Shown: piece after piece, positions 1-53,064 of the stretch
Layout of the letters: every line of letters begins with the position of its first letter
How positions within the stretch are numbered: position 1 is the first letter of the stretch
The notes under the pieces: generated by a model
The model's database searches: none
What the model was told of the DNA's origin: nothing
The model's input: the letters and a program-made list of their open reading frames with translations, nothing else
Translations under genes and position numbers: made by a program
Virus record (IMG/VR): IMGVR_UViG_3300025009_000137
Location: 1 to 53,064 of that record
DNA length: 53,064 bases
Reading direction: 5' to 3' (one strand)
From: a virus
Taxonomy: Duplodnaviria; Caudoviricetes

Positions 1-130
1 AACATTCCCCAATGATATGCTTGAAGATATAGAAAAATATTGGCATGAGCAAAAACTGAAAAATAGAAATGAAGCTATTAGGAAACTTGTTAAAATTGGT
101 TTAGAATCGGGAAAGACCTCTAAAAAATAA
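1..130 (+). CDS. Ribbon-helix-helix (CopG/MetJ-like) regulator, 5'-truncated by the window edge
   Basis: Near-identical to 37298..37465; reads TFPNDMLEDIEKYW...NRNEAIRKLVKIGL. Confidence 0.75.
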   Translation, partial: TFPNDMLEDIEKYWHEQKLKNRNEAIRKLVKIGLESGKTSKK

Positions 131-193
131 GAGGTCTTTATTTTTATTCATTTTCAAGGTTATAATATTCAATTATCTACTATTTCTTTAACA

Positions 194-215
194 AACTAAC
201 GCACCTTCGTTAGTT
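194..215. other. Palindromic putative tyrosine-recombinase site AACTAACG-CACCTT-CGTTAGTT
   Basis: 8-6-8 inverted repeat identical to 37526..37547; homology between A and B ends just after it. Confidence 0.6.
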
Positions 216-217
216 GG

Positions 218-451
218 TTATTCATACTCCGATTCGATCCAGGGATCTGGTGGATACGTCTGAATAACTACTCCATCCATGATATTGAAATAATCTAAAT
301 CATCTTGAGTAAGCTGTGTCTCGTCATACCTAGATAGTCTGCGACCATTTATATCAACTCTTGGATCACCAAGTATTTGACCGCTAGGCAATGGTACTTC
401 TGTGCTCTCAAAACTTTCCAAACTTGGCCAAATGATATAATAAAATGTCAT
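218..451 (-). CDS. Hypothetical protein (variable cassette region)
   Basis: 77-aa ORF overlapping the upstream stop; ends at the palindromic site. Confidence 0.6.
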   Translation of the reverse strand: MTFYYIIWPSLESFESTEVPLPSGQILGDPRVDINGRRLSRYDETQLTQDDLDYFNIMDGVVIQTYPPDPWIESEYE

Positions 452-1176
452 GGTAAAACAACTCCTCTCTGTTTTAAAAATTTTTTAATAACTCGGTGCT
501 GTTTTTGCACCATGCTATTACTAAGAAACTTTGAGTAAATCAGCATGTAATACAACATACCAACTAAATACGGTGCGCCACTTGTTTGTGCTCCAATGCG
601 ACAACCTACTGTATTAGAAGGGTTTGCTGCTGATACGTGACCGTATAATTCCTTATCTATAATCATTTTTCCAGTAGCAAAAAGATTATTATAACAATAG
701 GTAAAAATATGTGGTGTATATACATCAAATGAACCTGCCGCTTTCGCTAACTGCGTTGCTGTTGTTGTACCGACATTTAAACATCCACGCATATATTTTA
801 GATAAGGACTTATGTTCGTTGACATTCCCGGTGATGCGTTAATTATTAGTCTGTCAGTTGCACTAATAGACGAACCTAAAACGGTGCCACCACTACTACT
901 AACCTTGCTTACGGTAATAATAGTAAAATCGTTTTGAACAGATAGAGCGTTTTTAATTGCATCGGGCAAGGTTATATAATCGTCATAAAATTCTACACCA
1001 TTTAAAACTCTGGTTGGTTTATTCCCTCCGGCACCAAATGTTCCATGATTACCATTTCCAGAGTAATCAATTAGTGTATCGCCTTCAAGTTCATCAAAAC
1101 GATATTCAGCAATTAACCCTTCAGTATACATACCTTCTATACTGCTTGTTTTTGGTGATAGAACTGATATTTTCAT
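448..1176 (-). CDS. LamG/concanavalin A-like jelly-roll protein
   Basis: GLIAEYRFDE...LIDYSGNGNHG, RIGA and terminal IYSKFLS motifs typical of LamG-like domains. Confidence 0.7.
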   Translation of the reverse strand: MKISVLSPKTSSIEGMYTEGLIAEYRFDELEGDTLIDYSGNGNHGTFGAGGNKPTRVLNGVEFYDDYITLPDAIKNALSVQNDFTIITVSKVSSSGGTVLGSSISATDRLIINASPGMSTNISPYLKYMRGCLNVGTTTATQLAKAAGSFDVYTPHIFTYCYNNLFATGKMIIDKELYGHVSAANPSNTVGCRIGAQTSGAPYLVGMLYYMLIYSKFLSNSMVQKQHRVIKKFLKQRGVVLP

Positions 1177-1190
1177 ATTCTTATCACCGC

Positions 1191-2204
1191 CTAATATAAT
1201 TCCACATCAATATTTACTACTGTTCCCCGTCCTGCAATAATATCAACCAGGACTATTAAATTTTTAACTGAATTAACATCAACGACTATCACTTGTGAGA
1301 GCGGTTGACCGCTTATACCACCCAAAAGTGATAGCAAATTTGCATCTACAGCATACCAATCGTTGGAAGTATCGTTTTTGCTAAAGAAAGGTACTATACC
1401 AACAGAAGGAGCAATTCTCAAATCAGTCACAGTAGATTTTATATAGATGTATGCTTTAGTTTTGCCGACACATGAAATTTCTTCTATGCCAGAAAAAACA
1501 TAAGCATTGTTCGCAACAATAGAGGCAGAAGTAGACGCAATGCCTGTTCCAACAGTCTGCACGTTTACAACGCCCGCACTACCCCCTGCCTCAACAGTTC
1601 CGACAGCGGTAATAACACAACCTGTAGCACGTTGTGTTTCGGTTACACGTGCAACCCAAAGAGGTGCAGTTGTTGACGTACTAAGGTAAATATCGTAGTA
1701 TTCTGCGCCTGTTGCTTGGGGAACCGTTATATCTATGCTTTTATTTACTGTAGGCGCAACAGTCACTAAAGCACTAACACCAGCAGAACCATAACTATTA
1801 CCAGGAGCAACCCCTATGCCATGAGCAACTGCCGTAAGTGAACCTGCTGTCGCTGGTTGGTCTGCTGCGGTTATTGTGATTGCAGGTACTTTATCGACAG
1901 ATGTTATCGCTGTACGGTGTGCGATAACCGCAGTTCTACTACCAGTTAATTTTATACTACCAGGATTACTATCAGTGAATATCTCTGTCCCACTTGAATC
2001 TACTGGGACAACCTTGCCATCAAATCTCTTGTATGTGTTTGTACCAGGAATGCGTTGCAACATAAAAGAAGTTGTAGCTAACGCATTTACGAAAGTTTCT
2101 TCATCACCTAATGATCCTTGGATATAAACATCTCTATCACCTGCTGAATTTGTAATACTTGCTTGACCTAATTTTCTATTTGAACGATCAATAATATCAG
2201 ACAT
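1191..2204 (-). CDS. Putative capsid-associated/decoration protein with variable C-terminus after KLTGS
   Basis: Directly downstream of the MCP; Thr/Ala/Val-rich; composition shifts near 1940. Confidence 0.6.
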   Translation of the reverse strand: MSDIIDRSNRKLGQASITNSAGDRDVYIQGSLGDEETFVNALATTSFMLQRIPGTNTYKRFDGKVVPVDSSGTEIFTDSNPGSIKLTGSRTAVIAHRTAITSVDKVPAITITAADQPATAGSLTAVAHGIGVAPGNSYGSAGVSALVTVAPTVNKSIDITVPQATGAEYYDIYLSTSTTAPLWVARVTETQRATGCVITAVGTVEAGGSAGVVNVQTVGTGIASTSASIVANNAYVFSGIEEISCVGKTKAYIYIKSTVTDLRIAPSVGIVPFFSKNDTSNDWYAVDANLLSLLGGISGQPLSQVIVVDVNSVKNLIVLVDIIAGRGTVVNIDVELY

Positions 2205-2221
2205 ATAAAACCTCCCTTTAT

Positions 2222-2253
2222 AAAAAATAAGAGGTAGTTAATACTACCTCTTA
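2222..2253 (-). terminator. Intrinsic terminator after the major capsid gene
   Basis: TAAGAGGTAG/CTACCTCTTA stem followed by a T run on the minus strand. Confidence 0.7.
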
Positions 2254-2266
2254 AGTAAATAACTAA

Positions 2267-3367
2267 TTAACCAAGTAGAACACAAGCAAGTTCCGGGGTT
2301 AGTGTTTTAAAACCACAAAGCATATCTATGGATACAGTATCAACTTTATTAGTCAAATTGTAACCATATACTACTCTCAAAGCTAAACCGTTATAATTCA
2401 CAATAGCAGCTTTGTCAGTACCCATCGGTAATTCTAAAGGCACACTTACCATAGCAAAAGCATTTTTGTGGAAGGCAATATTGCTTGCATGTGAAGCAGT
2501 TAAAGTTACAGCATCATCATTTGCTACTGCCGTTTTCAAGGCAGGGTAAATAGTAATATCTTGATCGGCAGTGGATAATGCACCTGCAACTGTAACAACA
2601 TAATCGTTGCCACCGATAGTAAGTAAATCACCAACTTTTAATACAGTAGTAACACCATCAACGTGTATAGCAGTAGCACCAACATCATAACCTGCTACCA
2701 AATCAATTAAGACAGTACCAGCACCAGCAGTATGAGTTTTGATATTTTGATCTGTATAAATATCAAAACCAAATTTTCTACCTAATCTAGCTTCCATTAA
2801 TCCATCAGTGTTACCGGATTTATCTGCTTCAACAAAAGTATCAAGTTCCAAAAGTTTAGCATCAGCGGCGGTATCTAATACAAGATTTCTACCTGCAAAA
2901 GGAACTTTATTATCATTCATTTTCTTACGAATTCCTAATATTGAAGCAACCCCACTTGGAGTAGTACCAGCAGTACCAAATTTGTACGGAATATCTTTAT
3001 ACAACATTGCAATTCTACTATCAATATCTTGTGCAAATGCTTCCATAGCTGGCATCAATAATTGTTGTGAAAAATCATTAATTTCTAAAGTTAAATCTTT
3101 TGCAGTAACACTGAAGGACACATCTAAATGCTTATCTAATGTTATGGATGTGCTACCTTCAGTTGCAGTTTGTACACTTATTTCAGAAGTGAATTCATTA
3201 ACACTGAATGTTGCCGGTTTACGGATCGTGATTGTATCGCCCTTTTTAGCACCTTGAAATTCTTGTGCATAGTTTTTATAGATTAAATTACTCATTACCA
3301 TATTGTTTTGTAATACCATTAATGCTTCTCTTGCAATGATATCAGGGGTTAAAAATGTATTTGCCAT
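2267..3367 (-). CDS. Major capsid protein (P22 coat-protein-like family)
   Basis: MANTFLTPDIIAREAL, KGDTITIRKP, DMLCGFKTLTPELA; follows the scaffold gene. Confidence 0.85.
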   Translation of the reverse strand: MANTFLTPDIIAREALMVLQNNMVMSNLIYKNYAQEFQGAKKGDTITIRKPATFSVNEFTSEISVQTATEGSTSITLDKHLDVSFSVTAKDLTLEINDFSQQLLMPAMEAFAQDIDSRIAMLYKDIPYKFGTAGTTPSGVASILGIRKKMNDNKVPFAGRNLVLDTAADAKLLELDTFVEADKSGNTDGLMEARLGRKFGFDIYTDQNIKTHTAGAGTVLIDLVAGYDVGATAIHVDGVTTVLKVGDLLTIGGNDYVVTVAGALSTADQDITIYPALKTAVANDDAVTLTASHASNIAFHKNAFAMVSVPLELPMGTDKAAIVNYNGLALRVVYGYNLTNKVDTVSIDMLCGFKTLTPELACVLLG

Positions 3368-3391
3368 ATTATATGACCTCCTATTATTTTT

Positions 3392-3961
3392 TTATTTATT
3401 TCTTGCTTTGATATAATCATCCATACTTAATTTACCTAAATCATCCATAGTGTAACTTTTGTTACCACCACCAGGAGGATTAGTTCCTGAACCAATTGGA
3501 GTAGTTTCTCCAAACAGATAACCATCTGAAGTTTGTAATGCTTTAAGTTGATCATCTAACCCTATTAAATTGTCGCCATCTACAATAATCTTACTTTCAT
3601 CTAGCAATGCTTTGATTGCTTTAATATTCTTACCTTTTGCTTTATTTAGTTCTGCTTCTAATTTAAAATCAAAAGTTTGCTTCTTAAGTTTTTCTTCATA
3701 TTGCTTAGTTGCTTCCTCATTCTTCAATTTCAACTCTTCAAACTGTTTGGTTAGTTCTTCATTCCCTACTGCCTTAGTCTTTAATTCTGCTAATTGCTTA
3801 TCTCTTTCTTCTAACTGCTTCTTATATTCCTTTTTACTTTCATTTGCTTCATTGAATTTATCAATAGGAATATATGTACCATCATTGATGATCAATTTCT
3901 TATCACCCATTTTTTCTTGCACTTGCTTAAATAATTCTGCACCTAGTAAATTTTCTAACAT
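3392..3961 (-). CDS. Capsid scaffolding protein (Gp20-like)
   Basis: YIPIDKFNE, coiled coil, IKALLD...GLDDQLKALQTSDGYLF. Confidence 0.85.
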   Translation of the reverse strand: MLENLLGAELFKQVQEKMGDKKLIINDGTYIPIDKFNEANESKKEYKKQLEERDKQLAELKTKAVGNEELTKQFEELKLKNEEATKQYEEKLKKQTFDFKLEAELNKAKGKNIKAIKALLDESKIIVDGDNLIGLDDQLKALQTSDGYLFGETTPIGSGTNPPGGGNKSYTMDDLGKLSMDDYIKARNK

Positions 3962-4066
3962 TATTTCAATCTCCTCTCAATTTTCCACTAACCTTTTTTA
4001 AATGGTTGGCACCATCTGCGATCTTTTGTTTAACCTACAAAATACTAAAAAAGGCAATTTTATAAT

Positions 4067-4873
4067 TTAATTATCTAATTCAGGTAAGTATGCTCCATAG
4101 GCATGTTTACAGTTTGGATGGAAAAGTCCTTTAGATTTGGCATAATCTAGTGTCTTATATCCTTCAGTTTTACCTGTAAGGGATAATATTTCACCCTCCC
4201 AAGGTTTGCATAGTTTACATGGATTAGAATGTTTAGAAATTTTTATTAAATCATATTTATTTTCAACAAATCTATTTGCTGTAGCATTTAAATGTGTCTC
4301 CATAACTCCTGTTCTGATAACCATTTTTGTATAATTCCCCATGTTCCACTGTCTACCTGCACTATCTTGAAAACCAGTTATACCATTCTTCAATAAATCA
4401 TTTAAATAGTTTCTTGAACCTTGTTGCCATGATTTATTACCTATTGAAACTTGCTTTATATGATCCAATGCTAAATTTCTATATATATCTTCTACCCTTC
4501 TGCCAACAGTAAAGAATTGTTGCTCTAAACGATTATATATACTATCACTTGCAATTTGTACTGCTATTGAGTGAATCTCTCCCATATCAACAGTAGTACC
4601 ACCAGCTTTTTTAATCTGTTTATCAGCAAATTGTACACCAGAAAAATATATTTTTGGCATAACCTCAGCTAACCAAGATTTTGTTTCGCCTCTTAAATCA
4701 TTCAATATATTTAAACTATCTGATTTTGCTTTATTAATACCTTTTAAAAAAATATTTGTTGATATGGCAATGGTAAATGCTTTAATTATGAAATCTTCAA
4801 CAGTATCAAATAAACTTGTTAATCTATCTCCTTCATCCTCTGATTCTCTAATTAACTCTTCATCTATTGCCAT
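4067..4873 (-). CDS. Phage minor capsid / head morphogenesis protein
   Basis: DSAGRQW, C-x2-C-x-PWEG and GLFHPNCKH motifs. Confidence 0.85.
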   Translation of the reverse strand: MAIDEELIRESEDEGDRLTSLFDTVEDFIIKAFTIAISTNIFLKGINKAKSDSLNILNDLRGETKSWLAEVMPKIYFSGVQFADKQIKKAGGTTVDMGEIHSIAVQIASDSIYNRLEQQFFTVGRRVEDIYRNLALDHIKQVSIGNKSWQQGSRNYLNDLLKNGITGFQDSAGRQWNMGNYTKMVIRTGVMETHLNATANRFVENKYDLIKISKHSNPCKLCKPWEGEILSLTGKTEGYKTLDYAKSKGLFHPNCKHAYGAYLPELDN

Positions 4874-6264
4874 TATACAACACTTCCAGTATTAGGTAAT
4901 GTTATTTTAGGAGGTTCAACACTATCAGCTTTTTTTTCTGCATTTATTTTATTAATTTCATTATCTAACTGTTGACCTTCTAATCCATCTAATCTTCTAA
5001 TAGATGATTCTAAAGAAGATAATCCTGAGCCATACCTTTGTGTTTCAATAGTTGTTTTCTCTCCATCATCTTCAGGTAATCCATCACGCCAAAATAAGTA
5101 AACATTGTTTAATTTTGTTGCTCCTGGTTTACCTTGTGCTACTTCTAATGCAGAAGCTAATTTAAGCACTTTTTTAATTTGAGGATCAAAAGATAAACGA
5201 ATTCTGTTAACTTTTGCTAAACTTGCCATCAACAGACGTTTTAAAGCTGAACCTGATTCTGCTAATCCTTGCTTTATATTTCCAAATGCGGCAGAACTTG
5301 TCTCGCTAAGAAAATATAACTGGTCAATCAAATAATCTATTTGCTTAAATCCTGCATCGAGATGTCCCTCCCAAACTAGATAACCCGGAATAGGATCATC
5401 TTTACTTTCTATAGGATAGAATTTACTACCACCTCTGAAAGAAGATTGTCCAAATTCATCTATTTCTAAAGCACTTGATGGGCCGTACATATTCGGGTCA
5501 CTGTGCTTGTCCAAGATCCGACTGATCTGAGAAAATCTAATCTCAATTTCTTGAACAATACTATCAATATCAGTATAGTCATCATGTCCTGTCACATCTT
5601 CTGAAGTTATTAAATTAGATACACGAACAATTAAAAAATCATTTATACCTGTATTCTGTGTAGTAGATTCTACTAATTCGGATATTTTATCTTTTTGCAA
5701 TATATAAGTATTAGTTTGAATCTTACCTTTGTAGTGAATCTCTGCTCTTAAATAATCAGTTTTATTTGATGTATATGTCCATGCCAAAACATGATTAAGA
5801 ATATCACTAACATTAAAAGGATTTACTACAGGGAACCAACAGCTTGGACTGTTTGCCTGAATAATAGAATAATTATCATCATATCTAATTTTAAATAATC
5901 CATCTGCGAATCTTGAAGTATCTAAGGCAACCTTGTAACATTCCATGATAAAATTATTATCTTCAATTATTCTATCAAGATTATTTTGTTCAGGAGAATT
6001 TACATCACCTGAAACTATTCTCGGAGGCTCGCCAAAAAGCAGATCAGAAAAAAGTTTAGTAAGTCTACGATGCCAATTTAAGATGATCTCCATAGTTGCT
6101 TGTTGATCATCTCTAAGTAATCTAACCCAATCTGTATATACTTGATCATGCTTACCTTTAAATAGTAAACGATTAGTATTATACATTTTTAATCTTTCTC
6201 TGGTATCCTGATCATCTGGAGGCCATGATTGACCAATTTGTAAAAAGTTTAAATCAGTAAGTAT
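4873..6264 (-). CDS. Portal protein (SPP1 gp6-like); probable ATA start
   Basis: ESGSALKR motif; lies between terL and minor capsid; SD GGGGTG then ATA at 6264, with an in-frame TAG immediately upstream. Confidence 0.85.
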   Translation of the reverse strand: MLTDLNFLQIGQSWPPDDQDTRERLKMYNTNRLLFKGKHDQVYTDWVRLLRDDQQATMEIILNWHRRLTKLFSDLLFGEPPRIVSGDVNSPEQNNLDRIIEDNNFIMECYKVALDTSRFADGLFKIRYDDNYSIIQANSPSCWFPVVNPFNVSDILNHVLAWTYTSNKTDYLRAEIHYKGKIQTNTYILQKDKISELVESTTQNTGINDFLIVRVSNLITSEDVTGHDDYTDIDSIVQEIEIRFSQISRILDKHSDPNMYGPSSALEIDEFGQSSFRGGSKFYPIESKDDPIPGYLVWEGHLDAGFKQIDYLIDQLYFLSETSSAAFGNIKQGLAESGSALKRLLMASLAKVNRIRLSFDPQIKKVLKLASALEVAQGKPGATKLNNVYLFWRDGLPEDDGEKTTIETQRYGSGLSSLESSIRRLDGLEGQQLDNEINKINAEKKADSVEPPKITLPNTGSVV

Positions 6265-6295
6265 CTATTTCACCCCACTTTCTTATCTTATTTAT

Positions 6296-6359
6296 GTATA
6301 CATTTAACCATTGATTTTGCTAGGGTATACATTGGTATACCTGTATACAAAAAGTATAC
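6296..6359. repeat. Array of five GTATAC palindromes (spacing 29/10/8/11)
   Basis: Copies start at 6296, 6325, 6335, 6343, 6354. Confidence 0.8.
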
Positions 6360-7627
6360 TTACCACCCTTTAGGTTTTTTAACTAAACTTAAATGTCTTT
6401 TCTTATTTATATCTTCAATTGCATATCGTAAAGCATCAATACCATGATTATATTTATCAACAGGAATATTTACATAGATTCCATTACTATCTTTTTTCCA
6501 GGTATAGTTTTGAAATTCTTCAATGATATGAGTACATAATGGATGAATTATTATTTTGAATTGCTGAATAAATTGTATTCCAGTGAGAATAGAACCTGTA
6601 CCTTTTCTGGCTGGTACAATTCTATAAATACCATATCTTTTAATTTCTTCTATACTTTTTTGTTCTGCTGAATCAGCTACTATTTTTTCTTTTGCATATC
6701 CTAAATTTATTATTTTTTTTGCTATCTCATTATTAAGTAATCCTTTTTCTTGAAATTCATTAAATATGTAAAGTTTTCTATTAGGTTCATCAGCTAAAGC
6801 ACAAACAAAAGCTGTCGGATCATTGACGTAACCAAAGTCAAGACCAAAGACAGCTTTAAGAATTTTATTTTCTTTTAGTAGTTGAACATAATCAAAATCT
6901 TCTATTTTCCAGTTATTAAATATAGTTTTATCAAGTGTAGCAAATTCACCTAAAGCATATATTTTGTAATAGGCAAAATTTGTTTCTCTCATTTCTTCTA
7001 ATGTTTGAATATAATCAGGAGTAAGAAATTTATTATGTTTATATGTGGTATGAAGTATACTTGTGGTTTTTGTGTCTAATTCTCTTATATGCCAATGATT
7101 GTATACCCAATTAGATTTTGATACTGGATTGTACATTAGATGAATTTGATTATATGGATTTCTTGAACGTAAACGTAAATTTAATTGTGAGAAATCTTCT
7201 AGAGTTAATTCTGTTGCTTCTTCGATAATAATATCGTCAATATTAGCAATTGATTTTATTTTTTCTGAATCGTCAAGCCCCCTGAAAATTATTTCAGAAC
7301 CATTTTGAAATTTAATTGTTAAGTAGCTGTCACGGAATTCAACTTGATTATAAAGTCCCCAATCTGATATGACAGATTTGAATAATGCATAGATTGAATC
7401 TCTAATTGTGTTGGCAATTTTTCTGATAACTAAACATTTACGATTAGAATGTTTTAGATATTTAAGGATTAGTTTTTGCACTACAAAATGGGATTTGCTC
7501 AACCAGAGCCAGCACCACCATAGAATATATTGAAACGAGTATCATATTGTTGAAGATGTGGATAGTATGTTTCGTTGAAAACACGTTTAGTTATTTTAAA
7601 TTTTAGTTGTGATTGTGATTGACTCAT
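6360..7627 (-). CDS. terL: Terminase large subunit (PBSX family), split in Walker A by a 5-nt gap at 7497..7501
   Basis: ORF 7499..7627 ends YGGAGSG*; the downstream frame continues KSHFVVQK, IEEATE, GLDFGY, NHGIDALRY. Confidence 0.9.
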
Positions 7628-7696
7628 AGCATCACCTCCATTTTTAACCCTGGTGTTTTGAGTGAAAAAATTAAAATTTGGTATATCGAGGAAAAT

Positions 7697-7760
7697 TTTT
7701 TTCAAAATTAGAGGGGGGTGGGGTCTAAAAATTTTTATAAAATATTCCTAATTTTGAAAA
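7697..7760. other. Putative packaging (cos/pac-like) site
   Basis: G run GAGGGGGGTGGGG flanked by TTTTCAAAATTAG/CTAATTTTGAAAA inverted repeats in the terS-terL gap; conserved near 44380..44445. Confidence 0.4.
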
Positions 7761-7986
7761 TTTATTTTTTATTTCCCCAACCACTTAGCACAAAAGAAAT
7801 ATTTCATACTGATTTTATTACTTACTCTATCAATACAAATACTAAATTAATTATGCTAGAATAATATAAATACTATTAAAGTAGTCCGATTTATTGCTCA
7901 TTCTTCTGAATAATCCAGCATAATTATTATCTAAACCTTGTACCCATGATTATACCTATGTTTCTTGAATGTTCAGTCATATATCT

Positions 7987-8014
7987 AGTTTACATAAGAT
8001 TTATTATCGGAACT
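7987..8014 (-). other. dif-like Xer recombination site
   Basis: Minus strand AGTTCCGATAA-TAAATC-TTATGTAAACT; 11-6-11 layout with a Firmicute XerD-type arm. Confidence 0.65.
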
Positions 8015-8129
8015 TCATATACTTATCAATGACTATTAATTTCGCTATGATTATATCTATCATCATAGCTTATTATTAATATGTACCTTGCTACATATCA
8101 CAACCCTACCCTTGTGAACGTGTATTGTA

Positions 8130-8537
8130 CTATTTAACCTCATCATCAATTATATCAACAATAATTTCTTTGTTTGTCTGGACTATCTCTTGCTTATCTA
8201 CCCATCCGTACAGGTTTTTTAAAGAAAAGATACCGCCTGTGGCTTTACTACGATTGTATAAGCGTTCTTCATATTCCATCTCAATATATCTCTTCGTATC
8301 CTTAATCAAGTCCACATATTTTTTCTTTTCCTTATCACTCAACCTTTTCAACCATCCATTTTCTTCACTATGCTCATAATTCTGAATAGTCTGCTTACTA
8401 CAACCTAACCACCAAGCTAATCCTGTTACAGTGATATGTTTTTCATTTACCTTAGTCCACTCATAATATTCATCAATATATTTCTTTAATTCTTCAGGAT
8501 TATTCCATTTCATCGGTTTACCAGCTTTACTTGCCAT
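8130..8537 (-). CDS. terS: Terminase small subunit
   Basis: ITVTGLAWWLG and GGIFSLKNLYGWVDKQE; upstream of terL. Confidence 0.8.
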   Translation of the reverse strand: MASKAGKPMKWNNPEELKKYIDEYYEWTKVNEKHITVTGLAWWLGCSKQTIQNYEHSEENGWLKRLSDKEKKKYVDLIKDTKRYIEMEYEERLYNRSKATGGIFSLKNLYGWVDKQEIVQTNKEIIVDIIDDEVK

Positions 8538-8589
8538 GTTAATCACCTCACTTAATAAATTAAACAAATAAAAAAGAGCCAAATGGCTC

Positions 8590-8838
8590 TTAACCTTTCA
8601 TTCCTTCATTGTATTTTCTAAGTAACCCTATAATAAAATCCATACCATCAACTACTCCAGTTAAATATAGTGTTTGGTTTTGATTAGAAGTATTTATTTT
8701 GTTTTTACACTCATGTTTAATTTCTTCAAATTTTTCTACGACTTCACCTAGATGCCTGTTCTTTAACTCAATTACTTCCTTGTTCTTATCAACAAAAACA
8801 TTTAAACCAAAATCAAAATCAAAATCTTTTACCACCAT
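8590..8838 (-). CDS. Hypothetical protein (moron)
   Basis: SD GGGGGTG, own promoter and terminator; B has an unrelated gene at this slot. Confidence 0.6.
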   Translation of the reverse strand: MVVKDFDFDFGLNVFVDKNKEVIELKNRHLGEVVEKFEEIKHECKNKINTSNQNQTLYLTGVVDGMDFIIGLLRKYNEGMKG

Positions 8839-8860
8839 TTTCACCCCCCTCTGTTTATAT

Positions 8861-8888
8861 ACTTCAACAAAAAGAAGGTTTATCCTTT
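8861..8888 (-). promoter_or_regulatory. SigH-like promoter
   Basis: AAAGGATAA-11 nt-GTTGAAGT; identical at 45611..45638. Confidence 0.45.
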
Positions 8889-8896
8889 ACAAATAT

Positions 8897-9080
8897 TTCA
8901 ACAAATATCGACATTGTAAGTAATTAATTTATTAACTATCTTGTCATATAACACTGACCAACATAAACTTTAACTCATTTGACAGTTGAATCTGTTCTGC
9001 TAAATCAGATTGAGTTTTTGCTGAAGGGAAATTATTTCCGTTCTGCACATTCTTATATTGATTACTTCCATGTCCACCAT
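8897..9080 (-). pseudogene. Frameshifted homolog of the 63-aa ORF at 45648..45839
   Basis: Shares nucleotide blocks with the B gene, but the frame from the ATG stops after about 26 codons. Confidence 0.4.
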
Positions 9081-9113
9081 TTTAGGACAAGGAAATTTTA
9101 AGCAGTCCTCTAA

Positions 9114-9284
9114 TCAACCCAAATACCTACAACACCCTTCACACCAATCATCACTTTCATCAATATCATTAATAACTTCTTTAATTAAATCTTGAATATC
9201 ACCAACAAATATATCTTTATCAAGTAAATTAATATGAGCTTTCATCAACTCTTTATAGACTACCAACAAATCATCTAGTGACAT
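9114..9284 (-). CDS. Hypothetical protein (56 aa)
   Basis: SD AGGAG; MSLDDLLVVYKELMK...WCEGC; homolog at 45873..46055. Confidence 0.6.
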   Translation of the reverse strand: MSLDDLLVVYKELMKAHINLLDKDIFVGDIQDLIKEVINDIDESDDWCEGCCRYLG

Positions 9285-9372
9285 AAGTTATCTTCTCCTC
9301 TATCAAATATATTTATTTAAAATAAAGTGAAAAGGCTGTCACAAATTCATGCAACAACCTTAATCACCTAAA

Positions 9373-9609
9373 CTAACTAACCCTTTTCCTCTTTAGAATT
9401 TCCTTTCTCACAAACTTGAAACTATTTAGAAACTTATGTAAATTTTTATCGTTCTTATATGTGCTTTTTAACTCAGAAATATCCTGACCAACAACCATAT
9501 AATACTTCCCTGGTTTATCCTCGTCTTCTACTAGGTCATAATCATTAATCCCCTGAGAAATCAAATAAGCCATTAGATTAACTGAATATATCCTTTTCTT
9601 ATCCACCAT
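9373..9609 (-). CDS. DUF5659-like small protein
   Basis: RIYSVNLMAYL pattern; homolog at 46329..46568. Confidence 0.5.
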   Translation of the reverse strand: MVDKKRIYSVNLMAYLISQGINDYDLVEDEDKPGKYYMVVGQDISELKSTYKNDKNLHKFLNSFKFVRKEILKRKRVS

Positions 9610-9618
9610 TTCACCTTC

Positions 9619-10260
9619 CTAACTAATCTTGCTCGCACAATTAATAAATTCAAAAATATCCATAATTTCATTCTTATTAGATTCTTCTATTGCTCTTGTA
9701 TTATAAGTAAACGGAACAACTGGTAAAACATCTTTCCATCTCCTAACGCCTATCCTGCTAACCATACTTGTACTAACATCATACATCTCAGCTATTTCTT
9801 TATGTTTCAAATTAGTATTCTGCTTGATCCACAGTATCTCTCCGGCTAATACTCTTGACAATTTTACACAATTAGGATTCTTCTCACCGGAAAACATTTC
9901 ACTCCACTTTTGTCTATGCAATTCTTTTTCTTCTGGTGTCCTAATTTTCTTTTCAGTCTTATGTATCTCTCTAATATTCAAAACAGTATCTTTTAACAAT
10001 TTTTTGTAATACTTTTCTTTCTTCAATGAATCAGTTTCATCACAATACTCAATAATTTCAAACTGCAAATTTCTCTCGTCAATAGAATTAAATAAACTCT
10101 GGATACCTTTATTCTTGTGCTTACCATGTCGAAGCAAACTAATATGGTTTGATTCCCTTGACTCCAAATCTCCAGAACCAACATACTTGAATTCATTGTT
10201 AACCCTATCAATCAACGCATAAACACCAATCTTTTCTTCAAACTTTAACTTTTTACTCAT
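9619..10260 (-). CDS. GIY-YIG endonuclease-like protein with C-terminal HTH
   Basis: GVY...YVGS, R-x3-H, H-x-N, GEKNP, KEIAEMYDVSTSMVSRI. Confidence 0.75.
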   Translation of the reverse strand: MSKKLKFEEKIGVYALIDRVNNEFKYVGSGDLESRESNHISLLRHGKHKNKGIQSLFNSIDERNLQFEIIEYCDETDSLKKEKYYKKLLKDTVLNIREIHKTEKKIRTPEEKELHRQKWSEMFSGEKNPNCVKLSRVLAGEILWIKQNTNLKHKEIAEMYDVSTSMVSRIGVRRWKDVLPVVPFTYNTRAIEESNKNEIMDIFEFINCASKIS

Positions 10261-10380
10261 AATAAAATCTCCTCCTATTAATTTTTAATTTGACTTTAAC
10301 CTCATTTTGAGATATGATTATTGTGGGATTTTATTTGATTCCCACAAAAAAATAAAAAAGGCCAATGATGGCCTTAATGT

Positions 10381-10860
10381 CTACCCTGCCAGTACCTTTA
10401 AATTTTTCATATTTCTAATATTTAACTTCTTCTCTTTCTTCCGCTTATTCCTTGCTTTCTGAATCTCATCATATTCCAACCAACCACCATCACGCATTGA
10501 ATATCCGATCCAACGATAATCAATATCTGGATACCTATAATGGAATAATTTTTTCTTTAATTTGGCTGTAGCATCTGCAAGCCCCTTAACATCCCAAACT
10601 ATAACTGAATTATCAGCATAAGTTAGAACAAAGTCCGCAACATAGTTAATACCTAAAATATTCTTACCTTTAAATTTAAACTTTGGCTGCAATTCATATT
10701 TAACTTGAAGCTGGCAATCTTTAATTGTGTTATTTTTAAGTCCAACACAAACTATATCCCGGTAATATTTCATTTCTAATTCTGAATCAAAGGTTATGTT
10801 GTTATATGTACGGTTTTGCTTGTTTTTATCTACATTAAATTTTGAACGATTCTTTTTTAT
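10381..10860 (-). CDS. DUF1064-like PD-(D/E)XK nuclease; probable ATA start
   Basis: ITFDSELE, LQVKYELQPKF, YVADF, DVKG; SD GGAGGTG-5 nt-ATA. Confidence 0.75.
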   Translation of the reverse strand: MKKNRSKFNVDKNKQNRTYNNITFDSELEMKYYRDIVCVGLKNNTIKDCQLQVKYELQPKFKFKGKNILGINYVADFVLTYADNSVIVWDVKGLADATAKLKKKLFHYRYPDIDYRWIGYSMRDGGWLEYDEIQKARNKRKKEKKLNIRNMKNLKVLAG

Positions 10861-10969
10861 ATTTTCACCTCCTCCTACAAAATAAAAAAGACTACCCAAA
10901 AATGGACAGTCTTAATTTCTAATTTAATAAATAAATTAGTATGTAATCAATGTTACGTTGATACTTAAA

Positions 10970-11305
10970 TTGTGACCGCTGTCGGTCACAACGATAACGA
11001 TGTTTTTTGCAAGTTAAAATTCCTCACTATTGCAAAACTTTTGCCCAGGCACCAGTGGGGGAATTTCATTTGCAACTTCGTCCTATTCTATTATGCAACA
11101 AACAGATAACGACCTGATACAAATAATATCACTTTCAGGTATGTACCCCTAGAGCACAGCCCCATGTAAAAATTCCTCCGGCCCCTCATTTTGAGGAATG
11201 CTTTAATATAACCATGTCGTTATTATCGACTAGGCTGTACTCTACAGCCTAATGGTAAAACTAAGTTACCATACTAAACAGTCGAAGTCATAGCGACTTC
11301 ACCTG
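10970..11305 (-). ncRNA. Candidate large structured RNA or structured DNA element
   Basis: ORF-free, GC-enriched segment with at least seven stems including long-range pairing; strand inferred from operon direction. Confidence 0.45.
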
Positions 11306-11489
11306 AAAAATCAATTTAAGCCCCAAATAAGACACTTAAAATCCTTACACCTAAACTTATACCTAATCAAATTTAGCTCCCCAAATAACCCTAAAATTTA
11401 GCCATTAACATACTTTGATAATCACCTCCAAACCCTTTAATATCAACACTTTATAAACACTTTTATAAATTATTAAATTTTCTATAAAT

Positions 11490-11738
11490 TTAGTCTATTC
11501 TACCTTCTCTAATATCCTTAATTCGTTGATGAATTTCTTCTGAAGTTAATATCTTATTTTTGGGAATATTTCTCAATGTAGCTATATTATATACATTATC
11601 ATCTTTATACTTATCTCTATACTTAGTTAACCTAACAATTTCATCATTTAATTCTAATAACTTTTCATTGTTTTTTTCTATCATTATCTTATTTTGTTGA
11701 ATTATATCGAACATATTTAACAATAATTTTTGATACAT
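11490..11738 (-). CDS. Hypothetical coiled-coil protein
   Basis: SD AGGAGG before MYQKLLL. Confidence 0.6.
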   Translation of the reverse strand: MYQKLLLNMFDIIQQNKIMIEKNNEKLLELNDEIVRLTKYRDKYKDDNVYNIATLRNIPKNKILTSEEIHQRIKDIREGRID

Positions 11739-12286
11739 AATCATCCTCCTATTTATTTTTAATTTTGCGTAAACTAATTGAAATATCAATCAGACAAGCA
11801 ATTGCTATTCCAGCTAAAAAGTAAGCATAAGACACATTTACACCTCCTCCATCAAAACACTCAGCGTAAAACTTCGCTCGTTGTATTACTGAGTGACAGC
11901 GAATTTTTTTTCCTAGTCCTTCTAATGTATTTACTTTATTTTAAGGATACCTTAATCAATCCAAGTGAAAAATTTTGCTTTTACTTTTTTGGAGTGCGAA
12001 GCACGAACAAAAAATAAAACAACTTAATTTTGAACAATATAGATTAAACTTTTAATTAATAGTTAGCCTATGGCATTGCTTTTAATATTTTGAATTCCGC
12101 AAGCTACATTCAAAATATTAAAATGGCTGTATAAAAATTTTCGTTAACGAAAATTGTTTATCCATCCAATCAATAATTTTGTTTATGATTAAATAACCAT
12201 AAATAGTTGTTATTATTGACTTTTCTTTAATCTCTAGGGACAATATTGGCGAAAAGTCTCTATAGGTTTCCGCAAATTTTGTCCCG

Positions 12287-13744
12287 TTAATTATAGTTTT
12301 CAACTACCCAAAACCTAGTATTATCAGTCTTTTTAGGGATAATCATAAATTTTAATTTAATCATTTTTAGTCCTTCATTTAACTTTGAATAGCTTCTTTG
12401 TTGCTTACTATCAACTCTTAAATCTATAAGATTAATCAATTCTTTCTGTTCTTCTTTGAATAATCTCTTACCGACAATACTTTTTAAATATTTTTTTAAT
12501 CTATCCTTCTTATAATCTTCTTCAATAATTTTATGTTTCTTTTTGTGATTTAATATTTTTTTTATGTATTTACAATAACCATAATCTCCGTATTCATTAA
12601 TTAATGCAATATCACCAATATCTAATTTACATTTAAAATACATTAATTCATTATATTTCTTTGTACCTTTATCATCCTCATTGGTAATAACATCATAAAC
12701 AATATTACTATAATCATTAGACCTGGGGAATTCTCTGATATATTCTTTAACTGTATGCTTCTTGAGAAATTCAGCTTTATAAATTTTATTTTTTAATTGT
12801 GTTTTAATTGCAGCTAATTGGTGATTACTAATATTCTTAATGTATACATAAATTTTATCATCATCGTTTTGAATTCTTCTTCTTCCTAGACATTGAATTA
12901 ATGTTCCAGTATCAATTACATCTAATACAATATGTTTAACGTCAATATCATTAATATTAACCCCTGCATCAAGGCAGGTTGTTGTTATTAATATTAATTC
13001 TTCAAATTTCTCATTGATTAACATATTTTCTATTTTCTTTTCATCTACATGCTTATAATAACCATCTTTATTACTCTTACTACAATTGAATAAGCAATAA
13101 TCTTTATACTTCTTACTTAATTCATATGCTTTCTTTGCTGATTGTATAAAGAATATACCTTTTTGATTTTTTTCTATTGCTTCTTCAATGAATTTTTCTA
13201 AAGTTTCATCATTATTATAGAATGTCAATTCAGCTATATATTTATAATCATTTGGCAATTCATAATCAATTGTTTTTAATTTCTTACTATTGTTGATATA
13301 TCCTTTCATATAGTCACCAGTTGCTGACATGAAAATTCTTGTTATATCTTGTGATAATATTTCATTAAGCGATAGATCAGTCGTTATGTTAAAACTTGCA
13401 TCACTTAGAAAATAATGGAATTCATCACACACTATATATTCGTATTCTGAGAAATCAAAATGAATTCTATAATTATGTATCATAGCTTCTAATTTTTGAT
13501 ATGTCACAATCTGAATAATATCAGTCTTACAATCACGCTCTATTTCACTTTGAAATTGATCTTTGCAATTAACTCTATGTACTAACATCAGTATTCTTTT
13601 GTTATTTTGTTTGCATAAATCATACAAGATATTTTTGATAAAATAACTTTTTCCTCTTCCAGTTCCAGCACTAATGGTTATAATATCATTAGGCTCCCAG
13701 CTTAAAACATTATTAGTTGAAATAAGTTCACTGATTCTTTTCAT
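12287..13744 (-). CDS. Superfamily 2 (DExH) helicase-like protein, possible replication initiator
   Basis: AGTGRGKS, DEFH, MSAT, TTTCLDAGVNI, QCLGRRR. Confidence 0.85.
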   Translation of the reverse strand: MKRISELISTNNVLSWEPNDIITISAGTGRGKSYFIKNILYDLCKQNNKRILMLVHRVNCKDQFQSEIERDCKTDIIQIVTYQKLEAMIHNYRIHFDFSEYEYIVCDEFHYFLSDASFNITTDLSLNEILSQDITRIFMSATGDYMKGYINNSKKLKTIDYELPNDYKYIAELTFYNNDETLEKFIEEAIEKNQKGIFFIQSAKKAYELSKKYKDYCLFNCSKSNKDGYYKHVDEKKIENMLINEKFEELILITTTCLDAGVNINDIDVKHIVLDVIDTGTLIQCLGRRRIQNDDDKIYVYIKNISNHQLAAIKTQLKNKIYKAEFLKKHTVKEYIREFPRSNDYSNIVYDVITNEDDKGTKKYNELMYFKCKLDIGDIALINEYGDYGYCKYIKKILNHKKKHKIIEEDYKKDRLKKYLKSIVGKRLFKEEQKELINLIDLRVDSKQQRSYSKLNEGLKMIKLKFMIIPKKTDNTRFWVVENYN

Positions 13745-13779
13745 TGCCTTATCCCTTTCTTTTTTGTATTTTTGATTGA

Positions 13780-13950
13780 TTAATTAGATAATTTTTGTAT
13801 CTCTTCTTTTAATCCTATATCATTTCTAAAAACAAAAACTGTTCTCTCTGGAAAATCTTTATTTGGCTTTACATCGACTATCTGAAAACCTTTTCTAAGC
13901 AATGCTCTAGCCATTTTACCTGTAAAAATTAATTTCACTTGTTCGCTCAT
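13780..13950 (-). CDS. DUF5659-like small protein
   Basis: IFTGKMARALLRKGFQIVDVKPNK...TVFVF; SD GGAGGAG. Confidence 0.6.
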   Translation of the reverse strand: MSEQVKLIFTGKMARALLRKGFQIVDVKPNKDFPERTVFVFRNDIGLKEEIQKLSN

Positions 13951-14013
13951 ATCCATCTCCTCCATATAATCCGTTTTACCGGCTGGTTCTAACTCATAAA
14001 ATTAAAATCAAAT

Positions 14014-14042
14014 ATTCTATACTAAATTCATATTATTGTCAA
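14014..14042 (-). promoter_or_regulatory. SigA promoter
   Basis: TTGACA-17-TAGAAT; equivalent TTGACA-17-TAAAAT at 48392..48420. Confidence 0.75.
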
Positions 14043-14044
14043 GC

Positions 14045-14117
14045 GAAAAAAATTTTTATTGCCTTTACTCAACTGATTTATGAGTAAAGGCAAAGGAGAA
14101 TATTTATTATGGAAAAC
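14045..14117 (-). ncRNA. Anti-RBS segment plus terminator hairpin downstream of the RNAP gene
   Basis: 14094..14117 is complementary to the RNAP start region 17068..17091; stem at 14059..14093. Confidence 0.55.
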
Positions 14118-14307
14118 TTTAATATTTGAAATAATAAAGGAATAATAGTCAATCGTGATAAAACTAAGTATGCACTCCTACTATTCCTTCTCATATTGTA
14201 TAAAGTGAAACAATGCCACAAAACCCTTATATATTAGTGTTTTATAATAATTTCTATGAATTTAAAAGTCTTTGAAAAACACTCATAAACCCTTAAATAT
14301 CAATAAT

Positions 14308-17076
14308 TTATAATAGGTTTTGAAATGCGGAATTTTTCTTTTTCCTCTTTCTATCCTTTTCCTTTTTAGCTTTATCAGCACAACTTGGACACATCGTTTG
14401 CCTATTTGATGTTCTCTTTGTCCTTCTAGTACACACAGAACATGTCATACTATCAGTACCAATATTATTTTTCAAATTATCAACTATTACATCACCGAAA
14501 ACATTGAACAAAAATTCTTTCCGGCAATCTCTATCAGTTTTATAGATATGTCTGATAACCATATCTACTGCATCTTCATATTTAATATTTTCAGCTTTGC
14601 AGAATAATCTAAATTTACGTCTTAAATCATCCCATGCTATCATAGATATTTCTTGTTTTGTCATTAATTTATTCTTAAAGAAATATTTTTGCATCTCATT
14701 ATTTAATTTATCATATTCATTAGCAACAATAGAATTAATCTCTATTTTTTTGTTTCTCAGTAAATTATCATATCTAAATGTTCCAATATTATCAAATTTA
14801 TATTTTTGTTGTGGTATAGCTTCTATTTTTTTGCAAATCCTATTAACAGTAGAATTATTTATTTTTTCAACATTGCCTTTATACTCTTTCTTCACAAACT
14901 GGAAAAAGTATGGCATTTTAATTTTATCTACTAATTTTACTATATCTACCATATAACCTTGTATTTTTGGCATATATAAAGTTTTTGCAGCATCTATAGA
15001 GAAATTATTTTGAGCAACAATTGCTTTAGATACTTCAATTTTTTCAACTTTATCATCTTCAGCAATATCAAAAGTTTTAATATCACTATTCCAGATTTTA
15101 GTTAACTTGTTAGAATACTTACCTATATTTGAATATTTAAAGGCAGTAGTAAGTGAAAAATATACGTTATCAGGATTTATTATATCTGGTTTCGCAACAC
15201 TCATTTTATAATAAAGTGGCACAATACCCTTCATATTCCTTTTGGCTATCTCAACCAATTTCCCTTTTATTACCAAAGCGGTATCCCCATCGTTATCATG
15301 CATAATGAGTTTACTGATTAAATCGTGACAGCTTGTATATACTCCATTTGTAGTAAACCAGTTTTCATTTGTATAATCACATATATTTTTTCTTACTGCC
15401 CATTCCTTAAATAGATGGGGGTTTCTATTAACTGAAATTTCTTCTTCGTCCTTGTACAGCCTACATGACACTTCTCCATCTTTGAGTAATCCTTCTGGAT
15501 TCTTTATGCCACCTAAACTATATTGCATCCATGCAAATATATCAGGAATTATGAATGTGTATTTAGCAATATCACCAATTTCAAATTTACCATATTTAGC
15601 TTCATTTTTCTTTGAATTAACAATACTTCTTAACTCTTGATTTACATGAGGTTCTTTAATCATTTCAGGATATATAGATATTGCTTGCTGAAGATATGTC
15701 TTATTTTTATTGTTAACACCTAAAATATTTAGCATAAAATCACGATTAGTACATGCTCTCATTAAGTAATCAAATGTATTATCAGTCAAACACTCTAGTT
15801 CATCATCAGTTATATCTGTCAATGTCTGCCACATTTGATAGGGAACGCTCTTATTTTTAAAATCATTTTTATTAGGTTCTATATTGCATATCGAAGCATG
15901 ACATTTATTATCTTTGAATTTATCCTTATAGTCTTGCCAACTTTTATAATAGTTGTGCATCTTGAATTGGCTCTTAAAAAACACATACCTAATATCATCT
16001 TTAAGTAAATCCCATTCCTTACCATAAATATCAATAACTTCATAATTGCCGTTGTTATAATCTTTACAGTAGGATAAATAGTCCGCACTCGTAAGTAAGC
16101 CTTTCACCCAAGGTAAGCGGACCATAAAGTTTTTCTTTGAAACACTTGGGAGCATCCACCCACAGCCATCCGAATGAGTAATAGTAATACCCATTATTCT
16201 TCTCTCAGCTATGAATGTTTCATTATCAATATAATCAACAACACCAGCAACCAGTGTTTCAAAATCATCTATTACGATAGCCTTATCAATATCGAATTTA
16301 TCCCATTTTTCTGTTGCACCTGTACAGAGTGCTAAATAACTTAAGTATTTATTGATATTGCAACCATAATACTCTTCATCATCAATAGTAAATTTTGAAT
16401 TATTAATATCCTCGACAGTTAACCCACACATTAATGTATTTTTATGCTGTTCCCATACTTTTTCTTTAATCATCACGATTCGCTTTACCCTGATCTGTCC
16501 GGCACTTGCTGTAAAAAAAATATACTGTTCTCCTAAGTATGTAAATCCATTTCTAACTAACTGCTTAAACACTGAATAATGAAATATTTCAACGATAAAC
16601 AAATCTGTTGATAACTTACTGATTTCTAATTCTAATGTTCTAGTTAAATAAGAATCATGCATTGCCACTATATTGTATTTTGATAGTTTATCAGGATTTA
16701 ACTCTCTAATTAAATCATTTGATTCCAATAGTCCTTTTAATAATTTATTTTGTTGTTTTAACTCATTTTTATATTTATTATAGTTATCATTGCATTTTAA
16801 CAAATCTTTAAATCCTTTAGATTTAACTGTTTTTTTATTTTTCTTATAAAATTTATTTACATAATATCTAAATTTATCATCTGATTGTTTCTTTTGAATA
16901 AATTCAAAAACATTATCAGGTTTCTTTTTATCGTCCAAATATTCAAGTAGCCTATATTGCTGGATTGTTTTAATTTTACCATTTAATTTTCCAATTGTTC
17001 TTCTAATTAATTCTTCCTCTTGAAAATAAAAACTCTTAGTGTTTACACTGTAAATTTGAACCTGTTTGTTTTGCAT
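14308..17076 (-). CDS. YonO-like single-subunit two-barrel DNA-dependent RNA polymerase
   Basis: FFTASAGQIR, HSDGCG, VRLPWVKG, RNPHL and catalytic DNDGD, as in SPbeta YonO. Confidence 0.85.
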   Translation of the reverse strand: MQNKQVQIYSVNTKSFYFQEEELIRRTIGKLNGKIKTIQQYRLLEYLDDKKKPDNVFEFIQKKQSDDKFRYYVNKFYKKNKKTVKSKGFKDLLKCNDNYNKYKNELKQQNKLLKGLLESNDLIRELNPDKLSKYNIVAMHDSYLTRTLELEISKLSTDLFIVEIFHYSVFKQLVRNGFTYLGEQYIFFTASAGQIRVKRIVMIKEKVWEQHKNTLMCGLTVEDINNSKFTIDDEEYYGCNINKYLSYLALCTGATEKWDKFDIDKAIVIDDFETLVAGVVDYIDNETFIAERRIMGITITHSDGCGWMLPSVSKKNFMVRLPWVKGLLTSADYLSYCKDYNNGNYEVIDIYGKEWDLLKDDIRYVFFKSQFKMHNYYKSWQDYKDKFKDNKCHASICNIEPNKNDFKNKSVPYQMWQTLTDITDDELECLTDNTFDYLMRACTNRDFMLNILGVNNKNKTYLQQAISIYPEMIKEPHVNQELRSIVNSKKNEAKYGKFEIGDIAKYTFIIPDIFAWMQYSLGGIKNPEGLLKDGEVSCRLYKDEEEISVNRNPHLFKEWAVRKNICDYTNENWFTTNGVYTSCHDLISKLIMHDNDGDTALVIKGKLVEIAKRNMKGIVPLYYKMSVAKPDIINPDNVYFSLTTAFKYSNIGKYSNKLTKIWNSDIKTFDIAEDDKVEKIEVSKAIVAQNNFSIDAAKTLYMPKIQGYMVDIVKLVDKIKMPYFFQFVKKEYKGNVEKINNSTVNRICKKIEAIPQQKYKFDNIGTFRYDNLLRNKKIEINSIVANEYDKLNNEMQKYFFKNKLMTKQEISMIAWDDLRRKFRLFCKAENIKYEDAVDMVIRHIYKTDRDCRKEFLFNVFGDVIVDNLKNNIGTDSMTCSVCTRRTKRTSNRQTMCPSCADKAKKEKDRKRKKKNSAFQNLL

Positions 17077-17247
17077 ATTAATACTTCTCCTCCTATTATA
17101 AATAAGTTTAACTTGCTCCTCCCTTTAATTTGGTTTAATTTATTGTTTAATTTTCAAAGAACTAAGGGGTAGCCATTTATGTTGCCCTGGCTACCTAATG
17201 TGATAATGTTTAGTTATCTTACAGAAACACCCATTGATTTTAATTCT

Positions 17248-17586
17248 TTAAATGCTCATTATTGAAATTCCATAACTAGTGACATCTCTAAATTCTTTCT
17301 CCTTGCCGTTTAGATAATCAGCTTCGGCAATATAGCACAAATGAATTAATTTATTATGCCTTTCCCACATGGTTTCGAAGTCTGTAACTGGAACATTTTC
17401 AAAGTCTTTTGGTTTCTCCAAACTACCTTTTAAAATAACCAAAATATCTATATCAGAGTTTGGGGTCGCTGTACCCTTTACATAACTACCGTATAGAATT
17501 ACATCAATAACTCTATCCAAGCACTCATTTTTAACGTCTGTGACAATTCTTCGCAATAATCGAACATCTAAATTGTTAATATTCAT
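17248..17586 (-). CDS. Minimal nucleotidyltransferase (MNT) domain protein
   Basis: ILYGSYVKG...SDIDILVI. Confidence 0.8.
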   Translation of the reverse strand: MNINNLDVRLLRRIVTDVKNECLDRVIDVILYGSYVKGTATPNSDIDILVILKGSLEKPKDFENVPVTDFETMWERHNKLIHLCYIAEADYLNGKEKEFRDVTSYGISIMSI

Positions 17587-17652
17587 TTTGCTCCTCTATT
17601 TTTATTATTATGGTTAGGGGTAGGTTTTGCTACCCCTAATAGCACAATGAAA

Positions 17653-17916
17653 CTATCTACCAAAATCAGTTAGAACGATATAATTACCACAATCTCTACA
17701 ATCAATTCTTACCTCTTTTAACTCTTTATCAATAGTAATATCATCAAAATCTGATATTTCCTCGATATCGTCAGTTGATGAACATTCTATAACGGTATCA
17801 CTGACATAAAATTCATTACTCCATAATTTACTATGCACATATGCCAGTTGGCCTTGAGTTTCTGGTACTAGCTCCACCATTTTTCCGCAATTTTCACAGA
17901 TAACTTGTATTTTCAT
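17653..17916 (-). CDS. Hypothetical zinc-ribbon protein
   Basis: CENC...CRDC pairs; SD GGAGG. Confidence 0.6.
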   Translation of the reverse strand: MKIQVICENCGKMVELVPETQGQLAYVHSKLWSNEFYVSDTVIECSSTDDIEEISDFDDITIDKELKEVRIDCRDCGNYIVLTDFGR

Positions 17917-18010
17917 ATTATTATTCCTCCATTTCTCATTAATTAATTTACTAAATATTTACATTTACTATAATTGCCAATTACGCATTATTAAAATAAA
18001 TAAATTGTTA

Positions 18011-18186
18011 TTGACATACTAATCTTTTTTCGTTACAATTGAACTACAGTACATATGATGTTTATGTTAATTAAGCAGAATCAAATAGCATCACTCCTTT
18101 GGTGTAAAAAAACAAGCGTAAATATTTCTAATAAACCCTTTTTACGCTTGCCAGTGAATTTTACACCATCTAATATTGCTTGTCAA
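18011..18186. promoter_or_regulatory. Convergent SigA promoters with an intervening terminator hairpin
   Basis: Plus TTGACA-17-TACAAT at 18011..18039; minus TTGACA-17-TAAAAT at 18158..18186; CAAGCGTAAA/TTTACGCTTG stem between them. Confidence 0.6.
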
Positions 18187-18304
18187 CTACTTAATTGTCT
18201 AATTATTTAGAATATCTTGTCCATGCTTGCTAGGACAAGTTAATTCTGCATATTTCAAAGTATTTTACTACCAGCTCAAAAGGCTGGTTTTTCTATTTTA
18301 GGGA

Positions 18305-18652
18305 TTATTTACTACCCAAGAAGGAAACTAAGCAAGTATCACAGACCCAAATAGATATTTCACTTCCATCTAACTGGCTCCCATACTCTGCTTGTCCTTT
18401 AACAAAATACCACGATTGCTCATGCTGATGGGCAGTAAAATCAATTTCTTTCCCACATTTATAACATTTATCATTGCTGATAAAATCTTGGTTATCTTCA
18501 TATTGGTAATCTATTTCATCAACATCTGGAATATCTTCTAAAGTAATTTCACAATATGAATCTTCTAGAAGATTCAGTTCAAATTCCGAATCTGTCTCCG
18601 GCTGCTGTACTGGCTGCTGTACACCAGGAAATTTAATAATTTTGCTGCTCAT
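18305..18652 (-). CDS. Hypothetical acidic zinc-binding protein
   Basis: CYKC...CDTC. Confidence 0.6.
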   Translation of the reverse strand: MSSKIIKFPGVQQPVQQPETDSEFELNLLEDSYCEITLEDIPDVDEIDYQYEDNQDFISNDKCYKCGKEIDFTAHQHEQSWYFVKGQAEYGSQLDGSEISIWVCDTCLVSFLGSK

Positions 18653-18663
18653 ATAAATCTCCC

Positions 18664-19362
18664 CTATCCTACTGTTAATTGCTTCTTCTGCAATTCTCTT
18701 TTTCCCCTGAAATCCCTTTCAATATCAGAAAAAATAGTCTTATATTTTTTTCTAACCTCTCTTTCAGCTTTTTTGTGTTTGCCGATGCACCCAACAGGTA
18801 TATCGTTGTTTAATATTAACGATTTATCATCAATATTTGGGAATTCTTTTCTACTAGCATAGACTAATTCCCAAGCTAACCCTTCAATTCCAGCAATTGC
18901 ATTTAATTCTTCTAATCGTTGAATTTCTGCTAATGCTAAATTCTTATTACCATGCCATTTGTCTGCATTTTTACTAGCAACATAAGTCCATTCAAGTCCA
19001 GAACCATCCATGTTTTTTACTGATAATCCTAGACTGACACCAAAGCAATTAAAGCTGTCTTTGATGAAATAACCCTTGATTTCTTGCATATTAGGGAAAA
19101 TTCTATTGCAAATGGTTTTCCCTTCAGGAATCTCATTAATATCTACTGAAGCAAGTGAAAAAGTCTTACTAAATCCATACCTATCACTTATAGCCTGAAA
19201 ATTATTGCAAATAGATTCTGCACGTTCAGGATTAGTGTAAAATCTTACCCCTGGAGTTAAGCCTGTAGAGCGTGAATAGTACCACTCATTGTCAATTATA
19301 CCTAAACCCATTAGATTTACAAAATTACCTTGCTCGTCTTTGATTACAAATGCTTTTTCCAT
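18664..19362 (-). CDS. Hypothetical early protein
   Basis: SD AGGAGGAG before MEKAFVIK; first gene after the divergent promoter. Confidence 0.65.
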   Translation of the reverse strand: MEKAFVIKDEQGNFVNLMGLGIIDNEWYYSRSTGLTPGVRFYTNPERAESICNNFQAISDRYGFSKTFSLASVDINEIPEGKTICNRIFPNMQEIKGYFIKDSFNCFGVSLGLSVKNMDGSGLEWTYVASKNADKWHGNKNLALAEIQRLEELNAIAGIEGLAWELVYASRKEFPNIDDKSLILNNDIPVGCIGKHKKAEREVRKKYKTIFSDIERDFRGKRELQKKQLTVG

Positions 19363-19450
19363 AATTCTCCTCCTATTTATTATTGTTATTTTAACTACAC
19401 TTATGATATACTTATGTTTAATCATTAAGTGTATTGCTTACCGTACACTT

Positions 19451-19479
19451 ATTTTATACCATGTATGTATGCTTGTCAA
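19451..19479 (-). promoter_or_regulatory. SigA early promoter divergent from the repressor
   Basis: TTGACA-17-TAAAAT. Confidence 0.7.
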
Positions 19480-19512
19480 TACATTTTAGTAAATTGTGGG
19501 GTGATTTATTAT

Positions 19513-19716
19513 ATGATAAAAATAACTTTGAAAGAATTATTACTTAAAAAAGATATAAATATATCTGAACTATCCAATCTAACAGGCATGTCCAGAAGCA
19601 CATTAACATTGATACGTGACAATAAAACGGAGCGTATGGATTTTGACTCTATTGATAAATTGTGTCGTGCTTTATCTTGTGAACCTGGAGATTTTATTAA
19701 GTATGTAAGAGATTAA
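19513..19716 (+). CDS. Cro/C1-type HTH repressor
   Basis: ISELSNLTGMSRSTLT...IDKLCRALSCEPGD. Confidence 0.85.
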   Translation: MIKITLKELLLKKDINISELSNLTGMSRSTLTLIRDNKTERMDFDSIDKLCRALSCEPGDFIKYVRD

Positions 19717-19832
19717 ATATTAAAGAAGGTTGTAAAATACTCTCAAATACCCCTGCTTGAATTTTAAGCACTAACGTAACGTTAGATGGTCTTAAAAACT
19801 ATTGAAAAAGGATAAGAGAGTATTTTTTAAAA

Positions 19833-20069
19833 CTAACTCTTAGGCCACGTATGCTTACAGTCCTGACATTGCCAAATACTTTTAGCGAAAAAAGCTGCAA
19901 GAAAAGATAAAGCAGAAAGAACTAAAACTACCGGAATTAATAACCACAAAAACGGTATCCAAACGAATATACCGGCAGATAGAAATAATGCTATTGATAG
20001 TAACCATTTGCTAACTGATTGAACAGAAGAAGAACCACATCTGGGACACTTAGACCAATTATCATCCAC
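19833..20069 (-). CDS. Small membrane protein with zinc ribbon
   Basis: CPRC...CQDC flanking a hydrophobic hairpin. Confidence 0.65.
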   Translation of the reverse strand: MDDNWSKCPRCGSSSVQSVSKWLLSIALFLSAGIFVWIPFLWLLIPVVLVLSALSFLAAFFAKSIWQCQDCKHTWPKS

Positions 20070-20162
20070 TATATAACCTCCTCTCAATTTTAACGTCTAA
20101 AAAGGCGTTTTATTGTGTGTGGAGCATATTAACTTTGGCACTCCACACACAATAATCTGCAA

Positions 20163-20429
20163 TTATATCATTCCGTAACACTGTTGGAATTTTCCATTTG
20201 CAATAAATCCCAATCTGTTATTTTGGATAATATATTCAATATTTTTTCCATATACTTCTGTTGCAAGCTGATTAAGCAGATTGATCTGCTTATTGTCAAC
20301 TTCAATATCATTTTGCAAAGATTTAGTGATTTGTGCTTTTAACTCAGTAAAGCAGATATTAACTAATGTATCAGTATTGAATAATGTTAACGCTTGTCTG
20401 ACAGCCAGTGAGGAGTTAATTGTAGGCAT
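20163..20429 (-). CDS. Hypothetical protein downstream of the integrase
   Basis: SD GGAGG; 88 aa. Confidence 0.55.
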   Translation of the reverse strand: MPTINSSLAVRQALTLFNTDTLVNICFTELKAQITKSLQNDIEVDNKQINLLNQLATEVYGKNIEYIIQNNRLGFIANGKFQQCYGMI

Positions 20430-20441
20430 TATATCATCCTC

Positions 20442-21365
20442 CTATAAATCTATTCCATTTAATGGATTATGCTTATCGTTGATAGATTTTAAAGAAGTTC
20501 CCCACAAAGCATAATATTTGTTCAGCATACTTAAATTTGCATGTCCCATCATTCTTTGTAAACTCAGCAAATCACATCCAGATTTTATCATACTTGAACA
20601 GAATGTATGTCTAAAAGTATGAGCCGACAATCTAACATTTTTGAAATTCATATTAGTCTTCAACCGTTTAAATATACATTTAACACCATTTACTGTAAGT
20701 TGTTCATTATTTCTGTTCGTGAATACAAATTCAATATTTTTGTGTTCAAATTGTTGCTGAACAAATACTTTGTATTCACAGATTTCTTTAATCAATTTTG
20801 AAGTTATTGGAATACTTCTTAAACTTCTTTTCTTACCAAAGACTGTCATAGACTGATTCTGAATGTCTATATCATCCCATTTTAGGTTTATTGCCTCACC
20901 TAATCTTATTCCAGTGGATAAAAGTGTTGTGATCAAAAAATAATCACGATAAGCCCAAAAAGTTTGATGTCTAAATTTAAGGCGTTGATAATAACCCAAC
21001 ATCTGCTTAATCTGATCATTAGTGAAGATCTCAATTTTAATATCTGTTTTGAGATAGGAAATTTTTTTAGCAGGATTATTTTTTTCGTTATAAATTCCAA
21101 TTTCCTCCATATAATTAGTAAAGATTTTGAGATTATGAAGTTTATGATTGATGCTAGTAGGATTATTAATCCTATCTTTCTGACAATGAAGCAGATAGGA
21201 TTTAATTGTTGAAGCAGTGATATCTGAGCAATCAACTACTTCTCTCTGAACACAAAAATCATGGAATTCTTGAATTGTTCTGTGATAGCCATCTATTGTT
21301 ACTTTTGACAAATTCTTAAATTCCCTGTCTTCAATGAAATCTTTAATAGCAAATTTTAACAGCAA
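20442..21365 (-). CDS. int: Tyrosine integrase of prophage A
   Basis: TGIRLGE, VFGK, HTFRH, MGH...KYY; adjacent to the tRNA fragment. Confidence 0.9.
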   Translation of the reverse strand: MLLKFAIKDFIEDREFKNLSKVTIDGYHRTIQEFHDFCVQREVVDCSDITASTIKSYLLHCQKDRINNPTSINHKLHNLKIFTNYMEEIGIYNEKNNPAKKISYLKTDIKIEIFTNDQIKQMLGYYQRLKFRHQTFWAYRDYFLITTLLSTGIRLGEAINLKWDDIDIQNQSMTVFGKKRSLRSIPITSKLIKEICEYKVFVQQQFEHKNIEFVFTNRNNEQLTVNGVKCIFKRLKTNMNFKNVRLSAHTFRHTFCSSMIKSGCDLLSLQRMMGHANLSMLNKYYALWGTSLKSINDKHNPLNGIDL

Positions 21366-21512
21366 AAAACCACCTCCCAATTGATATTTTGAATATCAAA
21401 CAGAAAGTGGTTATAAATATCTTTATCAGGTCTAAGTGTGAACACTTGTTATGTGAATCGCCTCAAACCCTTGATATTATTGACTTTAAGTGCTACATTT
21501 GTTCAGTCAAAA

Positions 21513-21560
21513 CGACCTCTTGCGTGTCGAGCAAGCGTTCTACCACTGAACTACCCGCCC
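21513..21560 (-). pseudogene. 5' fragment of tRNA-Val(GAC); att junction
   Basis: GGGCGGG-TA-GTTCAGTGGTAGAAC-G-CTTGC-TCGACAC-GCAAG-AGGTCG, then no T arm or 3' acceptor strand. Confidence 0.75.
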
Positions 21561-21752
21561 CGAAGCTATATACATTATGTAGCACTATTAACCACTTGCT
21601 ATTGATACTCAATACAATAATTATAAAGTAGTCGTTACAAAAAATCAAGTAGTCTGTCAAAATACTATTAAAAATACCTTTTACCATTATATACATGTCA
21701 TTACTGCATACAAAAATGCATATATTTAATCATATAAATAAACGTAAAGGAA

Positions 21753-22028
21753 GTGATAAAAATTCGCTTCAATTTTAACTTAAGTTCAGAGTATGATAAA
21801 TACTTAATTGATTTCATCCAGTCCCACAAGAATCAGAGTAGGATTATTCGTGACCTACTAAGAGCTGGTTACACAGCACTCCAAAACAAAAATACTACAA
21901 ATGATATACCAATAGTTACACCTGAAACTCATACAATTGATACTCCAAAAGATACGCAAAAAACTCCTACATCAACAACAAAAAAATCTCCCAATGAAAA
22001 AATCCAATGGAAGATTCCTAAGAACTGA
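21753..22028 (+). CDS. RHH-like small DNA-binding protein
   Basis: Beta strand then LIDFIQS...SRIIRDLLRAG; low-complexity tail. Confidence 0.5.
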   Translation: MIKIRFNFNLSSEYDKYLIDFIQSHKNQSRIIRDLLRAGYTALQNKNTTNDIPIVTPETHTIDTPKDTQKTPTSTTKKSPNEKIQWKIPKN

Positions 22029-22160
22029 TATTTTAAATTACCATAAATTACAATTAAATATTGGTATATTTCTGCTATGCCCTAGCATATATTTTATTTA
22101 TAAAATAACTTAGGCTTTTTATACCCAACGGCAGGATTAACGGCATCCTGTCTTTTTTAT

Positions 22161-22226
22161 TTAATAAACACCTATAATTCTTGCTACTGTATCTATTAAT
22201 GCTACTCCTGCTAAAATAAATGGCAT
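22161..22226 (-). CDS. 21-aa hydrophobic peptide MPFILAGVALIDTVARIIGVY
   Basis: SD GGAGG-7 nt-ATG; hairpin downstream; SigF-like promoter upstream. Confidence 0.45.
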   Translation of the reverse strand: MPFILAGVALIDTVARIIGVY

Positions 22227-22308
22227 ATTATTTCCTCCATGCTTGATTGTTGTTGATAGTATTTTACCCATACCGATTTAAAATATTCATATAAGAAGGT
22301 GTAAATTA

Positions 22309-22401
22309 ATGGATTTTCTAAATCATGTTTTTAATTATGGTGAATTAGTTTGTGCGATATTGCTTATTTATTTTATATACAAAAGAGTAAAAAACAAGTA
22401 G
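22309..22401 (+). CDS. 30-aa single-TM peptide
   Basis: SD AAGGTG; MDFLNHVFNYGELVCAILLIYFIYKRVKNK. Confidence 0.5.
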   Translation: MDFLNHVFNYGELVCAILLIYFIYKRVKNK

Positions 22402-22412
22402 GAGGATTATAT

Positions 22413-22715
22413 ATGAAGAAAATTATAACTTCTACTGTATTTATTACATCTATGTTAATATTTCCTGTATATGGATTTTGTTACAATAATGAATTATCTA
22501 CAGCTTTTAATTCTGGTATCATGCCTATTCTTATTGATATTGGAAAAATAATATTTTCTTGCTCAGTGGTCTATGGTGCTTTCTATATTATGAGAAAGCA
22601 ATATGTTGTTGGTGTAGATTCTATAAAATGGGCAGCTATCGGTTATATTGCCCTAAGACTCACCCAAGGGTTTACTTCGCTTGTTGATAATATTGCTTCA
22701 AATTTAAAATTTTAA
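22413..22715 (+). CDS. TrbC/VirB2 pilin-like membrane protein
   Basis: Signal-like N-terminus, two hydrophobic helices, IKWAAIGY. Confidence 0.5.
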   Translation: MKKIITSTVFITSMLIFPVYGFCYNNELSTAFNSGIMPILIDIGKIIFSCSVVYGAFYIMRKQYVVGVDSIKWAAIGYIALRLTQGFTSLVDNIASNLKF

Positions 22716-22726
22716 GGTGTGATATT

Positions 22727-22957
22727 ATGACACTTGAAAGTATGTGTGACTATATATCAGGTAAAATATATGATGCTATATTGCCGAAAGCATTTAGTTT
22801 GCCTATAATTTACGATTTATTTAGCTGTGTATGTATTATTGTTATCGTATTTAGTTGTTACTGTGTAATGATGAATAGAAGAAAATATGTTAATTATCTA
22901 TATTTTTCTTGTATGTTCTATAGTATTTTTAGATTTATGAGTGTGATATTTAGATAA
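22727..22957 (+). CDS. Small membrane protein
   Basis: Two hydrophobic segments. Confidence 0.6.
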   Translation: MTLESMCDYISGKIYDAILPKAFSLPIIYDLFSCVCIIVIVFSCYCVMMNRRKYVNYLYFSCMFYSIFRFMSVIFR

Positions 22958-22986
22958 AGTCAATCTTTTTTGAAGAACTCCGCAAT

Positions 22987-25362
22987 GTGCTACACCCTGG
23001 AGGTGATAGTATTTCTTTCAGCCAAACGATTAAATCAATACCTTTTGATTCTTATTTCCATGTATTCGCTGATACGATGCAATTTAATCAAATTATCCCT
23101 GATATTTCAGTTGAAAATGGATTGAAGAATATAAAGTTAATAAATTCTATTTACAGCACAGTATATAAATCATTCTTTGATAGATTTGAATTTAAGGATA
23201 GAAAATTACTATACAATAGGAAGCAAATAGTTTCATATATAATCATGTTTCAAAATGATAAAATTTCTTTTCATATTGGTCTGCCTTCGCTTACAAATGA
23301 ATTTCTTAAGCAAAGATATTTTCAATCATTCCCAAACATAACCATATTGCCTTGTTCTGATTGTCTGAATGTATTAGATTTAAGTAAAACAATGCAGTTT
23401 AATTTTATGCAAAAAGAGGAAAGTTTTAAATCAATTCAAGCTGATATGAGGAGCGAAAACCCTATACCTTCCCTATTAAGTATCTCTAAAGACATAAAAG
23501 AAAGTGATATATTGATATTAGAAATATTGCTTGGTCCCCTAGATTCATATGAGAAGGAAGTTTTAGAAAATAGTAAAAATAAGTATAATAAAAGTGGTAA
23601 TAAATTTCAAAATAAAACTGTAATAGATAAAATTTTTAATGTAATACCTTTTATTTTAGATATGATTTTTGCTGTTCTTGATTGTTTGTTTGAAATGAAA
23701 ACTGAAGATATTGATAAGAAAGTTAAGCCTATATTTTCTAGTTATACGAACCAAAAAATTAACTATGATTTATTCAATGCAATGATTAGAGTATTTGTTC
23801 AATCAGACGATGCAGTAAAACAATTGCAGATAGGGAAAAGTATAGAAGTGTGCTTAAGAGATATTGCAGGAGATAATGAGATTGTTATAGACAAAAAGTT
23901 TCAACCAAAAAATACTCTTAGGAAAATGCCTAAATTTACTAAAAATATTTATTCAGCTAAAGAAATCGCTGTGTTCATGCAGTTACCATCTGGATACTAT
24001 CAGAAAGAATATTCTATCATTGAATCAATTGATACAAAAGAAATTAACCTGCCAAGTGAATTGTTTCAAGATGGAATACCTATAGGAGAAGTTAAATATA
24101 AAGGATTAACTAAAATTGCTTCATGGAATATGAAAGATGTTAATATTGCCACGTTGCCTTTAGCATCCTGTGGAATAATGGGATCAGGCAAAACTGAAGC
24201 AATGATTAATTATTCTATCTCTGCATTTGAAAAAGGCCAAAGTGTTTTTATACTTGATGGAATAAAGAATTGTGAGTTTAGCACAAAGGTAAGAGATTAT
24301 TGTATGAATATTGATGATAAGAAAATTATTGATTTAGATTTTAGTAATACAGATTACATTATACCTTTATTATGGAATGAGATTAAATTAAATGGTAAAT
24401 TATCACAATCAGAGAAATTAAGAATCAGTAATTTTATAACACAACAGTTAATTCTATTTCTTGATTCATTGGTATCAGATAATGTGCAGCAGAAATTAAG
24501 CCCAAGGATGAAAAGATATTTAAATGCCTGTGGCCTACTTGTATTTAGTTTAGATCGTCAAACTACCATAATGGATGTTTTGAATTGCCTTATTGATTAT
24601 GATTTTAGGCATAAATTCATAAAGGAAAGTAAATTATCTAAGGATAGTAAGATAGTGAAGGATTTATTGATGTTAGATAAAAATGGAAAAGAAACAAATT
24701 TTACCGATATTAAAGGTATTGTTGATAGGATTGATTTAATACTTGGTGATTATATATTATCAAATCTTTTTTCATATACATCTAAGACAGAATTAAACTT
24801 TAGATATTTTTCAGATAATGGATATTTAATATTATGTCGTATGCCACAAACTAAACTCAGCGACAATACCATAAATACAATGTCAACATTTCTATTATCT
24901 AAAATATGGCTCTCTGTCTTAGGGAGACAGGGGAATAATATGTCTAATGTAATAATAGATGAAATACATCGTTACCCTTCTGCTAGTGCTGTGCTTGAAT
25001 TTGCTCTTAGAGAATCTAGGAAATATAAAACTAAGTTTGTTTTCTCTGCTCATAAACCAAGTGATTTTAAAGATATTCTCAGTACACTTAAATCAGCAGG
25101 TACAAATTATATGCTCTATAATACTTCAATAGATAATGTAAGATATTTTGAAGAAGAGATTAAACCATTTACCCTTAGAGAAATGCTTGATACAAAAAGA
25201 TTTCATGCAAAATGTATAGTTAATACAGGATCGAACAATAGTCAATACACTGTATTTGATACAAAGGTAATACCACCAATTAATTTTACAAGAAAAGAAA
25301 TAGATAGAAGTTATTTAACTAAAGAATGTCAGTTAAAATATGGAATTAAAAATTATTTATAG
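22987..25362 (+). CDS. FtsK/HerA-superfamily (VirB4/TraD-like) ATPase
   Basis: Walker A GIMGSGKT, Walker B VIIDEIH, ESRKY; true start may be the ATT after GGAGGTG. Confidence 0.75.
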   Translation: MLHPGGDSISFSQTIKSIPFDSYFHVFADTMQFNQIIPDISVENGLKNIKLINSIYSTVYKSFFDRFEFKDRKLLYNRKQIVSYIIMFQNDKISFHIGLPSLTNEFLKQRYFQSFPNITILPCSDCLNVLDLSKTMQFNFMQKEESFKSIQADMRSENPIPSLLSISKDIKESDILILEILLGPLDSYEKEVLENSKNKYNKSGNKFQNKTVIDKIFNVIPFILDMIFAVLDCLFEMKTEDIDKKVKPIFSSYTNQKINYDLFNAMIRVFVQSDDAVKQLQIGKSIEVCLRDIAGDNEIVIDKKFQPKNTLRKMPKFTKNIYSAKEIAVFMQLPSGYYQKEYSIIESIDTKEINLPSELFQDGIPIGEVKYKGLTKIASWNMKDVNIATLPLASCGIMGSGKTEAMINYSISAFEKGQSVFILDGIKNCEFSTKVRDYCMNIDDKKIIDLDFSNTDYIIPLLWNEIKLNGKLSQSEKLRISNFITQQLILFLDSLVSDNVQQKLSPRMKRYLNACGLLVFSLDRQTTIMDVLNCLIDYDFRHKFIKESKLSKDSKIVKDLLMLDKNGKETNFTDIKGIVDRIDLILGDYILSNLFSYTSKTELNFRYFSDNGYLILCRMPQTKLSDNTINTMSTFLLSKIWLSVLGRQGNNMSNVIIDEIHRYPSASAVLEFALRESRKYKTKFVFSAHKPSDFKDILSTLKSAGTNYMLYNTSIDNVRYFEEEIKPFTLREMLDTKRFHAKCIVNTGSNNSQYTVFDTKVIPPINFTRKEIDRSYLTKECQLKYGIKNYL

Positions 25363-25403
25363 AACTATTTTTATGGGGTATAAGTTATACCCCATATTTT
25401 TTA

Positions 25404-25994
25404 TTATTTTCTTTCTAAACCCAAAACAACACTAACAATATAAGCATACTCATTAGCTAACTTATGAATAAAATTTTCATCTAAAAGTAAATTTAATTCT
25501 GTTTCATTTGATATAAATAAATCCTCGAAAAGTATAGCTGGCATATATGTTTCTCTTACTTCTGCGAAATTAGCATATTTTTTACCTCTGTCTGTGATAT
25601 TATATTGCTTTAAAAATTGCATAATATGTTGATGAATTTGATTTCTATAGGAATCGGAAATTTTTCCTTTTGCGTTTGGATGTACAAATGATTCATAACC
25701 ATGTGCCTTTTTATCTGTGGCTGAATTTGTGTGAAATGATAAGTATAAATCAATAGGTTTAATTTTGTGAAGTCTATTTGCTATTTCTATTGTTTGATAT
25801 AAATCTTGTTTAAAATCTACATTAGGATTAGTCATAGAAGGTTGAATATTTATTATTTCGCATATGAAATTTTTTTCCATTATATTTTTAAATTCCATAG
25901 TTAAATCCCAATTTAAATATTTCTCATATATTTTACCATTAATTGCTCCAATATCTCTGCCACCATGACCGCTTGCTGTAACGATTCTTTTCAT
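25404..25994 (-). CDS. Endolysin, N-acetylmuramoyl-L-alanine amidase (Amidase_3)
   Basis: GHGGRD, EK, SFHTNS, PAILFE. Confidence 0.9.
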   Translation of the reverse strand: MKRIVTASGHGGRDIGAINGKIYEKYLNWDLTMEFKNIMEKNFICEIINIQPSMTNPNVDFKQDLYQTIEIANRLHKIKPIDLYLSFHTNSATDKKAHGYESFVHPNAKGKISDSYRNQIHQHIMQFLKQYNITDRGKKYANFAEVRETYMPAILFEDLFISNETELNLLLDENFIHKLANEYAYIVSVVLGLERK

Positions 25995-25995
25995 A

Positions 25996-26196
25996 TTATT
26001 CACCTTCTGATTTATTAAATTTACTAGAAATAGCTGAAACACCACCAGTAAGTCCTAAACCAACGCCGAAATATGAAATCATATCCTTAATGTTTTCAAT
26101 AGGACTACCTATAAAACAACTAGCAATATAAGAGATTAAGCACACTCCCATACAGCCAGCTAAAAAATAATCCATCTTTGTAAATTCTTTTTTCAT
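25996..26196 (-). CDS. Putative holin
   Basis: Two TM segments, directly upstream of the endolysin. Confidence 0.6.
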   Translation of the reverse strand: MKKEFTKMDYFLAGCMGVCLISYIASCFIGSPIENIKDMISYFGVGLGLTGGVSAISSKFNKSEGE

Positions 26197-26205
26197 TTAA
26201 TCACC

Positions 26206-26400
26206 TTATCCTATCTTAATCAAATTAACCATAATATTTATTGCTGCACCGACAGCAGAAGCCATAATCCAAAATTGCAATTTATCTACTTTCTGATCAA
26301 CCCTAAAAATAGTACCATTTAACTGTGTGTCACGTTCTTTCAAGTATTTCACCTCTGCTTTTAAAGTTGATAACTGACTAATAATATCTTCTTGTTCCAA
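26206..26400 (-). CDS. XhlA-like lysis membrane protein
   Basis: Coiled coil plus C-terminal TM helix; lysis-module position. Confidence 0.6.
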   Translation of the reverse strand: MEQEDIISQLSTLKAEVKYLKERDTQLNGTIFRVDQKVDKLQFWIMASAVGAAINIMVNLIKIG

Positions 26401-26447
26401 TACTACCTCACCCCTTTGGTATCCAAATAAAAAACCTCCAAGTGGAG

Positions 26448-26511
26448 GTATACATTTAACCATTGATTTTATTGACGTATACTTAGGTATACATGTATAC
26501 TTTTTGTATAC
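26448..26511. repeat. Array of five GTATAC palindromes (spacing 29/10/8/11)
   Basis: Copies start at 26448, 26477, 26487, 26495, 26506. Confidence 0.8.
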
Positions 26512-29500
26512 CTAAGAAATTATTTTAGAAGTTATTGTCCCTGAATTAATTTTTTTCAGATAATCAGATAGTAAAGGTTTATTGATTTTTCCACCACTAT
26601 CCACTGTAAACTGAGTATAAAACCCATCTTTTCCGAATATATGAGTTATTGATGTTATCGTACCAATTAAATTCGGCCCGTCATCATCAATAATTTGTGC
26701 AGCATCGCCAATAGTTAACTGTGGTCTAATCGGCCCAACGAATTCTTCTACTTCTCCTGAGTTACTTAATCTATCAGCAATTTCTGTAGCTAATAATGCG
26801 GCAGAAATTGAAGTTGTCCCATCTGGAGCTTGTTGATATAATGTTTTCTGTGCAGGAGGAAGCCAACCAAGATTTGAAGATACTGATCTATATACTTTTA
26901 TCGTAAAATCTGAAGTATGAACACATACTCTTCCATAAGTATCATTATCATCTTTTGTTATTTTTCTTGAAAAAACATCTTTATTTCTGTAAAAAGTGTA
27001 AGTCCCAGATTGTGTAAATGCTTCATCTGTAAATTCAGCGATAACTACTTTACCATCTGCCTCTTCTTTAATACTCCAATCTCTTATATTAATTAAAACG
27101 TCGTTAATTCCTTTAAGTATTGACTGGTTAGGAGAAAATTCTATTCCTAATTCAGTTTCTTCTGAACCAACATAATAATAATTTATGCCAAAATCTGTTA
27201 ATATTTGAGTTAATAATAATTCAATTGTTGTTTTTGGATATATATTTCTTTCATCAAAAGTTTGATCATTTAAATATTTTCCAATTGAATTACGTGCATT
27301 AACATTAACATTTTCCATACCTATCATGAAACTTGTCCGATCAATATAAAAAATCCCCATCAAAAGAGGATCTGAATCACCAGTTTTAAAGTTTAATTTT
27401 ATTTTTGAAGCAGGAGGATAATTTGGAATATATTCGTTATTCCCTGTCTGCCACTGTAAAGAAGGATATCCATCAGTAATACTAGATAGTTTCCATATAG
27501 TATTAAAATCCCAGCTTGAGAAAGTTGACTGAGTTTTCATTTCTGCTGTGGTTTTTGGTTCTCCTTTTCCGGTGTCGGATTGCCCGGAAATTTCTGAATT
27601 GTAATAACAACTCGTTATTATGCCACCTGACTCTGCCCATGCCTCGTATTCCCATCCTACAAAACCACCAACATCAAGGCCAGAACCAACTACAGCCCCA
27701 GCAGAATAACAATTAATTAGTTGGCAAGCACCATAGCACATAAATCCACCGACTCCGGCATCTACTACACCATTGCTTTTCGCATTTCCTAAAAAATAAC
27801 AATTAGTTATAATTCCGTCCCAACATGAAGCCGTAAAGCCACCAACAACTTTATTACCAGTTACATTACCAACTGCGTAACATTCTTCTATTGAATTTCC
27901 CGCCAATATGTCGGTAAATCCGGCAAACCCACCAGTCATCTCACCACCAACCACGTCGCCTAAAGCATATGACCTTTTAACCTCTTCCCCCAGAAACCCA
28001 ACTAATCCACCTGCATATTGTCCCATACAGGTCACTTTTCCTGTGGCGTAACAATCTTCTATCTTAGTGTCGCAATGGGCGACCAACCCACCAGCATGCC
28101 CATATAGGTGCCCATAAGAGATATAACCAGTCACCGTAATGTCACCTGTTGCATGACAGTTTTTTATGGGTATATCTGAATAACTTTGACCTATTAAACC
28201 ACCCGCCATACTGGAGGTAACTATATTACAAGTTGAATAACAATCATGTATATTGCCTGTATTGTGTGCAACTAATCCACCAATCTCACCTAAGACGTCG
28301 CCAGTTATTGTCCCCCTAGAACAACAATTTTTTACCTCACTATCATCATAATTACCGGAACATATCCCACCGAAACTATAATCACTTATACTACTAACAT
28401 TTACGTCTGCGGTGCAATAACTTATCTCCCCACTTACATAATTGCCGATGGACACACAAGCATTACCACTTACGTAACAATTTGTTATTATACCTGCGTG
28501 ATATTGTGTCGCAATTGCTCCCATACCACCAATATTAGCGTCTATTATTCTTACATTTTTTATTATCCCAGTCGGATGCGTACCAACAAATAACCCTTCA
28601 CCGGATAACCCAATAATCTTATAGCCATTTCCGTCATAAACACCCTCAAACAGTCCGTTTGGAGGCCCGACTAAAGATGTCCAAGCTCCATGGCCAGTTA
28701 GGTCAATATCGGCCATCTGAATATAATTACCTGCCATGTCTTCAGTCACGGCAAGTAAATCGGTGACTGTGTAAATACCTGTGTACCCTTCTGGCACTTC
28801 AGTAAGTGGCGTAACCTCCTGATAACCGATAACAATCGTTTCCTCTGGTGCTCCAGGTACAACTTCCCCTGTCCTGTCAAAACTATCAACTTCTAAACTG
28901 ACTGAAACAACCGGGGTATCTTGTCTAATGGATATACTACCACTAACCAACTTCAGTGCTTCCTCTTCATCTGCTGTTTCATCCTGAGCAAATATTCGAT
29001 GTTGCCCTCTTGACCTCCAAGCAATCCAAGTTTTATCAGCAAAATATTTAGCTTTTAATCTGGAAATATAACTATCTGAAGCCATATTAATTGTTGCACC
29101 AAAATCAATAGTATCCCAAGAATCTGAAAAAGTTATATCATTTTTTGATAATGATTGTATTTTGTTTATAAAATACAATTTTGGCACATCTTCTATAGTT
29201 TGAATTAAATTTCCATATATTCCTAAAGGTAATGTTTTTGTATATTCTATTGTCATACTATCTTGTTCAGTTAATACCCAATTCATTGCACCATCAACAT
29301 CTGTTATAAAACCTATACGATTATCATTAGTTTTAAATAAATTCAAAGTATCAACATCATCAGGGATATCAGTTATTTCTACTTCTGCATCCCATGAACT
29401 GCCATTATATTTTCTATAATATGTAATTCCATCAACTATGTAAGAACAAATTAAACCTTGACTTGTAGTACCTTTTATAGATGAAATAGTTATTCCCAAT

Positions 29501-30834
29501 GGATCATAAAATATTTTAAGTATTGGATATAAACTTTCATCTTGATCAATAACCCAATAACTCCAAGATAACCAATCCTCATATGTTGATTCTAAACCTA
29601 ATTCAGAATTAGTTTTCCCTTCTCCACCATTAGTAGTGGCGGCAGTATTTACATCTGAATTATAATAGGCAGGTGATTGATATGTAATTTTACCTATCGG
29701 ATCATCAGGGAAATAAGGCGCACCCCTATAGCCGATAATAACACCTTTCCTACTACTTGCAGTAACAGAACCAGTGCAATACATATCTTTAAAATCTAAA
29801 TAGCTAGGGAATACATAACCAATCATCCCACCAACTTGGGATACTCCACTTACATTACCATGACAAAATGAACTTGCTATATTAGGTGAACGATAACCCC
29901 CACCTTGTCCTGCACCAACTAAACCACCAACCCGATAATAACCAGTTACATTTCCTAAAGAATAACATCTATCAATTCCTTCAAAATGTGTATAACCAAT
30001 TAATCCACCAATTCCTAATACAGAAGTATTCCATATTTCTGGTTCTGTATAATTTTCAGTACCAGTAATATCACCTTCTGCATATGATTTTCTTGACAAA
30101 GACCTACCTAAAGTAGCACCTATTAATCCACCTGCTACTTTAGTTCCGGTTACATCACCTAAAGTATAACAAAAATCAAAAAGAGCATTATTACTGGCTA
30201 AACCAATCAATCCACCAACAACATTCCCACCTGTGACAGCACCAGAAGTATGTGATTTATAAGCCTTAATATTTATCGTTTGACCTATTAATCCACCTAT
30301 GTTACTTCCACTTCCGGTAACTATTGCAGAAGAATAACAAGTATTAATACAACCTGCTCTAATATCATATTCATCAAAAACATCATAATCCGGCCCTTCT
30401 GCTAAACCGATTAATCCACCAACATTATCTTCACCGTCTACTGTTCCAGTTGAAGAACAATTTAAAACTAAATCAAATTCTGGTGATACTTGTTGTGTAG
30501 TCAATAACTTACCAATTAATGCTCCTACATTATCTTTACCAATTACATCAGTATTGGTTAATACAATATTTTTCAAATTAGGATTATTAGCTAAAACATT
30601 AAATTCACATACACCAAATAATCCAACATTATCTTCAGTTGGTCTATTAATAGTTAAATTATCAATAGCAAATCCATTTCCATCTACAATACCTAAAAAT
30701 GGATTTGCTATTGTTCCTATTGGTTCAAAATTTGTATATCCTACTAAATCAATATCAGCACCTAAAATATAATCACCTGAAAGATTATTTCTAATATTAT
30801 TAAATTCAGATGCATTTAGTATTGTTATAGCTAT
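26512..30834 (-). CDS. Large tail tip/adhesin protein with two GLUG-repeat domains and a hub-like C-terminus; probable ATA start
   Basis: Many VGGLIG/AGGLVG repeats; the frame stays open 86 codons upstream of the called TTG, to SD GAGGTG-5 nt-ATA. Confidence 0.8.
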   Translation of the reverse strand: MAITILNASEFNNIRNNLSGDYILGADIDLVGYTNFEPIGTIANPFLGIVDGNGFAIDNLTINRPTEDNVGLFGVCEFNVLANNPNLKNIVLTNTDVIGKDNVGALIGKLLTTQQVSPEFDLVLNCSSTGTVDGEDNVGGLIGLAEGPDYDVFDEYDIRAGCINTCYSSAIVTGSGSNIGGLIGQTINIKAYKSHTSGAVTGGNVVGGLIGLASNNALFDFCYTLGDVTGTKVAGGLIGATLGRSLSRKSYAEGDITGTENYTEPEIWNTSVLGIGGLIGYTHFEGIDRCYSLGNVTGYYRVGGLVGAGQGGGYRSPNIASSFCHGNVSGVSQVGGMIGYVFPSYLDFKDMYCTGSVTASSRKGVIIGYRGAPYFPDDPIGKITYQSPAYYNSDVNTAATTNGGEGKTNSELGLESTYEDWLSWSYWVIDQDESLYPILKIFYDPLGITISSIKGTTSQGLICSYIVDGITYYRKYNGSSWDAEVEITDIPDDVDTLNLFKTNDNRIGFITDVDGAMNWVLTEQDSMTIEYTKTLPLGIYGNLIQTIEDVPKLYFINKIQSLSKNDITFSDSWDTIDFGATINMASDSYISRLKAKYFADKTWIAWRSRGQHRIFAQDETADEEEALKLVSGSISIRQDTPVVSVSLEVDSFDRTGEVVPGAPEETIVIGYQEVTPLTEVPEGYTGIYTVTDLLAVTEDMAGNYIQMADIDLTGHGAWTSLVGPPNGLFEGVYDGNGYKIIGLSGEGLFVGTHPTGIIKNVRIIDANIGGMGAIATQYHAGIITNCYVSGNACVSIGNYVSGEISYCTADVNVSSISDYSFGGICSGNYDDSEVKNCCSRGTITGDVLGEIGGLVAHNTGNIHDCYSTCNIVTSSMAGGLIGQSYSDIPIKNCHATGDITVTGYISYGHLYGHAGGLVAHCDTKIEDCYATGKVTCMGQYAGGLVGFLGEEVKRSYALGDVVGGEMTGGFAGFTDILAGNSIEECYAVGNVTGNKVVGGFTASCWDGIITNCYFLGNAKSNGVVDAGVGGFMCYGACQLINCYSAGAVVGSGLDVGGFVGWEYEAWAESGGIITSCYYNSEISGQSDTGKGEPKTTAEMKTQSTFSSWDFNTIWKLSSITDGYPSLQWQTGNNEYIPNYPPASKIKLNFKTGDSDPLLMGIFYIDRTSFMIGMENVNVNARNSIGKYLNDQTFDERNIYPKTTIELLLTQILTDFGINYYYVGSEETELGIEFSPNQSILKGINDVLINIRDWSIKEEADGKVVIAEFTDEAFTQSGTYTFYRNKDVFSRKITKDDNDTYGRVCVHTSDFTIKVYRSVSSNLGWLPPAQKTLYQQAPDGTTSISAALLATEIADRLSNSGEVEEFVGPIRPQLTIGDAAQIIDDDGPNLIGTITSITHIFGKDGFYTQFTVDSGGKINKPLLSDYLKKINSGTITSKIIS

Positions 30835-30879
30835 GTAATCACCTCATTTCAGACAAAATAAAAAACACCTCAAAGGGTG

Positions 30880-31344
30880 CTATCTAACTACTGATTTTAA
30901 TTCTGTACCTGCTGGTTGTGTATCCACTCCATCCCATTGCAAACACCAAATTTTGTCATAACTTATACCACGTTCTACCCAAAATAACCAAGGATTTTCA
31001 CCGTCAAATGATATGCTTACATCTCTGACTTTTGCATCTACTTCTTCAGTTACGAGTGAAAATGTTCTATCAGGTGTAGAAAAATCAATATTATCAATAT
31101 AATTGTAAACATTTACAATTGCTTGGTTATCTACAATAGAAATAATCCATATTTCTGATACTATAGAATCTACTATTTTTGGTGCTAAATCTATACTTCC
31201 TAAAACTCCTGATTGAATTGTTTGTATATCAAGCACTCTATTAGCCTTTACTATCACTGCTTCCATTTTCGGATCAGCATTGTTGTAAATAGTTTGTTGT
31301 ACTAAATTAATTCTCTCTTGAATGTCGGAGGGTAAACTTCTCAT
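30880..31344 (-). CDS. Tail/baseplate protein
   Basis: Synteny between the TMP and the tail tip gene. Confidence 0.55.
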   Translation of the reverse strand: MRSLPSDIQERINLVQQTIYNNADPKMEAVIVKANRVLDIQTIQSGVLGSIDLAPKIVDSIVSEIWIISIVDNQAIVNVYNYIDNIDFSTPDRTFSLVTEEVDAKVRDVSISFDGENPWLFWVERGISYDKIWCLQWDGVDTQPAGTELKSVVR

Positions 31345-31694
31345 TAAATATAACCCTCCTCAGATACGATTAATACAATACTTGTTTGATATAAACCAGC
31401 TTTTATTCTTGTCCAATTTGGAGATTCTTTTATAAATCCAATGTAATATTTGCTGTCTAATACAACTTTTACAGGAGTTGCAGTTGATTCATATGTATCA
31501 ATTAAATTTTTACTATCTTCATATACACTTATTGTATTTATATTAACTATTCTTGCTCCATTTCCAATAACTTGAACATGAAAAGAACCATCAAGTAGAC
31601 GATTTAAAACTTTAATAGTATCGTAACCAGGAATAACTGAAGCAATAATACTAGAAATAAGTGTATTATCAATCTTGTATAATGCACTACTCAT
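31344..31694 (-). CDS. Putative distal tail protein
   Basis: Immediately after the TMP; NRLLDGSFHVQ. Confidence 0.55.
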   Translation of the reverse strand: MSSALYKIDNTLISSIIASVIPGYDTIKVLNRLLDGSFHVQVIGNGARIVNINTISVYEDSKNLIDTYESTATPVKVVLDSKYYIGFIKESPNWTRIKAGLYQTSIVLIVSEEGYI

Positions 31695-33253
31695 TATATT
31701 CTTGCCTCCTCCATCAATTTATTCATCACAATGTCAACTACTCCCATAAGTTGATTATTATCATTAACACCTTTTACAGTTATTGTTCCGCTATGATTAA
31801 CTGTTTGGTTTAGTCTTTGTTCTGGTGTTAAAACTTGTTCGCCATTTCTAAGTATTGCTAATCCTTCACCGTTTGAACTATGAAAAATACCGCCATCATG
31901 GAATTTAGGAATATTACTAATATTAATACCCCAATTTTCGCCACCAACACCAGGAACCCAATCTGGAATATCTATATTAATTTGGTTTAATCCGTCAATG
32001 ACTATATTTACTCCATCAATTAACATATTAATAAAAGATTTAAATGGAGAAGAAATATCATCCCATAGATTCATAAAGAAATCTTTAAATCCTTGCCAGT
32101 GTTCAATTATATAATCTACAGAAATCCCTACAACATCAGAAATTCCATTCCATACATCAATAGCAAGTTTTTTTAATTCATCCCAATTCTTGTAAATTTC
32201 ATAACCTAGATATATTAATCCTGCAATTAATCCTGTGACAAGCGTTATAGGCGCTGTGACTACTTCAAATGCAACCGTAAATGCGACGGCTAAAGCAGGT
32301 AAAATATTAACTGCAAGTGTTGTTAATCCTGCTATTAACGGCCCAGCTAATGTTAATCCTCTTAAAAATGTTACTGCTTTAACTATTTGTCCGATACCAA
32401 AAATTATTTGTCCAGTTACCAAAATGATCGGCCCTGCAACAGTAGCAATTCCAGCAATAACTAATATAGTATCTTTTGATGTTTCAGATAAATTATTAAA
32501 CCAACCTACTAAATCTTTGATAACAACTGTAATTTCTGTAACAATAGGTGTAATAATTTTACCTAATTCTGCCATTTCTTTTTGTAAATCATAAGTAGCC
32601 TGATTACTTTCGATTAATGCTTTATTTACTTCGGTATATTTATCATAAACCTGCGTTAATCCAAGTTCTGCCATAGTTTGCAAAACTAAATCTGTTTCTG
32701 TTCCATTTGTTTTTGCTGTCGCTAATTTAGCATTAAAATCAGTTAAATTTACGCCCATACGGTTTAACATTTCGTCAAACATACCAGTTGTTGCTCCAGC
32801 GGCAAGAGATTCTTGAATATCTGAAGCTAAACCTTCAGGGTTAAGTGTCTCACCAAATTTTACACTAGCCGCCACTAAATCTTCGGTTATTTTTTGAAGT
32901 TGATCACCTTTAAATCCAGTAGCTAATAAGTTACTTACAGTTTCAGTATTTGCTCCTAAATCATCCCTTAAACCAGCCAAAGTTCTATATGATTCATTAA
33001 CTTCTTCTATTTTTACACCAGCACTATCAGCATTAACCTCTAATTTTCCTAATTCTGTTCTTAACTCTTTAGTACCTTCTGTAGCTAATGCCATTATTCC
33101 TATCATTGGTGCAGTTATACCTAAAGACATTTTTGATCCAATGTCTGTCATTCTCTGCCCAACATTTTGCATTTCTCTTTGTGCTTCTTCTAAACCTCTG
33201 CGAAAAGCTGTCATATCAATATTTAATCTTACAAATAATGAACCAAGTTCCAA
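31694..33253 (-). CDS. Tail tape measure protein (short, 519 aa)
   Basis: ELGSLFVRL N-terminus, hydrophobic middle, W/F-periodic repeats, IPKFHDGG. Confidence 0.85.
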   Translation of the reverse strand: MELGSLFVRLNIDMTAFRRGLEEAQREMQNVGQRMTDIGSKMSLGITAPMIGIMALATEGTKELRTELGKLEVNADSAGVKIEEVNESYRTLAGLRDDLGANTETVSNLLATGFKGDQLQKITEDLVAASVKFGETLNPEGLASDIQESLAAGATTGMFDEMLNRMGVNLTDFNAKLATAKTNGTETDLVLQTMAELGLTQVYDKYTEVNKALIESNQATYDLQKEMAELGKIITPIVTEITVVIKDLVGWFNNLSETSKDTILVIAGIATVAGPIILVTGQIIFGIGQIVKAVTFLRGLTLAGPLIAGLTTLAVNILPALAVAFTVAFEVVTAPITLVTGLIAGLIYLGYEIYKNWDELKKLAIDVWNGISDVVGISVDYIIEHWQGFKDFFMNLWDDISSPFKSFINMLIDGVNIVIDGLNQINIDIPDWVPGVGGENWGINISNIPKFHDGGIFHSSNGEGLAILRNGEQVLTPEQRLNQTVNHSGTITVKGVNDNNQLMGVVDIVMNKLMEEARI

Positions 33254-33270
33254 TATATCACCCCTTTCAA

Positions 33271-33779
33271 CTAAAATAAATGATCAATATATCCTTTTTT
33301 AGGTGAATTAGGATTATTTTCATCTTCTTTTAAATTAGCAACAATTATCAAATCCCAAAAAATATCAAGTTCCATATTATCAATTTGTTCAGGTGTCCAT
33401 TGAAAAGATTTTGCTAATTGTAGATAATAATAAACTATACCTTGATATTCCGATAAAGTATTTTCCCTATCGGATTTTATGCGTTTGGGAGTTGTTTAAC
33501 TTTTGAATTTACGATACTTCCTATCCATGTTGATATTTCTGTAAATTTTGGCATTAATTCATCTAAATCTAAACCATCTTCTATTAATTCAGGAGTAACT
33601 TCTTTATTATTAAAACCAATTGAAATTAAGTTAAGCATCTCTTCATATGCTTTTTCATCTTGTGCTAAATTCTTATTAGCAAAATTATTATTGAATTTAA
33701 TTATTTTTCTCCATACTCCAGCTTTGGGTGTGCCAGCGGTATAGTCTTTTCCATTTAAAGTAATAGTAGGTGCTAACAT
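33271..33779 (-). CDS. Tail assembly chaperone with -1 frameshift extension
   Basis: Short form 33477..33779; slippery C CCA AAC at 33483..33489, hairpin 33449..33474; -1 frame open to TAG at 33271 (WTPEQIDNM). Confidence 0.8.
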
Positions 33780-33844
33780 ATTAAAAAACCTCCATATTTT
33801 ATTTTTGTATTATATTAAGGGAAGAATTAACTTCCCTTAATTAT

Positions 33845-34729
33845 TTAAGCAGTTGTAAAGTTAATAACATTAGCAGATGCAATAGCATTTCCTGCTATAT
33901 CTTTCACGCCACCTTTGGTAACACCAGCAATATATACACTAGATGAAGCTAGATTGCTGGTCGGATTTAAAGTAACTATAGTATGAGCATCATTAATAGA
34001 AATTGCAAAAGGAACGTCTGTACCATCTGCTTTAACTATAAAGAAATTATCTAATATAGCTGTGCTTGCTTGAATAGCTTCACTAAATGTAAGAACAATA
34101 TTTGCATCTATAGCAACACCAGTAGCCGCATCAGCAGGTACAGAAGTAACAGTAGGTGCAGTAGTATCAGCTTCACCTTCTACAGCAGTAAACCAGTTCG
34201 TACCTATTGTAGATACATAATCTATATGATCTTCATCTACTTGTTTAATCCAAGAATTATCATAATCTAACCTAATAAAACTAGCTTTCATTTTGGGAAT
34301 TTGGAAATTAACTTTATCATTTTTAGTTTGATGATTAATTTCTGGTAATTGGAATTTACCCTTATATAACCACACATACCTATAACTTCCATTTGATTTT
34401 AAAGATTTAAACCCTAAAGCTATGTAAGGACTGACATCAGTTGATTTTCTTTTTAATATACCGCCTGTAATCGTGTGTCCTAGTAAAACAGCCTGTACTT
34501 CTAATGGTAAATCTTTAACTTCTATTTCTACATCTACTTGTCCCATTTGTGAAAATACTTCGCTTGGAGCATCATCAGACCATAAAACACCACTTGAAGA
34601 ATTTGGATTTATGTTTGCTGTGATAGCACCTGGAATTGAAACAGGTGTTTCATAAGTAACACCTGAAACTGTATCAGAAGTTAAAATTGCATAATGTAGA
34701 TTGCTTAAGCCAACTTGTGTTCCTGCCAT
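33845..34729 (-). CDS. Major tail protein (phi13-like) with C-terminal Ig-like domain
   Basis: VGLSNLHYA, PYIALGF, YRYVWLYKGKF; DTTAPTV...FSE...KDIAGN. Confidence 0.9.
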   Translation of the reverse strand: MAGTQVGLSNLHYAILTSDTVSGVTYETPVSIPGAITANINPNSSSGVLWSDDAPSEVFSQMGQVDVEIEVKDLPLEVQAVLLGHTITGGILKRKSTDVSPYIALGFKSLKSNGSYRYVWLYKGKFQLPEINHQTKNDKVNFQIPKMKASFIRLDYDNSWIKQVDEDHIDYVSTIGTNWFTAVEGEADTTAPTVTSVPADAATGVAIDANIVLTFSEAIQASTAILDNFFIVKADGTDVPFAISINDAHTIVTLNPTSNLASSSVYIAGVTKGGVKDIAGNAIASANVINFTTA

Positions 34730-34749
34730 AAATAACCCCTCCCTTTAAT

Positions 34750-35151
34750 TTAATCTCTTGTTGTTGCAATTGCATAATTGCAAATAAAAACAGATCGCTC
34801 ATTTGCGTCTGTTTCAAGTTTGAATGGATTTTGCAAAGCATTGATAATACTTACCCTTGTTTGAGTAAGTTGAATTCCTTCACCTTTATCTTCTATATCT
34901 AACAAATTAAAAATCGCCCAGGCTTTTGACCGAGCGACTGAATAACTTTTATTTCTAACCAATATTTGTATTCTTCTATCTAATGCACTAACACCTGTGG
35001 TAGTAGGTAATCCGGCATACTCAAAAACGCAAATAATATTGTCTAAATCTGGTTTATTATCAAGAAAAATATCTGTTCCTATTGATGTTGCCAAACTATT
35101 ATTAATTAAATAATTAGCTACATCTCTAATTAATTCTGCTAAGTCAATCAC
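34750..35151 (-). CDS. Tail terminator / minor capsid family protein
   Basis: IQILVR, DANER...FICNY; synteny. Confidence 0.65.
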   Translation of the reverse strand: MIDLAELIRDVANYLINNSLATSIGTDIFLDNKPDLDNIICVFEYAGLPTTTGVSALDRRIQILVRNKSYSVARSKAWAIFNLLDIEDKGEGIQLTQTRVSIINALQNPFKLETDANERSVFICNYAIATTRD

Positions 35152-35154
35152 CTC

Positions 35155-35493
35155 CTACTCCCTTAATGCTGAATTAATTCTATCGTTTGTAAGTTGAATA
35201 ACTCTATCTTTATTTCTATTAAATGGATCTTCTAAAAATTTAGCTTTGCCATCTATATGTAAAATTTGTAAATCCTCATGTTGTTTTAAAGCATAAGGTG
35301 TATTATACAAAATAACTACAGAATCATCTTGATCAATTACTGTTCCACTTCTTCTTAATGTACCAGATTCAATAGGACATTCATCAATAGATTCAGTTAA
35401 AATATGTTCTGCTCCATTGTGCATTGCTTGCATACCAACACGTTTAATTAATCTTTCAATCGCATTACCATTCCATGTTAAATCACTACTCAT
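35155..35493 (-). CDS. HK97 gp10-like neck protein
   Basis: PIESGTLRRS, YNTPYALKQHE, AKFLE. Confidence 0.75.
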   Translation of the reverse strand: MSSDLTWNGNAIERLIKRVGMQAMHNGAEHILTESIDECPIESGTLRRSGTVIDQDDSVVILYNTPYALKQHEDLQILHIDGKAKFLEDPFNRNKDRVIQLTNDRINSALRE

Positions 35494-35786
35494 TAAACAC
35501 TTACCTCTCTAAATTGGATATTACCTTCTAAATCTGTAATATCTGATACTGCTAATACAGTCCAATCTCTGCTATACCAAGTAATAATATCATTCGGTAA
35601 TACTACTGATTTTGTATATATTGTTGCTTCAGATACTACTTCTTTTCCTTGTGAATTTCTAACAATTTTCCTTTTACCTTCCCATCTTATATTTATTGTA
35701 GATGAAGTAGTAATTGATTCTCCGTATTCATTAACACCAGTAGTCGTTTTTAATGTAGTAGTTTGATTTAAATAATTTTCTATCAT
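35493..35786 (-). CDS. Head closure protein
   Basis: NEYGE and VRNSQGKEVVS; synteny. Confidence 0.6.
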   Translation of the reverse strand: MIENYLNQTTTLKTTTGVNEYGESITTSSTINIRWEGKRKIVRNSQGKEVVSEATIYTKSVVLPNDIITWYSRDWTVLAVSDITDLEGNIQFREVSV

Positions 35787-36325
35787 ACAATACTCACCGC
35801 ACCAGCTAAATAAGGTTTAAGCAATTCTTTTGCATCCTGAGAAAGTAACCCTCTCCCTGCACCATCTTTAAAATTTTCGCTCATTCCACTTAAAGAAAAA
35901 TTGCTAACCCCTTCCTGCTGTAATTTTCTTCTTTGAGAATTTCCTCTTTCTAGCAAAGTTAATGCTTCTTCACATTGTGCTTCTTTTACATTTTGTGTAA
36001 CCTCTTCTTCACAATTCCAGATAGAATAGCAATTTATATAAGGTTCATATTTTGTTAAATTAATAGGACGATTAATTAGTAAATTATAATCATTTCTTTT
36101 ATCTACAACATAGCATCTTGGAAAAGCAAGTATTTGACCTTCAACTTTTTTAATTCCTTTATAAAATTGTTTATTAATATTTTTACAAGCCATAATCAAC
36201 GCTCTTGATTTATTGTCTGTGCTTGCCGAAGTCCAAGTATCAGAATAGAGCCTATTATTAAAATATGTGTCTGCATCTGTCACAGATATATAGCTATTTT
36301 CATTTACGGTAATTAATACTGCCAT
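35783..36325 (-). CDS. Head-tail connector (adaptor) protein
   Basis: NSYISVTDADTYF, LAFPR, VKEAQCE, LLKPYL. Confidence 0.7.
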   Translation of the reverse strand: MAVLITVNENSYISVTDADTYFNNRLYSDTWTSASTDNKSRALIMACKNINKQFYKGIKKVEGQILAFPRCYVVDKRNDYNLLINRPINLTKYEPYINCYSIWNCEEEVTQNVKEAQCEEALTLLERGNSQRRKLQQEGVSNFSLSGMSENFKDGAGRGLLSQDAKELLKPYLAGAVSIV

Positions 36326-36345
36326 AAATCACCACCACCTCTATA

Positions 36346-37188
36346 TTATCTCATATACTTATTGTATTCCTGTTTCCTACGTTCTCTTGAAGAATGAGCA
36401 TATATTAAAGTTGTCGATGGTCGTACATGCCCTAAAGTTTTCATAATAACATCTAATGAAGCACCATTTTCTAACATTGTTGTTGCCGTTGTATGTCTCC
36501 ATCTATGGGGAAATACATTAGATTCTACTTCTGAATTTTTAGCAATATCTTTTACAACTTCACGAATTCTGGCAATGCTCATTCTGCGGATTGGATTTCT
36601 TTCAGTAACAAATAATGCCTCACAGGCATCATTTCTACTATCTAGATATTTTTTTAACCAAATCCTACATTTTTCAGTAAAAAATACTTCTCTTTCTTTA
36701 TCACCTTTCCCTATAACTCTGACACCCCTATCTTGCCAATTAACGTCAGAGACATTACATCCAAAAACTTCTCCAATCCGACAACCAGTTGAATAAAAAA
36801 ATTCAACTAAAGATTTTTCTAATAATGTTTTACATGAATCTCTAATTAATTCAACTTCTTCTATGCTTAAAGATTTTGGTATTCTTGTACCTTCTTTTGG
36901 CTCTTTAAGTTTAGAAGAAATATTTTTATCTATAAAATCTTCCTCATGCAAATAACGAAAAAATGAACGTACAAAACGAATTCTATGTCCTAAACTAGCT
37001 GGCTTTAAATGCTCTTGTTGAATTAAATATTCTTTTAAATGAATATAGGTTATAGAAGTTATATCTACATCTCCTAAATATTTAATCAATAATTTAACCT
37101 GTAAAGAATATGCATTTAAAGTATGAGTAGAATAATTTAACAATTTCTTGTCTTTTTCATAAAATTCATATGCCCTTGACAACAACAA
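36346..37188 (-). CDS. XerC/D-like tyrosine recombinase embedded in the head-neck module
   Basis: TGCRIGE, GKGDKER, HRWRH, LGH...TLIY. Confidence 0.9.
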   Translation of the reverse strand: MLLSRAYEFYEKDKKLLNYSTHTLNAYSLQVKLLIKYLGDVDITSITYIHLKEYLIQQEHLKPASLGHRIRFVRSFFRYLHEEDFIDKNISSKLKEPKEGTRIPKSLSIEEVELIRDSCKTLLEKSLVEFFYSTGCRIGEVFGCNVSDVNWQDRGVRVIGKGDKEREVFFTEKCRIWLKKYLDSRNDACEALFVTERNPIRRMSIARIREVVKDIAKNSEVESNVFPHRWRHTTATTMLENGASLDVIMKTLGHVRPSTTLIYAHSSRERRKQEYNKYMR

Positions 37189-37201
37189 TATTATCACCCC
37201 T

Positions 37202-37275
37202 AGTTATATAACTTATATAACTAGAATATACTACTTTTATTGATACTTGTCAATATAGGTTATATAACTTATAAT
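37202..37275. promoter_or_regulatory. Divergent promoter region with GTTATATAACT operator repeats
   Basis: Minus TTGACA-17-TATATT at 37225..37253; palindromic AGTTATATAACT-type repeats on both sides. Confidence 0.6.
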
Positions 37276-37297
37276 ACTTTTAGGAGGTGATTTATTT

Positions 37298-37465
37298 ATG
37301 GCTGTTGATAAAGAAAAGAATGTCCAAATATTAGTAACATTCCCCAATGATATGCTTGAAGATATAGAAAAATATTGGCATGAGCAAAAACTGAAAAATA
37401 GAAATGAAGCTATTAGGAAACTTGTTAAAATTGGTTTAGAATCTGAAAAGACCTCTAAAAAATAA
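37298..37465 (+). CDS. Ribbon-helix-helix regulator (55 aa)
   Basis: SD AGGAGGTG; VQILVTFP...RNEAIRKLVKIGL; divergent from the recombinase. Confidence 0.8.
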   Translation: MAVDKEKNVQILVTFPNDMLEDIEKYWHEQKLKNRNEAIRKLVKIGLESEKTSKK

Positions 37466-37525
37466 GAGGTCTTTATTTTTATTCATTTTTAAGGTTAAAT
37501 ATTCAATCATCACACTCAGTTTACA

Positions 37526-37547
37526 AACTAACGCACCTTCGTTAGTT
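37526..37547. other. Palindromic putative tyrosine-recombinase site
   Basis: Identical to 194..215. Confidence 0.6.
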
Positions 37548-37554
37548 GGGTAAA

Positions 37555-37641
37555 TTATTCGTTTTCGCTTTCTGACCATGTCCTACCAATTACAACACCG
37601 TTCTCATTTTTAACTTCGGCTATAAGTTTTAGATTAACCAT
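37555..37641 (-). CDS. 28-aa cassette peptide
   Basis: MVNLKLIAEV...TWSESENE; SD GAGGAGG lies in the end of the upstream gene. Confidence 0.45.
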   Translation of the reverse strand: MVNLKLIAEVKNENGVVIGRTWSESENE

Positions 37642-37642
37642 A

Positions 37643-38239
37643 TTATAAAGCCTCCTCGACAACGCTTAATCTTACAGTTCTTACGCCCTCTTGTAGTACG
37701 TCCGTAGAATTAAAATACCTAAAAAACAAAGTATGGCCGCTTGATATTTTCAAATTCTTAAAAATACTAGCTTGTACCTTTAAGTCATTCGGTATAAATG
37801 ATTGCATTTGCTCATTTGTCGATGTGTTATACCAACCGGAATAACCTCGTTCCAGTTTTTTGTTAAAGGCAGCTGTACCTAAAATTAAAAATATACTACC
37901 TAAATAAACTGCACAAAAATGTGTACCACTTATAGCTCCGCTTGGAGCTATAACATTATACGATACGTCTTGCACTATCCATATTTTGCCTGATGGTACA
38001 ACTATTTCTTCCGTCGCGTTGCTACCTGCACCTACAGTTGTATTAAATGTGACACTTATCTGTTTAACATTTCTACCAGTTAGTTGCATACTTGCAGGAG
38101 TAGCACCGCTAATAATACTATCAATTTTTGCATTTAATGCATCAATCTTTGTGTTTAAATCTGTATCTTTAATTTTCAATTTATTTGCTGAAGAATCAAA
38201 AACATTTTCCATTATTTCTGTTTGTCTTGGTATACTCAA
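37643..38239 (-). CDS. Putative capsid-associated protein with variable C-terminus after QLTGR
   Basis: Coiled-coil N-terminus, beta-rich C-terminus; same slot as 1191..2204. Confidence 0.6.
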   Translation of the reverse strand: MSIPRQTEIMENVFDSSANKLKIKDTDLNTKIDALNAKIDSIISGATPASMQLTGRNVKQISVTFNTTVGAGSNATEEIVVPSGKIWIVQDVSYNVIAPSGAISGTHFCAVYLGSIFLILGTAAFNKKLERGYSGWYNTSTNEQMQSFIPNDLKVQASIFKNLKISSGHTLFFRYFNSTDVLQEGVRTVRLSVVEEAL

Positions 38240-38312
38240 TATTCTACCTCCTATCTTAAAAATAAATTAGGGGTTATTAAACCCCTAATAATTAATAATG
38301 CATGATCTAAAT

Positions 38313-39014
38313 TTAGTCTGGAGCATCTGCTAAAGTGTAAGTAATTTGAAGCATCATGGCAGGAGGATTAGCAGTTGCACCATTGGTAACATTTAACAAT
38401 AATTTTTCACCAGCTGCTAATACTTTATAAGTTTCATCAAGTGTACCTAAAGAATTTATTGTACCAACAGCAGGGAAGCCTGGGTCTGAATCATAAGCTG
38501 TATATACAATTGAATTAACTCCATTGGTTACACCAACAAGACAATTATTTCCATCATCAATTCCTGCTCCATTACCTTGTGGAATCATTGATACACTTTC
38601 TAAGGTTATAGTTAATCCTGCTGGAGCTACAAATATCACTCTATCAGCAATATCAACACCTGCTCCCAAATCTTCAATTTGATAATTAAACATATTAACT
38701 TTTGCTGTTGTTGCTAATTTTGCAAGAGTAATATTTGCATCTTTTACTTTTGCTGTTTCTACCGCATCTGAAGCTAGTTGTGTAGCACTAATAAAATCAT
38801 TTGCCATTTTTGCTCTACCAGTGGCATCTGCGGATAATGCTCCATCTGCTATTTTTGCTGTTTCAATTGCTCCATCTGCTACTGTTCCCACTGTGACTTC
38901 TTTACTATTTACACCATCATGATCATGACCTGAAGTTAGATTAAAAATTGATTGAAACAATCTCTTGATTATTGGATTTCTAATTGAATTAAAATCATAT
39001 GCCAAAATAATCAC
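38313..39014 (-). CDS. Putative head fibre/decoration protein
   Basis: GHDHDG and repeated AIETAKIAD-type motifs; follows the MCP. Confidence 0.6.
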   Translation of the reverse strand: MIILAYDFNSIRNPIIKRLFQSIFNLTSGHDHDGVNSKEVTVGTVADGAIETAKIADGALSADATGRAKMANDFISATQLASDAVETAKVKDANITLAKLATTAKVNMFNYQIEDLGAGVDIADRVIFVAPAGLTITLESVSMIPQGNGAGIDDGNNCLVGVTNGVNSIVYTAYDSDPGFPAVGTINSLGTLDETYKVLAAGEKLLLNVTNGATANPPAMMLQITYTLADAPD

Positions 39015-39088
39015 CTATCCTTTATATTTTATAGTAGTATAAGGGGTTTATTTCTTCCCCTTATACGTTAGTTCCTATATGGTTAAAT

Positions 39089-40030
39089 TTAGGAAGTTGC
39101 TAAATTAGTTATAGTACCATGCATAAATGCCGGGCCATGAGCTAGACCAACCTGTCCAAAAATGTGTCCACTTTCAGAAGCACCAGTTTTAGAAAGAGGC
39201 TCATAAAATAGATTACCCTTCTCAGGTACAGGTTGGAATACAGGTGCAATTACACTCATATCAGCAACCAACAAAGTACCTGCTGGCATGAATCTATGAG
39301 GATCAGCAATAGCTATATTACCAAAATCAGTTTCTATTTGCTTGACATTTACGCCACCAACATTTCTATCTGTGGGAGCATAACCGTATATATCACTAAT
39401 TTTCTGTTTCTGAAAACCACCACAAAAGATTACAGGATTTTTGAAATATGCTCCATTGGCAAACATTTCTAAAAGAAGTGTATCCATTAGAGCTTTACTT
39501 AAAGCACCAGCAGAAGCATCTACTGTATTAACAGTAGATAAAGCAATCATACCTCTGGTTTTATTCGCTACACCAGCATTAACAGCAATTTGATATACAC
39601 CATTGATAAAGCTATACTCAACGTCACGAGCAATTTTTTCTAATGCTTTAGCAATTTGCCAATCTCTTTCTGAAGTTACGTTGTTCTCTGCACTAGCAGT
39701 ATTAATACCAGTTAATCTTCCCTGATTACTCAATCTAACATAAGAAATAGAAATTGCTTCTTGGAAAATTTGAACCACGTTTTTACTTTGATTTCTTACA
39801 TATGAAATAGCTGTAGGTGCTGTTAAACTTGCAGTTTCGGTAATAGCTGGTTGTGCTGCTGCTTCATGTGAATACTGACTATCTGTTGCAAATTCAAAAT
39901 TATCTGTTTGCATACCACCAGTTAAGCCACCAATCATTGAAAGAAAAGGTGTATTAACTACATCTGAGGTGAATAATTCCCCTGTATAATTAGGTAAATT
40001 CCATACTGTTCCGGCTGCTACGTTTGCCAT
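39089..40030 (-). CDS. Major capsid protein (DUF5309/SU10-like family)
   Basis: LPNYTGELF, TPFLSMIGG, RDVEYSFING, ETDFG; follows the scaffold gene. Confidence 0.8.
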   Translation of the reverse strand: MANVAAGTVWNLPNYTGELFTSDVVNTPFLSMIGGLTGGMQTDNFEFATDSQYSHEAAAQPAITETASLTAPTAISYVRNQSKNVVQIFQEAISISYVRLSNQGRLTGINTASAENNVTSERDWQIAKALEKIARDVEYSFINGVYQIAVNAGVANKTRGMIALSTVNTVDASAGALSKALMDTLLLEMFANGAYFKNPVIFCGGFQKQKISDIYGYAPTDRNVGGVNVKQIETDFGNIAIADPHRFMPAGTLLVADMSVIAPVFQPVPEKGNLFYEPLSKTGASESGHIFGQVGLAHGPAFMHGTITNLATS

Positions 40031-40053
40031 GTTAAATCAATCTCCTTTACGTT

Positions 40054-40653
40054 TTAATTATTAAAATATTTTTTATTTTTTAACGATATTGCAAGAACAT
40101 TATTTCCTGCATTTATTGCATCTGCAATTTGCTTATCAATATCTGGATTGTGATTACCGCCACCAGGAGGATTTGTTGATCCACCTATAGGACTTGCTTC
40201 TCCAAATAAATAAGCATCGCTTGTTTGCAATGCTTTTAATTGATCGTCTAACCCTATTAAATTGTCACCATCAATAATAATTTTACTTTCATCCAGCAAT
40301 GCTTTGATGGCTTTGGTGTTTTTACCTTTTGCTTTTAACAATTCACTTTCAAGTTTAAAGTCAAAAGTCTGTTTCTTTAACTTTTCCTCATATTGCTTTG
40401 TTGCTTCTTCATTTTTCAATTTCAACTCTTCAAACTGTTTAGTTAATTCTTCATTCCCTGTTGCTTTAACTTTTAATGTTTCTAATTGCTTATCTCGTTC
40501 TTCAATCTGTTTCTTATATTCCTTTTTTGATTCGTTTGCTTCATTGAATTTTTCGATAGGAATATAATTTCCATCGTTTACAATTAGTTTTTTATCACCA
40601 ATTTTTTCTGATACTTGCTTAAATAATTCTTCACCTAATAATTCTTTTAACAT
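40054..40653 (-). CDS. Capsid scaffolding protein
   Basis: Highly similar to 3392..3961 except the C-terminal tip. Confidence 0.85.
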   Translation of the reverse strand: MLKELLGEELFKQVSEKIGDKKLIVNDGNYIPIEKFNEANESKKEYKKQIEERDKQLETLKVKATGNEELTKQFEELKLKNEEATKQYEEKLKKQTFDFKLESELLKAKGKNTKAIKALLDESKIIIDGDNLIGLDDQLKALQTSDAYLFGEASPIGGSTNPPGGGNHNPDIDKQIADAINAGNNVLAISLKNKKYFNN

Positions 40654-40762
40654 TATTTTTAAACCCTCCTATAATTTTCCTACTAACCTTTTTAAAGTGG
40701 TCGGCTCCACCTGTGGTCTTTTGTTATAACCTACAAAATACTAAAAAAGGCAATTATAAATA

Positions 40763-41569
40763 TTAATTATCCAATTCTGGTAAATAAGCTCCATAGGCAT
40801 GTTTACAATTTGGATGGAATAAACCTTTAGATTTTGCATATTCTAGTGTTTTATATCCTGAAGTTTTACCAGTAAGGGATAATATTTCACCCTCCCAAGG
40901 TTTACATAACTCACATGGATTAGAATGTTTAGATATTTTTATTAAATCATATTTATTTTCAACAAATCTATTTGCTGTAGCATTAAGATGTGTCTCCATA
41001 GTACCTGTTTTTATTACCATTTTTGTATAAGATTTCATGTTCCACTGTCTACCTGCTGAATCTTGAAAACCTGTTATTCCATTCTTTAGTAGATCATTTA
41101 AATAATTTCTTGAACCTTGTTGCCATGATTTATTACCTATTGAAACTTGCTTTATATGTTCTAAAGCTAAATTTCTATATATATCTTCTACCCTTCTGCC
41201 AACAGTAAAGAATTGTTGCTCTAAACGATTATATATAGAATCTGAAATAATTTGAACTGCTATTTGGTGAATCTCTCCCATATCAACAAGTTTTCCACCA
41301 GCTTTTTTAATTTGCTTATCAGCGAATTGAACACCAGAAAAATAAATTTTAGGCATTACTTCAGCTAACCATTTTTTTGTTTCACCTCTTAAATCATTAA
41401 GGATATTCAAAGAATCTGATTTTGCCTTGTTAATACCTTTCAAAAATATATTTGTTGATATTGCAATGGTAAATGCTTTTATGATAAAATCTTCAACTGT
41501 ATCAAAAAGACTTGTTAATCTATCTCCTTCATCCTCTGATTCTCTGATTAATTCTTCATCTATTGCCAT
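40763..41569 (-). CDS. Phage minor capsid / head morphogenesis protein
   Basis: Near-identical protein to 4067..4873. Confidence 0.85.
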   Translation of the reverse strand: MAIDEELIRESEDEGDRLTSLFDTVEDFIIKAFTIAISTNIFLKGINKAKSDSLNILNDLRGETKKWLAEVMPKIYFSGVQFADKQIKKAGGKLVDMGEIHQIAVQIISDSIYNRLEQQFFTVGRRVEDIYRNLALEHIKQVSIGNKSWQQGSRNYLNDLLKNGITGFQDSAGRQWNMKSYTKMVIKTGTMETHLNATANRFVENKYDLIKISKHSNPCELCKPWEGEILSLTGKTSGYKTLEYAKSKGLFHPNCKHAYGAYLPELDN

Positions 41570-42963
41570 TATACAACACTTCCAGAATTAGGTAATGTTA
41601 TTTTAGGAGGTTCTACAGATGAAGCTTGTTTTTCTGCATTTATTTTATCTACCTCACTATCTAATTGTTGCCCTTCTAATCCGTCTAAACGTCTAATAGA
41701 TGATTCTAAGGAAGATAATCCTGCACCATATCTTTGCGTTTCAATTGTAGTTTTCTCTCCATCATCTTCAGGTAATCCGTCCCTCCAAGAAATGAAAATA
41801 TTACTTAACTTTATTGCTCCTGGTTTTGATTGTGCCACTTCTAATGCAGAAGCTAATTTTAATACTTTTTTAATTTGGGGATCAAAAGATAAACGAATTC
41901 TGTTAACTTTTGCCAAGGGTGCTAATAATAGACGCTTTAAAGCACTACCACTCTCGGCTAAACCTTGTTTCAAATTTCCATAAGCTGCTGCACTTGTCTC
42001 ACTAAGAAAATATAACTGCTCAATTAAATAGTCTATTTGCTTAAATCCTGCATCAAGATGTCCTTCCCAAACTATGTACTGTGGTATAATATCATCTTTA
42101 CTTTCTACAGGAAAATATTTATTACTACCTCTAAAACTATATTGTCCAGTTGTTGGATCTATTTCTAAAGCACTACTTGGCCCACACATATTAGGGTCAC
42201 TGTGTTTATCTAAAATTCTAGAAATTTGGGAAAATCTTATCTCAATCTCCTGTATAATACTATCAATATCTGTATAATCATCATTTCCAGTTACATCTTC
42301 AGAAGTTATTAAATTAGACACACGAACAATTAGAAAATCATTTATACCTGTTTCTTGTGTAGTAGATTCCACTAATTCAGATATTTTATCTTTTTGCAAG
42401 ATATAAGTATTAGTTTGAATCTTACCTTTATAATGAATCTCTGCTCTAAGATAATCAGTTTTATTTACTTTATATGTCCATGCTAAAACATGATTTTTAA
42501 TATCACTAACATTAAAAGGATTTACAACTGGAAACCATACAGCAGGACTATTAACTTCAATGATTGCTCTATTATCATCATATCTAATTTTAAATAATCC
42601 ATCTGCAAATCTTGAAGTATCTAAGGCAACCTTGTATGCTTCCATGATAAAGTTATTATCTTCAATTATTCTATCTAAATTAATTTGTTCAGGTGTGCCT
42701 ACATCACCTGCTATGATCCTAGGAGGTTCACCTAATAATAAATCAGCGAATAATTTAGATAACCTTTTGTGCCAATTAATTATTATTTCCATTGTTGCCT
42801 GTTGATCATCTCTAAGAAGTCTAACCCAATCAGTATATACTTGATCATGCTTACCTTTGAAAAGTAAACGATTAGTATTATACATTTTTAATCTTTCTCT
42901 AGTATCAATATCATCAGGTGGCCAAGATTGACCAATTTGCAAAAAGTTTAAGTCAGTAAGTAT
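41569..42963 (-). CDS. Portal protein; probable ATA start
   Basis: Homolog of the A portal; GTGGTG-6 nt-ATA CTT ACT GAC. Confidence 0.85.
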   Translation of the reverse strand: MLTDLNFLQIGQSWPPDDIDTRERLKMYNTNRLLFKGKHDQVYTDWVRLLRDDQQATMEIIINWHKRLSKLFADLLLGEPPRIIAGDVGTPEQINLDRIIEDNNFIMEAYKVALDTSRFADGLFKIRYDDNRAIIEVNSPAVWFPVVNPFNVSDIKNHVLAWTYKVNKTDYLRAEIHYKGKIQTNTYILQKDKISELVESTTQETGINDFLIVRVSNLITSEDVTGNDDYTDIDSIIQEIEIRFSQISRILDKHSDPNMCGPSSALEIDPTTGQYSFRGSNKYFPVESKDDIIPQYIVWEGHLDAGFKQIDYLIEQLYFLSETSAAAYGNLKQGLAESGSALKRLLLAPLAKVNRIRLSFDPQIKKVLKLASALEVAQSKPGAIKLSNIFISWRDGLPEDDGEKTTIETQRYGAGLSSLESSIRRLDGLEGQQLDSEVDKINAEKQASSVEPPKITLPNSGSVV

Positions 42964-42994
42964 ATTTTTCACCACACTTTCTTTATTAAATTAA

Positions 42995-43047
42995 GTATAC
43001 TTTTATGCCTTGATTTTATTGATGTTTACGTGTGTATACTTGTTTAC
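42995..43047. repeat. Degenerate GTATAC/GTTTAC array (spacing 29/10/8)
   Basis: Copies start at 42995, 43024, 43034, 43042. Confidence 0.7.
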
Positions 43048-44309
43048 TTACCAGCCTACTGGTTTTTTAACTAAACTTAAATGTCTTCTTTTGTTTAAAT
43101 CTTCAACTGCATAACGCAAAGCATCAATACCATGATTATATTTATCTACAGGAGTATTAATATAAATTCCATTACTATCTTTTTTCCATGTATAATTTTG
43201 GAATTCTTCAATAATATGTATACATGATGGATGAACTACTATTTTAAATTGCTGAAGAAATTGAATACCTGTAAGAATAGAACCAGAGCCTTTTTTCGCT
43301 GGTACAATTCTATTAATACCATACCTTTTTATTTCTTCTATACTTTTTTGTTCTGCTGAATCTGCTATTATTTTTTCTTTTGAATATCCTAGATTTATTA
43401 TTTTTTTTGCTATCTCATTATTCAGCATACCTTTTTCTTGAAATTCATTGAAGATATAAAGTAATCTGTTAGTATCATCAGCTAATGCACAAATAAAAGC
43501 TGTCGGATCATTGATATAACCAAAATCAAGACCAAAGACAGCTTTAAGAATTTTATTTTCTTTTAGTAGTTGTATATAATCGAAATCTTCTATATTCCAA
43601 TTATTAAATATAGTTTTATCAAGTGTGGCAAATTCACCTAAAGCATATATTTTGTAATAGGTGAAATTTGTTTCTTTCATATCTTCTAATGTTTTAATAT
43701 AATCTTGAGAAAGAAATTTATTATGTTTATATGTAGTATGAAGTAGTATTGTTGTCTGAGGGTCTGTTTCTCTATCATGCCAATGATTGTATACCCAATT
43801 AGATTTTGATACTGGATTGTACATTAAATGAATTTGATTATATGGATTTCTTGAGCGTAAACGTAAATTTAATTGTGAGAAATCTTCTAAAGTTAATTCA
43901 GTTGCTTCTTCAATAATAATATCATCAATATTTGCAATTGATTTTATTTTTTCTGAATCATCTAAACCCCGAAAAATAAACTCAGAGCCATTTTGAAATT
44001 TAATTGTTAAGTAGCTGTCACGGAATTCAACTTGATTATAAAGTCCCCAGTCTGATATAACTGATTTAAATAATGCATAGATTGAATCTCTGATTGTGTT
44101 GGCAATTTTTCTGATAACTAAACATTTACGATTTGGAAATTTTAGATATTTAAAAATTAATTTTTGTACTACAAAATGGGATTTGCTCAACCAGAGCCAG
44201 CACCACCATAGAATATATTGAATCGAGTGTTATATTGTTGAAGATGTGGATAGTATACTTCGTTGAAAACACGTTTAGTTATTTTTATTTTTTGTTGTGA
44301 TTGACTCAT
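43048..44309 (-). CDS. terL: Terminase large subunit, split in Walker A by a 5-nt gap at 44185..44189
   Basis: ORF 44187..44309 ends YGGAGSG*; the next frame continues KSHFVVQK. Confidence 0.9.
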
Positions 44310-44670
44310 GGCATCACCTCCATTTTTTAATCCTGGTGTTTTGAGTGAAAAAATTAAAATTTGGTATATCGGGCAAAATTTTTTTCAAAATTGGAGGGGG
44401 GTGGGTCTAAAATTTTTCTTCAAAATATTTTTAATTTTGAAGAAAAATTTTTTTTTATTTCCCTCAACTTAACATAAAAGAAATTATTCATACTAATATT
44501 ACTTCTTACTCTATCAATACAAATACTATAATAATTATGCTAGAATAATATAAATACTTTATAAACATACCTATTTATTGTCTATTGTTCCGAATAATCC
44601 AGCATAATTATTATCAAAACTTTGTACCCATGATTATATCTATGTTTTTTGAATGTTCAATAATAAATCT

Positions 44671-44698
44671 AGTTAACATAACAATTATTCTCGGATCA
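44671..44698 (-). other. dif-like Xer recombination site
   Basis: Minus strand TGATCCGAGAA-TAATTG-TTATGTTAACT. Confidence 0.6.
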
Positions 44699-44813
44699 TA
44701 AATAGATACACTGTGTACATAGGTGTAAGTTACATTTCGCTGATAACTATTACTAATACTTAAACGGGTAAGTTTATAGTATCACAACCCTACCCTTGTG
44801 AACGTGTATTGTA

Positions 44814-45287
44814 TTATTTAATCTCTTCATCATCAATAATATCAACGATAATCTCTTTATTTGTCTGTACTATCTCTTGCTTGTCAACCCAATTATAGTT
44901 ATTCTTTAAAGCAAAGATACCACCTGTGGCCTTAGACCTATTATATAGACGTTCTTCATAGTGCATCTCAATATATCTCTTAGCTTCTTTTATCGTGTTC
45001 ATTAATTTCCTCTTTGTTTCATCATCAACACTTTTCAACCAATCAATCTCATCACACTTCTCATAGTTAATCAATGTAGTCCTACTACACTTCAACCACC
45101 ACGCCAATCCAGTTATAGTTATCTCCATTTCATTTTCTTTGGCCCATTCAAAATATTCTTTAATATATTTATTTAACTCTTCAGAATTTTTAAATTTTAA
45201 TGGATAACCTTTTGGTTTATATACAGATGATTTCTTACTTTTAATAGTGTTACTCTTGCTTATATCATTCAAATCTTTATCTTCCAC
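44814..45287 (-). CDS. terS: Terminase small subunit
   Basis: ITITGLAWWL, GGIFALKNNYNWVDKQE. Confidence 0.8.
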   Translation of the reverse strand: MEDKDLNDISKSNTIKSKKSSVYKPKGYPLKFKNSEELNKYIKEYFEWAKENEMEITITGLAWWLKCSRTTLINYEKCDEIDWLKSVDDETKRKLMNTIKEAKRYIEMHYEERLYNRSKATGGIFALKNNYNWVDKQEIVQTNKEIIVDIIDDEEIK

Positions 45288-45348
45288 ACTAATCACCTCC
45301 AAAAATAAAGAAGGACTGATTGCTCAGTCCTTCCTAAATTAATAATAA

Positions 45349-45585
45349 TTATTTCAATTTTAGCACATATTTAGTATTTTCATCATCTTTATCTGGAAAA
45401 TTAATTTCAATTTCCGTTATTCGTTTTTTCCCATCATCTGTTGTGATTATGTCACCTATGCTAAATTCTCCATTCCATTCAGGTGACATATCTATTAAAT
45501 CTTTACCCTTACAATTAACAACTAAATTACCATCAATTATTACAATATCATCATTTGGTTTCAAATAATACTTAAACACTGACAT
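45349..45585 (-). CDS. Hypothetical protein (moron)
   Basis: SD GGAGGTG; behind the SigH-like promoter; own terminator. Confidence 0.6.
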   Translation of the reverse strand: MSVFKYYLKPNDDIVIIDGNLVVNCKGKDLIDMSPEWNGEFSIGDIITTDDGKKRITEIEINFPDKDDENTKYVLKLK

Positions 45586-45647
45586 AATTACACCTCCTCT
45601 CTGTTTATATACTTCAACAAAAAGAAGGTTTATCCTTTACAAATATT

Positions 45648-45839
45648 TCAACAAATATCGACATTGTAAGTAATTAATTTAATTAATATTTTATTAACTA
45701 TCTTGTCAGTAACACTGACCAACATAAACTTTAACTCATTTGACAGTTGAATTTGTTCTGCTATATCTTTTTGTTGTTTTTTCAGTGCGAAATTATTTCG
45801 TTCTGATTTTAGTATATCTATTACCTCCATGACCACCAT
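45648..45839 (-). CDS. Hypothetical protein
   Basis: ORF track; decayed homolog in A. Confidence 0.4.
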   Translation of the reverse strand: MVVMEVIDILKSERNNFALKKQQKDIAEQIQLSNELKFMLVSVTDKIVNKILIKLITYNVDIC

Positions 45840-45872
45840 TTTAAGGCAAGGAAATTTTAAGCAGTCCTCTAA

Positions 45873-46055
45873 TCACCTCATATACTTATTACAAGTATGA
45901 CACCCTTCACACCAATCTTCACTATTCTCAATATCATTCATCACTTCTTTAATCAAATCCTGAATATCACCAACGAAAATATCTTTATCAAGTAAAAAAT
46001 TAACCTGAGCTTTCATCAACTCTTTATAAACCACCAATAAATCATCTAATGACAT
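45873..46055 (-). CDS. Hypothetical protein
   Basis: Homolog of 9114..9284. Confidence 0.6.
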   Translation of the reverse strand: MSLDDLLVVYKELMKAQVNFLLDKDIFVGDIQDLIKEVMNDIENSEDWCEGCHTCNKYMR

Positions 46056-46068
46056 AATATCTCTCCTA

Positions 46069-46251
46069 TCAACTATTATCCTGAATATATTTAACATATT
46101 TTTCAACAATTTCATCTAAAGGTGTATTATCTAAATATTCATCACTATAATACATATTCTCACCATTAACCAAAGCAACATATTTCCAAGGATTTTTTAA
46201 TTCAACTGCTTCAATAAATTTTAACCATCGTTCCTTTTCATCAGAATTCAT
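46069..46251 (-). CDS. Hypothetical protein
   Basis: SD GGAGG; absent from A. Confidence 0.55.
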   Translation of the reverse strand: MNSDEKERWLKFIEAVELKNPWKYVALVNGENMYYSDEYLDNTPLDEIVEKYVKYIQDNS

Positions 46252-46328
46252 ATAATTCCTCCAATAACATTTAAAATAAAGTGAAAAGGCTGTCGCACCC
46301 TTACGACAACCTTAATCACACCATAAAC

Positions 46329-46568
46329 CTAACTAACCCTTTTCCTTTTCATAATCTCTTTCCTAATAAACTTAAATCCACTCAGAAACTTATGCAAATT
46401 AACATCATTCTTATATGTGCTTTTTAACTCAGAAATATTGCTATGTACTGTCATATAATACTTACCTGGTGTATCTTCATCCTCTATCAACTCATAGTCA
46501 GTAACACCATTACTTACCAAGTAAGCCATTAGATTAACTGAATAGATTCTTTTCTTAGTATCGTTCAT
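46329..46568 (-). CDS. DUF5659-like small protein
   Basis: Homolog of 9373..9609. Confidence 0.5.
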   Translation of the reverse strand: MNDTKKRIYSVNLMAYLVSNGVTDYELIEDEDTPGKYYMTVHSNISELKSTYKNDVNLHKFLSGFKFIRKEIMKRKRVS

Positions 46569-46579
46569 ATCTCCACCAC

Positions 46580-47206
46580 CTAACTAATTGCACAATTAAT
46601 AAATTCAAATATATCCATAACTTTATTTTTAGTTTCTTCTACTTCTACCTCATAACCAGCCGGTATGCACTCTTTAACACCAATCCATCTAATATTACCG
46701 ATTCTGCTAACTTGACTAGCCGAAACACCATATAAATCCCCAATTTCTTTATGCTTCAACTTAGTATGTAATTTCAAAAATAGGATCTCTCCAGCTTGAA
46801 TTTCCGTCAATCGAGCCATTGGATTTTTTTCACCAGAAAAAAGTTCCCTGAACTTCTGTTTATGATTTGCAGCTTGCTTACCTCGTCTAATCTTCTTAGT
46901 TAGTTTAATAATATCTCGCTCATTGAAAACAGTATCCTTATATAAATCTTTATAATGTTTCTCTAAAACATATAAGTTTTTCTTTGCACATTTTTCTAAT
47001 ATTCTTAATTCAAATCTTTTTTCTCCTACCTCATTAAACATATTTTGTAATCTCTTGTTGCTATGCTTACCTCTCCGTAAAGTAGCTAATGGATTGCTTT
47101 TTCTACTTTCAAAAGAATATCCAGCACTTCCAACATATCTGATAATTCCATCAACATACCAACCATAAACTCCACTACGACCAATTAATTTTTGCTTTTT
47201 ACTCAT
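46580..47206 (-). CDS. GIY-YIG endonuclease-like protein with C-terminal HTH
   Basis: GVY...YVGS, HSNKRLQ, GEKNP, KEIGDLYGVSASQVSRI. Confidence 0.75.
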   Translation of the reverse strand: MSKKQKLIGRSGVYGWYVDGIIRYVGSAGYSFESRKSNPLATLRRGKHSNKRLQNMFNEVGEKRFELRILEKCAKKNLYVLEKHYKDLYKDTVFNERDIIKLTKKIRRGKQAANHKQKFRELFSGEKNPMARLTEIQAGEILFLKLHTKLKHKEIGDLYGVSASQVSRIGNIRWIGVKECIPAGYEVEVEETKNKVMDIFEFINCAIS

Positions 47207-47337
47207 AAAAAAATCTCCTCCTATAATTAATTTTAATTTGACTTGCTATTGCATATGTGATATGCTTATTGTGGGTATTTATTGGTTACTCACAAAAAAA
47301 TATAAAAATAAAAAATGACCTTTGCGGTCACTCAAAT

Positions 47338-47793
47338 TTACCCTGCCATTAACTTTAACTTTTTCTCTTTCTTTCTCTTATTTCTTGCTTTCTGAATCTC
47401 ATCATATTCCAACCATCCTCCATCTTGCATTGAATATCCGATCCAACGATAATCAACATCTGGATACTTGTAATGGAATAGTTTCTTTTTAATTTTTGCT
47501 AAACTATCCGGCAAGCCTTTCGTATCCCAAACTATTACTGAATCATCGGCATAAGTAATAACGAAATCCGCAACATAGTTAATACCTAAAATATTTTTAC
47601 CTTTAAATTTAAACTTCTGCTGCAATTCATATTTGACTTGAAGCTGACAATCTTTAATTGTGCCATCTTTAAGTCCTACACAAATTACATCTCTGTAATA
47701 TTTCATCTCCAGTTCTGAATCAAAGGTTACATTGTTATATGTACGGTTTTGCTTGTTTTTGTCTATGTTAAATTTTGAACGATTCTTTTTTAT
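47338..47793 (-). CDS. DUF1064-like nuclease; probable ATA start
   Basis: Homolog of 10381..10860; SD GGAGGTG-5 nt-ATA. Confidence 0.75.
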   Translation of the reverse strand: MKKNRSKFNIDKNKQNRTYNNVTFDSELEMKYYRDVICVGLKDGTIKDCQLQVKYELQQKFKFKGKNILGINYVADFVITYADDSVIVWDTKGLPDSLAKIKKKLFHYKYPDVDYRWIGYSMQDGGWLEYDEIQKARNKRKKEKKLKLMAG

Positions 47794-48218
47794 ATTTTCA
47801 CCTCCTCTGCAAAATAAAAAAGACTACCCATTTTTGGACAGTCTAAATTTTTAATTTCTATTAATTTAAAGGTTGATCACCCAAAGACTTTTAAGTTCAT
47901 CTGACAAAATGTCATGTGGATTATAAATTAAAAATTATCTTAACAAACGGCACAGCATAATACTGTACTGACAACTTCTCTGACTTCGACTGAAAAACTC
48001 AATTTAACCCCCTATTTAGCCTCTTAAATTATCAACACATAAACTTATACCTAATTCAAAATAACTCTTAAAATAGCCTTAAAATTTAACGAATTTCAAT
48101 ATAACAAAAACACCTTTAAACCCTTATAAATCAATACTTTATAGGCATTTTTATAAATTATTGATATTTGCATTAAATCTAGCATGTTAACCCTATTTTT
48201 ATATCTTCTAAACTTTCA

Positions 48219-48365
48219 TCATTGTATTTTTTTTGCTTCTTGGATCTCTCTGATAATATCATCGTTCATTTCTATCAATTTTTTAAAGCTGTCCATCATG
48301 TGCTGGTGATTAACTTCGATCAATAATTTGAATTCTTGTATCATCTTTAAATCTTCATTATACAT
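48219..48365 (-). CDS. Short hypothetical protein (48 aa, possibly truncated at an A run)
   Basis: SD AGGAGG after a SigA promoter; same slot as 11490..11738. Confidence 0.4.
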   Translation of the reverse strand: MYNEDLKMIQEFKLLIEVNHQHMMDSFKKLIEMNDDIIREIQEAKKIQ

Positions 48366-48424
48366 ATCATCCTCCTAAAATAAAATTAAAAATTTTATAC
48401 TAATTTTATAATATTGTCAAGCGT

Positions 48425-48498
48425 AAAAAAAATTTTTCTGCCTTTATTCGTTAATCAGATAAATAAAGGCAGAAGGAGAATTATTTATTATGGAAAAT
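48425..48498 (-). ncRNA. Anti-RBS segment plus terminator hairpin downstream of the RNAP gene
   Basis: 48474..48498 is complementary to 51656..51680; stem at 48436..48474. Confidence 0.55.
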
Positions 48499-48682
48499 AT
48501 TTTCTAGCTAGTTTGCATATTTGTTTATCGCATTGCAATACAGCGACCCAACCTACTTTATTTTCGCATTGTGTGAGTATACCGTATACTTTATATACTC
48601 ATATATCCCATTATGGTGATAACCTATAAATTATTGTTATTCTTTGGTTTATCGTCATTTTATTTTTTTCTCATTTTAGGGA

Positions 48683-51664
48683 TTAAACCCAATACCTTTT
48701 TGTCTTAATTATCTCTTTCTTTTCTTGAAAGCATTTCATAAAACTTTCTGGATAAGAATTGTATATTAGTGTTAAAGTTAACATTGTCATTTCTTTTAAT
48801 TCTTTAACTATACTAATGAATTCTTCTTCATAATCCCAATCCCAGTAAGTTATTATATTATCGTTTTTATCAATACGGCTTATCATCTGTGACTGATAGT
48901 TTTTATCAAGATTAAACGCTCTCAGCAATATCCTATAAACAGTTTTTTCATTTAATTCTAATCCTTCTAATTGCTTAATTGCAGTTTTCTTAGCCCATCT
49001 TCTGAGATTATTTTTTTGTGTGGCTTCAGTTTCATTATCAGTAGCACAATAAACATTCTGATTTATTACAGATTGGCAAGTATCAATAATCCTTCTTGCA
49101 TTATCAATTTTCTTACCACAAAAAGCTCCACCAGTGAGGTCTTTTTGCATTACTAATAAATCTTGCATATCTACCTTGTCTGTTTCTCTTGCTTTTGTAT
49201 TTATTCCGTCTATAATTTCTTCCAGATAATCCATGCTACATTCCATTTTTGTTGGTATCCTAAAACTATTATCTTTAGCAATATATGTAAAGAAATAAGG
49301 AACAACCATTTTCCTTTCGTATACTTTTATTTCCTTTTGAAATATTTCAGGAATTTCTAATTTATTAACAGTTTTACACAATTTAACTAAATTATCTAAA
49401 TCATTAATTTCATCAATCGACTCATATTTCATTTTGTAATTTTTATCTTTTATATACTTAATATACTCTTTGATATATTCTTCAATAGTTATAGTTTTCG
49501 GATTCTTCTTGTCCAATTCAAACTGTAATATTTGCTCGTTCTCACCTTTTTCATTAACATAACAAGTCTTATTTAACTTGTTCATCTCTTTTGTTAAACT
49601 TAATTCTAAAAAATTTTTCTTAGCCATATCAATAGCTATCTGGCTGAAACTACTGAGCGTAGATGAAGCATCGTAACAAGCATCTATATAGTTTTCACTC
49701 TTTCCATTGTTAATTCCATCATACATATATCCATTAAATATAGCAGATTTATTTACAATTTTTCCAATCAATCTAGTTGACCCACCCAAAAAATTATCCA
49801 ATTCTGCAAGTGATTCATTGTTTAATACTTTCTTATCGTTACTGCCTTTAATACCATTTACAGGCGTAGGTGATAACTGACTATCTTTTGCCTTAGATAC
49901 TAATAATTCATTATCGCTCAAATAGCATGAATCTATGTCCCAATCACAGCCCTGAAGACGATTCATCACATCTACATTGTAACTATTAACAAAGACAATA
50001 AAATCATATTGTGGTTGTAGTTTACCATTTTCATTTTTTTTGTAATATCCAAACCATTTATACTCTTCGTGAAATTTATTGGTCATACAACCAATGTTAC
50101 CAGCATTAATTTGTGGGTTACGTATAACCAGCAATTCTTTATTATCTGTAAATCTAGGACAATAACACTCCCATCCATCCATTATACAACTATCAATTTT
50201 ATTATCTTCTCTAGTAGTGGCAACCAGCATTTCATATGGGCAAGAAATCATTATGGCATACAAGCTATTTTTAATTCTAATCTTGCCCAATCTTAAGTTT
50301 CTTATATAATCCTGCAATTGCTCATTTTTCCAGTCCTTAAATTTCCTGGTAAACCTAAAATAACTATTTTTGTTTAATAAATCTGCAACCATATCTCCAG
50401 TAGTCAATTTTTCTTTGTTACTCTTAATTAAATCTAAAAAATAGGACATTCTATTTCTTGTGTCTCTATTGACAACCTTATTCTTTTCTGACATTTTTCT
50501 TATATCTTGGCCTGTTTCTAATACGCTATCTTTGAGCAGTTTAAAATATTTTAATTCATCCTGCATAAGACTTTTTACCTGATCTCTGTCTAGGTTCATT
50601 GAATTGATCATTTGATACGATAACCTGTTTGAGTATCTATAATTACCTGAATGATCTATCTTTACTACTCCAAAAGTAGAAGGTACTTTTTTTAACCAAT
50701 TCATAAAACAATCTTTTTCACTCTCGAATTGATCTGCAAATTTTAAATATTTACAGGCTGAGGAAGTTATAACGAGTTTAATTTTATCCGCAGCTATCCA
50801 TCCTCCAAACTTATCAAATACTTTGGTAATATTATTTTCCTTGTAATATTCTTGCAATCTAGTTCTTACAGCATTTCCTTTAAAAAAGTCATTTCGCAAC
50901 AATACACAAGTAGCTTCATTAATTAATTCGTTATCTAAAAAAATAGATTCATCCATAAGTAATTGTCCATCAGTCATATTGTTCTCTACGTCAAATTCAC
51001 CTACATCTTGATATATATTACCTTCATTATTTATTCTAGTAACTGATTGAGCAGCTTTGAATTCTGGACTTTCTAAATCATCAATGATTAGTATTTCCTC
51101 ACTCTTAATTTCAATGGTTCCAATTATACCTGACATAATAAGGCTAATATAAGCTTCTTTAGAGGTGATATCATATTCTTCACCTTCCTCAAATTTAAGT
51201 CCTAACAGAGAAGGTTTAATGAGTAAATTATAGTGATCTTTTTTCACAAATATGACGTTTGCTGTGCGAGCTTTTGAGGCTCCTCTCTTAAAGTAACGAT
51301 ATTCTATATCATCAATTTTTACTGTTGATGTATATATTAATTTTCTTAATTTCTTTTTATTAACTCTAGTAGTTGTATCGTCTGTATCACTATCATCAAA
51401 ACGATCTTTTGTGAACTTAAAATTAACAAATAGTTTAGTAAAATCTCCATCCACTACCTCTTTGGGTAATTCACCAAATGCCCTCAAAGTTTCTAAAGAC
51501 TCCGGCATTGTAGCACTAAATAATTTATCTTTGTTTGGCTTTATCGTAATTTCTTTATCATTTTTATCCTTATATTTTTTTTCTTCTATAGTGCTAAATA
51601 CAAATTCATTATCTTTTTTATTTAACCATGCACCTTCTAAATTTAATATCCTATAATTCTCCAT
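48683..51664 (-). CDS. Single-subunit two-barrel RNA polymerase (cellular RdRP/YonO-related), divergent from the A enzyme
   Basis: FKRGASKAR, TDGQ, LRNDFFKG, LSYQMINS, RNPQI, catalytic GCDWDID, QIAIDMAKK. Confidence 0.8.
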   Translation of the reverse strand: MENYRILNLEGAWLNKKDNEFVFSTIEEKKYKDKNDKEITIKPNKDKLFSATMPESLETLRAFGELPKEVVDGDFTKLFVNFKFTKDRFDDSDTDDTTTRVNKKKLRKLIYTSTVKIDDIEYRYFKRGASKARTANVIFVKKDHYNLLIKPSLLGLKFEEGEEYDITSKEAYISLIMSGIIGTIEIKSEEILIIDDLESPEFKAAQSVTRINNEGNIYQDVGEFDVENNMTDGQLLMDESIFLDNELINEATCVLLRNDFFKGNAVRTRLQEYYKENNITKVFDKFGGWIAADKIKLVITSSACKYLKFADQFESEKDCFMNWLKKVPSTFGVVKIDHSGNYRYSNRLSYQMINSMNLDRDQVKSLMQDELKYFKLLKDSVLETGQDIRKMSEKNKVVNRDTRNRMSYFLDLIKSNKEKLTTGDMVADLLNKNSYFRFTRKFKDWKNEQLQDYIRNLRLGKIRIKNSLYAIMISCPYEMLVATTREDNKIDSCIMDGWECYCPRFTDNKELLVIRNPQINAGNIGCMTNKFHEEYKWFGYYKKNENGKLQPQYDFIVFVNSYNVDVMNRLQGCDWDIDSCYLSDNELLVSKAKDSQLSPTPVNGIKGSNDKKVLNNESLAELDNFLGGSTRLIGKIVNKSAIFNGYMYDGINNGKSENYIDACYDASSTLSSFSQIAIDMAKKNFLELSLTKEMNKLNKTCYVNEKGENEQILQFELDKKNPKTITIEEYIKEYIKYIKDKNYKMKYESIDEINDLDNLVKLCKTVNKLEIPEIFQKEIKVYERKMVVPYFFTYIAKDNSFRIPTKMECSMDYLEEIIDGINTKARETDKVDMQDLLVMQKDLTGGAFCGKKIDNARRIIDTCQSVINQNVYCATDNETEATQKNNLRRWAKKTAIKQLEGLELNEKTVYRILLRAFNLDKNYQSQMISRIDKNDNIITYWDWDYEEEFISIVKELKEMTMLTLTLIYNSYPESFMKCFQEKKEIIKTKRYWV

Positions 51665-52233
51665 AATATAAAATCCTCCTATTTGTGTATTTTTTATTTT
51701 TACTTTATAAATATAAATTTGGAAGTTTTGCGTTTAAACGCAAAAATGACAATCATGCCATGAGGCGGTCTTATTACCTAGTCAAAAAACAAAGACACAA
51801 AACATGTTGAGTTTACTTTTCGCTTAACCGCGAAAACTAACCACAACTTTATTATTAATATTATTTTTTTTTATTGTATAGTTTAATAGAATATTTATTT
51901 TAATTTTACACGTTTATTTTATTTTATTTCTTTATGGGTTTATGGGCAAGCCCATACCCATCAGAAAGGTAAAAGTAAAAGTAAATCCTGAAATTAAAAT
52001 TTAGCATAAATATATGTATATTATTTATTTTACTAAGCTTTAACCTAAAGGCATACGTTAGGTAAAATTCGCTTTGGCTTCATTTTACCTAACGGGCTGT
52101 CTAAATATTTTCATAAGAAAATATTTTATCCATCCAGGAGTATTTTTAATTGTATCCCTTTTTTATTTGCTACCCAGTTTTACTAATTAATCTATATAAT
52201 ATAATTTTATAGTAAAAGTGGGTAGTTAATTGA

Positions 52234-53064
52234 TTATACTATATTTGATATTATCCAATATCTTTTCATATATGTTTCACTACTTTTATTTCCGTCTTTT
52301 TTACTATTTACAATATAATTCAGTTTCAGATCATCTCTTAATATTTTTTCTAAAGTAGATGGCTTTAATTTTTTTGTTCGATAATCCATACCTCTACCAT
52401 TTAATAACTCGTAAATTATTTTTTTGGTTAATTCTTCTTGTTCTTCGCTGAATAACTTTTTACCAACTATCCTTTTTAAATAATCTTCCAACTTTATTAC
52501 ATCTTCATTAAGTATAATATTTCCTGTTAAATTGGATTCATCAAAAGTATACCCTAACCCCAACCATGATAGTTGTTCAGTTATAAAAGCAAATTCACCT
52601 GCTGTATCAAACTTTTTAATCATATACTCTGCAAACTTTTTATCTTTGACTAATCTGTAAAGTCCTGCTATATTTAATTTCCATTTACCATCTAATCCTC
52701 TGTAAAATAAATCATTTAAAAGTTTGCCAAGATTTCTTAAATCATTATCATATTTTCTATTAAACAAATTTTCATCTTCTTGGTGTAACTCTACTTCTTT
52801 TTGTTTTTTATTATACTGAAGTAATTTATGAGAAAAACTTTTCTTGTATCTTGTATTGATATATAAATTCACTGTTTGAGCATTATTTATATCAATTCTC
52901 TTTCGGCCCAACATCTGAATAAAAGTTGTCTTATCATAGGCCATAATCACAATATTTTTAAGTTCTTCATCTTCAATATTGATCCCGTTGTCCAGTGTTT
53001 TTGTTGCCACCAATACCTTTTTTTCAAATTTGCTATTATTGATGATTGATGATAATTCTTCGCT
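52234..53064 (-). CDS. SF2 helicase-like protein, C-terminal part (5' end outside the window)
   Basis: ATKTLDNGINI, QMLGRKR, YLKRIVGKKLF; similar to the C-terminus of 12287..13744. Confidence 0.8.
   Translation of the reverse strand, partial: SEELSSIINNSKFEKKVLVATKTLDNGINIEDEELKNIVIMAYDKTTFIQMLGRKRIDINNAQTVNLYINTRYKKSFSHKLLQYNKKQKEVELHQEDENLFNRKYDNDLRNLGKLLNDLFYRGLDGKWKLNIAGLYRLVKDKKFAEYMIKKFDTAGEFAFITEQLSWLGLGYTFDESNLTGNIILNEDVIKLEDYLKRIVGKKLFSEEQEELTKKIIYELLNGRGMDYRTKKLKPSTLEKILRDDLKLNYIVNSKKDGNKSSETYMKRYWIISNIV

Follow-up and report, generated by a model that had tools for sequence, protein, structure and literature searches.

A palindrome and an in-frame coding site as probable ends of an exchangeable late-gene cassette in phages, with a Xer-like recombinase as candidate catalyst

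Two short DNA sites, a 22-nt palindrome and an in-frame 13-mer, recur together in phage genomes with DNA-level conservation, a fixed relative orientation and homology breakpoints falling on them. With a probability of roughly 0.58, we read them as the ends of a cassette exchanged site-specifically and in frame among phages, a Xer-like recombinase being the inferred catalyst. The analysis concerns a 53,064-nt stretch of a Caudoviricetes record (IMG/VR IMGVR_UViG_3300025009_000137; hereafter the window) that holds both sites twice, as copies A and B. An earlier note on this DNA had proposed a recombinase-linked, integron-like system that swaps the C-terminus of a capsid-region protein. The sequence features behind it are real, the description given of them is only partly confirmed, and the interpretation is partly supported. 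Proof of the features comes from 17 to 18 distinct loci, the two in the window and the remainder from other IMG/VR phage contigs, and not from comparing A with B by itself.

Results

Two pairs of sites in one window

The features of both copies are as follows.

1..130, plus strand: 3' part of the RHH regulator gene, copy A, 94% identical to 37336-37465; the window begins inside the gene
194..215, no strand: palindrome copy A, 8-6-8, spacer CACCTT; proposed full recombination site and cassette 3' end
218..451, minus strand: last gene of cassette A (ORF), 77-aa protein without assigned family; stop 2 nt from the palindrome
448..1176, minus strand: cassette A passenger, 242-aa LamG/ConA-like jelly-roll protein (from Atlas)
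1191..1938, minus strand: cassette A, C-terminal beta-sandwich domain of a 337-aa protein (about residues 90-337)
1939..1951, minus strand: 13-mer copy A, AATTAACTGGTAG, 1 mismatch; K-L-T-G-S
1952..2204, minus strand: residues 1-84 of the 337-aa protein, its "constant" N-terminal part, which does not belong to the cassette (from comparison with P0015)
36346..37197, minus strand: Xer-like tyrosine recombinase, 283 aa, copy B (PF00589, E 2.4e-34)
37298..37465, plus strand: RHH regulator gene, 55 aa, divergent from the recombinase gene; a terminator-like hairpin then follows
37526..37547, no strand: palindrome copy B, exact copy of 194-215; 329 nt upstream of the recombinase start
37555..37641, minus strand: possible 28-aa last ORF of cassette B, translation MVNLKLIAEVKNENGVVIGRTWSESENE
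37643..38072, minus strand: cassette B, C-terminal part of a 198-aa protein from about residue 56 (ORF 37643-38239)
38073..38085, minus strand: 13-mer copy B, AACTAACTGGTAG, exact; Q-L-T-G-R
38086..38239, minus strand: N-terminal part of the 198-aa protein (ORF), outside the cassette

The palindrome has the form AACTAACG-N6-CGTTAGTT in an 8-6-8 layout and contains AACTAAC in both orientations. Its two window copies are exactly AACTAACGCACCTTCGTTAGTT, as first noticed, and at up to 3 mismatches 0 of 100 shuffles gave even one match. The 13-mer, AACTAACTGGTAG, is in frame and encodes xLTG. The longer motif around it was recovered on the minus strand at 1939-1958 and 38073-38092, where it encodes IKLTGS and MQLTGR, and its AACTAAC is indeed a direct-orientation repeat of the palindrome arm. 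The 7-6-7 imperfect site that this arm had been said to form in B does not hold up, with only 3 of 7 positions complementary and a flank that is unconserved in other loci.

Nucleotide homology between A and B (1-220 with 37336-37552, 94% identity) ends 5 nt past the palindrome, in agreement with the earlier note. The blocks of 1.7 kb (A) and 0.5 kb (B) described there are real cassettes once other phages are compared, but their reported end at the shared motif is not seen between A and B: homology resumes only from 3462 with 40154, within the scaffold gene, so that the non-homologous blocks measure 3.2 kb in A and 2.6 kb in B. These blocks hold differing major capsid families, P22_Coat and SU10_MCP. 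Their far boundary carries no site, which counts against site-specific exchange, and ordinary mosaic recombination is also at work in this region. The GC richness attributed to the A block resides mainly at 1351-2100 (0.42-0.46), with only 0.34-0.38 at 151-1350 and about 0.31 in the flanks. As reported, the two site-bearing proteins are otherwise unlike, matching only around the motif (BLASTP E 0.11).

The sites recur together and are conserved as DNA

Inside the window by itself, the 13-mer does not reach significance: allowing up to 2 mismatches it has 4 matches where 1.41 would be expected, a number attained in 6 of 100 shuffles. Across distinct loci it accompanies the palindrome in 17/17, at 536-2201 nt and on a constant side and strand. 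Of 18 sequences, 13 have the 13-mer without mismatch and the other five have it with 1-2 mismatches (two in L026), within unconserved flanks; the exact palindrome 22-mer was found in 12 IMG/VR stretches, its flanks differing on either side. Free synonymous variation of the LTG codons, which the earlier note had named as an outcome that would speak against it, is not what the loci show. Leucine is CTA in 15/16 (11% background, P about 1e-13), ACT is used in 16/18 (36%) and GGT in 17/18 (47%). The following codon is AGT, AGA or AAT, so that its first base A is kept in 18/18 and its second base G in 17/18 although the residue varies between S, R and N. Judged from these codons, the 13-mer is conserved at the DNA level, synonymous positions included.

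Palindrome variants track recombinase clades and retain their symmetry, for example AGCTAACG..CGTTAGCT in L156 and AACTATCG..CGATAGTT in L179. In the clade whose recombinase is 45-53% identical, the right arm reads CGATAG.. and the 13-mer AACTAACGGG(G/C)AG, and in L176 the 13-mer matches the left arm plus spacer of the palindrome at 12/13 positions. Among 37 IMG/VR stretches with an N6 spacer, 14 were set aside for an absent motif, unrelated flanks or too short a flank (L022-L025, L027, L028, L032, L033, L036, L037, L039, L041, L043, L044). Of the stretches in species-representative genomes that match the arms, whatever the spacer, 0/110 carry the system; they comprise Paenibacillus and Caldilineaceae repeats, terminators and chance matches, and two with motif-like words nearby (L074, L130) are unrelated chromosomal genes. 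A search for empty sites, in which an N-terminal ORF runs in the LTG frame into the palindrome, gave none that was convincing.

A Xer-like recombinase gene is linked to the palindrome

A head-tail adaptor gene on one side and head genes on the other enclose the recombinase gene with its divergent RHH neighbour, and the assignment of both to the head-neck module was correct. Residues 20-276 of the 283 in the enzyme align to XerD (1a0p, E 5e-32) and also to XerA (4a8e, 5hxy), in a Xer-type two-domain build that lacks an arm-binding domain. The enzyme has the catalytic residues R, K, HxxR, H and Y (TGCRIGE, GKGDKER, HRWRH, LGH, IYAH), and judged from these it appears active. No curated Xer equivalog cut-off is reached (NCBIfam bits, with cut-off: XerA 193.1, 220; XerC 186.8, 335; XerD 179.9, 330). 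The integron integrase model TIGR02249 gives 76.6 bits against a cut-off of 265, with the match split in two stretches, and PRK15417 gives 41.8 against 435. The enzyme is Xer-like and not an integron integrase. A separate 312-aa integrase is encoded at 20442-21380, which makes the Xer-like enzyme an extra recombinase. The copy B RHH protein matches the transcriptional repressor family phrog_4738 (E 2.5e-16) and NikR-type RHH (E 3e-5), and the hairpin 3' of its gene reads gacctct..agaggtc.

Recombinase gene and palindrome are linked in both search directions, which upholds the association first suspected in the window. Starting from the site, copy B, L003, L017, L020, L034 and L042 have a recombinase homologue no more than about 1.7 kb away on the non-cassette side, at the palindrome end of the cassette and not at the in-frame site. 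Starting from the enzyme, distinct homologues with at least 500 nt of upstream sequence were scored for a palindrome variant (up to 3 mismatches) within 1.5 kb. For homologues at least 50% identical, one was present upstream in 18/30 and downstream in 1/34; the corresponding counts were 6/13 and 0/15 at 44-49% identity, and 0/20 and 0/20 at 40-43%. Non-redundant palindrome loci include a recombinase homologue in 4/17 (copy B, L003, L020, L042) and none in the available flank of 0.5-11 kb in 12/17 (L004, L005, L006, L007, L011, L013, L021, L026, L029, L030, L038, L040), whereas copy A cannot be judged because its flank falls outside the window. Comparison of L003 with L007 revealed no half-site at the left boundary of the recombinase module. 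In cultured phage records, blastn with 36300-37600 found no match and tblastn with the recombinase only matches 31-36% identical; the two that were inspected lack AACTAAC sites and have the enzyme between tail genes and holin.

Homology between phages breaks at the sites

Pairwise comparison of 17 loci yielded 82 internal ends of HSPs of at least 150 nt, 8 at the palindrome and 12 at the 13-mer (20/82 together), the two sites being about 1.1% of the compared length; these counts overstate independent events, since many loci bear IMG metagenome ids with neighbouring numbers and may have a habitat or study in common, and since one cassette family is reused across several breakpoint pairs. Among related phages, breakpoints are found on the LTG site and on the palindrome. 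In one pair, L003/L007, homology resumes 65 and 113 nt upstream of the 13-mer, off the site, which was counted against site-specific exchange.

In two pairs, L038 with copy A (78%) and L005 with L007 (73%), homology spans exactly the stretch from palindrome to 13-mer. Conversely, L021 and L026, phages 87-89% identical, differ by exactly this segment. Three pairs (L005-L006, L006-copy A, L021-L040) have only the N-terminal side in common, beginning at the site, and homology of copy A with L007, L011 and L038 stops 9-12 nt into the 13-mer. One cassette family was found behind at least four unrelated N-termini. Related phages thus join one N-terminus to different C-termini, and the reverse, as the reassortment at LTG foreseen in the earlier note would have it.

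Assembled contigs of sequencing runs contain other cassette variants with sites in common. One contig of run X1 matches the window to 38085 and then continues as L003-type upstream sequence, and further contigs, from X1 and X3, have loose ends that start or break off at 37526 and 37558. No cassette circle or deletion joint was found in Logan assembled contigs of runs holding the sequence. A joint from 37554 to 38065 was rejected as a deletion, because one side has just 21 nt and unknown letters lie between, and is therefore taken as another cassette variant. Lower depth at 37613-40828 was not usable for ranking variants.

Cassette genes and the flanking late-gene protein

In cassette A, AlphaFold2 (AF2) gives the 337-aa protein pLDDT of at least 95 at residues 90-337 and 48-74 at 1-89; the 13-mer falls at residues 86-88, and the confident folded domain begins near residue 90. 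Its 247 representative homologues align mostly from about residue 75-93 through the end. The best folds for the domain are XepA (6i56_D, Z 12.1, rmsd 2.0, 96 aligned) and YomS (6i5o_A, Z 11.4); Foldseek against PDB returned nothing at E<=1e-3, and a BFVD fold search gave partial, weak matches only. For the constant part, P0015 (177 aa) is 78% identical over query residues 1-129 and diverges past LTGS, and what L005 and L006 have in common with it is limited to about 60-75 nt directly preceding the site.

The LamG assignment of the 242-aa passenger has a lead from Atlas (feature score 0.98 against a cluster made up 100% of PF13385 members; structural TM 0.81/0.74 over 223 residues) but finds nothing in Pfam at E<=0.01. 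Homologues of this passenger occur in L011 and L038, which also carry, at the same cassette position, homologues 65-77% identical to the 77-aa protein; the latter has no family in Pfam, PHROG or NCBIfam. The same searches gave no family for the 198-aa protein of copy B, and Atlas offers weak beta-sandwich matches (TM 0.42-0.47, residues about 42-198). By eye, its N-terminus resembles that of a 530-aa protein in L011.

The earlier note had placed the exchanged protein on the virion surface and in the capsid region. The region is not constant: one site-bearing locus of L013 comes after tail sheath and tube genes, so that a capsid-region position does not hold throughout, and the LTG protein is a putative virion component. 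L013 carries two separate complete site pairs 8 kb apart in one genome; in L185 two 13-mer genes precede a single degenerate palindrome.

Discussion

A possible exchange mechanism

The exchangeable cassette would start at the in-frame 13-mer with the 3' part of a late-protein gene, encoding the C-terminal beta-sandwich domain, continue with zero to several passengers and finish with the palindrome. The 13-mer corresponds to the cassette-proximal arm of the palindrome (AACTAAC) plus a short spacer-like stretch. Because it always stands in a single frame (xAA CTA ACT GGT AGx), any N-terminal module could join any cassette in frame. The Xer-like tyrosine recombinase encoded beside the palindrome would bind both sites, acting in cis or, where a phage lacks the gene, in trans. 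Like sites of co-resident phage genomes would then recombine, palindrome with palindrome and 13-mer with 13-mer, resulting in a natural form of recombinase-mediated cassette exchange. Alternatively, the two direct AACTAAC repeats may recombine and release or insert a cassette circle. Catalysis by this enzyme and the choice between the two routes are our inference.

A bolder version of this proposal follows the circle route. A Xer-family enzyme would excise promoterless cassette circles by joining the 13-bp site to the 22-bp hairpin-forming palindrome and insert them into the coding site of unrelated phages, and a phage community would pool C-terminal binding domains and passengers for late, possibly virion-surface, proteins. 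We hold this integron-like but in-frame system to be tentative, and false sooner than true. Integron cassettes are likewise promoterless, end in a palindromic site and join a simple site repeating one arm; GTTAGTT/AACTAAC agrees with the core GTTRRRY/RYYYAAC at 6/7 positions, and numerous site-bearing loci lack an enzyme gene in integrons too. The integron-like system in the form first proposed is not borne out, given an integrase score of 76.6 against 265 bits and no attC-like sites or cassette arrays. attC, some 57-141 nt long, is only imperfectly palindromic and has paired inner and outer repeats, whereas the site here is a perfect 22-nt 8-6-8 palindrome and no long imperfect site was found at these loci. 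There is one palindrome per locus, with a second site-like match in only 3 recombinase loci. The enzyme gene is also found at the palindrome end and points the same way as the cassette genes, and insertion falls within coding sequence with the frame kept. The pdif modules of Acinetobacter plasmids, bounded by Xer sites, likewise move between replicons, often without a recombinase of their own, but have two full 28-bp flanking sites, use host XerC/D and are not in frame with a gene.

Other readings of the sites

The strongest competitor, unlikely but to be taken seriously, is a Cre/loxP- or Xer/dif-like pair for multimer resolution or genome circularisation. The 13-mer would then be no substrate, and cassette boundaries would arise by homologous or microhomology recombination at short linkers. 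Here, as in cre-loxP of P1 and in Xer/dif systems (XerA, XerS, XerH), a single Xer-like or Cre-like recombinase is encoded next to a palindromic site whose spacer is asymmetric. The off-site break in L003/L007, the scaffold-gene boundary without a site and the 12/17 loci lacking the enzyme gene fit this reading as well, as does the ParM-carrying Clostridium phage phiCp-D, in which a 34% identical "integrase" follows the tail genes with a different inverted repeat upstream. However, a resolution site requires no partner, and here the 13-mer accompanies the palindrome in every distinct locus in fixed orientation, is conserved at synonymous positions, has the palindrome arm in common and varies with the recombinase clade; L013 even holds two complete pairs. 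At 13 and 22 nt, the sites are short for RecA-type homologous recombination. The arms measure 8 nt against 11-13 nt in Cre/loxP and Xer/dif (8-6-8 against 11-6-11 for dif), another element, resembling a half-site, is located 0.5-2.2 kb off within coding sequence, and it is in the segment enclosed by the two sites that genomes differ.

An effect on expression is improbable. In such a scheme the palindrome would be an RNA hairpin and the 13-mer a recoding or termination-safety signal, with breakpoints on them only as the sole conserved stretches. The palindrome folds well as a single strand (-8 kcal/mol as ssDNA, z -5.4) and reads L-T-K-V-R-stop in the LTG frame, the 13-mer holds TAA and TAG stops in both other frames, and compensatory arm changes suit a hairpin equally with a symmetric protein site. 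The palindrome is nevertheless not the terminator, since distinct terminator-like hairpins adjoin it; the 13-mer does not fold and, to our knowledge, is absent from the known slippery sequences (-1 and +1 frameshift sites). The tight linkage of palindrome and recombinase gene in both search directions and the repeat of the arm sequence in the coding site would also be left unexplained.

Still less probable is an inversion switch of shufflon type, in which the 13-mer recombines with the inverted copy in the far palindrome arm and flips the cassette, turning the C-terminal domain off. AACTAAC does stand in both orientations within the palindrome. Yet an inverted 13-mer occurs in 0/77 recombinase loci and 0/17 palindrome loci, each locus has a single cassette without opposed alternative C-terminal segments, and the inverted form reads LTHLR-stop. 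The R64 Rci shufflon likewise swaps the C-terminal part of an adhesin behind a constant N-terminus. As far as the account in PMC6109161 goes, so do Gin (Mu), Cin (P1) and Min (p15B), which are serine recombinases; all of these invert inside one genome. The Rin shufflon of Bifidobacterium prophages, a known phage-encoded invertase that swaps RBP C-termini, is closely comparable. As described there, a XerD-like tyrosine recombinase without arm-binding domain, apart from the phage's own integrase, adjoins segments for alternative C-termini of a late protein, with a short crossover site at the junction of constant and variable parts. Crossover site and adjacent tyrosine recombinase are found here too. 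Rin, by the same account, inverts several opposed segments in one genome at 11-bp rix sites, whereas the present loci have one cassette of co-oriented genes, variation is seen between genomes, and one site of the pair is palindromic over 22 nt.

That the A/B motif is a chance match between unrelated genes, as the window counts by themselves might suggest, is refuted by breakpoints on the sites and by recurrence of the 13-mer in 15 further distinct IMG/VR loci in the same frame, side and strand relative to the palindrome.

Significance

Phage mosaicism is usually ascribed to homologous or illegitimate recombination followed by selection. Here, two defined DNA sites together with a dedicated recombinase appear to direct module exchange, with the exchange point inside a reading frame; our literature searches turned up neither the sites nor a system of this kind. 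If our reading of site-specific, in-frame cassette exchange is true, it would constitute a natural cassette-exchange system for protein domains, and the compact pairing of a recombinase with sites of 13 and 22 bp would be a potential tool for in-frame domain swapping. For the phages themselves, it would be a new source of host-interaction diversity and a directly testable case of the long-standing idea that modular evolution of phages relies on a "linker sequence".

Two versions of one phage region

The window corresponds to one IMG/VR virus record (53,064 bases) and contains the same phage region twice, as segments A (1 to ~14.1 kb) and B (37.3 to 48.5 kb) with ~84% nucleotide identity. It spans ~1.42 turns of a ~37.3-kb genome (palindrome-to-palindrome distance 37,332 nt). 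Either two related phages are joined here, in tandem or as a cointegrate, or two strain variants were strung together during assembly.

Gene content of the window
A and B, minus strand, in order: small and large terminase, portal, minor head protein, scaffold, major capsid protein, 1-3 small late genes, palindrome
B, beyond the palindrome: RHH gene (plus strand), then tyrosine recombinase, head-tail adaptor, tail genes
20442-21380: separate integrase, 312 aa
25404-26045: amidase

As a separate integrase is encoded elsewhere in the window, the recombinase of the head-neck region is an extra one. The early genes of copy A include an ORF with a GIY-YIG domain (213 aa, 9619-10260, minus strand). 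L005 has a 229-aa ORF at 9839-10528 (L-numbers denote loci from other records, mostly IMG/VR phage contigs).

The coordinates and sequences of the earlier note hold: positions 194-215 and 37526-37547 carry exact copies of the 22-nt palindrome, A/B homology stops 5 nt past it, and a motif at 1939-1958 and 38073-38092 (minus strand), reading IKLTGS and MQLTGR, lies in two otherwise unrelated proteins. The blocks that were thought to end at this motif do not do so in the A/B comparison: A and B stay unrelated far past it, homology restarting only in the scaffold gene (3462 aligned with 40154), and their capsid proteins are of two distinct families (P22_Coat versus SU10_MCP). Within the window taken alone, the motif match between A and B is non-significant. 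The supposed 7-6-7 site in B is complementary at 3 of 7 positions and unconserved in other loci, and the higher GC content of the A block applies mainly to 1351-2100. AACTAACG has five matches in the window against 0.8 expected, four of them within palindromes; the fifth, at 39066-39073 (minus strand), just past the stop of capsid gene B and ahead of a terminator-like hairpin, may be either a third half-site or a chance match.

Two sites conserved across phages

Twelve IMG/VR stretches contain the exact 22-mer, with flanks that differ on either side. Allowing any 6-nt spacer yields 37 stretches, 23 of which were put in one family representing 16 distinct loci, while 14 were set aside (without motif, with unrelated flanks or with too short a flank). 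Family spacers (plus strand) are CACCTT, CATTTT, CAATTT, CACATT, CTTATT, CACCTC and CTTCGT, and arm variants of the palindrome keep its symmetry (L156, L179). In 15 distinct family loci plus A and B, the palindrome lies 536-2201 nt from a 13-mer, whose side and strand relative to it are constant and which always falls within an ORF, in the frame xAA CTA ACT GGT AGx; the sixteenth locus (L034) carries a variant 13-mer 3.1 kb off.

The 13-mer is conserved at the DNA level. It is exact in 13 of 18 sequences, with one or two mismatches in the other five (two in L026) and unconserved flanks. Free variation of the LTG codons at synonymous positions had been named as evidence against the cassette system; codon choice is fixed. 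Leu is encoded by CTA in 15/16 cases (versus 11% of Leu codons across these loci), Thr by ACT in 16/18 (versus 36%) and Gly by GGT in 17/18 (versus 47%), and the following codon begins with A in 18/18 and has G second in 17/18, though the residue is S, R or N; P values for these codons are indicative only, because the loci are not phylogenetically independent. The two non-LTG frames of the 13-mer (38073-38085) contain TAA and TAG. The palindrome (37526-37547) reads L-T-K-V-R-stop in the LTG frame, so that without a cassette the junction would give the protein a clean end.

Homology breaks at both sites

All-against-all blastn of 17 non-redundant loci yielded 70 HSPs (L008, L009, L010, L012, L014, L022, L024, L025, L031, L035 and L039 were left out as duplicates or non-family). 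Among 82 internal endpoints of HSPs of at least 150 nt, the palindrome accounts for 8 and the 13-mer for 12, in windows that make up ~1.1% of the compared length; the other 62 lie away from both sites, as expected of mosaic phages. L038 and WA, the window's A locus, are 78% identical over 1766 nt, a stretch that opens with the palindrome's first base and ends within the 13-mer; L005 and L007 (73%) share the same interval, in both cases with no other homology nearby. Cassettes of the A family (C-terminal domain, LamG-like gene and small gene) stand behind differing N-terminal parts in WA, L007, L011 and L038. Conversely, L005-L006, L006-WA and L021-L040 have the N-terminal side alone in common, beginning at most 2 nt from the site, and L021 and L026, 87-89% identical on both sides, differ exactly from the palindrome (+25) to the 13-mer (-2). 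As proposed earlier, one N-terminus is joined to differing C-termini at LTG: P0015, a 177-aa homologue of the 337-aa LTG-site protein of A, is 78% identical to its residues 1-129 and has another C-terminus following LTGS. The L003/L007 pair is a counter-case, its homology resuming off site, 65 and 113 nt upstream of the 13-mer. We conclude, with a probability of about 90%, that phage genomes trade cassettes with one another at two defined sites, whatever the enzyme.

Four groundwater metagenome runs contain 95-96% of sampled words from 35000-41000, and one of them may be the source sample. A 16-kb contig in a small assembly labelled 'organism A' is ~98.5% identical over 36869-41000, and other contigs share with B only the palindrome or only the 13-mer, leaving loose ends at 37526, 37558 and 38085. 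Assembled contigs of runs covering 35000-41000 contained no circle or deletion joint. Summed contig depth in two runs (X1 and X3) was ~16-34 left of the palindrome and past 40829, and ~6-8 over cassette B and capsid gene B, which would fit several variants with common flanks; contig depth cannot rank these variants. None of 110 stretches from species-representative genomes contained the system.

A Xer-like recombinase beside the palindrome

The recombinase of WB, the B locus, is a 283-aa Xer-like tyrosine-type enzyme with catalytic residues present, scoring under the curated XerA, XerC and XerD cut-offs and far under that for integron integrases. It lies on the side of the palindrome away from the cassette, as do homologues in L003 (69% identity), L042 (67%), L020 (55%), L034 (51%) and L017 (95%; palindrome with one mismatch). 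L003 differs from L007 by a 1.2-kb insertion (recombinase plus HTH) directly adjoining the palindrome. No homologue was found in the available flank of 12 of 17 non-redundant loci (L004, L005, L006, L007, L011, L013, L021, L026, L029, L030, L038, L040); WA gives no reading here, its flank lying beyond the window. A profile from seven homologues retrieved 303 IMG/VR relatives, of which the best 80 were used.

Distinct loci with a palindrome variant (at most 3 mismatches) at most 1.5 kb from the recombinase gene, by identity to the window enzyme, among the best 80 of 303 relatives; downstream is the control
At least 50%: upstream 18/30, downstream 1/34
44-49%: upstream 6/13, downstream 0/15
40-43%: upstream 0/20, downstream 0/20

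A distinct right arm (CGATAG..) and a distinct 13-mer (AACTAACGGG(G/C)AG) characterise the clade of 45-53% identity, and in L176 the 13-mer matches the palindrome left arm plus spacer at 12/13 positions. In the L017 / L158 contig (1888-2731), an ORF scan yielded only a 201-aa ORF for the closest homologue, yet tblastn aligns residues 4-283; an interruption may have split the gene there. Cultured phage records hold enzymes of 31-36% identity only. Clostridium phage phiCp-D (L234, region 4752-4836) and Terrisporobacter phage TPELB_ph1 (L235, 4734-5729) encode a Xer-like 'integrase' of 34-36% identity, its gene placed after the last tail gene and before holin; TPELB_ph1 has a separate large integrase as well, and phiCp-D carries TTCGTA-N12-TACGAA, an inverted repeat, immediately upstream of the 'integrase' gene.

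Possible routes of exchange and related systems

We infer that the catalyst of the exchange is most likely the Xer-like recombinase encoded next to the palindrome. It could recombine like sites of two co-resident phage genomes in a double exchange, or a cassette circle could be excised and inserted via the two direct AACTAAC repeats; for phages without the gene, the enzyme would be supplied in trans. A Cre/loxP-like resolution role for the palindrome, combined with homologous recombination at short linkers, is an unlikely though serious alternative. That both elements act at the level of expression is improbable, and an inversion switch still more so, inverted sites occurring in 0/77 recombinase loci and 0/17 palindrome loci; chance can practically be dismissed.

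Closest in working to the proposed cassette exchange is the Rin shufflon, with which it shares a Xer-like enzyme and a coding crossover site for C-terminal swapping (PMC6109161); inverted sites, a defining feature of Rin, are absent here. Integrons share cassettes that end in a palindrome and are joined at a simple site, but the integron-like system of the earlier note finds no backing in the hallmarks tested, as IntI-type enzyme, attC-like site and arrays are all absent. The nearest approach to an array among the loci seen is L185 (1262-4855), with tandem LTG-site genes (185 and 132 aa, both with AACTAACGGGGAG) followed by paralogous 354- and 358-aa genes, a degenerate palindrome and then a recombinase of 53% identity. 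Our search of the published literature, supplementary files excepted, found no description of such sites or system.

Location and structure of the LTG proteins

The LTG protein does not invariably lie in the capsid region, where the earlier note placed it, as L013 shows. L013 (IMGVR_UViG_3300001242_000003) has two complete site pairs (oriented coordinates 504-2201 and 9169-10128): behind the genes for tail sheath and tube stands one with a 135-aa LTG protein, and behind a minor head gene the other, with a 509-aa LTG protein, a 183-aa gene and the palindrome GACTAACGCAACTTCGTTAGTT. In L011, paralogous genes (2299-2949 and 3978-5570) with the same first 33 residues flank the palindrome, and the 13-mer is present in the cassette-side gene only. 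The 242-aa passenger of cassette A, called a LamG protein in the earlier note, looks LamG-like by Atlas, without a LamG match in Pfam.

In the AF2 model of the 337-aa protein, pLDDT is 48-74 before residue 90 and at least 95 from there to the end, which places the LTG site (residues 86-88) in a linker just ahead of the folded domain. Foldseek against PDB gave no match at E<=1e-3. The best fold match is the beta-sandwich domain of PBSX XepA (Z 12.1, rmsd 2.0, 96 aligned), followed by that of SPbeta YomS (Z 11.4), and an inserted part resembles an SPO1 capsid protein domain (Z 9.6). A location of the LTG protein on the virion is plausible. The C-terminal domain has 247 representative homologues with N-terminal parts of very different lengths, and [LIVM]TG stands at the junction in only 9/134 homologues; the domain is therefore ancient and widely distributed, and the recombination site belongs to a single clade.

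Follow-up and report, generated by a model that had tools for sequence, protein, structure and literature searches.

A 3'-UTR element complementary to the start regions of two YonO-like phage RNA polymerase genes, and a candidate for long-range control of one of them

The window, by which we mean the whole stretch of DNA analysed, is a complete virus record of 53,064 bases that contains two related phage-like blocks, A (about 1–25,400) and B (about 25,400–53,064); most of the genes lie on the minus strand. The blocks have long stretches in common at 73–84% identity, the head and packaging modules among them, and a tyrosine integrase gene (20442–21365) lies at the prophage end. The record has the look of a tandem of two related prophage-like genomes, or of a join made in assembly; positions 1–220 match 37336–37552 at 94%. 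A search of the whole window against Rfam returned nothing at gathering thresholds.

At an equal relative position in each block, upstream of a resolvase/terminase/portal gene cluster, lies a minus-strand gene for an RNA polymerase: that of polymerase A (14308–17076, 922 aa), a YonO-like single-chain RNAP, and that of polymerase B (48683–51664, 993 aa), a distant YonO-like protein. Both open reading frames match phrog_8308 (E = 4e-215 for A and 1e-64 for B), and protein A is 41.6% identical to YonO of phage SPbeta over 84% of its length; Pfam gave no match for either polymerase. The metal-binding motif reads HDNDGD in polymerase A and DWDID in polymerase B, and the three Asp columns of the DxDxD pattern are invariant in an alignment of seven sequences. 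Homology and the DxDGD-type motif place both proteins among the predicted YonO-like single-chain two-barrel RNA polymerases. The two are barely alignable with each other, as had been reported (best BLASTP E-value 0.09), and the slot common to both blocks holds polymerases of different subfamilies. A survey of YonO-like genes drawing on loci L011–L090 showed that weak start codons are widespread in this family: among 64 non-redundant loci the predicted start is ATG in 21, TTG in 24 and ATT, ATA or ATC in 19. In 8 of the 43 loci with an aligned N-terminus there is no in-frame ATG, GTG or TTG from the upstream stop to six codons past the start, so that AUA or AUU behind a good Shine–Dalgarno (SD) sequence must serve. 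This suggests that the translation of YonO-like polymerases is generally kept low.

Downstream of the polymerase genes, the transcript has the same layout in both blocks: stop codon, about 190 nt of block-specific 3'-UTR, an element of 24–25 nt, a hairpin, an A/T tract, a promoter and a small gene. The element lies on the coding strand between the polymerase stop codon and the hairpin (eA, 14094–14117; eB, 48474–48498; both minus strand), and on the polymerase mRNA it comprises an anti-SD sequence, UUCUCCUU, an AU-rich spacer, an anti-AUG and two codons. Read on the transcript strand, eA reverse-complements an SD with its spacer, the AUG and the two codons after it; read on the plus strand, it is a ribosome-binding site (RBS) with a mini-ORF of six codons. 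The proposed targets are the start regions of the two polymerase genes on the minus strand, tA (17068–17091; AGGAG, 10 nt, ATG and two codons) and tB (51656–51680). The part of the 3'-UTR specific to block A (14118–14307, minus strand) is not common to B and carries two copies of the motif ATATWTAAGGGTTT (14221–14234 and 14287–14300). Two further minus-strand copies, all four having at most one mismatch, occupy homologous A and B positions in a long non-coding gap (11430–11443 and 48118–48131); the motif may be a promoter or a protein-binding site.

Element, hairpin, A/T tract and promoter all fall within an isolated 128-nt island of homology between the blocks (13993–14116 = 48372–48497, 81% identity), and the element forms the outer edge of this island of about 125 nt. 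With two differences in 25 positions against an expected divergence of 19%, the conservation of the element does not significantly exceed that of its surroundings in the island (P = 0.12). In each block the A/T tract is followed on the minus strand by a near-consensus promoter of the sigma-A type (11/12 in both), TTGACA-17-TAGAAT at 14042–14014 behind the tract at 14046–14058 in block A (together 14014–14058) and TTGACA-17-TAAAAT at 48420–48392 in block B (with its tract, 48392–48437). Each promoter is the best site of the region scanned (3.7 kb in A) and faces the downstream genes, and the A/T tract may, as we infer, act as an UP-like element for it. In two groundwater runs, contigs join across a 195-nt stretch (window 48169–48365) that carries the small gene 48219–48365, so a variant without this gene exists beside the island.

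The hairpins themselves are well defined. Hairpin A (14059–14093, minus strand), directly 3' of eA, has a stem of 13 bp and a loop of 9 nt, and its fold has a z-score of −5.4 over a stretch of 111 nt; hairpin B (48438–48472, minus strand) has 12 bp and a loop of 11 nt. Comparison of the stems by eye bears out the compensatory changes noted earlier, with two double changes between A and B (T-A to C-G and C-G to T-A), and a third, single difference gives a U·G pair on the minus-strand RNA only. The preliminary description had called these structures terminators, and of that reading the stable stem of 12–13 bp stands, while the T run comes late: it starts 5–6 bases past the stem, after AAUAAAAA in A or AAAAA in B. 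Neither hairpin therefore has the U run within 0–2 nt of the stem that defines an intrinsic terminator, and neither was called in a terminator scan whose loop limit lies below the 9–11 nt of these loops. It is doubtful that the hairpin ends transcription; given the five to six A residues between the hairpin and the T run, transcription may read through.

The complementarity between element and polymerase start was recovered exactly as first reported. The plus-strand sequence of eA agrees with the reverse complement of 17068–17091 at 19 of 24 positions, and that of eB with the reverse complement of 51656–51680 at 21 of 25, two of the four mismatches being potential G-U pairs; AGGAG and ATG lie 10 nt apart in the two sequences of A and 11 nt apart in the two of B. 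The preliminary description had made its claim depend on the match being better than that to other RBSs of the phage, and this is the case: in ungapped, ATG-aligned comparisons the polymerase start of the same block ranks first among the 81 predicted starts of the window for each element, with the next-best starts scoring 17 (against 19) for eA and 19 (against 21) for eB. Among 387 distinct start regions of the other phage loci fetched, none reaches 19/24 with eA and one reaches 21/25 with eB; the latter is taken to be that of L092, a locus itself fetched by the element pattern. As a background, 46 well-supported start regions were compared with one another in 1,035 pairs, of which five score at least 19/24 and two at least 21/25, these two (also counted among the five) being A/B homologues. 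The first rank among 81 starts, the background counts and the rarity of such scores among the 387 other starts together indicate a likeness beyond the generic resemblance of one RBS to another. When one gap is allowed, the own start remains first of 81 for eB; for eA it comes only third, behind the polymerase B start and the start of the gene at 39089–40030. In local folds eB is unpaired and eA half unpaired. The anti-SD pentamer CUCCU is no scarce sequence on this sense strand, occurring 26 times where shuffled sequences predict 9.8.

The earlier claim that element and target co-vary did not survive closer comparison, as cross pairs are about as good as own pairs. With one bulge allowed, both own pairs score 21/25 and both cross pairs 20/25, and the four sequences (eA, eB, tA and tB) are mutually similar, with 17–23 of 25 positions in agreement when a gap is permitted. 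The elements differ from each other at only two of 25 positions, the start regions at eight. Predicted cofolding energies (ddG) are −25.7 kcal/mol for tB with eB, −29.4 for tB with eA, −9.1 for tA with eA and −6.2 for tA with eB, so that eA binds the polymerase B start more strongly than eB does. Relative to the polymerase loci L004 and L175 it is tB that is derived, and by eye six of its seven differences from L004 agree with the element. A co-evolving pair of element and polymerase start is not supported.

Set against all 81 predicted starts of the window, for which the mean ddG is −7.6 (sd 4.9), tB is the best target of both elements among real genes, whereas the pairing of tA with eA is average and lies outside the top 12. 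We also considered pairing of the element with the RBS of the downstream gene on a read-through RNA and rejected it: the gene at 48219–48365 gives −11.8 and −7.4, and that at 13780–13950 is outside the top 12. The same division between the blocks is seen when whole mRNAs are folded. In the minimum free energy (MFE) fold of a 3,292-nt model of mRNA B, 22 of the 25 start-region bases pair with eB; in that of mRNA A, the count of start-region bases paired with eA is 0 of 24, and the anti-SD part instead pairs with an upstream SD-like sequence, GGGAGGAG, in the leader. Six control mRNAs of YonO-like genes have 0–7 of 25 start bases so paired. MFE folds of RNAs of about 3 kb are unreliable, and we take these folds as supporting evidence only.

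Comparison with other loci restricts the element to a narrow lineage. We scored every 25-mer within 80 nt of a polymerase start against the 350 nt downstream of the stop; the best antisense scores are 19 for A and 21 for B, 14–18 for 62 other non-redundant YonO-like loci and 13–20 for 512 cross-locus controls. In these 62 loci complementarity of this kind does not rise above that of the controls, and no own-RBS complementarity was seen in the SPbeta-like loci among those compared. That YonO-like polymerase genes carry the element across the family is not supported. A search of viral contigs with the element pattern found only two unrelated matches, the first within a coding region and the second a real gene start (L092, an unrelated phage in which the same 23-mer serves as that start), and a search with the promoter pattern gave no matches. 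The metagenome pattern search yielded a single contig, L094, a close relative of B with a polymerase 89% identical to that of B, with the island present in the same orientation as in B. Its element and start region are both identical to those of B, which makes it uninformative on co-variation. The identity around the start (window 51633–51682, L094 1893–1942) extends over 50 nt comprising the SD, the start codon and the first ten or so codons, with diverging flanks, and can be read as the trace of a recombination patch or as a sign that the start region is constrained. When the island was compared by blastn with all other fetched loci, it was found only in L094, apart from the pattern-fetched L091 and L092, which match over 22–24 nt of the element; it is missing from 80 loci fetched via the neighbouring resolvase gene. 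L004 and L175, which carry other B-type polymerases (64% and 55% identity), are without the element and have ordinary terminators. Independent instances of the element number only two, and really about one and a half.

A second conserved feature came to light in the 3'-UTR of the B-type polymerases. Just upstream of eB lies a non-coding block of about 105 nt (48515–48621, minus strand), also found at 4960–5066 in L094, at about 5403–5521 in L004 and at about 5775–5880 in L175; it directly follows the B-type polymerase genes and is strongly conserved despite protein identities to B of 55–64%. RNAalifold predicts a weak consensus structure, with three compensatory pairs among the four sequences. 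Matches to Rfam over 48380–48720 are at chance level (E = 0.14–0.9), and a pattern search of viral contigs for the block retrieved only two contigs, both known already. The block could be a structured RNA, or a promoter or leader of the phage polymerase.

For polymerase B, the observations agree with a 3'-UTR anti-RBS element of a kind described for icaR of Staphylococcus aureus, and we favour this reading tentatively, at rather less than even confidence. On the model, the 3'-UTR element of the phage B mRNA would fold back over about 3.2 kb onto the polymerase start and occlude the SD–AUG region, which would lower translation of polymerase B and probably the stability of its mRNA as well. The autoregulatory fold-back of about 3 kb put forward in the preliminary description is in this way predicted for polymerase B (−25.7 kcal/mol; 22 of 25 bases) and not for polymerase A (−9.1 kcal/mol; 0 of 24). 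Phage A has the island too, but the pairing there is weak; the element of this phage is probably carried along as a passenger in the island, or serves at most as a generic anti-SD sequence of little strength.

Published precedents, namely icaR and long-range anti-SD sequences of Bacillus subtilis, make such a fold-back plausible by analogy. In the icaR mRNA, a pyrimidine-rich anti-SD sequence within a long 3'-UTR is predicted to block initiation by pairing with the SD of that mRNA (PMC3868564). The likeness lies in an anti-SD sequence in the 3'-UTR set against its own SD, both systems being of the low-GC Gram-positive type. The icaR mRNA differs in being a short repressor mRNA; here the mRNA is that of a phage polymerase, the predicted pairing spans SD, spacer, AUG and two codons (24–25 nt) at a distance of about 3.2 kb, and conservation is confined to one lineage. 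In B. subtilis, anti-SD-like runs "several hundred nucleotides" downstream pair with the RBS, inhibit initiation and promote decay, and anti-SD-like sequences are depleted from genes (PMC12697547). The pyrimidine run in our element resembles these; the distance of about 3 kb and the undepleted CUCCU on the phage sense strand set it apart from them. A 5'/3'-UTR interaction in another Firmicute mRNA, that of B. subtilis hbs, is reported to be linked to translation and RNase action (PMC5737220), a parallel of general kind. For SPbeta, yonO is described together with a late promoter and a non-coding RNA at which YonO starts the late operon, the gene lying upstream of those thought to be its targets; the account leaves the promoter open (PMC5467207). 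A YonO-type gene upstream of presumed target genes, with non-coding sequence between, is thus common to SPbeta and to our blocks. In SPbeta, however, a stem-loop directly follows yonO, and yonN and a gap of 1.7 kb come before yonK. If real, the fold-back would extend an already known type of control by anti-SD sequences in 3'-UTRs.

The likeness may instead be coincidental and have no regulatory role, the element being an RBS-like stretch, for example a former plus-strand gene start, carried in a recently exchanged island and agreeing with the polymerase starts by chance, as AT-rich RBSs with long spacing may; we regard this as nearly as likely as the fold-back. It would account for the position of the element exactly at the edge of an isolated 128-nt island (81% identity), for its being no better kept than its surroundings (P = 0.12), for the use of the same 23-mer as a gene start in the unrelated L092, and for the mutual similarity of the four sequences, in which cross pairs equal own pairs. 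The average pairing energy at polymerase A and the lack of the element at related polymerase loci point the same way. What it does not readily explain is that the own polymerase start is the best of 81 in ungapped comparison in both blocks, with 386–387 start regions elsewhere falling short, and that both elements are predicted to pair far better with tB than with the start of any other real gene; nor does any plus-strand gene or promoter account for an RBS at this place. The seed of small RNAs derived from 3' ends usually lies directly 5' of the terminal hairpin, and this is where the antisense stretch is found, as it would be in a short, hairpin-ended RNA that represses translation of the polymerase in trans. 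Such an RNA might be cut out of the 3'-UTR or initiated within it, possibly by the phage polymerase, much as YonO of SPbeta starts its late operon at a non-coding RNA. Negative feedback would result, and might extend to both phages. For each element tB is the best predicted partner, and the conserved block of about 105 nt lies just upstream of eB, with counterparts at the same kind of site in all four B-type loci. We nevertheless consider this unlikely. The separate small RNA suggested earlier finds no promoter that stands out in either 3'-UTR (no strong host-type site, the best being 9/12 in B and none in A), and L004 and L175 carry the block without the element.

Two further readings take the element as something other than an antisense sequence on the polymerase mRNA. 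Stem-loops beside an SD act as 5' mRNA stabilisers in Bacillus, and the hairpin with its neighbouring SD resembles them; hairpin, SD and mini-ORF (MENFNI in A, MENIF in B) could together make up the 5' portion of an antisense RNA that runs into the polymerase gene, with either an RNA stabilised by stem-loop and ribosome binding or translation of the mini-ORF as the functional unit. AGGAG followed after 5–10 nt by ATG occurs just four times on the plus strand, and M-E-N, the first three codons, persist despite a synonymous AAC/AAT change. Even so, a function on the plus strand is distinctly unlikely: the best upstream plus-strand promoter reaches at most 9/12 with a −35 box that is not conserved, the mini-ORFs have only 5–6 codons, diverge after codon 3 and end at different stops, and the single-sided stem change leaves a C-A mismatch in plus-strand RNA. 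Recoding of the mini-ORF stop codon was likewise discarded, the stops being TGA in A and TAG in B, and so was a 47-codon minus-strand ORF through eA (14078–14221) for a small hydrophobic, toxin-like peptide; it has no SD, block B does not conserve it as an ORF, and its frame is shifted by the A/B indel. At the DNA level, the imperfect inverted repeats of about 25 bp that bracket each 3-kb polymerase gene might be sites of protein binding, recombination or cassette inversion, and the polymerase genes in this slot are indeed exchanged cassettes of different subfamilies. This seems highly improbable to us, as the sequence has neither internal dyad symmetry nor a flanking target-site duplication, repeats of 25 bp with 79–84% identity are ill suited to recombination, and L094 and B agree in orientation. 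The tyrosine integrase at the prophage end, at a distance of 3.4 kb, is the only recombinase found. No strand-changing joint was found over 48100–52000 in the contigs of four DNA runs, a count that covers contigs only and cannot prove absence.

A more far-reaching form of the small-RNA idea, which we hold to be very unlikely, is that activity of the polymerase or processing of its mRNA yields a short, hairpin-ended RNA whose anti-RBS stops translation of the polymerase, also in a related prophage resident in the same cell, the latter suggested because both elements bind the polymerase B start best. If true, this would constitute an auto- and cross-regulatory RNA loop for a YonO-type polymerase, and it would parallel the wide use of weak start codons that limit the polymerase in this family. 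As it stands, the element is a single lineage-restricted case with computational support, and its main value lies in a cheap, well-defined reporter experiment rather than in a general rule. If the fold-back on polymerase B is real, it would show icaR-like control by a 3'-UTR at work in a phage, across about 3 kb, and offer a simple handle on the dosage control of a late-gene polymerase.
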